Positions 1-64,000 of a stretch of DNA of 64,000 bases are shown piece after piece; the stretch's first letter is position 1; the number at the start of each line of letters is the position of its first letter. Under the pieces are notes generated by a model, which did not search any database, was not told the DNA's origin, and was given only the letters and a program-made list of their open reading frames with translations. The position numbers and the translations under genes were made by a program. Source of the stretch: Bugula neritina (Eukaryota > Animalia > Bryozoa); contig OZ037768.1 of the NCBI GenBank assembly GCA_964035545.1, positions 2,326,741 through 2,390,740 on the forward strand. The letters run 5' to 3'.

Positions 1-1746
1 ACAAACTTTTCACTAAAACTTTATACTTATATACATAGAATGGCAAAACTAAAGCAAGCAAATAAGTTAAAGTTGCTAGCATTATCTAAGCTTCAAAAAC
101 AGGTATTGCTGTTTTTAGTATTCAATTTAATCTCTTTTTAGTTTGATGCACCATTTATTTGCACGACTTCGAGTGGATTGTTCACTGCAGGTTTTCTTAA
201 ATTTTGTGTTTGAACAATTGCTCGTTGTCAAATGGCTGAATTCATTAAACTTAGCTTGCATTACAATTATGATTTATATGATGCATAGGTGAATCATACA
301 GCAATATTTTGTTACTCTTGTGGTTATTCAAGCAAAATATTTTTCATACAGCATGAGTTACATTCCATGCAGTATTGGTCATGGCAGGCATATTTGTCTT
401 AGGAGAATATCATGTTGCGCTGTGTAAAATCTTAAGTTTATGTAAAATGTATAATATTTATGTTAAATACTGCTTTCTATATATAAACAAGTTTTGTAAA
501 CTTTTTGAAAAATTAATGAAAAAATGCTTGTATATTACACTATAGTATTAAAATTTTATTTGTTGAAACTCTAAGAATGACTCAACAAACTAATCCAAAC
601 AACCCAACAGATCTTTTAAAGTATTCCTTGGTTATAGTATAATATAATATTATATAAATTAATGACACAAAGATAATATAAAGAAAATATGAAAATAATA
701 TAATACAATATAATATAGCATAATCTGCTTGATATAATCTAGTATAATATAATCCAATAGCATAATGTACTGCGATATGATATAAAATAATATAATGCAA
801 TATACTAAAGTAGTTTATTGCATAATAGTATGGTATATTATATAACATGACAACAAATTTCAACATAACATGATATAGTATTTATTTATATTACAACATG
901 ACATATATGCATCTAAGAGTTGTGGCATAGTATAATATAATTTAATGTATTATATAATTTAGCTAACTAAATTTGTTATATATTCATTTTTGATGTCAGA
1001 ATTCGGAGTTCGTCTTTCTTTATGCTAAGTGTAGAACATTTGATCTCTTTGCCTCAAGCTGTACTATATGATTTTATTCAATTATCCACAAACAGTCTTC
1101 ACCTGCACATTTATAATACTTTTTTTTATTCTACTTCTATCTTGATTGATGTAACAGTTGTTGATATAATAAACTAACTTAGTTTTCAAACAGGGAGGGA
1201 GGCAAGGAGAGGGGGTGGTGGCAAACCCCCCCCCCCAGCAAAGTATTCATTAAAAGAAGCTATAGGGCTTGTCTTAGACATTCATTGATTAATAATTACT
1301 GCTAACAGTTGTGCCAATAATACTAATATTTAGCCTTTTCAATAACATTATTGTGTAGTGTTTTATTAGTTATATACATTTTCAAATGGCAAGTGTATAC
1401 GTATACAGCAACTGATATTCTATCCACACTGTCTATAAACATACTAACTCCGTATCCCAGATTTTACCCAACTGTACCATCACATCATTATAGTGCCTCA
1501 TCAATATACAATTCAATAGGTTTCTATATTTAGTATTTACTATACGCATAGGGATGCTTTAGCTCCAGTGCAATCATATATTGGGTTGGACTGTAGTCCT
1601 AGGGGTCAGTAATAGACGTACACAACTTCAGTTGTCGTGTTTAATTACGTGTGTGTTGAGAGTATAGACTTGAAGTATACATGTAGGTGTACAAGCAGCA
1701 TGTGTAGTTAGTGTTTGACTGCCATTCATGGATATATAAACTTGAC

Positions 1747-4700
1747 ATGGATTCAGAACTTAGCTATGAAGAGGTTAGTAAAACTAACAGTTAGCGCAGT
1801 GTTTACAGTTTTATGCTGGCATGATTTCAAAATTGGCTTCGTTTCAATCCAATATTCCTAATATGATGTTAATTCATAGACATGAATATTTGAAAACCGT
1901 CAGATATAATGAATAAAGAATATGTAGCTAAGGCTTCGCAATAATATTTACTTAAAGTATGTTTTTAATTCTATGTCACAATTTGATGCTAGCATGTTGA
2001 TAGAGTGAGAGTGTGTTTAGTTAAGGCCTAGTTTGTTTCTAAATCAATCAAATCATAAGCAAGATAACAAAATAGATTTGTATTATATATGATTATCCAT
2101 GAGCATAATAAGTAGAGATATTTATTATATATAAATATATATGTCATATATTTAAAACCTGTTCCTATGCAGAGTAGAGAGAAAATGCTCTCAGTCTACA
2201 AGAAGTATTAGCTGTTCAACTACAAAAGCTCTTAATATTAGCTTTATCCCTGAAAACTTATATATTATCAAATTACCACAATACACTATCAAAATTCTAA
2301 AACAACAAATCATCTTATCTATTTCTTTAAATCAACCACCAAGTAATTCAAACATTTATAACAATGTGAAAATGTGCTGTGTGTATTGGTTGGTGTTTTA
2401 TTGGTAATGTTTAGGTAACTGTAATTTTTGGTAGCTTGTGGTATTTGTGAATTTGAGGGAGCTACTCTACTACTAGCATCAGATTAGATGTTGACCAAAT
2501 CATCCTAGTACTAGTAGTGGTATTACTATTAGTGGCACTACTAGTACTAGTAGTGACTATGTCTGATCTGTCTAGAAAGTAGTGTAGAGATCATATATGT
2601 AAGCTGCATCATTCTTAATAGCTTCTTAAGTAACTCTTTAGTCTTGTAGTACTATCATATAAAACTTACATCAGTTTATAGTTGCCATCCCTGATGCAAC
2701 CTTTATCAATTAATATTTGTAATCATGCATATTTTTACTGATGGAAAATCCATGGTCATTTTAAGAACTTTTACTGTACTTATACTGTACTGTACGTATG
2801 CTGTACTGGTGTTTTGGGGTCTGTAGGTAGTTGTCTTTCCATGAGTATTTCAGCTAGTGAGCATCCATATTGTGCTGGTGTGTTACAGTATAATAGCAGT
2901 TCTAATAAAAAGCTACAAGTCAAATAAAAAATTAGTAAATTAATAAAAATAGGTTTTTTTACTAAAAATTAGAATTTATTAATAATACTGTCAGCAACTT
3001 TGTTTAAGAGCGCGAATCTGAATCTGTTGACACCGTAGTAAACTATTTTTAGCTTTCTTCTAAGTTATTTATTAGCAATAAAGCTGCAAGGTTGCCATCA
3101 CGTGTTTCCAAAAGTTTAGTGAATTTATTTAAGTTTATACGGTGCTGATTAGCATTACCTATTTCACATTTTAGACTGTGGGTGGTTGACATTTGGGATT
3201 TATCTATTCATGCTATTTATTAGTTATCTGGTAGTTTAGATTGAGTAACCTGCTATAATGTTGGTGTATCCAGCGTGCATGATATCGTAATATTGGAATG
3301 CAAGCATATTTTCAGTGACAAAAATTATCAGATTAGCTCATAAAGTTAGTTAAAATAGTGCAACTTTTGTGGGAATTTCAATTTTCATTTTTTTTGCAAA
3401 GTTATAGACAAAAAACTGCCCAATTTTAGCCAATTTTGCCTGAAATGCTGATTTTTCAGTACCAGTGAAATAGCTCAGCAGCAAAACATGATATCTGGGT
3501 AAAAATTGCACTGTTGGAATCCTGAGATATTTCTCCAGTGCATCCTTTTTTCTCTCTCTAATAACTCTTCTAGATTTTTCATAAATTGGTGATGTATACA
3601 CTGAAAATGCTATATTTTTTCATAGGTAATTAGCAGCGCGCAGCACTTCACGCTTCAATGAGCACGTCACCTCAATTTGGATAATACTTTTTACCTTAAT
3701 TAATGTTTTCAGCTATAAGTTTCTTATGAAAATAAGGCTGAAGAAAAGAAGGGGGGGGGGGGGGGGGGTGGTAGTCATGAATCCTAACAAAAAGTAACTT
3801 AATTGGCTGAATTCCTATTAAAAACACATGAATGCTTCGCACTATATTCATTGTCAAAACAAAATATTTTGTGATTTCACAAAAAAAGAAAAGAAAAAAA
3901 TACTAATGCTAATGCTGTTAGTATGGCACCCTCCATGTTTACTTTGTTAGTTGACTACCCCATTGCCTACAGAGCTCCAGCACTTTTCTATTTATATCAC
4001 AGTCCCTATTGAATTAAATGCCCTTTCAATCACTAGGGTATTGCGCTACGATAAATAATATAACATATAATTATAGTAACATGTGTTTGTATGGTGTAAA
4101 TATTACATAAGTAAATCAATTATTGGTTTTAGTAGCTTAGACCTGTTAATGAACCCATTATATTCATTCCTTATACCTGTGTTCTTACTGACTGTGGTGC
4201 AATATTGTGAAATATTGGCCTTCTTTGTAATCCAAATATCAAGTGTATTCTATCTAGTTAGTTTATAAAGCAAGCATTTTCATTTCCAATAACTGGATGA
4301 AAATATCTAAAACAACATGCCATGTCTTCCATAACTTGCTGTATAAAAAAGCCCTTCAACCTATTTGTGCAGACTTGGTTTATGCTTTTAAATAGAACTA
4401 ATAGGGTAGGTAGTCAATACAACCTAAAGTTATTTACTTTGAGAATGAGAAGCTAAAGCTAATGCTTAAAGCATGAATATCTATGAATTAGTAATGAGAA
4501 CCAAACAAATATTTCACTCATTTATTTGATGTTTTCCCTGATTTCCTCGAACTTCAGTCGTTCTGTACAGCAAAATACACGCTGATAACCAATTCAGTAT
4601 GCAGTGCATGCGATATTATGTGAACTTAGAACAGCAACACTCTGAGATAGTTTCAACTAAACAGTTTGTAGCGGTTTTGTGGGAATATTCAGCATATTAT

Positions 4701-7700
4701 TTGCTATACAAAATGAATAATAATATTTTGGTATTAATGGTGAGTTAAAATTAGTTATAATATTTATCAGCAGTAGCTTGACTTAACAATTCCTTCGTAA
4801 CTCTCCTTTATATACTACTTATAAAGACTACAGGTAAGATTAATAATCTTAAATACACTGTAGGGGACTTGCCTGGTCAAGTTTTTAAATTATTTAAATT
4901 ACTATATGTTAGTATAGAACTGTGAGCTAAATGACACTATTTAATACAACAATTTATGTAAGCCTGTATCAGCCCGGTAATGAAGTTTTTCGTTGAAAAG
5001 AACTTAGAGACATTAGAACTTTTTAAGCGCATACTTATTTTACGTGTTATTGCAACATAAGTTAAGTTGGAGCAATGTAAATTTTGTATGTAATGTAAAG
5101 CAATGTAAAATTTGAGCAAGTAATGAGCATTTACACTATTTAATTTGTAATATGCTAACCTTGTATAAGTATCATAACTTTTGTTTAAAGAAGATTATAC
5201 TAGCAACTTGCAATTAGAACTAATGACTTTACGCTACTCTATCCAATGTCAATATACATAAACGCTACTGTCCTAGCCGTGTTGTGTCTTGCTTTGTCCA
5301 TCAAGAAGCTTGCAACTTATTGATTAATATAGAAAGTGATAAAAAGTGATATCAATGCTATATAGCTTTTCCTTTTGCTTTATTCAACATTTGCAAAATG
5401 CTAATGCAGGTACGAAAACTACCGCTACAATGCTCCCACCTTAGCTTCTAGACTCAGTCACAATGCAAGCTGCAATTATGCAGTAGTTCTTAGCACGCTG
5501 CTATTTATAATAAATCTCCTCAATTCATGAGATTAGATGGCAGCGTGTAGAAGAAATGCGTACACATCTGTTTATACAAGGAGTTGGCAGCACTAGCTTA
5601 TTTCTGTACAACTGATATGTATGCGATAGTTGAGTATTAAACATGAACGTCAGCGGCAGCAGCTGTAACCAGCGAACTTCTTCTGCAACACCAGCACCTA
5701 ATCGGCAGCGGCTTGACAGCTTGCTGTCAACAGATCTGGTAAGATGGTAGATTTCATTATTCAAGACTACCTTTTAACAGGAATCTTTTATTTTGTCGAA
5801 ACTTCTCTCTTTACTGTTGAAGATTACAAAATTATTTTCGCCAAAACTGACTGATGCTACTCCTTTAGTTATCAACTCAGCTGAAAATAAAGCTTCTTAG
5901 TAGGCCTACATAGTAATTATGTAATGTTAGAGCTAGCTTGTAAATATACTGTTCAACTTATAATTTCTACATTATTGATCTCCAGGGTTGAAGCACCAAC
6001 CACTCTTCTAGTATTACTTTCTGGTAATTACTTTACTGTGTAATTGGCCCTCAAGTCACCAGTCTATTATCAACTTCTTAATTACCAATCACTTGACTAA
6101 GACCCTGGTCAGAAGTTGGTCACAAATTTCTACTCAGCAGTTTTTTCACTTCAATTGTGTCGTCAGCAGAGTAAGTTAGTGTCAGCATTAGAGTAAGTTA
6201 GTATCAACAGCAGAGTAAATTAGAGTCAGCAGCAACTTAAGTTTGTGTGACCATTAGAGGAATAAGTATCAGAAATTAGTGTAAGTTAGTGTACACAGTA
6301 GAGTAAGTGTCAGCGTTAAAGAAGTGGCCGGAGTATGGGTAATACAGCAGACAGCATGCTGCCGTTGTCCAACTTTTTTAATCAAAAAGATGATGACGCA
6401 GCAGCAGTTTCTGTTTCGCTGAGCTGTGTCGGTTCCTGTGCACAGCACTTCTGTCAGCTCTGCTTTACTTGTAATAAACAGGAAGTTACATCAGCAGGGG
6501 ATGACGATATGTCAGAGGTTTGTAAATCTTTAGTCTAAGTTCTGTGCCTATTAGGTGTGAGTGATAGTCTTAAATGTTAGAAACATGTGAATGTGAACAT
6601 TATGGTTAGACTTAGTCTGTTATGCTAACTAAAGTATAGATTTTTTTACATTTTATGCATGGTTTTCAATATTTTAGAATTTTATTCCTAAGTTTTTATT
6701 TATCTTTAACTAAATAAATAAATAAATAATGCTGGAACAGTAAAATGTACAGCAAATTCAAATCTGTTTCATACGTTTTGAAGTGGACAGCAAATTTCTG
6801 TGTAGCAAGGAATTTGCTAACAGCTTTTTCATCTTTGTACAAACTAAAACAATTTTACTACTACTATAGTAGGACTAGGTGTAGAGATTTTAACACTTTG
6901 GCTATCGTAGCCACTAGTTCTGACTAAATATCCGTATCAAATAGATTCGGGTCACTTATAACTGTTTATTATAATGAATTGAAATTAGTCTGCAGTATTT
7001 AGCTCGTAGTACAAGCCTATATAACAACAGTACTTTGAAAGTCCGTACGTCTGACTGATGTTTGAATGAATATCTCTAATCGGAGAGCTAATAATCTTAT
7101 AGTTACCTATTCTTAGAACACACAATGTTACCTTCTCAATACATATTCTAAGTTGAGGTAAATTTAGTTTGAAATGAAATTGACTGATAACTATAATTGC
7201 ATGTAACTATATTGGGCTAATTCCATACTCACTTTTCTTTGGCAAATACAAGTAACAGAAGATAACTTTGTAACAGCTCTGCTATAATATGTATATGTAA
7301 CACAAATTAACATTTGTTGAGCAGAAAATATGCCTGTTCAGAGAAGTGAAGGGGCCATGGTTTATGGCGAGAGTCAAGCAATTACTGGTGACATTTGCTA
7401 ATAATGTCAGTGAATGCTGCTTTAACAAACTGTACAAGTACATAACATTTGGTAATCTACTGGGGATTAGATGCAGCAGCTAGCAGCTTGATTAATTGCT
7501 CTTCAATCAATACTAGCGATGAATTGCCTCAGTCTAAATTATTATAATAATTTACAACTGCAGCTAATTTTACACACTGATTGCACATTTCGTGCTGTAA
7601 TTGAATAATATTTGGAGAAAGTTGTGAGATTATGCAGTAGTGTGCACTATACTAAATGTATATTAGGTAGTAGTTGAATATTTGTAGACCAGCATAAGTA

Positions 7701-10700
7701 AAATATAGGTAACAGAAACAGCACAAACTATTTAACTGTTTTCGATATTTGATGATGCATATATATTGCATTTATATATATTAGTATAAACTTCATCACT
7801 GATAATTCAAATAAAAAGAAAATATTTCTATCTTAAAATATAAAAAAAAGATTGTTACAATACCTATGTTATAATATAACATTATTATACAATATAATGA
7901 TGATAATAAACAATTATACATATATATATCCACCATTAGAAAATAGTTTTATATGCTTTTCTGTTACAATCACATCAAAATAAATTTTACTGGCCAGGCA
8001 TTATATATCAGGATCAGATGTTCTGACTAGAACTGTTTTTAGTGAAAGAGTATTGTTGAGTATTTCCATGGAAATGTTGAGTATTGAATAGAAATGGTAC
8101 ATGTTGTAGGAGCTGGTAGGTTCGGAAGAAGAAGAGAAGAATTGGAAAGGGATAGTTATAGCCTTAGTGGTGATTGGAGTAATACTGGGACTGATTGCCA
8201 TGGCTATCATACTAGTTACACCACGTAAGTTGTGAAACACACTTTTTCTAATTATATGCCCCCAGTGTGTAGCCTCATTGCATAAACAACAAACTTCTAC
8301 ATGCCAGTTGGAATACAACTTGTGATTGACGTAATACTTCTCAAGTTTCACTCTGACCAGTTCATTTTAAAGTCAAGAGAGCTATGAACAAATTTTGTCA
8401 ATTTCAACTTATATAGTACTTGGTAATTGGCAATTATTATTGACAACAAACAACTAAAAATAAGTTTAACCTGATATTAAAGAATATAAATATATGCTTT
8501 GATACGTTTAAAATTATAATTTATAAACAATGTTTATATATTCAATTTTAAAGTTTCACTTTTAACTTTCAACGGTCAATTTACTGCTGAAAATCTTAGC
8601 ATCAAATAATTGAAAACTGCAATTTTTCAAGATGATAAATTTGATTAGTTGTTATTCTGATACAATACAATTGTATCATGTACTGATTAATCTTATCAGG
8701 GCATTAAGATGAGCTTTAATTGACTTTAAATAACTGAATATAGAGTAAAAAACCTAACCTTATTGATTGTCTAAAAATCAAAGACAGCCAGTTTAAAGCA
8801 TTAGCCAGCTAAGATTTCACATCGGTTAAAAACCTGAAACTAGTATTTTAAACATATTATGCAGGTAAAATTTTACTGCTGTAACAATTTTGCTTTTTAA
8901 CATTTTACATCGGCCTTTTTGGAATTTGTATATTTATAATTTTTTTATACCCAAGTATAAAGTAAGTCAAAATTATGAAAGATAGGAATATGCACTATTA
9001 AATACAAACATTGCTTGCTTATAAACATGTGACTCTATATCTACACTCATTACACCATTCACATTGCATGAGATTACACATATATGCATATCCACTCCTT
9101 TATAATATGTATTTAAAAACAAAAATTGAACATAATTTTGCTGATTCCGTTGGACTGAGTTATAGAAATTGCCTTGACCTGGTGTACCTTTTAAAATTCA
9201 TTTTCACTCAAAAGTGTTATCATAGCACTCTGATATTTTATATATCAATGTTATTCTCATGTCTTCCTGTGAATGTATCTTTTAAACCTTTTATCATTTA
9301 TGTTTTTAGAGTTACTGAAAGGTGACATTTCTGTGCCGGAATATAAATAACAAAATATAATAATCTATAGAATTGAGTGTAGTTGAATGAGTTAGTCTTA
9401 CGTAGTTTTGTAGGTCATATTGTATTCCATTTAACTCCTTCCATCCCATCAGTATTGTTATAAGACATACCTATAGTATTAACAGCATTATATATAAGTC
9501 ATATATATATTATCCCAGTAGAAGCATAAATATATTAAATTAACCAGCAACTCCACGAAGCATACTTTCATGCCAGTAGAAGAGAGAAAGTAGAAACATA
9601 TATTTGGTATTGAAACACGTTTCCTGGCTACCACTTGGTTGATACAGAATGACAATCTAGCGTTTTGAGTTTTGAGCAATTTAAGTGTGCTTCAAGGATG
9701 AGCTACCTTACATGTGCTATAGAAGTGAAGTTAAACACTGATTTACTCACCTGCATGCCAGATTAATTTACTAGGATTCAAAGATTTTGGTATATTGAAT
9801 ATAAAGAGTGAATATAATTACTATAGTTGCAATGCCTAACTGTTATGAAGGGAGTATATTATAAATGTACTAGAAGCTAGCTTATCAATGTATTAAAAAT
9901 CTTCATTTTAAAGTTTTTATTTTGATATAGTAGAGAAGCATGTACACCACTAAACCACTCTCGATGTCTGAGTTTTAAAATAAGAGAATATATTATTTAT
10001 ATGTTGAGAAGGTATATTATATTATATTTTGTCACTATTACATACTGACCTCTACCTTTCATAATTAATGTAGTAAATATGCATGCATGTAGTTCAGCCA
10101 GGTTAGCTTTTTATTCAAGCTTCAACATTGAGAACGTATAGCTTAGTCCTTTTGCCTTTTACCTTTTTGTGCTGTGCTAAAAGCCATGATTATATAGTCG
10201 TGAAAACCTGGTATTCTGAAATTTTTTTCAGTTTTGTAATTCCAATGTACTTTTATGCACATGATAGCAATTAAACAAAGTTCCATTTTCGTTTATTGCA
10301 AAATGTTGATTTTGCAAATCAAAACTTTGACAGCGAAAAAGATTTCTGTGTAGTAACATTGCAGGCTGTTATTCTCTAAATAGTGTATCCATGAAGTAAA
10401 TTACGCCAACTGAAGCATCTTTATTGTTTAGCAACTGTTGTATTCCAGGCCCTGAGAAGTATGATCCAGGAAAAAATCTCACTTTCTCATCTTTAATAAA
10501 CACGGAGATGCAACCTCGCACCCCTGTATTCAAGTGGGTCAGAGGTAGGCATGTTGATATCAACAAAAGCTAAAGGTTTACAACTAGTCTACAAACATAC
10601 TTCTAATACAAAATAATAACAAAACATTCTAAACTAGCAAAGGGTGACTGTTCACAATCTGCAGGACTTCAAACTAATAAATTTCTTAACATAAACCAGT

Positions 10701-13700
10701 TTTATTTCATTGGCTACTTCCTTGATTAAGATGCTATGGTTGAGACTTTGTAGTTCAAACAACTACTTTTAAATTTGTCAGTTGGTGATAACTACTAGAA
10801 ACCATAACTGATATATTTTTGTTTTTAATTTGTTTTCCAAATTTACAAAGCTCTACTAATATCTTTCGAGGTTTCAAGTTGGCAAGTAACCTGCAATATG
10901 TTGTCAATGAATGAGTATGATAATGATGTAACATTGTAAGAAGCATACACTGCTATATCTCATTGCTGAAGTATATGGCTCTCTGTACATATTGTACTAC
11001 TTTCAGGGTCTGACAACCTCTACACAGTATATGAGAGATACCAACTCAACACAGTTGATCAGCTCGTGAGAAGATACGTCACAATAAATGATGCCTCGGT
11101 GAACGAGACAGTGGGAAAGTCTACTTTTATTTCCCAGGACATTCTGTCAAGTGTGAGTGTAACAGGCTCCTGGTCTTCTGCTGCCAACATAGACTGTCTT
11201 CTGCTGCCTGCATAGACTGTCTTCTGCTGCCTGCATAGACTGTCTTCTGCTGCCTGCATAGACTGTCTTCTGCTGCCTGCATAGACTGTCTTCTGCTGCC
11301 TGCATAGACTGTCCTCTGCTGCCTGCATAGACTGTCTTCTACTGCCAACATTGCATTGTGTCTTTAGAGCAATGCTTAAAAAAATTTCATTCTAAACAGC
11401 ATAATGTGTTGTGTAAACATGTAGACATAATATATTGTGCATAAAAGAAAGAGTCGCCAGTATAGAATTTGAGTCCATTGTAGAAAGAGTTAGTTCAAAG
11501 AATAATCATGCATTTTTTATTGAAGCACTTTTTAAAAACATTTTTTTATTGTAGACACTTCGAGGTGCGGAGTCTTTTCAAGTCTCACCAAATCTCAACT
11601 ATGCACTCACTCAAATTGACTCAACGACAAACTCTATCTTTACTAATTCCATCTATAAAATATATGATCAAACTAAATCCAGGTTAGTCATGATGATTCA
11701 TAACTTGCTAGTCTAAATTATTGAAAAATGTTATATTTTATAAATCAAATGATAAGTTATTTATAACGCAAGCAAAATGTTATTTGCTATCCAACTTCTT
11801 TTTACGAATCAACATTTAATAAATGTATCTATTTGTTTATTAAATACTTACATAATTATTATGTGTACTGTATAATGTGAGAACTCAAGAATAAGCTTAT
11901 GCTGCTTTACCCTATCAATTCCGTGATACAGACATAGCCTACAAACAAATAAACTTTAGCTCTCCAACTATGCTACATGATCTCAGCTATAGTTACAGTA
12001 GTAACTCTGGGTCGCTATACATTTCGAATTTATCTGCCCTCTGCTATATTATTTAGAAGTATTTACTCTCTTGCAGTGTAATAGATATAGAAGGAGCCTC
12101 CACAAAGCTCTTGTATGCCACATGGATTGGAGCAAGCCAAGAGTTGGTAAGTTGAAATAGTTCCTATATTATGTGCCTATGGATATTGAGTAATTTATAG
12201 ACTATTATATTACCTATACAACCTTGTTTAGTAATGAATTCTCTATGCAGTAAAAAGGTGCAGCCGTCGTCTTGAGATATGTTTTACAGCTGCTCTTTAA
12301 TATATCAGTCATGCAAAAGTTGTAGCAACTAAAAATCATCTATACCTAACTTTGTACCAGTATAAAATCCTATTTCTAACGGTAAATGATGATATTAATT
12401 CAATTATTGCTAATTGACTGATTGCTAAGTTGATAATAAATACTCTTTGTATAGCCTACTAACAGCATATTACACTCACAGTATATCTGTAGTAGGTTGC
12501 TATGAGTATGTTATATATAGACTGAGAACTATTAAAATACATTAAATTTTGTGGATATAGGTATATATAAAAGATAATAATATATTCTACAAAGAAAGTC
12601 CTGAAGCTAATGCTATTTCCGTCACCAGTGATGGCTCAACTTCAATACTCAATGGTATTTCTAACAGACTATACAAAGGTATTTACTAAAAGTATGATAT
12701 TTTAAACCTTTGGCTACCTAATAAAGTGCTAATAATTATTATGTATTTTAATAACAAAGTTAACATTCTTTATTTTATTCAATTTTATGTCTGATTTTTA
12801 TGATGGGCACTTTTGATCAAAATGATATTATAAATTTATTTAAAAAAACATCAGTTCATTTAGACTATAGCCAAGTTATTAGTAAGATTATTTCGTTTGT
12901 TTAGTGTTTATATTCCCTGACCTTGAAAGTCTAATATGGCCTTCACCATATGGCAGCAAGTTTGTATATGCAAAGATAGAAGAGTCAGAAGTGATGAGTT
13001 ACTCAGGATCTCAACTAAATTCAAACACAGTGGAACAGGTATGTTAATCTCCTATCCATATGCTACATTTAAATGTAGAATCCATGGCAATGTTTTATTT
13101 TGCTTTAATATTATCCTGTTACTATTACTTTGACATTATTTCATTATTACTTCAATGTGTTTAACATTATTTAACTATTAGTTTATTATAATTTGGCTGT
13201 TGAATGCTGCTTCTAGGCTAACTTTTTAATTTACTTCATAACTTTTCCACATCCATATTTCCGAGATAATTTGAAGCTCATATAATTTGCTAAAATTCAG
13301 CTAGTAGATGTGATGATGATGTAATAGTTACTATTTTAGGAGTCGGCTCCCTCTTCATCTGAAGTGACAGTTCATCTCTTTGATTCTGGAGTCAGTAATC
13401 AACTGCAACTTCCCATCACTGCTGGGTAAGCTTAGCAACAGTATAACACACTTGGGTACATATGTACTCAGAGATTTGTGACTTTGAATGTATCACCAAT
13501 GTATAGATAACTCCTAATAAAAAGAAGGCACTATTTACACAGCTACTCATTTTTATTGCATATTTTAATCTTGTTATATACAGTCTTTAATTTGATGTGC
13601 CACATACAAATTCATATGATTTGGATTGCACTGTATGGTGTATTATGTGATGTGGTTTTCAAAGTAGCATTCCCTTCTGCAGTCAATACTTGAAAACCCA

Positions 13701-16700
13701 AATGTTATTTTTTTCTGAAATTATATACAATAACTTTCAGACAAACTGCTTTTTGCAAATATTTTGAGCCAACTTAAATTAACTCTCTAGAAGTATTTTC
13801 CATATAATCCTCAACCATTCATCGAATCAAATGTAAAAACACAGCATTGTAATGCTGAGTATTTGGCAAAATACTGAGATAATTAATTCTGAATACGCTG
13901 TTTATAAAACTAGCATGTTTTATAGATATCTAACATCAGTAAGCTGGATGGATGAAGACAGAGTAATAGTAGTATGGCTAATGAAAGACCATCAATCTGA
14001 AAAGTTTTTCATTTGTAACTGCAAGACTAAACAATGCTCACTGGTTAGTAGCTAAAGATGTTTATTCGATGATAAATAACATTACCTTCTATTGGAATTT
14101 TATGTTAGAAATCTTAAATGATTTGCATTTTGTTTTGCTTAGAATTTTGAATACAAATCATCAAAACTTGGCCTAAGCTGGGTGGGGATGTACGGCGCCC
14201 CTGTATACAACCATGAGAGAGAAGAGTACTACACTTTGCTGCCTGATCCAGCCAATGAGAATAAGCTTTACAGACACATTGCAGTAATAAAGGTGGGAAA
14301 ATATTGCCTATATACAGTGTTCAACGTTACTCTATAGTCTATACGATAGCTTAGTGATATTTTCTCAGTAATTTGTACCATAATGCGTTGATCTATGCCA
14401 TAATTCACCATATCATAATAATCTATATCATAATATTATAATAAAATGTACCATTATTTCTTAATCTATAATATAATACATTAATCTAAGCTATAATATA
14501 CTAATTTAGTTATCTTAAGCTGCATAAAGTATTCTTTGCTGTTGTGTTTTATATCCAATTTAATTGTAATGCTCTGTCAAAATGATATCTGGCTAAAATA
14601 AATTATAGCTGAGTAAATGTTAGCCTTTGGACCATGGGACCATTACTGGCTATCTTATTTTATGTGCTAAAAGCCTGTGAACTTGTTTAGGTTGATGAAA
14701 CACAAAGACAGGAGGCTAGCCAGCCCTTTCTCACCTCCCATCCATGGTCTGATTTGAAGATTTTGAAAGTTGATGGTGACAGGCTATACTACTTGAGTAC
14801 AGGGTTGAACTACACACACCAACATCTCTACAGGTGTGTAGTCTTTAACTCAATAAATTGAAATAATAGCAAACGGAATAATTGTATCACATGATCTTGG
14901 CTCTTGCAGCCTTATATAGTACAATGATTCAATTTCTTGCAAATTTATCATTTCATTAGTCTAAAGCTGTTAGTTTAAAGCCATCAGAGCTACTTCGTAT
15001 CAACATGTTTTCTGGCAGGAGCTTTTGTCAAGTTAAATCAAACTTTCTATTTCAAGTTTCATTGTACAAAATATGGTTTTATTTTGGCAATAAACCCATA
15101 AATCTCTGCACATACCATAATACATATATAATATGGTGTCCGGTAAAAAAGGCACTGGTAAAATTGGCACAAATAGCAAAGTAGGTAAAAATGGCACATT
15201 TTCAATATTAGGGTTTGGGTAGTGGTTCCTGGGTTTAGAATGGGGGGGGGGGGGTTTAAGGTTTGGGGGTTTATGGTTTGGGAAAATTTAACACCAGTGT
15301 GCCATTTTTACCTACTTTTCCATTTGTGCCATTATTACCTCCGTCGTTTTTACTTAAAATCATATAATATATATATTATATAATATATATGCAATGTATA
15401 TATACTATGTTATATACTATATATACATACTATATATATTACAGCGTTAGTCTAGATACAAAGACTAGCAAGTGCTGGACATGTAAAGATTTAGGACTAG
15501 GAAACTACACGTTTGTGGAGGCGGAGTTTAGCTGGAACAACTCTTACATATACTTGTCTATTTTGGGTCCGGACATGCCTTCCTACTACGTGGTTGATGT
15601 CGCTGACTTGATTAGAGAAAGTAAGCATTTCTCTATTTGTATATCAGACAGAGACACATGCAGCTTTCCTGTTTATAGTCACGATCCTACAGAGAGCCCT
15701 GGGTGTTTGGGAGGAGGTTGCTTCAAGCCATGCTGCTAATATAGCCAAGGACTTCTAAAAAAAGCACACAAAGAGATAATATGCCGGGAGATTTGTTCTT
15801 ACATTATTCTACCAACTCAGCTCAACATTCTTGTTAAACCAACACCTTCAACAGATTTCTGCACTTATCATCTAACTATGTCAGGCGTTGATAACTAATA
15901 GCCACAATAAATTTTTTTAGCTACTCCAATATTTTATAATTTAGGAAGTTATCTTGCAATGGCTATCATCATAAAAAAGCAAAAAATATATTATGTTTTG
16001 GTAGTAGAAACCAATAAACAGCGATTGGCTAACTTCGGAAATATTGGAATAGCTAGAAATTAGATTGTGATTCTCTGTTATTAATGCATGATGTAGTTAG
16101 CATGCTATTTTTTAATGCATCCTGTATAAATTTGACAAAGCTTATTTTTGCAAATCCTGCCTGCTTTCACTTTTAGATGTTCACATGTCTGTGCTTAGTG
16201 TTTAAACAGGCACTTTTCTGCTTGGTAGAGAGACTAATATTTATCTATTATTGTCATTGTTTAACAGAAAGCATTTCCTCGTCAGTTCAAGTAGACAAGG
16301 AACATTATAAAGCACTGCAGGTGTATTATGAAGGCGTTTACCTGCCAATAACAGAGTATGTGACCTTCAAACTTGATAACAACATCGGTATGTTCAGCTA
16401 CTGTAATATGTTAACACAATTTAGTTTAAAAATATTATAAAGTAATACACACAGCATATGGTGTTGGTAAAAACATTTGTATAATTGTTGACACTTCCTT
16501 TATTATGCTGATACTAGTACAATAAAACATAATAATGGATGTGGTTTTTGAATAAGGCTCAGGTATAGATAGACCTTTTTTATTTCATTACATTTCGTGT
16601 ATTTCACAGATGCTTCTGTAAAGCTGGTTCTGCCTCCCATCTTCAGACGGGAAAGATCTTGCCTCTACGAGGTCGTAATAGTCGCGTAAGTTGAGTATTT

Positions 16701-19700
16701 TCATTTAGCTGGTAAAATCAGGTTATAGGGTGCAGTAGATAAATAATACAGCTTTGCTATAACAACAGCTTTATGTCACATAACATGGGGGTCACCTTAT
16801 CCCCCCTCCCCCAATACATCAGACGATCACAACTCATCGTGTGCTGCCGTGTTGTAGCCATAAAACTCATTCCTGCTGACCCAGTTGTTCTTATCTACGT
16901 CTTTTCCTGTAAAGTACTTAGCTTTGTAATTTTCTAGCATCTCCTCATTTTCTGCCAGATCTGCAAACTGCAGGAAAGCAAGAATATAATTTTATTCTAT
17001 TTATTATATAATATGTATAATATATAATATAATAACATTACCGCAGCTGTAAAATTAGCATATATCTATATATATGTATGTGTATAACCACGATATACAT
17101 CATGTTAAGTATATAAAATAGCCACCAAACCATCAATTTGCCAGGTAAGGAAAAACTAGCATAAAGATATTGCTCTTGCATGTTTTACTGTCTAAAATAC
17201 AAACTCCTTGTTTAACACAACACCCGCTCTACAAAGAACTGAAGTATGTATTGACTTAAATGTGTACCTCAGGATTTGATTTCAACCACTGCTCCACCTC
17301 TTCCATGCTGAGATACTTGTCACCATTAGCATCTATAACTTTGAATACGTCTTGCTTCTGCACGTCCACTAGTTCAACGTCCAGAGTTAATCTGGTGTGC
17401 TGGGGAATCCCCGCTGTAACAATAGATACATGTTGGAGCATTGGGTGTCGATAAGTTTAGGCTATATATTCAGATATATTCTGTGGTTCCAGCTGTATTA
17501 TTAACAGACTTCAGTTTTACTCACTGTATTTAGCAAAAGCTTATTGTAAAAACTTATATATTTTGCAATATAGTAAGAGAGATCAATGGTATCGTGAAGA
17601 TATCGTTTAGTCTTTCATAATTCATCATTAGACAGTTTTCTTTCTTGCATCACAAGATTTATTGTTTGACTTGTAGAGTATATTAGAGCACTTTTAGAAT
17701 CTTTCACAAAATACCAGGTTGTCAGAGGCCTTTTAAGGAGTATACTAAAAACCCCTTTGTGATAACACCCCCTCCCCATATACAAAGTTGTTGAGGTCAT
17801 CGTTTGAGCCCTTAACCAATGGCGTTAGTCACTAGAGAGGAAAAATTAATTCATTATACCCACAATGGCATTGTCCTTAAACTCTGTCATAGTTGACCTA
17901 GAAACGATTAGGCACACAACCTGCTATATATTTTCCAATCCAGCGATGACTCTCTAACCTAGAGATAGCTTAGGTTTATGCTAAAACCATCATTAATATT
18001 TTTCCAAGCCACCACCTTATCTGCAGTCATGCTACAGTTGGTCCTCACATGCTCCTAACTAGTCGCATAAATAAACTTTACAAGAGCTATAATCAGTGTC
18101 ACTACAAACAACACACTTTAGCTTTACCTCCATTGATGTCCGCAACAGCTAGTTCAGGGGGTATTCTTAACCGTCTCCTTTCACCAATGCACATTCCAAT
18201 GACCCCTTCAGTTAGTCCATACAGCACATCCTCTCCTCCAACATACACAGTGGTTTCATTGTCTCTAGTTGATTAAACACTTTGAATTACAATCAGCAGC
18301 CAGTAGGATAATAGAAAGTAGATCCAATTAAAATATAGACTGAGAACAACTAACTATACCATCCAATAAAAACAATGCCACTATATCTTACAAAAAACAA
18401 CAATTTAAAAACTTGAATTTTTATTTACTTGCAATAAAATAAAAATTAAATACCACAAAAATCAGAAAAACTGTTAATGGAGTATATAGTTGTCTTATAT
18501 AAAATAGCAAATGGACATATTTACCCGCTACTAAACTCTAGTTTAGACTCCGTGAAACCGTTATAAAGAATGGATATTGTGTCGTAAAAATACACAGCTT
18601 CTTCACTGCTACACTCTGGACCATCTACCTTGTACCAGCGAAGCTTGCCTCTCACTATTTCAACTAGCTCAGCCTCAAACACTATTGTTGTGTGTGGAGG
18701 GATTATATCTCCTAGCAAATAGTGTACAACATTCAGTGTTCAATGAGTGCAAAGATATGCCAAATATATGCACTTCCTATTGGTTAGCATTAATGATGAC
18801 ATCATCAGTTTTAGAGCTTTTTTGACAAAACTGTAAGTTTAGTTAAACTTTTAAAGTCAAAATATGGCTCAAAGGCCCTCCTTCATGGCAATACCCCCTA
18901 ACCCGACTCGTCCGATGAATGGACTATCTCCCAATAGACAGGACCCGCTACAAGTTAACAACATAATGGCACCATGGAGAGTGAACATGCCACCTAGTCT
19001 CCAGTCACCTTACCCTGTTCCACACTACATCAACGAAATCACAATGGGACTTCGGTCAGCCGTCCCCGCCCCATATGGAAACGGTTTTGGTGCTAGTGAG
19101 TTCTCTTACCATTTGAATAAAAACTATTCGTCCTGAACTGTTTTGTGATCTTTTATAAAGAAGTTTAATTGATGAGTAAAGATTGAGTACTAGAAGTCAT
19201 GGCCTGTATTTTAGGTTACCCGTCCCCTGTCTACCCTGTTGGATGTGGCATTAGCCCCGATGCCAATCTGTGGTTTCAGAGAAGACAAGAAGGCTGGCCG
19301 TGTAACTGGCCCCTAACACAAGTTGCCCCATCAAACTTAGGCTACCCTATAGAGCCAGGGTCTATGCCTCTACCGCAAGTGAGGGTAACTCCACAGATAC
19401 CACTTCCACCACAAAGGACTGGCTACACGTCGCTACCCCAGTTATTGGGACTGGACTAGAACATACATACATCAACTTAGAACTTAAATACATTGAGGGC
19501 CTTCTTCTTTAACAAAGTTCTATAGTAATTCTTAGGGTTTGGGGTTTGGGGTTTGGAGAGAAATATGCAGTGTATCACATTTATTGGCCTACTGAGAATT
19601 TTTATGGCTTGTGCATGATGATCATACTGAGTTATTCAACAAAATGAATTTAATTTTCTTCAATATAATACATCTATGCAAAACTGTGTTGCTTATTCTA

Positions 19701-22700
19701 GTTGGCCATTTTAGCCTACGAGTTGTATCTACAATAAAGAGCAGCAAAAAGTTTATTTACCATAGCCACCATCTCCATATGCCAATATGGGTGGTACTGT
19801 AAGTCGTCTCCTCTCCCCCTCACACATGTTCATTAGTCCCATGTCTACTCCTTTGATCACTTGTCTTTCTCCAAGAGTGAAGTCGTAAGTTTGATCACGG
19901 TCATAACTGGGAGAGGATAACATTTGTACTTTATGATATTTAGTTGGGTTTTACTACACGAAGTGGTAGTTTAGTTACATAATCAGAGGTCTTGTCTTAT
20001 TTGAAAGCAAAGAGCCTTCCCTCCACCCGCAATTGCTGTATGATGAGTATTCAAAACACAACTATATAACACTAGCTGAGCTTTTGCATTAAAGGACACC
20101 TTATACCTGCTCCCTTTGAGTTTAAACATAATAGCTACAAATTTTACACAAAAGTTATATCAGCTTTTGATGAAAAAACAGACTTTGTAAATAAAATGCT
20201 TAAAATCCTCAAAACAATCATTCCGTTACCTGCTGTCAAATGGTGATCCGTCTAAGAAGGTTCCGTTGTAATGTTCTCTAATAAAATCTCCAGCTGCAGA
20301 TCTTCTCGTACAGTTCTCAGGCATGTGCAGCAGTTCCATCTTATATCCAGAAGACTCGACATCTGCCAACTCCACCTCAAATATCAGAGTGGATCCTGGT
20401 GGGATGCTACCTATCGGTTAATAGTATTGGACAGTTTCATTTGATGCTATCCATCTTGCAAAGTTACATCTAATGCTACTGTCGGTTGATGCTATTGGCC
20501 GGTTATAGCTATCACATGTTACAAAGCAAAGCAGAAATATGTAGCTTATAATATACTTTAAAACCCAGCTAAAATAATATTATATAACAGACATTACCTA
20601 CTGCACTATCTCCATAGCCCAGCTCTGGTGGAATAGTGATTTTTCTTTTTTCTCCTTTGCACATTCCTTTCATGCCCATGTCCATTCCTCGAATCACTTC
20701 ACCCACTCCCAGGTGAAAGTTATAGGTGTCTCCTCTATCATAACTACAATTGTATATTCTACTTGTCAAGGAAAGGTTTTTATTCATAAATCAATTCATA
20801 ACCAAGGTTCAAAAACTCTTCAGTTTTTATCAAACTTTGCTTTTTATAAATGTTTGTACAACTATACTGTGTGCTTTTATAGCACCGGTATTGCAATACT
20901 ACACCTACATATGCATATAAAAATTGTAAACCATGTGCAAAAGTACTGGATGTAATTTGATAATGATAGAGTGTTAGAGGTTTAATACAGCTGTGCAGAG
21001 AGATGATATAGATTCAGATCTTACATCTAGTGTAGACTTAGCTACTATAATATTTTATGATGAGACCAGCAAGTAATTTTTTTACCTGGAATCAAATTTA
21101 GTCCCATCTTCTAAATAGCCTGTGTACTGTTGATACATGTAATCGCCCTCCCTTGCTCGATGTGTACAATCTGATGGTATAAAAATCTGATCTATTCGAA
21201 ACCCTGGTACAAAGCCATCCATGTCATCCGCCACTACAGCCATCACTTGCCATACTACCAACAGAGAGTAGATAACTCTCGAGTTCATTCTAAAATCATT
21301 CAGTATTTCATAATGTAAATATATTATTCAGTAAATTGTGCTTAGCTGAGAAATTTTTTGTATTTTTGGTAAATTCTGCTTGAATTTGAAGTTTTATTGC
21401 TATATATATTCTGCGGACAGCTTTACATACTTTAAGTATTTAAAGGAAAACCCATGACTGCTTAGTTTATTCAGATCAAAAGAACTTTTAGTTTAATGAG
21501 TTCGAACGAATTCGTACATTAATTATTAGTTAGATAGCATATTATTACATCTACATTACTGCATTGTTGCAATTTGTATGGTTTAATCTACCAAACACCC
21601 AAAAATACAACATGCAATTATAGATTTTAACGCTAAAACACAACTCCATTACCGTAACTAAACTTTTATTTCACATTATCCTTGCATCTCATAAAAGCAG
21701 TAGAGTGTAGAGCTAAGGAACTTATATTTAAACTTATACACAATCAAAACAAATTATGTGACTTTCAGGTTTATAAAAAGCTATCTAATGTATACACACC
21801 TTAGACAAGCAAGTAACCTTGCTGAGAGTGAGAGAATGAGTGAGCTAGTGAATATTGAAACTGACCGACTACAATGATCCGACTATTCAGTAAGCCTACG
21901 TGGCAGCAGAAGGCTGTTGAGATGACCTTGATACCTGTTTGTTGAGTCAGCACGTTAATTAGCACAGATAAACAATAGCAGCAGTAGCCATGTAATGGGA
22001 TACCCATTGGCTGTGCTATGCTATTAGGGCACCATGTATAAACGTTAACATGTGGGAGCAAAGTTCACTGAAATATGGCCTTTTTAAAATAACATTTCGG
22101 CAGCTACATTTTCAGACTAGGTTACAAATTCAGGAAATTGATGGTATTTCACATATTTAAGAGTAAGTTACAAACTAGGAAAGTTGACAATAAAACATTG
22201 TGCAGCAAAAGTTTAAAACTTTTACAGTACTATTGAGCTTTAAACAGCGAACAATTAATAGTACATATGTTGTCTACAAACTGGAAAATTATCTCGAGTT
22301 TCTGTGATAGCATTACTCAATATAGTCTTAATATACTTACTCTATAAGTCTACAGCTGCTTTTACACCAATTCTCCTGACTCTAACCTCTGGATATAGTA
22401 TGGCTGTGTACAACTAGATCCAAAGCTATAACTTGTGCCAAGAGTACTAGCTAGCTGTGTACAGACTATCTGAGCCAACACATCATGCATCTATCTTAGT
22501 AAAATGACATTCAAAAATAATGTTGATATGATATATGGCAATGCATTATGCATTGGGAGACTAACCCTATATTAGTGCATGCAGTAAAGTGTTGACAGAT
22601 TGATTGATGACAGCTTAAGCATGTTATGCTCTGTGCAGATATATTGCTATAGGAAGAAGTGTTCAAACAGTTGATACGACTAGTTGCTGGAATAAATGTA

Positions 22701-25074
22701 CGGCTTCTTTTAATTGGTTGCTTGATTGCCGTATACACATACATAATGTCTAACCCAAACACGACATTGTTTTATATTCATAAATAAAACCCAATAGTGT
22801 GCTGTTATCTAGTTTTGAATGCGCTCAATTCTTCAATTCTTATAAAATTTCCTGAGAGGTGAAGTTTGTAATTACTATACATACATCTGGAATATATTTC
22901 GATTTATCTTGTTTTTTCATAATTAGAAATTGTATCTAGTTTCTATCCAGATATTTAATTTTAATCAAATTTTTTAAGCTTTGTATATTTATACTTATTA
23001 AAATATGCTTACAAGAAACAAATTCTCAGTCTTTGAATTACCTATTAAAATTTGGAAAAATATTCCTTAAATAATTAATGCATAAATTCTTTTCATAAAA
23101 AAAAATAGAAAAATTTAAGCATTAAGCCCCTGACTGCATGATTCAGCAGCAAAGCTTGCCCGAAACTGCTTTAACAAATAAGCAGCTGAAGAAAGATAAA
23201 GTGTCTATTAATATGCTTCTAGGAACCCACTGCCAGGCTCTAGAATTGCGACTCAGAAGTTCTCACTGGACTACTACGATTACTTGGCTAAGAATCAGAC
23301 ATACATCATAGTCTACGCAGATGTGAGAGGCTCTGGGGGACGTGGTGAGAGAGTCCGACAAGCTGTGAAGGGGAACCTGGGCTTTGCTGAAGGTGAAGAT
23401 ATTTCTAGGGTCATCAGGTAAGCTCTAAGAATTATCATGGAAGCTAGAGCAGCACTACGTTAAGGGGAGCCACCTGTTTGAAACATCTGCTAATAATTAT
23501 GTCTGGAGTGCATTTTTTGACACAATTTTTTCTAATTCTATAATGTAATTAGCTGCTTTCAGAGGTCATCACAAATAAGTTGTCTCCCCTGCTTGTCTGA
23601 AATAAAAACCTTATTGTTGCATCCAAAGTTGTATTTCAGTTATTTGAATGTTGGCTACGACCACTATAAAGTAGACAAAGACTATGTGGCTGTTATGGGA
23701 CTAAATTATGGAGGATTCGTGTCTCTGCATACGCTGGCCAACAAAAGACAATACATCAAATGTGGAGTTATCACCTCTCCTTTTCTTTCACTTTCTACAG
23801 ATGGTAAATAATCATAATATTAAAGCTTGGCAAAAATAACCTAATTGAGAATTGATGGAGTATTTATGATGTTATTTACATCACATGACCAGACAAAGTT
23901 TTTAATGCTGCTTAATAATATTACTCAAAAAGATATGGTTCTGCTAGACAAATTGAAAAGTAGATCATAATATTTTGCACACTTTGAGTTTGAATTTGCA
24001 GAGTACCAATTGCAAAGAATTGCTTCAAATATGGAATTCTTTGACAAATACTTTAAAAAACTTTAAAAAGTTTGGAAATTGCTGTTGCTGTTTGCTGTTG
24101 CTGAATCTTAAAAACTAATATTAGGCATCAAGTAAACCAAACTTGGAATTGCTTTTATCTTTCTATGCCTTCACAACATCTGCTTATACAAAGTATGTTT
24201 GCTTGAGTTTTGAAAAGTTGCTAAAATTTGTTGTCAAACTTATGTCAGTAGCTGACAACTCCTACTTTTATACTAAGCGCCTCAGCAGTAATCTATATAC
24301 GCAGTATGCAGTTATAACACTAAAACATATTGGAATATTCCAGAACAAATCCAATAACAGCAACACATTATCTTTTACTGATATTAGTGACATGTAAAGA
24401 GGAACTTTTCACATGAGCTTTGAATAGAATGTAGTAAAATTCTCTATTTCAGGCAACTGGCTAGTGGAGAGGTACATGAATAGTACAGCTGCTCCTCAAC
24501 TTGACTATGACTGCAACACGGGGACGTCTTCTAACTGCGCCGTACCGTTTAGAAATGTTAGCCTCTTTCTTCTCCACGGCACAGAGGATCGTGAGTATTT
24601 ATTAATATAAGAGTTAGTCTACAATACTAACCATAGCTAAGCATAATCTGCAGAAAATTATTCAACTATTAATAAAAAATTTAATTGTTGAAACTATGGC
24701 TAAAAAGCAACAGCATAATCCTATATAATACGCAGTACAAATAAGTATAGTTGTAGTTAGTAAAACAAAAACTCACAGAGATATAACTTGAGTTTTGGAG
24801 TGTTTAAGATTTTCCGTAATAAAGTGTTTCCTTAAAAAGAGATTGATTTCAAAATTAGCTGCCATAAATATGGACAGGCACTTGAGACATGGTGAAGTTT
24901 TAAGTTTGGAATTTTCTCATCTTGTAAAATAATTGTATATCAATAGGAATAGAAAAATATTTTGTGCACACTTGTTGAATTGAGCTTACAGAGAGGATGT
25001 GAAATGTATTTTTTGTGCTCATAAATTGCCATTTACTAACTGCTGAACTAATCACTTTACACTGTTTTAAAAAA

Positions 25075-25116
<42 letters not shown>

Positions 25117-25950
25117 GTTGCCGGTTTTTTTTCTAAAAATAGTAAAATCTAAAAAGAACAGTGCTTTCTTGGAAAAATGTCAATTTAGGCAGACCATCAT
25201 TTTTTTTATAGCCACTCTAAAATATGTTCACTCACAGGTGTAATTATTTGTGATTTATTTTCATTGCAGTTGTCGTTCCTATTGAGCATTCTTTCTCACT
25301 GATGTCTAAACTTCAGCTTCTCAACTTTGACTTCAGACAACAGGTAGAGTTCACTGCCAGTGTTTGATCTCTACTCCATCTAAATTATTGGTTACACATA
25401 AAAACTTGGTCAGCCTATACTCTGCATGTTGTAATCGGAAATAAGCTGTTTACACATAGTAAGGAAAACTCTTGGTATAGATAATTTTTGTAAATTTTGT
25501 TTTCTGTAATCTTTAAACAATAACAAGATTGCTCTAAACAATTTGTTGTTTATAATATTTTCAATTTCAGTCCACAAGAAATATTATCTATTTAACTGAA
25601 AGTTTTTTTCACTGAAAGCTTACCTAATAAAAGTAGCAGAATACAAAACCAATACATTGGGCATCCGAATTTAAGCCAGCATAAGCTCAAAAAAGCAGCC
25701 AAGACCCGCTTGTAAAAAGTTATAATTCAACTAGCCACCACCATTCCTATACTACTTAGTTTCCACAGCTAATCTTTTACAGGCTTTTGGCTCTTTCTAT
25801 TTTTAGATTTATCCTGAAGTTGGGAATAATCTTGAAGAGTCTGACGTCAACTCACACTACTACCAAACAATAACAAACTTTCTCAATGAATGTTTTGAAA
25901 TCAGGTTTAAGGTTGACAAAGAGAAGATTGATTACTGTATGAATCGTTAG
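1747..25950 (+). CDS. DPP10: Inactive dipeptidyl peptidase DPP6/DPP10-like type II membrane protein (S9B family), about 805 aa with exon 1a
   Basis: GT-AG exons with consistent phase: 1747-1773, 8110-8224, 10449-10544, 11007-11152, 11555-11682, 12077-12146, 12561-12678, 12905-13038, 13340-13425, 13926-14043, 14143-14292, 14691-14833, 15445-15620, 16268-16387, 16610-16685, 23223-23417, 23640-23803, 24453-24590, 25270-25343, 25807-25950. Exon 2 ELVGSEEEEKNWKGIVIALVVIG matches the DPP6/DPP10 juxtamembrane/TM signature (ELVGS...RNWKGIAIAL). Hydrolase-domain motifs DVRGSGGRG, GLNYGG, LHGTED and IYPE are present. The symbol is a family-level call. Confidence 0.9.
6164..6314. repeat. Degenerate ~22-bp tandem repeat (CAGCA..AGAGTAAGTTAGTGT), about 7 copies
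   Basis: Recurrent AGAGTAAGTTAG core directly upstream of DPP exon 1b. Confidence 0.6.
6335..6517 (+). CDS. Alternative first coding exon (1b) of the DPP6/10-like gene, 61-aa Cys-rich cytoplasmic N-terminus
   Basis: ATG-initiated ORF MGNTADSM...DDDMSE ends at a phase-0 GT donor (6518) that joins exon 2 (8110) in frame. Confidence 0.6.
11173..11350. repeat. 23-bp minisatellite (ATAGACTGTCTTCTGCTGCCTGC), about 7 copies
   Basis: Direct tandem copies just after the DPP exon 4 donor. Confidence 0.92.
15135..15360. mobile_element. MITE-like non-autonomous element in DPP intron 12
   Basis: Imperfect inverted arms of about 42 bp, 15157-15198 and 15298-15339 (GGTAAAA..GGCACA subrepeats), around a GGGTTT/G-rich core, in TA-rich flanks. 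Outer boundaries are approximate. Confidence 0.65.
16827..21288 (-). CDS. ER-resident FKBP9/FKBP10-like peptidyl-prolyl isomerase (FKBP-A): signal peptide, 3 FKBP domains, 2 EF-hands, HDEL; about 428 aa; nested in DPP intron 15
   Basis: Exons 21086-21288, 20598-20743, 20230-20410, 19761-19906, 18525-18711, 18128-18264, 17268-17413, 16827-16967. Motifs YTGYLEDGTKFDSSYDR, GMCKGEKRKITIPPELGYG and IPPGSTLIFEVEL; EF loops DANGDKYLSMEE and DVDKNNWVSRNE; C-terminus AAHDEL*. Confidence 0.93.
18771..18810 (+). promoter_or_regulatory. Candidate promoter of the nested Pro-rich gene
   Basis: CACTTCCT (ETS-like), ATTGG (reverse CCAAT), TGACATCA (CRE-like) and TCAGTT (Inr-like) cluster about 55-95 nt upstream of the ATG at 18864. 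Confidence 0.35.
18864..19459 (+). CDS. Putative two-exon proline-rich orphan protein (158 aa) nested in FKBP-A intron 4
   Basis: Exon 18864-19095 ends A|GTGAGT. The acceptor TTTTAG|GT at 19214 rebuilds an in-frame AGT codon, and exon 19215-19459 ends in TAG. Start context aaatATGG is good, and the region is visibly more GC-rich than the flanking intron. Confidence 0.65.
25078..25113. repeat. (TA)n microsatellite
   Basis: Pure dinucleotide run. Confidence 0.9.
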
Positions 25951-27409
25951 ATGATTTTTACCAGTTTTTGTATCAAACCTAACTGATATTTTTGATGACT
26001 CATGCCTGCTATAAATAGAGACTATTTTGCTACAGCTCTGTTGAAATCACAACTAGTTGCTGAATTGATAAGTTTAGATTTCGAATGTCACCTTTTAGAG
26101 GTCGAGTTATTACTGGAATCTTTCTGAGAACTGCCAGGACATTTGGTTGTGATTGGTTTATGATTGATACAATAGTTTTGATTGGTCAATTGTTAATATA
26201 GTCCTGGTAGACACTGGCAGGTAGTTTCAGTTTCAACATTAATTTAACCTGCAGTGTGCAAAAATTTCTCATTAACTTCAATAGCTTTACAAACCTGAAG
26301 AAAACTTTGAAAATAATGCTACCAAGGCTGGTGGCTGTTAGGCTGATGATGTTATATCTTAAAAGCTAGATTTTACAACTTTCTCAAAATAGTTAACTGC
26401 AAGTTACAAAACTTGTGACGATATTATGATTAAGTAGGCGTAGAGATGTATACATGCCTCAGACTATTTCAAAGTAATGTGGTAGAGACTTAGTTTCCCA
26501 TCAAAGAATATTTACAGGTATTCAATAAATGTGTTTTGCAGTGGTCCATATGCACACCCATCTATTCAAATATTATATCAAGACTTATTATACGAGATAT
26601 ACTTTTTTAGACTATAGAATGTTATATATTTTTATATTCTGCCTGAAGGTTTATTTACTAATAAAAAAATTTCTAATGCATAGATATTTATATAGCTCAA
26701 TATGCATTGTTAGTTTTTGCTGTACATACTATTTTGTTAAATATTTATTATAAAGAGTGGAATAGTTTGTGTATATTGTGCATTTTACTTACTTTTTCGA
26801 TAAATGATACTTGTAATACAACCGTGGTCACAATGTGTATTTTAAGCTGTGTTTGTGTGCAAGCTCTATAAATACCCATAAACGTTATAAATTCGAGCTC
26901 ATACCTAAACACTAAGATTATCAAATACCATGGGAGAGTATAACCATTTGCAGGATATGCAACCATATGCAAAAAACAAACTAATTTTTTATAAAATTAA
27001 CATTGCTATTAGCACCGAAAACTAAATCGCATTTGATGGCACGATCTGGCCTAAAGCGAGTTAAAACATAAATTTAAAATATAAATTACCTTAGTGGGTA
27101 TTAGCCCAGTTTATGCCGTATTAGCAGACAGAGGTGTGTTTGATGTCAGGTTTATGACATGAAGATTAGTTATTATACAAGTGTGTTATGTGGTAAGGTC
27201 AGCCAGTGTGTTTATGGTTAACATTCTGTCTCCCAGGGCATTAAAAAATTATATTTTTTTTATTTTGATAAAATTTCATGTAAAAGACATGTGAAAAACA
27301 ACTGTGTTATTTCAGCTGTAAATTATGTTTATGGTAAATATGGTTGGAGGTGTTTCATATTAGTTTTTGAAATAAACTAAAATATTTCAATTAGCAATAG
27401 AATATAACC

Positions 27410-27418
27410 ATGTGTGCA

Positions 27419-27517
<99 letters not shown>

Positions 27518-27588
27518 TTGTGTGTTTGTGTTTTTGTGTGTTTGTGTGTTTGTGTGTTTGTGTGTGCGTGTGTGTGTTTGTGTGTTTG

Positions 27589-27623
<35 letters not shown>

Positions 27624-27632
27624 GAGAGAGAG
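27410..27632. repeat. Compound (CGTG)n/(TG)n/(GA)n microsatellite
   Basis: Seen directly in the sequence. Confidence 0.95.
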
Positions 27633-28142
27633 AAAGTTGATTATAAAATGATACTAGTACTTCAACATTATATATACATGTTTTATTACTTTCACATATA
27701 TCCACATATTTATACATTATAGCAGGTTAATTTATTATAGACTTTGTGAAAATTCCCCAAATAAATAGTGTGTAAAGTTATACGCTTGTTGACATTGATT
27801 ATGTGTCAAAATGCTTGTACAAACAATAAAGTTGTAAGTAATTATGTTTGAACGTTGGCAAGTTGAAAAACTTTGTACAAAACATTAGATCTAAAAAGAA
27901 CTTTTTGCTTATACAAGGTAATTCAAACATTTGATTACTAATATCTATCAGTTTGCATAACCAATACTGTTTCTAAAAGTTGAAATGCATGCAAATGGCA
28001 AATTTGTTGAGGAATCATTTGTTTCCAAAGCAAATTTTAAAAAATGCAACAAAAATAGTAACTCTTTACTAAAAGCACACATTCGTTGATTCCTACAATA
28101 TTATGTTTGTGAGTTACTAACTAGGTGGTTAAATAGTAAAAA

Positions 28143-31100
28143 CTACAAACAAACACAGTGTGTTGCTGGGCAGTAAGGATTATCATAGTTGCAGTTGACT
28201 AAGCACCACTGGTCCATCAGGGGATAGTCATAGAAAGGTGCTTTTCCAGCGCAAACTTTTATCATTGGAACACCAGCAGATGGAGCTTGTGTAATTGGTG
28301 CTCTTGTGGTAGTTCTAACTGTAGTAGGTCTAAATGTAGTTGATGTGGTTGTTGGCATGTTTACTTCTGGCATTTGTATTTTTGGTTTGGTTGCTGGAGC
28401 CAAAGCTGGTGCCGGAGTATCTGGGGCTAGAGTAGCTGGGGCCAGAGTAGCTGGGGCCAGAGTGTCTGGGGCCAAAGTGGCTGGGGCCAAAGTAGCTGGG
28501 GCCAGAGTAGCTGGGGCCGGAGTTGCTGGTGCCATAGTAGCTGGGGCCAGAGTAGCTGGGGCTGGAGTATCTGGGGCCAGAGTAGCTGGTGCCGGAGTAT
28601 CTGGGGCCAGAGTAGCTGGGGCCAGAGTAGCTGGTGCCGGAGTATCTGGAGCCAGAGTAGCCGGGGCCAGAGTAGCCGGGGCCAGAGTAGTTGGGGCCAA
28701 AGTAGCTGGAGCTGGAGTAGCTGGAGCCGGAGTGGCTGGGGCCGGAGTAGCTGGTGCCGGAGTAGCTGGTGCCGGAGTAGCTGGTGCCCCAGTAACTGGG
28801 GCCGGAGTGGCTTGGGTTGGAGGAGCTGGGGCCGGAGTAGCCGGGGCCGGAGTAGCTGGTGCAACACCAAAGTTATTTGACAGCAGCCTGATATCTAAAG
28901 TGAGTCTTCTGTTGAGAGGGAAGCCAGCTGCAAGCACAAATGTGTAAACTTTTAATAGTTGGTAATGCATATTGGAATTTTAGAATGTTTTAGACAGAAC
29001 AATTGATTAAATTCTGAACACAAAACCCACTTATAGAACTGTTATTAACTAATGTGTCTCTATATCTTTAGTTTTAAATTTGCCTGTGGTCACAAAATAT
29101 TAGGAAAAAGTATAGAATTTTAGTTAATTTAATCTGAAAGGCTCGAACAGCCTTTGAAGAAGGCATCTAACAATTGCTCATTACCAATAGTTGGACAAAT
29201 TACTTTATCCTGGTGATTAGATAATGCAGGTGTACTGAGAAAATTATAAGCAAAACACATGCTAGAAAGCAGCTTTTATAATGCGAAAAACTTGATGAGG
29301 TTATTTATTAGGACATAATACTGTCATTTCGACTAAAAATTGTAAATGCGTAAGTACATCTCAATCTCTTAGATTATTAGGATACATTAGCCTAAGCTAG
29401 CAACTTAAAAAATAATGTCAAACTTAGTGTACTCACCATTGTCTATGTCAGCAGTGACAAACTCAGGAGGCATCAGCACTCTTCTTCCTTCTCCAATACA
29501 CATGCTATTAACTCCCCACGTAAGTCCCTTCGGCACTTTTTCACTCCCAACTTGGAACTTGAATCGTCCGCCCCTGTTATGAATAAAACCAAATAATCGT
29601 TTGACGCTATGCTCTACATCGCCTACGCAATTTGTTGAAACATTTTTGATGAGGTAGCGACTAAACTGTCAAAAAAGATAACCATTTTAAACATTTGAAG
29701 TTATATAACTCAATACGACATTAAAACGTGTTTGGCATAGCTATATATACTAAACTATTTTGAGCTCCTTATGAAAAAATATGCCCAACGGTACCTTTAA
29801 TGCATTTTACTTCGTAGATTTTAGTTCATATTTCATTCTGTTATAATAACAAAAACTACTCTTACTGAAGTCATGATTGCACTTACACATTGCTTCCTCT
29901 TTTGCCAGTAACCGATTCTCCAGAATATTCTATTTCCAGAATATCATTTCTAAAAACCTGTTTATCAGAGCCACAGGTTGGTCCATCAATCTTTACGTAC
30001 TGAAGTTTTCCACTCACTATCTCCACAAGCTCAGCATCAAACACCAGATCAGTGTTGGGTGGGATAGTTGTTCCTGCACGCCAGGAAAAGTATTTCAATA
30101 CAAGTATGGTTTTATTTGATGTAATGTTTCAGATTAGCTTTAAAAGAATAATCTTGTAACTAATTTAAAAGCAATTTAAAGCAAGTGAGCATGATTTTCA
30201 AGTATACGAGCAATTAACAATTGGTATTTTTACTTGAAATCATTACAACTTCAAAATTTACAAGAGACCAAAGGTTTTGCTGCTCCTAAAACTTACCACG
30301 GCCTTGGCGACCATATCCTAGCAAATGGTGAACTTTTATTTTTCTAACTTCTCCTTCACACATATCAAGAAGGTTCATGTCCAGACCCTGAATGGCGTTT
30401 CCTTCACCTACTGTGAAGTTTAACGTAGAATGCTCATATCTAGAAAGACAAGGAAATTATGCAGATCATGATGAATAACTGTTATTTCTATTGTACATAT
30501 ACAAGTTATTATCAACAGCTCATAAATTAAAAACTGACACCTTTAGAATTAACCATAAACAAAACTTTATATCTAAAGTATTTGATGATAAATAAAAACT
30601 ATTTAGTGTCAGAACTAAGCTAAATTTATAACCATATCAGACTTTCCATCTAAAGTTAAAGTTGAACAAAATATAAACTCCCTGAAAAAAGTGAATAATA
30701 GTTTAAATTAATTTACAATAAACACTAATGATTTAGAAGAGCTGTATAAACTAGCATAAAAAGTGAAAAATTAAGTAACATTATTAGTACTATATAGCCT
30801 CAATATATCTACTCATTAATTGTATAGCAAATATTTTCGGCTAAGTATGAAAATCTTACGTGCTCCAAAAAGGTGCGCCGTTGCTAAGGGAGCCATTATA
30901 ATGGAGCCTAATAGAATCGCCAGGGACAGTCTTTCTGATGCAATTAGCTGGTTTAGAGATAACTGTGTGTCCTGTGGGGCCATTCCAAGTATCGTTCAGT
31001 ATGACCTCAAATATTAGCTTTGAGTTTGGTGGTATTGAGCCTGGAATAGAGAAAGTTTCACTAATGCTGAAAGCCTGAAACTAACAACTCGTGACAAACT

Positions 31101-31853
31101 ACCAAATAGTTGCAGTTGAATGAGTAAGAGGAAACAGAAATTTGTTAGGCAATGGTGATTCAAGTTACTCACTGACTTGTCTGTTGCCATAACCGAGGGA
31201 TGGAGGAATTGTGATAACACGACGCTCTCCCTTACACATTCCTTTCATTCCCATGTCCATACCAGTAATGACAACACCGGTCCCAAGGTAGAAATTGTAA
31301 GTGCTGTTCCTTGAGTAACTGTAAAAAACCCAACAAATAAAAACATCACAATAAAACTAAATACATAAACGTGTTCATCAAAACATATTAAAATAAGTTA
31401 GGATGAAGCACATTTATACATGCTTTCTAAATATCTTGTAGTACTAAAATCGTGAAGCAACCTTCTATATAGCCCTGGCTATAGTAAGCAGAATGGGCTT
31501 TACATTCTGTAGTAAAACTAACAAGAGGCTGGCTTGCGAAAACAATGAGTATTATGTTTTAACCAAAGAGAACTACTTTGAGAAACTGACGCTTACCTGG
31601 AATCAAACATGGTTCCATCCACAAGTCTGCCGACATAGTGTTGATGCACGAAGTCTCCAGACTTGACTTTTGGTGTTCTACCATCCCAGCATGAGTTTGG
31701 CACCCAAGTCTGTTGAATTTTAAATCCCGGTCTATAGTTTTTAGTAAATTCAATAGGGTCAATGAGGTCCAAGTGTCTCCATTCAGCAAACTTACTTGAA
31801 GTGAGAGTAATTGCAGCTGCCAGCAGCAAACCAACCACACAGAGTCTACCCAT
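28143..31853 (-). CDS. Secreted FKBP paralogue (FKBP-B): signal peptide, 3 FKBP domains, Pro/Ala/Thr mucin-like stalk, C-terminal 6-Cys putative chitin-binding module; about 611 aa
   Basis: Exons 31597-31853, 31173-31318, 30860-31040, 30297-30439, 29887-30073, 29437-29573, 28143-28927. Internal exon sizes 146/181/143/187/137 mirror FKBP-A (146/181/146/187/137). The last exon runs LTLDIRLL into (PATxA)n and then CAGKAPFYDYPLMDQWCLVNCNYDNPYCPATHCVCL*. No HDEL. Confidence 0.88.
28389..28863 (-). repeat. Coding 15-bp minisatellite encoding (P-A-T-[L/P]-A)n
   Basis: Recurrent GCCAGAGTAGCTGGG / GCCGGAGTAGCTGGT units on +, about 30 pentapeptides. Confidence 0.9.
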
Positions 31854-34671
31854 TCTAGTTCTGAAATGCAAAATCAATTATAGAAAAATCTCAACAACAA
31901 AATTAGTAGGCTCAAAAGGCATAATTATAAGGAAATAATATTGAGAGTTGGTATTGAGATGTTCCAAATCCAGCAAGTTTTAGTCTCTAAATAAAATGAT
32001 ATATGATTTCTTATATGAACAAGAAAACAACAAATACAGAGAGCAAAACTGTTGAAGCTTAAAAGTCAATTATTTAGATGTCTTAATATTAGCAGCAAGT
32101 CAGCTAATGCTTGTCAAAATTGCAGGACAAAAAGGTAAAAGACTCCAATGATAGTGCATGTCACAGGACAATCCAGGTTAAAGAGCTAAGTATAGGTAAA
32201 ATATTACATAACAACTTTTACTAATTACTATCTTCTAGCCTCAACATACGAGTAGAATATGAATGTATCACATGCATACATTTATAATACCTATCTCTTT
32301 CTTCAGCAGTTATAACTTTTCTTCTCAAAATAAGTTTCAACTAATATATAGCGATATTTTGATCTCACTAATCGAGCAATCGCATAATCTTTTCAACAAC
32401 TTATGCCATACTGCTTTTGGTGCAGAATATTAAGCTGTAATATATATGACACTGATCGCATACCCTGTTAACGAACTGGATTCATTCACCTCAAACACAA
32501 CCCTTCAACTTAATCAGCTGGTACAGATAAGATCCAAGTCGCTTCAAGACAATAAATCGCAGATTAACCAGTCAATAATCCGGCCAGCCGGCTCTTTCTT
32601 AGCTCCTTGTTCTTCTACAATTTGCAATTTACACGATTATCTCTGCTTAGATTCTATTAATCTACAGATAACTTTCTGAGATAATTCTCAACTTTAAGAA
32701 ACCTTAAATCTTATTAGTTTTCTGTAACTGCCATATTTCCTTGGAACTATTGAGCTCAAATTGTTCAACAATATTTTTCTTACTTTGTCAATTGTACTTC
32801 TTTGCTATATAAAACAACTTCCGGTAAAAATATAATTTTCGAGAGTTAATCACTATACCAAACACAAAATTTAAATTTAGCAAAAATCTTCTGTACTGAT
32901 TTTAATTAAGATACAATTTAACTATGGTTACTTAAAGAAATGTTCCCACTTCAATCTCTACACTAAACACAGTTCTATGAGCATTTTTCTGCTTACCTTT
33001 CTGGTAACCTGTCACAGGCCGTCACTGTAGCTAAGTGATCCAGAACCTCTTCACATCATACACTTATACTCCTTTCTGCATGCGTACATCTATCAGAGCA
33101 TGATGCAGCTATGGTGTGACGCAGAGATTAATAAATCCTTCTTCATTTTAACCTTGTTGTAATGATGAATGGTCTTCCCTATCAATCAAAGCCGTGTGAG
33201 CCAATCTGTCCTCATGATTCTTGCCTTGAAGAATGTAAGACGTAAACAGAACAATCATAAAAAAGGGTAAAGTTTAAAAAAGGGTTAAGAGTATTTCTTT
33301 CCTGTGAACAGGATTTTGATTGTTTACTGAATTGAAACCAAATTATGGTTCTACAAAGAAACAGTATTAATAGCCTCCATGTTTGAATTTTTTCAAACTG
33401 CTCATGGTAACACTACTTTGACATATTTAGATGTCGAGTTCTATAAATCAAATCTAAAAAGTCTAGTTTGTGAAATATTGGTTATGTTTTATGTGTTCGG
33501 TTGTCATATTTTTTCAGCTAAACTGTCAATTTGAATATGCTGGTCAATATATCAAACTAGATGAAATAAACCAGTATACATTATAAAGCTGAACTGCCTA
33601 TGTGTCAAAAAGATGGCACACGCAAGCCTCATGCACCAATTAACAAAAAATGCTTATGAAATTAGGAAAGGCATAATCAGCTGCAGGTAGAAATAAAAGC
33701 TGAATCATGGTTGGTTGTGGGCAGTCGATGTGGAAATGCCTATCACGACTATAAATAGTGCTAAGTCGAGCCATATCGTACCAACCGATAGCAGCCGGGT
33801 ATAGTTTTAAGGAAACAAGTCGATGAATAAATTATATTATTGTGAAGTGTGGATTAACATTGGATATAAAGCATTTGAAAACCGCAAAAAATGATTATTG
33901 GATAATTCCTTTAATAAATCACAGGTCCTAACTACAAAAGTCTAGAAATAAGCTTAAACAACTTAACAAAAATGACAGATAAGCCTTTTAGCTAATTACA
34001 ACTGAAGACATTGCTGCTGCTTAAGTGAGACAAAGCAGAATTTATATCTTATTCAAAAATTAGGAAATTTAAATTCAACATGATGACAGAAAGTTGGCAA
34101 AAGAAATATACATGCATTATAACCTAATATTATAATGTAATGTATTATAAAATTAATTATCATAATATAATCAAAATGCGGATAGGATGCGCCTATATAC
34201 CTGATTTTATATTAGAGAGTAGAATAATAAATTGTGTATGCTCTGCAAGTAATTGAAGACATGTGTTTCAGCACCCAACCTAGTCCAAGAAATTAAACTC
34301 CTTATAACTATGTTAATAGTCATGTGCTCAATCTCATCAGTTCTGACTTTGCAGTGTGTTTAATATTGTACTCGTGGGCCATGAAAATGATAGAGAATAT
34401 CAACACAAAGTACCTTCTGTAGCTACCAACATGCGGCTCTTTATTTGATGTCAGAAAGTGCAAGACCTCCCTCTTTTCTTTAAATAGAATCTCTCTTTCT
34501 ACATGCATATCGTGTGATCTACAACTAACATGATGATTTGCAACTACAGATTAACTGTACACATTATAAACTTGTTCAAGTAATATAATTTGATATGCAT
34601 TAAATATAGCCATTCTACAATCTAGGTAAAAGCTTATTGATATTATTTACCAACTGTTAGACCAGCACTAT

Positions 34672-34901
<230 letters not shown>

Positions 34902-37900
34902 GAAATATAAAATTCATATGGAAATAATTAACTCTTACAGATTAAATTAACTAGTGAATTTTTACCCATTTAATAATTTAAAGCTAAATAGAGGAGTTAA
35001 AAGCTTAATCTTTTATCTTCAAATAATTTATACTAAAAGACTATTATACCACTTATACCATTCAATATTCAGTACTCAGCCCTGTGGGTGTACCAAGAAG
35101 TGATTAAGCTGAAAATGTTAATTATTTTTTAGTTCAACTTCATTTCTTGTCTACTTCAAATTAAACTGGTGCATTCAACATTTTGGCTCGACACATACAT
35201 TAGTAACATAAGAGCTTTCATTTTACACACTTGCCTGAGCACAACTGAAAGCTAGCAAATGGAGGTCTGTTGATGAGTTAGCATTGAACTACAGGAGAAG
35301 TGCAACTGTTGACCAGGTTTTTTGATCTGCCTGTTTGATGTTGAGCTAATCAAGCTTCATTAGTTTTTAATTTTAGATGAAGATATTTTGACAAAGACTC
35401 ATGAGTGATGGCCTTAGATTTTATGCAATATGGTTATGGCTGTGCATTATGAGCATACATCTATTTAAATAGCAACTAGAATATATTATGAATTTATGCA
35501 AACGCTTAACTCTTGGATGTTAATATGACTTACTCAAAAGATAACTGCAATTACTGAAAAAAGACAAAAATCCTATAATTCACTTTCTTATCCATTATGT
35601 TTCAGACCTTAAATTTAGTGCTTCTCTTGCTTAAATTAAGATAGAGGCCCAACCCAGGTTTTGCTAAATATCAGTCAGTTTATATTGAATTTTATATAAT
35701 ATGGGATTCAGCTAGCTTGTATATTATTTTATTAAACTGACTTGATTTTTGATCTAAAGCCAAAAATGCATATTTCGACAACCAAATGCAAATTATAGGC
35801 ATAATTAATAGCACCATTAGCATATGATTTATAATTCATTCGCCTATCTTTGATTTTTCATTTGAAAACAGGCAACACTTGACATTGCAAGTTGCATAAC
35901 TCTGTTAAATAGCGCAACTAGACACAGAAAGGAACTCTGCTGATGTAAATGTAGAGTGAGAAAAGAGGCACTAGAGCTTTAGTGACAGATAGCTCGTGTC
36001 AGTCGTGGCATGTCTCGGGTTGTGAGTTGGCATCTTGAGAAGGTGCCCTAAAGCAACCCACTTGTTAAACTCCAAGACATAAATTCAATTTAGAAGATAA
36101 AGCCATGCCAAGTGCTGAAGTGGCATATAGTAAAAGCCTTGGCACACGGTGTGTCTCTGAAACACCAGCTACAAAACACATTAAAATATCTCAATAGGAA
36201 TTCTATGAAACTTCAGTTATACTCTAGGAGAAGCAAATGCGTTTGCTAATTGCTTTACTGCCCAGGTTATAAAAAAATTTTTTTTTTTTAAAATCTTGCT
36301 TACTATTCTTGATAACACACAATTGACTAGAGTAAGCACTAGAAACTAAGTTGATATATAGGAATTAGCCAATTAGATCACAGCAAGAACTTTTGTAGTT
36401 GGCAGTAGCGTTACAGTAGCACACTAAAGAAGAATGGAACACGACGATTTCTGAGATCAACCAATGAGATATATAGATATGCTGTTTAAAAACTTCTGAA
36501 CCCACTACGAATCAAAATGCAGACTTCTAACTTGCAAGCTAGCATTCTAGCCATTACAGTATAAGGGCTACAAAAATCTCAGCGCTATAATGCTATTTAA
36601 AATGGATACCTTACTAGAATACTTGCATTTGTTGCATAGAAGGTTCTTGCCTATATGTTTACGTGGTATTTGCTATTTTTATGCTGCGTGTATATATTAT
36701 TCTGAAAATGGTGTAGAATAGGGCAAATCATTTGTTTGCAACTCTTATTTTGCTCACATGTCTTAATTAGCTGTAAAAAAAATTTCAGCTCTTATTTTCA
36801 ATGATAACCTCAATTTCAGAATTTTTAGAATTAAAGTCTAGTGAACCATTATTCAGTAGGAACCCTGGGATAATTTCGGTTCTGTATGATGTCAGGGTTT
36901 TAGAAAAAGTTCTTTACTAAAGCTATTAAAACTAACAGCATATTTCAGTTGCATAGCAAGACGATTCAGTTTTAAACAGTGCCAGCTATCCTAACATTGA
37001 AGTTAGTAAATCCAGTGATACCTGAGTTCTTTGAAGCACGGAAAGTTGCTAACTTATCATAGAGACCCAATCTTATCCTGCAGAATGCAGATATTAATCA
37101 TCTAGGATTAGGATTTAAAGCATTATTCTCATATCAAATGAGGTTAGAGAACATCTTAACTTAATTGAAAGATGGCATTAAGTCAGACGTAGCTTATAAG
37201 ACATGCTATATCATCCTTGTGTTCTCCTTCCATTGTGATATGATAATCTTGAAAGCTTTGCTTTTTGATGAATATCATTATGAATTATGCATTTCATACG
37301 TTTAAAAATGCAAAGAAATAACATGCAATCATTTAAGGATAAAATTAGATTGACCAATAGACGATTTGGAAATAATTAGGAAACCTGGAATATATACAAT
37401 AGTTAGCTGTTAATTATAAAATTAAAGTGTCTACCCAAATGCATGAATATATTATTAGTGGTAATTATAGAATAACATATGGCATTGAAAAACCTTATAG
37501 TTCATGAATTTCCTCTTTGTGCTCCAAGATACAAATCAAAGTGTTTGGCTTACATGAGTATATGATAGAGTGTTTCTACCAGTACCACCTTGTGGGTGTC
37601 TCCAACTTCCACTACACACCCTCCCAACATTGTCCAGCCCAACAAACACACAGAATACGCACTAATAGGGTGAGCCTCTCTACCATCGCTCATCCCTTTT
37701 TGAATATTGGTTGGATAATTCGTCCTTTTAATTTCATGTCATATAGTAATAATAGAGGTTAAACGATTTTCTATGCTAATTTGAATAACAATCATATACA
37801 GCCTAAGCATAAATTTAGAAAAATAGGTGGCGAAAAGTTATTGCTATTTAAGGGTAACTGAAAGCTCTTGCTTTCACCTTTATATAACAGCACACAGTGT

Positions 37901-39651
37901 GTAAGCTGCATTCTTCAGCTACTATACGGCTATAAAAGTGAGCCTCCATCTTTATCCTATATTGCCAACTGTTCCAGGCCTCACTACCCCTATACATAAC
38001 AGTGACCGCCTGAATGACTACAGAAATTTCACCCCATTGTTGCAATGCAGGATATTTTCCCACTGATTCACATATGCTCTCAAAAACACATATTTAAATG
38101 ACTCACACAAGTAACTCAAAGTTACCACGCGATCTCCACCAATAGTATTTGTGTTCAGTATATGATTTCATTAAATTCCAAAATGGTGTACATTCTTTCA
38201 CAGCAATTTCCTTAATGAAACTCAAAGAATTGAATTAGTATTCTACGGTTACTTGCAGAAATTAAAAAATGTTTCAACTGTACAGCTAGAGTGGTCACAG
38301 AAACCAAAATGCAAATGAAGATATAGTCTGCAATTAACTATCTGCAATCTTCCTTGCATTACAGAGGAAATTATATATAGAAGCTGAAGAAAATCATACT
38401 AAAGCCTACAAACCTGATAATAACCCAAGGTAAAAATCAAAACTCTACTTTTACTATGATGCTAAAAGACACAATTAAACAAGCATATGGTGCTATATAT
38501 AGGTTATGCTGCTATATATAGGTTATGCTGCTATATATAGATGTTACTGAACAACCCCTCATCAGCTAGTGCTTGCTGTCATAGCTACTAAGAACATTCT
38601 TTCAATTGGTCAATCAGGTTTTAACTAAAATGCTAACAATAAATAAATGTGATTGTGGAGATAATAACATACTGATGCTGGGTTTGAACTCTTCCATTTC
38701 CAACTCATTTAAATTAAATATAAACTTTTCTCCCAAAGTTGAAGTTTCTGTATAAATATTTTGTTCAAAACAAGTTAAATAGTTAACTTTTTATCTATTA
38801 ATTATTTAACACCAACTTTATGCATGAACAGATTAACATGTCTGGTTTTAGGGCTGGCAATTTATAAGGCCAGAAGAACTTAGCCCATTTTAATCCAGTT
38901 TGCATTTTAAGTTCTTATCCTGGGTGTGATTTCTTTGATAATTGATGCCATATATCAGCAGATAATAAAAAACTATTTAATGATGAACCAGTGAATTAAT
39001 CAGCATCTGGGATTGCATGGTTACAGTTAATAGTTAATAGTTATAGTAGTCAATAGTTAGAAGTTGATAGTTAGTAGGTAATAGTTGATGTACTACTCAA
39101 TATTGCCAATAGCTACTAGGATACTGTTAGAATTCCTTCGTAAATTACCACCTCAGTACATTTTCATAAAGCACAGCACGGTTAACAATGCTCACCTTGA
39201 AGAAAGGCTTCTAGTCCTGGTGATGTGCGTTTTGCTCAGCAAACCTCTTGAAGTATTCTCTCATCTCTTTTATCTGCTTTTCATTCAACACCTGGAATAT
39301 ACAACCCATCTGAGATTTGGTAACAAAGAGTATTTACAGATAAATCAGCTTCTAAAACAGCAGATACAATATATTATGATGGCGACTAAATCTAATATGT
39401 GCCGCAGAAGCTATGTGATAAGCATATATATATTATAGATATTCATCTTCAAAAAGTTTGGATGTTCAATAATTGGAAAAATATGTGAACTTATTTTAAT
39501 GATTGTGTTCAGTTTCTCCCTATTCATTATTCCATAGTGCTGGCTTAATTAGTATTATAATTTAACAAATGGTTCTCTTTGAAATGTGCATTATGCTTTC
39601 AATATACAATGTTATAAAGTTTTATATTAAAACTAATAAATTTATTATGCT

Positions 39652-39874
39652 AGGAAGCAGCCGTAGTCGAGGGGTTAGAGCGTTTGCTTAGTAAACACTA
39701 AGTCATGGGTTCGAATCCGACAAAGGCCATTGGTGATGTTAAGAATAGCATCTGTGCAGTCATCATTGCTCCTGTGCATCATCTAAATAAGTCCTTAGCC
39801 CGGCTTAACAAAAAAACCTTCTATCATCGGTTTTCTCACAGAGATGGGGACTATAAACTTGCAGGAGTTTAATT
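39652..39874 (+). mobile_element. tRNA-derived SINE with 13-bp target-site duplication
   Basis: A-box-like TAGTCGAGGGG and B-box GGTTCGAATCC in a tRNA-like head followed by a non-tRNA body. Flanking direct repeat AATTTATTATGCT at 39639-39651 and 39875-39887. Confidence 0.8.
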
Positions 39875-42800
39875 AATTTATTATGCTGCATTATGCTTTG
39901 TATGTTTATGCAAATACAGTATAACTAATTGCACCTTCTACGCATATACTTCGTCTCTTCACACATTGATACTATTTTGTACAAACACGCTGGATACCTA
40001 TAAATAAATTATCAGAAATTGGAAGCCAGTTCTGGCAAAGCTTCATAATTACTAATAATAGCAAATCTATTCTCAATGATTGATGTGATTACCAGTTTCA
40101 GCATATACATGTGACCTACATTTTAACTTACACAGTAAGTATCTGGCACTAATAACTTACACTGTAGCATACAATACAAAAACACTCTTAACTTAAACTA
40201 TAACAACTTAGACTCTGTGAGACAGTAGGAACTCAACTGGGTTGCCACGGTTACTAGGAAAGCTGGCTGGTGAAAAAACAACTGCTTTATTACGTTTACT
40301 GACTGGTTTTAGTCTGTTCACTTTACAAACTAATTATGCAACTCAGTAGAAATATTATGTAACATGTAATATATGTCAAATACTAGGAAGGGCTGAATAG
40401 CCATCAGTGGTGCTGGATTAGCATTCTACAGTTTGCATAGCAAACAGCTGCATGGAGACAATGGGGTGTGTGCAGTCAAAACTCTAAACCATTAATGAAT
40501 CTGAAAAGATAGCACCCTGTGGAGAATAAAGCACAAAGGCCATGAGGTTAAAGCTAGTTGCAATAATATATTTATCATAAGTTATATAAACAAGCTGGAA
40601 ACTAATTAAAACTGACACCCATCACATTTATATTACAAAATGTGTTGTATAAAACATGTGTTATACATAATATGACTTTCAAAAATCACTTATAATTAAA
40701 ATTTATAAATAGTTTTAAAACCTGCAACAATAATTTCTATTGAAACACTACTTAAAAAATAGTATTATTATACATAATATTATAAAGTAGGTGATATAAT
40801 AGAATATTAAATATATAACATATACATATGATGTAATATAATTGTAGATAGTTTTATATAATATATTATCATTATATCAAATTCTAAGCTTACCTTTGGT
40901 TTTATTTGTATTGTTGTGGCAATTTATTGAACGCATGTTGTATAATAATATAGGCTATAAAATATCACAAGAAATTAATATTGCCTGTAATAACGACTGT
41001 ATGTTTGCTTAGGGAGTTATCATACTTCTATTTATATTAGCTAAGAGAGGATAACTTCTATCAACCTAAACTAGCTTTTACAATAACCCAATCAATACCA
41101 GCAAGTGGGATTAAATCTAAAATCGTGTGCTTCAGATACAGCTTACTTATAATTGCTGAACTTAGAACATATAATTCAAGATCTATGAATTCACAAACGT
41201 AGGTATATAACTGTACTGCTTTTATGTTATATTAGTTAAAAAAAGGTATGAATTTTGTCTTGTATGTTTTCAAATTGACAGCCACCCACTATATATAGCT
41301 ACGTTGTAGTATGAAATGAATTTTTTCTGCCAAAAGAGAACACAACTCCTAAGCACATAATTCAGTGTGTAGCTTCAGTGTGACAGCCAATAATTGTTAC
41401 TGTGTCCGCACGGATGCCTGTGTATTGTGACTCACTTAATAAAGGGTGAATGGATGGAGCACACAGAAGCAGGCCACAACTCTACTTTTTGTCTATTGCC
41501 AACAGTTTATATTTTTCACAAAACTCAAATTCAAACTGTAACCTATAACCATAAAACCATCTTGTTAACTTAACATTAATTAACACAGCTGACAAAACAT
41601 TTAGTTAATGAAGTTAAAAACAAAATATAATATAATACTTGATACTTACAGTTATTTGGACAATAAAGTCTAAGTTGCCTGCATCTTTAACAAGAGGAAA
41701 ATTGAGCTACACTGACTCATTGAACAAAAGCTACCAGTAAATAGCTATCGCGAAAGCTTTCACAAAAAGCTTTCATCACACAATGGTTTTCTCAAAATCA
41801 CCAAAAAAGCTTCTGCAGCATGCAACCTGTTGACTATATAGTAGCTAGTAGCTATATAGCTGTCTCCTACTAGTTCACTGGACATTTTGAAAAATATCAC
41901 TCAAAATTTTGCATATTATTGGTTATAAGAGAATTTATAGTAACAGCTTTAATAAGTGTATCTGTGATGGTGTTTGCCGTGCTGGCAGTTGTAGTGTAAG
42001 ATTGTCATCTTTACAAATTATTTTCTTTTTATTAATCTATCTCACTAATAAAATTGAGGCATTTTCTTTGTGCAAGAAGTCAGCACCAGAAACAACTGGC
42101 TTTACCCACAACTGGTTAATAAGAAACAATATTTTGTTCTACGCTTTGACAAGGCATCTGATTTTTTATATTGTTTACACAATAGAAGAGTGACTGTGCA
42201 TACACAATGGGTGATTAAGTAATATAACACAATAGTGGCATATATAGCAATAGCTAACCTGATAGTCGGCACATTCTTGGCATAAAGGGACATTAGTTAT
42301 GACAAAAACTAACATGATATTTTCTTGAGCATTCTTTATATGAGATTTTAACACGATTTTGTAAAGTTTAAAATAAAATCTGTGTTTACACTTACCTAAA
42401 AAAGATCATTTTTTTACTTGTTTCACGAAATAGTCTTTGCTTGGTGTTATTTATGTTCCCTGTCATAACTTACACTGGTGAAGTAGTAGCGCATTGCCTA
42501 TTTTATTCATACAGACATTCTGTGTTGATTATAATACAAGTTAGTAATTTAAAACCAAATTTTTAAATTCATGAAACAACTCTGAATTGAATTGTCAAAA
42601 AAGTTATTAATTAAATATTAAAATTTAATCTCTGATTGCTAACAAAAGGAAAACTCTAAATTTTTCAAAATATATTTTTGAATAATTCAACATAGTGTAA
42701 CAGAAAATAATATTCAATAAAAAAAGTTAAAAGTCATCTTGAAACACAGAATATTATCACCTAAGCTATGGGCTGCTTTGTTAGTGTTTACTCTACTCTA

Positions 42801-43292
42801 GTAACAACCCAAATCATAAACATATACAACAGAGTTTTTATAGTTTACCAACAGTACTAAAAATCAGCGTGTGCCACATATTCATCTCATATTGGAAAAT
42901 CTTGTTTTTCACCAACAAACTTCTTTTTCTACAAACTGAACACTGGTGAATGGAAGTCAGTCAGAGATAAGTTTGTAACTAGGTAATGTTTATTCTTTAA
43001 TTTTAGTGTAATTTTTATAGCGTATACACTTTCTCCTCCTTATCTTTGGTTATTAGTTCTGCCGCCACTATAAGCTATACACATTGTTAAGCTCTTTTAC
43101 TCTTGCCTGTTCAACCAATCAGAGATCTTCTATCATCTCTACCATATGACACTCTGAAAATGAAACACATTAGAAAATAACAATTTTAACAGAAGATTGA
43201 AAACTAACAAAAAAGATAAGGTATTCACTGTTTAGAAGAGTGAGAAAAGAACGTGATTTGATGAACAATAAAGCAGCAATATCATTGGACAG

Positions 43293-43376
43293 AGAAATAT
43301 CTTTCAGATGTTTACGGAGGGTGTATATTTAGGGTTACTAGGTTACAGAAGAATATTCATATAAAAGCAGCAGTTC
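43293..43376 (+). promoter_or_regulatory. LPMO-A proximal promoter: conserved 31-bp block plus TATA box
   Basis: 43293-43323 is identical to the reverse complement of 51833-51863 and contains TGTTTAC. CATATAAAAGCAGCAGTTC (43358-43376) is identical to the reverse complement of 51759-51777. Confidence 0.7.
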
Positions 43377-43462
43377 TACAAAGTCTGTAACATTTCGTCA
43401 CAGCTGACAAATATAACTACTTACAGTAACATGTATTGTCTTACTAAAATATGGGTGTAGAT

Positions 43463-46400
43463 ATGAAGTTCATGTTGACAGCTCTTGCAGTTATATTCTG
43501 TACGTACTTTCGGTTGGCTAATGTAAGTTATTCTTATCTTTAGTTTTTCACAAACTCTAAGTTTCTTCGATATAGACAGTGTGGTTATATGGTATTATAT
43601 AGTTAATACCAACTTGCACAAGAATTCTAATTCTTTTTATTGTTAAAATTTTAGCATATTAATGTCCTAGTATCTTTCTTTCTTATATATAGTAATATTA
43701 TATTATATTGTATATATTATATCATGTTATATTATGTGTACTATATATTACATTGTATTATGTATATCATGTTATACCATTATATGTGTTCTGCTATAAT
43801 TAGATATGGGCTGCTTTCAAAATATGGTATAATATAATACGTATAATATATTATATTATACCATATTTTGAAAGCAACCCACATCTAATTATAGCAGAAC
43901 ACATAGTATGATATATCCGCATTATTCTAGAATCTAGTAGAAAATGATAATAAAGATGTTATATAACCAGTATACATGTAGATCTAATTTGCTTTGTTCC
44001 GTTATATCAAGTTTACTTCACTACTTTACTTTAAGGTTCTGTTATTTCAGGGACATGGTTACATGCTGGATCCACCAGGCAGATCAACTGCATGGAGAAA
44101 GAACTTTACCACTCCTGTAAATTATAATGATGATAGTATCCATTGTGAAGAGCATGATGTAAGTGTATATCTTGATTTTCTTTAATGAGTCTCTTTGTAG
44201 AAATTATATATTTAATTAATATTGTATTACAAATATTATAAAATATGTTAAGTTAAATAAAGTGAAAGTTGGTTTATAAACGAACATGCAATCTTCTTTG
44301 AATGCCTGCCTTCTACGTGATTGCTTTATCATTAGAAAGAAAAAGTGAAACCTCAAAATATTTGAAATAGTTTAGGAAGATTCCCATGTTATTTCTTAGT
44401 ACCTCAAAAATTGTTTGAAGCAGATATAAAATCCGAGTGAAGTTACTGAGTCATCTATTGGATACGTGGACAGTTACCTAGAGAGAGAACATTTTCAGCT
44501 ATTTATACTACAATTGAAAATAATGTGACCAGATCCATAATTTAAATTTGTATAGTAGTTATAGCTGTGTACAATCTCAACTTTAAAGTGTCAACAGAAT
44601 ATTTCAAACGAATCCAGTTTTTGATCGATTGGTGATGCTAGCAGCACACAATGATTGTCTATTTGAAGCTGTTAAATGAGTTGGCACATCTGATACTTAT
44701 CTAAAAACTGTTTTCTAATTACAAATTGACTTTGTAAATAATATAGGAACAGCACAACACCAATGGCGAAAAATGTGGTGTATGTGGAGACGACTATTCA
44801 TCAACCAACAAACAACAAGAACCTGGTCCTGGTAATCGTTATGCTACAGGAACTATTGTTGCTACTTACAATGCAGGACAATACAGTGAGTACTGGTGGT
44901 CTATTTCCTGTTACAGTGTACGCTTGTCATTTTCAGAAATTATCAGCAAAACAGATCTGTAGAATTCAAAGTCATTCTGCATCAAGTAATATATTTGACT
45001 GCAATCTCAAAACAAATCTATTTCTACTAAATTAAACTTCCATAGTTTTTAATTGATTTTAGTAACCATAAAGAGCATGCTGACAGCCTACCACAAAGGA
45101 TACTTTGAGATTAAGTTGTGTCAAAATAATATTCCTCAGAGAGGATATGATGCTTCAGTGGCTGTAACACAGTCTTGCTTTGACCTAAACCTGTTGAAAG
45201 CATCAAATGGAGCTACCAGATATTCATATTCACCAATTCTTATCCGAAGCAGCAAGTATAATGAACAAAATAAGCCCTTGGGAGATTGCTCTCAAACTAT
45301 AAAACATTATATATAATTAGATTCTAATTAACAAAAAACTTGTCTGTTATGACAAGTTTAGATGGGTTTTAGAATTACAGCCAAGCCAGGCACAAACATA
45401 TTCACTGTGAAGTTACCTGAAGGTATTACATGTGAGGCTTGTGTATTGCAATGGAAATACCGTGCAGGTGAGTTTGATAAAATCATTTGTCACATCCCAC
45501 ACCTAAACTCATTAGTTAGTAGTGATTTGTAGTACATAAGAGTAGAAATTTTACAAAATGGAACATTCTGCTGGGATGAAGGTAAATTTCTGCAGCATTG
45601 TCTGAGATACAACTGCTCTTCACATTTATATAAAAAATATATCTTTGAAAAATAATGTACCATGTAGGCAGACAGAGTTCACTTTTGAGTTTGGCTTTGT
45701 GTTGAATAATTGTATTTTGAGTGCTGGTTAATATGTCATGTGATTAAAGGTAACAGCTGGGGTCAAGAGTATGTAGATGGTGAACTGGTTAGTGGATTAG
45801 GCTATGGATCACAGGAAGAATTTATCAGCTGTGCTGATGTGAAGATAGTCTCTTCTGGTGAGTTATCCTCTCTTTGAATTTTACTACAAATTCATAGTAT
45901 TGGATTGTGTTGTATTGTATTGTGTTGTGTTGTGTTGTGCTGTGCTGTGCTGTGTTGTGTTGTATTGTGTTGTGTTGTGTTGTGTTGTGTTGTGTTGTGT
46001 TGTATTGTATTGTATTGTATTGTATTGTATGCCATCAATAGAATGGCTGCTAATGTCTCATAGAATTGATCAGTACTTGAGTACAAATCATTCTGAATAC
46101 AAAGGATATAAGCAATAATATGTTTTATGCAGGTGTTGATGTATCCAACAAATCACAATCTAATACCGTGGCACTTAAAAAACTTTGGATACCAACTATT
46201 AGAAAATCCAAACTTTCTACTATTTTCTCCACCGCTTCAAAGAAAACTCTTTGCTATGGGAAAAGGTCTGAATTCGATGCGTTGTGTACCGAGATTTGTG
46301 CCATGAAAAACTGTGACAATTATAACTGCTGGTGTGATGACAATCCTGTGCTGCCAACCAAGAAAGTCTGTGAAGGTGCCTTTAAAGAATGGTGTGAGAT

Positions 46401-46479
46401 TAAGTGCAATCATATTTCTTTTTATTGCCCATTTTCTTATTGCTCTTGTCAACACGTTCAATTTGACCCTCGGGTTTAA
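43463..46479 (+). CDS. AA15-type lytic polysaccharide monooxygenase (LPMO-A) with two C-terminal 6-Cys modules; possibly pseudogenising
   Basis: Exons 43463-43522, 44051-44158, 44747-44885, 45063-45219, 45373-45467, 45750-45857, 46133-46479. Signal peptide followed by G|HGYMLDPPGRSTAWR, KCGVCGD, LTAYHKGYFE, CVLQWKY, GNSWG and QEEFISCAD. The exon 4 donor is AT instead of GT. Confidence 0.8.
43783..43905. repeat. Long inverted repeat (57-bp arms, 9-nt loop) in LPMO-A intron 1
   Basis: 43783-43839 pairs with 43849-43905 with 2 mismatches. Confidence 0.9.
45905..46030. repeat. (TTGTG/TTGTA)n pentanucleotide microsatellite in LPMO-A intron 6
   Basis: Seen directly; a short remnant is present in the equivalent LPMO-B intron (about 48712-48740). 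Confidence 0.9.
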
Positions 46480-48273
46480 CAACATTGTATTTCTCTGTGC
46501 ATACAGTTCACTCAACATATTAATTTAAAACTGTAGACGTTGCTTACTGCCTAACATATTTTAATTAGTACATAAGTGATTCTTTTCATAAAATTAATGA
46601 CAACCACTTTGGTTTTAAATTAAAAACTTTGTTTGTAGAATAGAACAAATTTGTTGTTTCAAATAAATTTTATTGCTTGTGAAAAACACCTGTTCACTTT
46701 TTCTCTCAAAATTATAATATTGTAATACATCTGCAATATTACAGCCATACATATTCTCGCCACCCGCGCAGGACCACGGCAGTGAAAGGTGGCCATTACA
46801 GCTGTACATATTGAGATTTGTAACCTCTATGTTTGACTACTGATGAGAGATCCATTGGAAATATACTACAAGAGTGATTTTAAAATGAAAGATATAAACA
46901 TGCTTTAAGCATGCATTTTGAAAATGCTACCAATTTGTGCAAGAGTTGCAATAATGAAGATAAACGCTATATTACGTATTATATTATATTTTTAGTTCTG
47001 ATTTTAAAGTTACAGCATGGAGATCAATCAAACATCGGAGTGGAGTTCAGCTTTGACAGTTCAACCATATAAATTTTCGCTATGCAGAATTGTTCCAATA
47101 AGTTCAAGCAATAAGTTACACTTTGTGTTATAAAACTTTAGGCATCTTGATTCACAAAAGGAGACAACTCTGAAATTATCACGAAAATCCCAAAAAATTA
47201 TGGGAGGACAACTCTATATTAAAATTAAGTAATGAAAGCATCAACCACGTATGGCACGGGTTTACTTTTGAACTACAAAATATTTGACATAAAAATTACA
47301 TTAAACTAAATGCATGTGTAAAGTGTACTAACTAAACAAGACTGAATTAAAGTGTAAGTGAAAAGTTTATACAATCTCTTTTTGAGTGAAACATCCTGTA
47401 TCTAGAAAATGCACACTATGATGGTTGGAGTTGTGCTACACTTATGGGTCTAATTTGTGAATTGGGAATTGAAAGAAAATGTTGAAAATGTTGAAAGCTA
47501 GTTATTTCAAGGATTGTCTGCATTGTCCTTTTATTTTCAGACTATGATTTGATAATAATATCTCTCAATAAGCTATGCACCTACTAGCACTAAAATATTA
47601 CTACTAAGTTGTCTTTAAAAGTATGGCTAATCATAATAGAAGACTGGGATATGATGTTATATGACTTAGATTTATAAAACAGAAAAGTATAACTTAGGGT
47701 CGTGTAATTGAAATATAATTTCTTATAACACATGCATCCTCATTTTACAGGGATATTTCATATTTTTAAAATTCTGAGCAGAAGTAAATTAGAGACAATT
47801 GCTGAGTTGTAACTTGATATTTTTTTTCAGGTGATGGTTTGTGCGTTCTGCAACATTTTTGAATAGAAAAATAAAGTTTGTTTCTGGGTGTATTCTCAAA
47901 GGAATTCAAGCTTCTTATTTTATAGAATAATAATAATAGTCTGCTCGTAATAAGCATACTATAAAGTTATAAATTATACGTTCTCAATCATACAATCATA
48001 AATTACAGGTGCATGTTATGTAGCTGCATATATTACAGGTCTATTCTATCACAATATTTTTGAGAAAGTGGAAAAGTGTTTTTCAGAAACAATGAACTTT
48101 ATTAATTGAAACAAAAACTGTATTCGGTGAATAAATATTAGTTTAATAACTAACAAGTACAATATCATAAAATCAAAATGATTGTCTGTAATTTTACATA
48201 AAGCAATACTGTGTAGAAATACTTGGTAAAGAAACTAACATCAGCTAAGATTTATAGAGGAGTACTAAAATTG

Positions 48274-51200
48274 TCAAACTCGAGGGTCAAACTGAACATC
48301 TTGACATGTACAGTGAGAAGCTGGGCAGTATGAAGGAATGTGATTACAGTTGTTTTCACACCAGACTTTGTGGACACCTTCACAGACCTTCTTGGTAGGC
48401 AGCACAGGATTGTCCTCACACCAACAGTAGTTAGGGTTACAGTTCCCCATGGCACAGTTGTTGGTACACCAAGCATTGAATTCAGACTTTTTATCATAGC
48501 AGCGAGTTTTCTTGGCAGTTGTGGAGAGAATAGCAGAAAGTGTGGATTTCCCAGTAGTTTGGATCTTATCTGTTGTAGGTTTTAGAGTAGTAGATTGATT
48601 CAAGTTGGTTACAGCACCATCTACATTAAACATTACAATTGGTTTACATTCAGAATGATTTGTGCTCAATTGATGAGTAATTCTATGAAACACAAGCAAC
48701 CACACTTATAACGACATACAATACAACAACACAACATAATATAAATCAGCAGTACCAGTAATTTGTAGTAGAGTTTGTAATAAAATTCAAGGAGAGGATA
48801 ACTCACCAGAAGAAACTATCTTCACATCAGCACAGTTAATAAATTCTTCCTGTGATCCATAGCCTAATCCACTAACCAGTTCACCATCTACATACTCTTG
48901 ACCCCAGTTGTTACCTTTAATCATATGATGATGATTTGATTATTAGAATACAGTTAAAAAACAAACACTTTCTGTTAACATAGTATTTTAAGCTTCATGT
49001 ATAGAAATTGAATTTATATTCAAAAATGAATTTAGCAAAATAAACTGGTTATTCAAGTTTTAAGTTCTAGAATCAACTCATCATTGCAGTAAGGGATTAT
49101 TCCTTCCAAAATGGTAATCAATAAATTGCCATAAAAGTTCTCCCTCCCCAGTCGCTACCAACTGATAGTTTTATAGGCAACAAATTTAGAAAGTGAAGCA
49201 TGGTTATATCCAACTCACCTGCCCGATATCTCCACTGCAATACACAAGCCTCACACGTGACTCCTTCAGGTAACTTCACAGTAAATATGTTTGTACCTGA
49301 CATAGCTGTAATTCTAAAATCCACACTGAATTGTCACAACTCTAGTCAATATATTATGTGAATGTTGTAATGTTTAGAATCTGATCATGTAAAGTTGTGT
49401 AATAAACTATACCATTTCATACAAATTTATATAATACATTTACATATAATATACACAAATTTAATGATGTTCATATTTGCTGCTGTAGATAACAGTTGGT
49501 GAATTTAATTACCTGGTAGCTCCATTTGATGCTTTCAACAGGTTTACGTCAAAGCAAGACTGTGTTACAGCCACTGAAGCATCATACCCTCTCTGAGGAA
49601 TATTATTCTGACACAACTTAATCTCAAAGTATCCTTTGTGGTAGGCTGTCAGCATGCTCTTTATGGTTACTAAAGTCAATTAAAAACTATGGAAATTTAA
49701 TTTAGTAGAAATAGATCTGTATTGAGATTGCAGTCAAATATATATTATACAGTATACTTAAATTACTTGATGCAGAATGACTTTGAATTCTAATGCAGAT
49801 CTATTTTGCTGATAATTTCTAAAAATGGCAAGCGTACACTGTAACAGGAAATAGACCACCAGTACTCACTGTATTGTCCGGCATTGTAAGTAGCAACAAT
49901 AGTTCCTGTAGCATACCGATTACCAGGGCCAGGTTCTTGTTGTTTGTTGGTTGATGAATAGTCGTCTCCACATACACCACACTTTCCACCATTCACGTTG
50001 TGCTGTTTCTGTAGGACATAAATTTTATAATTGTTTCAACACTTCAGCCTAGCTATCAATTGTTAGCTGGTATAATAAACAGAGCATTTCTTTATCAAAC
50101 AAATGAAATACTACAGCTTCTGCTACAGGGTTTATATATCACAGATCTAGCAATATAATATATCAGTTTCACAAAACTGTTAAACTTTAAAGATAGTATT
50201 GTAACCACATGCATAGGGGCATCAGGATAACTGCCCTGCCAATGGGCCAATGTACGTGAGGGTACTAATAAGCAAATACCACAACATATAACTAACCCTT
50301 ACTTATATATTGTATATATAATATAACTAGAATATCTGAATGCAGTTTGTTGTTAGCTGTTGACTCATAGAGCAACCAAAAATATATGTGTTAATGATGA
50401 TCAAATTACATCTGATAAAACTGAGTTATCACTGTTATAAAATAACGCTAATGAAAGGAAGTGCTAGTTATAAGACCAGTCAAGTGATCCTCTCACCACT
50501 GTGTGATATCATATGATAGCGAATTTGGGGGGGGGAAAAAACTTATGAAGTTAACATGAAAAAGTATCATTTATTTTGTTTATCAAATTATCACAGAACA
50601 TTGTTATCATTTTTAGATGAAAAGCAAGTCTTAGAAAACAGTTGTCTGACAGGGATAGCTTTTATAAATAAAGCTAATAAAAATGTATGCATGTTGAAAT
50701 TTTCTGTAGCTAAATAGGAATATCTATAAATAAGAAGTAATTGTAACAGCATTAGCTACTTGGCAAATGAATATCTAAAACTCTGAAGCGTTTAAAGTTG
50801 CAGAGAATAAATAATGCTTTTCATGTGGTTTACAGTTACTAAATAGAATATACGCCTCTCTTTACAAGGCAGCAAACTATTTCTTGCCAAGTCATCTGCT
50901 AACAGCAACCGAAATACAGAACTTATGCGGCTTTTACCAAAACCTATCAACTTCAAGTTGCGGTTTTGAATTACTAAACAATTGATGAAGGTCTTAATAA
51001 ACCTACTCATGTATTTAAATGTTTAACATTGAGAGTTAACAGCTATTCCTAAAAACTGGCTAGGCTGTTTAGAAACTTCTTATTTACTTTATCAAGGCAG
51101 AAAGTAATTTTGTTTAATAATATGCTTACATTATATCCTCCACAGTTGAGACCATTGTCATCATAGTTGGCAGGAGTACTGAAGCCTGCTCTCCATGCAG

Positions 51201-51676
51201 TTGATCTGCCTGGTGGATTCAGTATGTAGCCATGTCCCTGAAACAACAGAACTTTATATTGAAACCAAGAACTAAGGCTATTAGATTTTGTTTGAAGTAA
51301 AAGTTGCATTTCAACTCTTTGAGTATATTATATATTTTACTTTCGTTTAAAATGAAGTGAAGAACTATTTTAGTTTAAGAATAAAGCTGATACTTTATCA
51401 CTGAATCAAAATGAGTATATTGAAATTAGTTTTGTTATAAATACGTGTGCTTTTTCAATATATTATAGTCTTAAATCCATCATATCATAAAAAGCAATAC
51501 AAATACAATGGCAATAGCATGTTAAGTAAGTTTAATAATCCAACAGGATAAAAGTAATTTGCTATAAAATAGCAATATAATATAATAAATTTTTTTTAGA
51601 AAATTGATAAATTACTTACGTTAACCAACTGTGAGAGAGTGCAGCATACTGCAAAAATTGTCAACAGAAGCTTCAT
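48274..51676 (-). CDS. AA15-type lytic polysaccharide monooxygenase (LPMO-B), intact, about 336 aa, with Thr-rich linker and two 6-Cys modules
   Basis: Exons 51620-51676, 51130-51237, 49870-50008, 49513-49669, 49219-49313, 48807-48914, 48274-48620. Histidine brace formed by His1 in HGYILNPPGRS and the His in TAYHKG. Motifs DNGLNCGG, KCGVCGD, CVLQWRYRAGNNWG and QEEFINCAD. All introns are GT-AG. Confidence 0.92.
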
Positions 51677-51758
51677 ACCGTCACACATTTACTTAGTTAA
51701 TATGTGTATAACTGTAACTGGTTTGGTTTCCAAGTGAGTGAATGCCATGAAATGTGTG

Positions 51759-51863
51759 GAACTGCTGCTTTTATATGCTTATTCTTTTGTAGCCTAGCCA
51801 CTAGCTGTGTAGTGCAGTTGGGGGTGGGCATGCACCCTCCGTAAACATCTGAAAGATATTTCT
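51759..51863 (-). promoter_or_regulatory. LPMO-B proximal promoter: conserved 31-bp block plus TATA box
   Basis: Mirror of the LPMO-A promoter blocks; TATAAAA lies about 95 nt upstream of the ATG at 51676. Confidence 0.7.
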
Positions 51864-53794
51864 GTCTATTACATAAAACTGCTCTATCAGTGATATAACA
51901 GATCTGCTCATTGATGTGTAAACATTCTGGGTCACTATTGGTGCTGATAGTGTCAATAAGCATTCCTTTTGGTGTTTCCTGGTTGGATGATTTCTAACCG
52001 CTCATCCAATCATGATGATTATTCTGACATACATCAATGTCTCTCCTTTTTGACTGCATGATTTGTTTACTGAGTGCTCAACTTTTGTAAAAAAATTTCA
52101 AGTTTTTACTGCTTTTCACTCAAAAGATACCATCAAGCTGCAAATTGTTAGAGAATTTTGGAAGCAGTAGTTCAGTGCAAGAAAATAGAATAGCATTACA
52201 ATGCTGAAGACGGTTAAAAAACTTATCTCTGCTTCCTCTCAATAATCCAGATATTATACTTAATTTATAGAAAAATATAGCTTTTTTGTAAAAATCAACC
52301 CTTTCTAATTCATTTGGTCAGATAATTATGTGACACTATAATTTGTTTGACTTCTCTCAGCTTTGCTGGCTAACTTTGGATATTTTCTCATGCTAATGTT
52401 CTCAGAAATAAAACTTTTTCTACTGCTTTGTGAATTTTTACTAATGTTATTTTGGCAACACTAAACAGAATGTTGAGGTTGTGAGCTCAAAGTATTACTG
52501 ATATGATGTTAAATCAATTCAGTGTTCACATTTGTAAAAAATTAGTCAGATTTCCAATTATTCTATTATCATGTTATTTTATTATAGCAGATCTACACTT
52601 TACAATCCCAGGCTTCATCTAAAGAGCCTAATCATGCTAGTAATCAGTCAAGTGTTCATGAAAACGCAATAAACTTTAATGAATTGTTAAAATACTAAGA
52701 ACAATAGTGATTCATCCTGGATCCCAATTACTGGAGGATTCAGGTTGTTACCCAATAAACTGCCAGGAAAGTAAACAAAGTGGTCCTTAAATGATCTGAT
52801 GTCCTCTGACATCATTTCTCTGACATCACATCCTTGTGCGTTATCAAAACATGACTAGGGTGATTACCCTGTTACACTAATTCTTGTTTTCTGTAGTACA
52901 CTGTACTATCACTGATGTAGTGCAATGTTATGTACATTATAGTAGTGATTTGATTTGCTAACCAACTATATGCACATCTTGATAGGCTGTAGAAAATCAC
53001 TGTTTCCGCAATAACTATTTTTGGAGAGAGCTATAAGTAGCCTACAGTGACTCAGACACTTGCTGATTAGAGTTACATTTATTTGCTGAAGACATTTATT
53101 GACATTAGAGCTGCATGTTTACATGCAGAGTGTTTGTTTCTGGAATGCTTTAACTTAAGTGATTATTCATTATGGATTGCAAAATGGGGCTATAAACTCT
53201 TTTTATGTTTGCAATGCTGGCTTTGTGTTAGCTTTATGGTAGAGATTTGCTGCTACAAGGATATAATTATATAATGATTAATTTAAGCCCCAACTTTTTA
53301 GAGAAAAGGTACCAAGAAGGGGGTACACCAAGAGAAGGGAAAGGGCTACAAAGAGAGAGATACAAAGAGAGGGGCGCTAAAGCATCAGGTTTGGTAAATT
53401 ATTCAGCTCGACCAGCCAAGATAATTATGATGATGACAAGCGCTGAGATGGCTTAGAAAGTCAATTACACTATCACTGCACATGGATAGGCTTTCAATAC
53501 CAAGTATTAATCACGAGGCTGATTGACGAAATTGTAACTGTGACACTTACAGCTTTAATCAAAGGCTCAAAGTGCTTTGAAAGGCAAACTGATAGATGAG
53601 ATTTCCTTAACGTACTAAGACTGTTGGGCATGAAATGAGTCATTAACATGAATAATGTTGTGTCTAATTATCACAACTGTGAATTAGCACTTTGTGAGTA
53701 CAAGCATGGAGACTATGAATATCCTACTCTCGATGCCACTCTATAATGACCAGAGATTGTTGAAGTTGGCTGGTTGGGGTAGAATATTAGTCAA

Positions 53795-54275
53795 ACCAGC
53801 CGTGTGTGCAGAAACAATATTATCTCTAACAAAATATAAGTGAAATATATGTAAAGGCTTTAATCTCGTTTGGAAGACCAAAAGATGACAACATGCAAAT
53901 GTGTTGTGTACAATACCCTTCTAATAAAAGATAAATGAAGGTTTCAATCCTCTTTGAAATACCAATATAAGACAATATTTATAGTAGTGTGCAGACACAA
54001 CATTAATTCTAACAAAAGATAAGTGAAATATGGAGGTTTCAATCACTGAGTTAAAACTTATATGTCAAAGGCTTCAATCTTATTTGGAAGACCAAATGAT
54101 GACAACATTTATAGCGGTGTGAAAACACAATACTAATTCTAACAAAGGATAAATGAAATATCGTGGTTTTATCTTTTGTGGAGAGCCGAAAGATGACAAC
54201 ATGCATAATCTGCGCACAATATTATTTCTAATAAAAGATAAGTGAAGATTTTAATTCTGCTTGGAATGTCAATAG
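53795..54275. repeat. Degenerate long-unit tandem repeat, about 5 copies
   Basis: Recurrent ACAATATTAxTCTAACAAAAGATAAGTGAA...TTTCAATC...TTGGAAGACCAAAxGATGACAACAT blocks. Confidence 0.7.
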
Positions 54276-54466
54276 AAGCCGTAACCATGGTGATATAAAA
54301 ATAACTCAAATCTCTCCTTCAAAGCCGCATATAATGAGTTCTAAACATCAAAAAGTAAAAGTCTCAATTTGTGCAAGTTTCTCAATATAAACAAATTTCA
54401 ATATTCTATGGACAGCATTTATATAGTTTAAAAACATTAGTTTTATTATGCAATAACAGGTTTAAA

Positions 54467-61146
<6,680 letters not shown>

Positions 61147-61795
61147 GGTATAACTCTAAACCTACAAAATAGCAAGTACAAAAAATGATGCATAATCATC
61201 AGAAACATTATTGTCCAATTATATGCTTTTTAAAATACCGGTTTTTACTTGACTTATCCATACTGTACTCTTTAAAACATTGCGTTTTAGAAAATAAAAA
61301 GGGGAGGGCGTAGCATAATATGCTTCATAACAACTTTACTTAACTTGGAACTTAACCTATTCAAAATGTTAGTATGTTAGTATCTCCTCATTGTCACAAT
61401 CACATAAGACTCAATATTTGTGTTAATGCTTTAAATTTCCATTACGTACTTGCGATAGCCTGATTTTCATACTGTCATAACATAAAGGAGCTATAAAGTT
61501 GTGTTATATGTAACTGCCTATAGTACTGCAGCTTGTTTTCTTATATTTAGGCATCTTGGTTTAAAACTCAAAGAGCAGACTGACTGCAAGCTTTGAAACC
61601 CACAAATAAGTAGCTGTTAGCACAATGTGTTCTATGAAACACTAGAATTGCCTATAGCTTACATATAGGCTAGTTTCTTTTAGAATTTAACAGCTATTCT
61701 CAGTTAATTTCACAACTTGCCTTACCCTAACCAAATGCAGATTTATTAGCATATAGGTTGGCCCACACTCTTACATGTCTTTGTAATTCTATGCC

Positions 61796-61890
61796 TGGGT
61801 AAATCTTCCTTCACTAGGTATGGGTAAATCTTCCTTCATTCACTAGGTGTAGGTAAATCTTCTTTCATTCACCAGATGTAGGTAAATCTC
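61796..61890. repeat. ~26-30-bp tandem repeat (GGTAAATCTTCCTTCATTCACTAGGTGTA), about 3.5 copies
   Basis: Direct copies between the NSUN2 3' end and the sulfotransferase 5' end. Confidence 0.75.
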
Positions 61891-62699
61891 ATGGATACAA
61901 AAGGTCATGAGTTTCACTCCGCTAGTACTACTAGTGAGTGAATACATTACTAGTCTAACACTCAACAAATGGCTTTCTATTGTATGAATTCATTTCTTGT
62001 TTGCTTTGCTTTGTACTGCTCACAATAGAGCCTGTGGCTATCATTGTATGTATTTGTTATCATTCCTCTCATATTACTCTCAACTAGGATAGAATACCTA
62101 GAATAATTTTTAAAACTCAAAGAAATGCATTAAAACTGAAGTAAAGATGAAGTTGCAACATTTGAGGTCTCAATAGGTTTTTAATTTGCTTAAATTTCAT
62201 TTACAAGAATGTAAAAGGCTGCCGTACTAATTATTCATTGGTAGGAAACACTGGTTAATATAGTTGAAATTATTACCCAGTTTACATTAAAATTATTGAG
62301 TAAATTTAAAAAATGATTACTACAAGACCAAATTTGTTACATGAAACCTTTAACGTGTAAACAGAGTAAATTCAGATATTGTAACAGTAGAATATTATAA
62401 TACCTAAATTATTCACTAGCTTATATACAGATGTATATTACATAAGCAAAGATAATTACAACAGGAAACTACACTAGTAATATTTTTAGAAAAAAATTCA
62501 TAAATTAATTTATGATTTTTATACAAAAAATATAATAAAATGTAATTAAAATACTCCATCAGTTTTAATAGCACTGGCAATTGAAACCTAAGAGATTAGA
62601 GTCAAAGTAAAGAATATAGTAAATGTTGTTGCCATCAGTAACAGGCCCTACATAGGTGGTATCCATATAGAGGCATACACAGTGTTATAATGCATTGGT

Positions 62700-63798
62700 C
62701 TAACTGTCAGCGGGAGTTACTTCCTCTACGTCATCCTTGGGCAGATCTTCAGCATTGGCAGCGGTGATTTCAGGTCCTGTTTTCCCTTTGATCGCCCATT
62801 CGGCATCAATGAGAGCTGCAAACACAGGAATCGTATAAAGTATGATATAATGTATAGAGACATGGATCACCTAGGCCTGTTTATTGTATTTACTAAATAA
62901 TGTTTGAGCTGCTTCAGTCTCTGTACAATATCAAAGAACATCAGTGCCTTTTCTGTACTTCCTTATTCATCTTTTCGCTGGTGATATAAAACCCACCCAA
63001 CACATGTAAAACACTCTGAGTGTATGGAGATAAAGTGTAGGGAGGGAAGGTATAGGGAGGGAAGGTGTAGGGAGGGAAGGTGTAGGGAGGGAAGTTGTAG
63101 GGAGAGAAGGTATAGGTGGGAAGGTGTAGGGAAGGAAGGTGTAGGGAGAGAAGGTGCAGAGAAGGTGCAGGGAAGGAAGGTGTAGGGAGGGAAGGTGTAG
63201 GGGGGAAGGTGTAGGGGGGGAAAGTATAGGGAGGAAGGTGTAGGGAGGGAAGGTGTAGGGAGGGAAGGTGTAGGGAGGGAAGGTGTAGGGGGGAAGGTGT
63301 AGGGGGGGAAAGTATAGGGATGGAAGGTGTAGGGAGGGAAGGTGTAGGGAGGGAAGGTGTAGGGGGGAAGGTGTAGGGAGGGAAGGCTCACCTTTGTCTG
63401 GGTCTACGCCACACAGGCGGAGAATGTGATGTCTCTCAAACTTGGGTACATAAACTCTACACGATGTCTTTCCTCTCCAACCAGTCATCAGAATAGGAGA
63501 CTCTGTGCCCGTGTTACTAAATTTCAAAGCAAGCATGTCAAAAAATGGAGTGCACTAATTTATAAATACAAGCAAAATTGAAAATTCAGAAATTAGCCAA
63601 AAAATAGCTGAAATTTAACCTGTCTTTATGAAGATATCGCATCACCAAGCCTCCCATGTCCATCTTCAGCATATTAGATTGAGTATTTGGTGCGAGTCTC
63701 GAGAAAAACGGATTTTCTTGTGTTAATAATTCAATGACATCTGCTTTTTCAATATCCACACGTCTCCCATGGACAAACTGATCCACACTTGATATACC
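62700..63798 (-). CDS. NSUN2: NSUN2 tRNA (cytosine-5)-methyltransferase, last three coding exons (gene continues beyond the window)
   Basis: Exons 63620-63798, 63392-63516, 62700-62815 encode ELLTQENPFFSRL...PILMTGWRGKTSCRVYVPKFERHHILRLCG, matching the NSUN2 C-terminus (LLTQENPFF, GWRGKASIRTFVPKNER). Confidence 0.88.
63034..63386. repeat. G-rich 15-bp minisatellite (GGAAGGTGTAGGGAG)n in the last NSUN2 intron
   Basis: More than 20 tandem units starting a few bases inside the donor at 63391. Confidence 0.92.
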
Positions 63799-63922
63799 CT
63801 ACAGGATTTATAACAAAAAAAGATTCATGTATGATGATGAGGTGATAAAAATGTAGAGTATTCTAGTAGAGACTAGGCAGATGTGTAGACACATTGATTA
63901 TCATGTCCCTATTAAAAGTAAT

Positions 63923-63930
63923 AAAAAAAA
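63923..63930 (-). terminator. Pol III oligo-T terminator of tRNA-Asn
   Basis: A T8 run on the minus strand starts 6 nt downstream of the tRNA 3' end. Confidence 0.75.
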
Positions 63931-63935
63931 TTTAT

Positions 63936-63942
63936 CGTCCCT

Positions 63943-64000
<58 letters not shown>
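63936..64000 (-). tRNA. tRNA-Asn (GTT), 5' end cut by the window edge
   Basis: Reverse complement GCGCAATCGGTTAGCGCGTTCGGCTGTTAACCGAAAGGTTGGTGGTTCAAGCCCACCCAGGGACG is a canonical metazoan tRNA-Asn. Confidence 0.95.

Follow-up and report, generated by a model that had tools for sequence, protein, structure and literature searches.

A transcribed FKBP chimera in Bugula neritina, bearing a mucin-like stalk and a 6-Cys module shared with AA15 LPMOs, suggests a folding helper tethered to the chitinous wall

The window analyzed here, a 64,000-nucleotide stretch of contig OZ037768.1 (assembly GCA_964035545.1) of Bugula neritina, contains a transcribed and probably functional chimeric gene, FKBP-B, in which three FKBP domains are followed by a stalk of mucin type and a 6-Cys module. 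The gene occupies the minus strand, with seven coding exons from 31853 to 28143 and introns that all run GT..AG, and its coding length of 1836 nt (611 codons plus stop) specifies, in order, a signal peptide, three FKBP domains, a Pro/Ala/Thr linker of about 209 aa, and the C-terminal 6-Cys module. The features of this gene and of its relevant neighbors are as follows.

32490..32633, minus strand: 5' non-coding exon of FKBP-B, of which at least 138 nt are seen and whose 3' end is placed near 32490 by a presumed donor GT
31597..31853, minus strand: coding exon 1, which supplies the ATG, the signal peptide (MGRLCVVGLLLAAAITLTSS), and the N-terminal half of FKBP domain 1
31173..31318, minus strand: exon 2, which encodes the core of FKBP domain 1 with canonical VVITGMD...LGYG (Pfam FKBP_C, E value of 3.3e-15)
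30860..31040, minus strand: exon 3, which completes domain 1, spans the inter-domain linker, and opens domain 2, in which PFWS replaces PFDS
30297..30439, minus strand: exon 4, core of FKBP domain 2 (NAIQGLD, VHHLLGYG), from Pfam FKBP_C (E value of 4.5e-10) and alignment
29887..30073, minus strand: exon 5, which completes domain 2 and opens domain 3, its junctions present in RNA
29437..29573, minus strand: exon 6, core of a degenerate FKBP domain 3, from Pfam FKBP_C (E value of 5.1e-07) and alignment
28143..28927, minus strand: exon 7, a single open frame from the last FKBP strand (GFPLNRRLTLDIRLL) to the stop
28881..28927, minus strand: first part of exon 7, coding for the final strand of FKBP domain 3 (AGFPLNRRLTLDIRLL), with acceptor position and phase as in exon 7 of FKBP-A
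28404..28859, minus strand: mucin-like stalk, in which Tandem Repeats Finder counts 30.4 copies of a 15-nt unit, with 83% matches and free of indels
28254..28403, minus strand: Thr/Pro/Arg-rich proximal linker containing ..TTTSTTFRPTTVRTTTRAPITQAPS.., which aligns with the PTTRAP/PTTQAP linker of a third LPMO, L006
28146..28253, minus strand: C-terminal 6-Cys module of spacing C-x15-C-x3-C-x6-C-x4-C-x-C, followed by a last Leu (stop at 28143-28145)
16830..21288, minus strand: FKBP-A, the parent-type paralogue, in which a signal peptide and three FKBP domains precede two EF-hand exons and HDEL
46237..46452, plus strand: tandem pair of 6-Cys modules that closes the AA15 LPMO-A gene, located by profile
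48304..48519, minus strand: tandem pair of 6-Cys modules that closes the AA15 LPMO-B gene, located by profile

All six coding junctions occur in spliced RNA contigs from four runs belonging to four studies (one run is on record as an oligo-dT RNA library), including that of exons 1 and 2, 31173/31040, 30860/30439, and 29437/28927; such contigs attest the junctions, not one full-length molecule or an expression level. The 29437/28927 joint, predicted by an earlier reading of the locus made from sequence alone (the sequence-only reading), is present in contigs of runs X8 and X14, the exon 6 letters form loose ends in those of X1 and X2, and the RNA contigs of the four runs contain no alternative joint out of exon 6, to an EF-hand/HDEL exon or otherwise. 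The coding exons of that reading stand, but the gene also includes a 5' non-coding exon whose end lies near 32490: in three runs (X2, X8, and X14), contigs extend past 31866 with an exact match to 32496-32525, and the genomic letters at the donor are ...GTTGTGTTTGAG followed by GTGAAT. A further contig spans 28208-28333, in the module region. Since the repeat is assembly-prone and the tail LPMO-like, the FKBP exons and the repeat-plus-module exon could be suspected of coming from different genes joined by mis-assembly or by a faulty gene model. We found nothing in favor of such an artefact, whose residual probability is negligible: the frame of exon 7 runs from the last FKBP strand straight into linker and module, just where the sequence-only reading had placed the point of divergence, and the RNA contigs cross 29437/28927 with two synonymous allelic changes, which make them independent of this assembly. 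Together, these observations rule the artefact out.

Domain, homology, and structure searches were run exon by exon. By Pfam, FKBP-B is an FKBP-type protein (PF00254) with three FKBP_C cores and N-terminal halves in exons 1 and 3 (FKBP_C covers residues 62-85 of the exon 1 product); exon 2 matches FKBPs in the PDB with an E value of 2e-18, and the best matches there include the ER proteins FKBP2 and FKBP14. The pockets were read by eye from alignments, with the pocket residues taken to be, in FKBP12 numbering, Tyr26, Phe36, Asp37, Val55, Ile56, Trp59, Tyr82, and Phe99. On this reading, domain 1 retains HY..FDS, VVI.G, and LGYG and all pocket residues save Trp59, which is Met; domain 2 has Trp in place of Asp37 (FDS to FWS), Ala in place of Val55, and Leu in place of Trp59 and is also without the IPP motif; and domain 3 is without most pocket residues, as is domain 3 of FKBP-A. 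A canonical pocket thus appears to be kept only in domain 1 of the three, and with the FWS and missing IPP of domain 2 and the degeneracy of domain 3, catalysis may be weak or irrelevant.

FKBP-A lies about 7 kb from FKBP-B. Exons 1 to 6 measure 203/146/181/146/187/137 nt in FKBP-A and 257/146/181/143/187/137 nt in FKBP-B, with equal phases, and exon identity between the two ranges from 43 to 73%, the highest value (73%) being that of exon 2. The description of FKBP-B as a duplicate of FKBP-A is therefore right as to phases and near-equal sizes, but the genes are not close copies (exon 1 differs by 54 nt); because identity is only 43-73%, the duplication must be old, and a recent duplication of FKBP-A is rejected.

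After LTLDVELV, FKBP-A continues into an EF-hand (Pfam E value of 1e-5) and a last exon ending in HDEL. Pfam detects no EF-hand in exon 7 of FKBP-B, tblastn with exons 7 and 8 of FKBP-A recovers no EF-hand/HDEL relic near the gene, and the C terminus reads ...HCVCL-stop, not H/KDEL, such that the exon 7 translation and the comparison with FKBP-A confirm the proposed replacement of EF-hands and HDEL by a linker and Cys tail. Like the ER-resident multi-domain FKBPs (vertebrate FKBP9, FKBP10/FKBP65, and FKBP14 and, here, FKBP-A), FKBP-B has a signal peptide and tandem FKBP_C domains, shares common descent, and bears Met or Leu at the equivalent of Trp59 (FKBP12 numbering); unlike them, it has neither the EF-hand pair nor HDEL, its domain 2 is without the Asp37 equivalent, and it possesses a 200-aa PAT stalk and 6-Cys module of its own.

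Each 15-nt unit of the stalk codes for 5 aa, PAT(P/L)A or PDTPA, and 30.4 copies of it in a presumably secreted protein make the stalk a mucin-like (PTS) domain, a long tandem Pro/Thr/Ser-rich repeat. One RNA allele carries a linker length variant of 42 nt, in frame, at 28393-28438. According to a partial variant list, the alleles differ in the T-rich linker by 5 non-synonymous and 0 synonymous changes and in the FKBP exons by 15 synonymous and 9 non-synonymous codons, with the non-synonymous ones clustered in linkers.

The tail of FKBP-B reads C-x14-WC-x3-C-x6-C-x4-C-x-C-L-stop, and AlphaFold2 models the module as strand-helix-strand (pLDDT of 91). Against a profile of 90 non-Bugula modules, the tail scores 40 bits (E value of 1.3e-11) in a search of the window translated in six frames and cut into 1006 pieces, and the only other matches in the window are the two LPMO tails. 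These belong to LPMO-A, of which an upstream exon matches the Thermobia AA15 protein (5MSZ; E value of 1e-4), and to LPMO-B, which has 87% identity to Bugula neritina KAF6024662.1 over a 124-aa BLASTP alignment. The five local modules named in the sequence-only reading thus exist, with six invariant Cys common to all, and the independent profile bears out its equation of the FKBP-B tail with the module of the neighboring AA15 LPMOs. None of the FKBP-B exons contains an LPMO_10/chitin-binding type-4 (His-brace) domain, and the gene, which has just its tail in common with the neighboring AA15 genes, does not qualify as AA15.

That FKBP-B is an evolutionary by-product, a lineage-specific chimera that is transcribed and has no selected function, would accord with the decaying domain 2, the excess of non-synonymous changes in the T-rich linker, and the lack of an orthologue in the protein searches that were run. 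We nevertheless regard it as improbable. The divergence from its paralogue (43-73%) indicates that the gene is old, and yet its 611-codon frame is intact; most allelic changes in the FKBP exons are synonymous, and the indel preserves the frame; spliced contigs occur in four studies; and the module retains all six Cys as well as its Trp and Pro, with a score against the outside-family profile above those of the local LPMO modules.

Genome-wide, there are only six modules, five of which reside in three AA15 LPMOs. The third of these, L006, is encoded on the same chromosome-scale contig, and its tail aligns end to end with that of FKBP-B (42% identity, E value of 5e-18). That the adjacent LPMO genes as such supplied the tail is unsupported, as linker and module align better with the distant L006. 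FKBP-B is less than 20 kb from two of the three module-bearing LPMO genes in a genome of 216 Mb, a proximity that would fit shared regulation. Proteins of the FKBP9/10/14 type, the parent family, work in the ER on secreted matrix proteins, and both this ancestry and the proximity would agree with an intracellular escort chaperone whose module binds either what chitin synthase makes or nascent clients associated with chitin, and whose exit is a by-product only. Such a role is unlikely, though somewhat less so than the absence of any selected function, given that FKBP-B has no HDEL/KDEL, EF-hands, or membrane span and that a 200-aa stalk of the O-glycosylation type is typical of extracellular or surface proteins.

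Gene structure and RNA uphold the transcribed chimera devoid of EF-hands and HDEL that the sequence-only reading had proposed, but the module proves less exotic than was implied there: it belongs to a wide eukaryotic family, mostly C-terminal, that AA15 LPMOs and GH18 chitinases carry and that had already been described from insects and, probably, from oomycetes. Among 1.84 billion representatives, 193 representative proteins carry the module, and the best 150 of these 193 hold 316 copies, with the last copy no more than 6 aa from the C terminus in 82 proteins. Partner domains in the best 150 include LPMO_10 (17 proteins), GH18 (4 proteins), and CBM_1 (2 proteins), along with the non-carbohydrate partners CHRD, LDLa, M35 peptidase, and PAN, which raise the possibility of a general matrix or protein-binding module. 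FKBP-B displays the family pattern, C-x(10-15)-C-x3-C-x(4-9)-C-x4-C-x-C with Trp before the second Cys and Pro after the fourth, and its spacing of 15,3,6,4,1 is the second commonest among the 316 copies in those 150 proteins. The family also occurs on mollusc, annelid, and cnidarian AA15 proteins; the profile additionally matches GH18+CBM1 proteins, and a shape search with the module found cnidarian LPMO and GH18 clusters. No FKBP domain is present among the best 150 of the 193 module-bearing proteins, in keeping with the earlier remark that three FKBP domains plus this Cys module form an unfamiliar architecture, and we found no description of an FKBP-module fusion in the literature.

Pfam assigns no family to the tail or to the module alone, and the module model matches nothing in the PDB (Foldseek) or among 48,161 chains (VIA-align), a result that does not show a new fold, since a 39-residue domain gives low Z scores anyway. 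Homology searches with exon 7 residues 186-260 (candidates of 143-455 aa) and with the last 65 aa (candidates of 36-114 aa) returned no homologues, and an ESM Atlas feature search with exon 7 gave no usable match.

In the literature, the module goes by the names of cysteine-rich motif and X module and has no function assigned to it; chitin binding is presumed or putative there, and demonstrated for no member (PMC9156745, PMC8393829, PMC10154629). The spacing in FKBP-B exactly fits the motif of insect group I AA15 LPMO15-1, C-X15-C-X3-C-X6-9-C-X4-C-X1-C, which is likewise C-terminal after a linker (PMC9156745), a likeness of spacing to the published pattern; the insect proteins have two repeats behind an LPMO catalytic domain, whereas FKBP-B has one behind FKBP domains. 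The family is also probably related, judging by the published description, to oomycete X473, which occurs on AA15 LPMOs and GH18/GH19 chitinases of Aphanomyces astaci and which its authors reported from Saprolegniales only, with unknown function and presumed chitin binding (PMC8393829, PMC10154629). By that description, both are shorter than 40 residues, have six conserved Cys, and are C-terminal on chitin-active enzymes.

The occurrence of this family on many secreted matrix-type proteins bears on a further possibility, that FKBP-B is a structural glycoprotein exported into the cuticle or skeletal matrix, in which the FKBP domains serve as catalytically silent scaffolds that bind proline-rich partners and have no enzyme role. 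It would accommodate the long mucin-like stalk and the loss of pocket residues from domains 2 and 3, and FKBP domains are listed as recurring in the shell proteomes and transcriptomes of bivalves, where their role is unknown (PMC8382897). We rate this reading as the strongest of the alternatives but still rather unlikely, in that domain 1 appears to keep the canonical pocket pattern and is the best-kept part between FKBP-A and FKBP-B (73% in exon 2), which argues for retained binding of ligand or substrate of the usual kind.

The best explanation, which taken as a whole we consider about equally apt to prove right or wrong, is a chimera derived from an old duplicate, exported and docked to chitin, and acting as an isomerase or holdase outside the cell. 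An old tandem duplicate of an ER gene of the FKBP-A type (three FKBP domains, EF-hands, and HDEL) would have lost its Ca-binding and ER-retention end and gained, within one exon, a P/T-rich linker together with the 6-Cys module known from AA15 LPMO/GH18 C termini. The signal peptide would bring FKBP-B into the secretory pathway and, with no HDEL, membrane span, or GPI-type tail, the protein would presumably be exported; the PAT repeat of about 200 aa, if O-glycosylated, would form a stiff stalk, and the 6-Cys module would dock the protein to the chitinous body-wall matrix, a target common to the LPMOs. There, FKBP domain 1 may isomerise or hold proline-rich matrix proteins, domains 2 and 3 being putative non-catalytic binding or spacer domains. 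The predicted features suggest a folding helper that is exported and held on the chitinous wall, and an extracellular, chitin-tethered isomerase role is plausible.

To our knowledge, the known animal multi-domain FKBPs of the secretory pathway are all ER residents that help collagen- or elastin-type proteins before export. We advance only tentatively, at appreciably less than even confidence, the idea of an animal exported immunophilin, i.e., a stalked extracellular prolyl isomerase/chaperone on the chitin wall that would help assemble the proline-rich cuticle or skeletal matrix. If correct, catalysed or chaperoned prolyl isomerisation can belong to the extracellular assembly of cuticle or skeleton, and the 6-Cys X module would have its first functional handle, as a portable chitin-matrix address tag. 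The chimera is in effect a natural experiment on a module of AA15 LPMOs from insects, molluscs, annelids, cnidarians, and protists, and its movement with the linker onto an unrelated catalytic domain argues for an autonomous targeting unit. Should FKBP-B instead be ER-bound or inert, it would still offer a clean, RNA-supported case of in-exon domain replacement.

Surface or secreted FKBPs are familiar from microbes, as in Mip of Legionella and MIP of Trypanosoma cruzi, which are single-domain virulence factors targeted by a dimerising helix. As proposed for FKBP-B, they place an FKBP isomerase beyond the cytoplasm, on extracellular matrix proteins; unlike FKBP-B, they have neither a mucin stalk nor a Cys-rich module.

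FKBP-B is a genuine chimeric gene, spliced and of old origin; its product combines three FKBP domains, preceded by a putative signal peptide, with a mucin-like stalk and an LPMO-type 6-Cys module and lacks the EF-hands and HDEL found in the parent-type paralogue, FKBP-A. The surrounding DNA is AT-rich and eukaryotic, and reconstructing the gene model of the sequence-only reading base by base (31853-28143, minus strand) gives GT..AG introns throughout and a coding length of 1836 nt (611 codons plus stop).

Exons of FKBP-B (window positions)
32490-32633, minus strand: 5' non-coding exon (RNA contigs of runs X2, X8 and X14)
31853-31597, minus strand: coding exon 1
31318-31173, minus strand: coding exon 2
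31040-30860, minus strand: coding exon 3
30439-30297, minus strand: coding exon 4
30073-29887, minus strand: coding exon 5
29573-29437, minus strand: coding exon 6
28927-28143, minus strand: coding exon 7

Going by its sequence, the N-terminus (MGRLCVVGLLLAAAITLTSS) resembles a signal peptide. In searches made per exon rather than with the joined 611-aa protein, the three domain cores match Pfam FKBP_C (E values of 3.3e-15, 4.5e-10 and 5.1e-07), and exon 2 matches solved FKBP structures, among them ER FKBP2 and FKBP14. A single open frame spans exon 7. Its first codons supply the final beta-strand of an FKBP domain (AGFPLNRRLTLDIRLL); 30.4 repeats of a 15-nt unit (28404-28859) coding PAT(P/L)A or PDTPA and then a Thr/Arg-rich stretch follow, and the frame closes with KVCAGKAPFYDYPLMDQWCLVNCNYDNPYCPATHCVCL and a stop. 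The proposed replacement of EF-hands and HDEL by Pro/Ala/Thr-type repeats and a 6-Cys module is borne out.

FKBP-A is encoded on the same strand, at a distance of about 7 kb. Past LTLDVELV it runs into an EF-hand (Pfam E value of 1e-5), and its final exon adds a second EF-hand loop and HDEL; no relics of either were found in the vicinity of FKBP-B. The proposed duplication agrees with identical exon phases and with exon sizes that match in all but two cases (203/146/181/146/187/137 nt in FKBP-A versus 257/146/181/143/187/137 nt in FKBP-B), but the copy is not a close one: exon identity of 43-73% points to an old duplication rather than a near-identical copy. The genome holds no further members of this subfamily, and its one other FKBP match is more distant and on another contig.

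RNA contigs from four runs of four studies (X1, X2, X8 and X14, one recorded as an oligo-dT RNA library) were placed on positions 27900-32000; they give junctions, and neither a single full-length molecule nor an expression level can be read from them. The predicted introns at 31597/31318, 31173/31040, 30860/30439, 30297/30073 and 29887/29573 are exactly absent. The critical joint of exon 6 to exon 7 (29437/28927) is found in X8 and X14, and in X1 and X2 a contig ending at 28928 goes on into exon 6 letters; nowhere in the contigs of the four runs does exon 6 join anything else, such as an EF-hand/HDEL exon. At this joint the contigs read GAT AAC versus GAC AAT in the genome (two synonymous changes), and so they derive from a different allele or lineage, independent of this assembly. 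We reject an assembly or gene-model artefact. The 6-Cys module (28208-28333) is covered by X8, as is the 3' end. The X8 allele is shorter by an in-frame 42 nt (14 codons) where the PAT repeat ends (28393-28438), so that stalk length differs between alleles. Contigs of X2, X8 and X14 extend upstream of 31866 into letters identical to 32496-32525, part of the non-coding exon that precedes the ATG exon by about 630 nt, with GAG/GTGAAT at 32490/32489 as the likely donor and the CAG preceding 31860 as acceptor.

All contigs over 27900-32000 are about 3-10% off the genome, with many synonymous sites among the differences, and the public runs seem to represent a B. neritina haplotype or cryptic lineage different from that of the assembly; cryptic lineages are known in this species, and the divergence is consistent with them. 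Among the variants listed, 30 codons differ (16 synonymous and 14 non-synonymous changes), a count that leaves 52 more variants outside and is indicative only: the FKBP exons have 15 synonymous versus 9 non-synonymous changes, the latter clustered in the signal peptide and inter-domain linker, all 5 changes in the T-rich linker are non-synonymous, and the 6-Cys module has one synonymous change. A rival reading is that FKBP-B is a chimera without function.

The six cysteines are invariant across the five modules in the window, those of FKBP-B and the LPMO tails. The whole 216-Mb assembly contains only six copies, the sixth at the C-terminal end of a third AA15 LPMO gene at G000:C4:17.19 Mb.

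G000:C4:17194443-17197556, plus strand, ORF 844-1626: L006, third AA15-type LPMO gene

In the last exon of L006 the catalytic domain ends and is followed by a long PTTQAP/PTTRAP repeat and one module. A profile of the six copies finds 193 matches among 1.84 billion representative proteins (E ≤0.001). The best 150 of the 193 carry 316 module copies, most commonly spaced C-x15-C-x3-C-x4/6-C-x4-C-x-C, and 82 of these 150 proteins have their last copy ending ≤6 residues from the C-terminus; the Pfam partners among the 150 are LPMO_10 (17), GH18 (4), CBM_1 (2) and, in single cases, CHRD, LDLa, M35 peptidase, PAN and others, with no FKBP_C among them. Named members come from molluscs (Littorina, Nucella, Batillaria, Pomacea, Sinanodonta, Biomphalaria, Haliotis, Potamilus and Solemya), the annelid Paralvinella, Plasmodiophora, a foraminifer and B. 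neritina itself; the module is widespread in eukaryotes and has no Pfam entry. A profile made solely of 90 non-Bugula copies gives the tail of FKBP-B a score of 40 bits (E value of 1.3e-11) among 1006 six-frame window pieces, the only other matches being the two LPMO tails, and the match is therefore not circular. AlphaFold2 (96-row alignment) confidently predicts a strand-helix-strand knot (pLDDT 91); no matching solved structure was found, and in the ESM Atlas the prediction matches modelled cnidarian LPMOs and GH18 chitinases. Representative proteins P0001, P0016 and P0054 place the module beyond animals and in arrays: about 20 copies occur in a metagenomic protein of 1459 aa, others in a protein of the foraminifer Bolivina and a VWFD protein of Plasmodiophora, and haptophyte proteins were likewise matched in the Atlas search.

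Insect group I AA15 LPMOs end in two 6-Cys repeats, C-X15-C-X3-C-X6-9-C-X4-C-X1-C, not related to CBM14 and without demonstrated function (Qu et al., PMC9156745); the FKBP-B module fits this formula exactly. The module is, by published description, only probably X473, a six-Cys C-terminal domain of <40 residues that is putatively chitin-binding and occurs on oomycete AA15, GH18 and GH19 enzymes (Sabbadin et al., PMC8393829) and that a review still gives as uncharacterised (PMC10154629).

Within the genome, the FKBP-B tail has its nearest relative in L006: the last 85 residues of FKBP-B (linker plus module) align with the L006 tail end to end (42% identity, E value of 5e-18), whereas the alignment to the adjacent LPMO-B is limited to the module, which makes it probable that linker and module came jointly from a single-module-type AA15 gene. 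FKBP-B lies ≤20 kb from two of the genome's three module-bearing LPMO genes, a closeness unlikely to be due to chance. The sequence-only reading did not recognise this architecture, and we found it neither in the literature nor in the proteins searched, a set outside which other bryozoans lie; FKBP-B is a new combination of known parts.

When the six domain halves of FKBP-A and FKBP-B are aligned, domain 1 retains HY..FDS, VVI.G.D and LGYG, domain 2 of FKBP-B has FWS and VHH versus FDS and VPP in FKBP-A, and domain 3 is degenerate in both. By FKBP12 numbering, which we take to assign the pocket positions, only domain 1 looks catalytically competent. The protein would be exported, its stalk O-glycosylated, and it would dock to the chitin wall, where domain 1 may serve as isomerase or holdase on proline-rich matrix proteins. 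Alternatively, FKBP-B could be a non-catalytic matrix glycoprotein or an escort chaperone inside the cell. FKBP-B would matter more if an extracellular, chitin-tethered activity were true.

The best module-profile match outside the window, B. neritina KAF6024662.1, shares 87% identity with the LPMO-B tail over 124 aa (BLASTP).

AA15 LPMO tails and their GenBank models
46120-46479, plus strand, and 48274-48705, minus strand: KAF6024662.1 and KAF6018174.1 (154 aa, "hypothetical")

Both models contain only the end of the catalytic domain, a linker and two 6-Cys modules, and the GenBank annotation of these genes therefore looks truncated. Long microsatellites at 27391-27722 ((ACGC/AC)n, directly 3' of FKBP-B), 34657-34917 ((GA)n) and 56211-56628 ((CA)n) give rise to false long ORFs in all frames.
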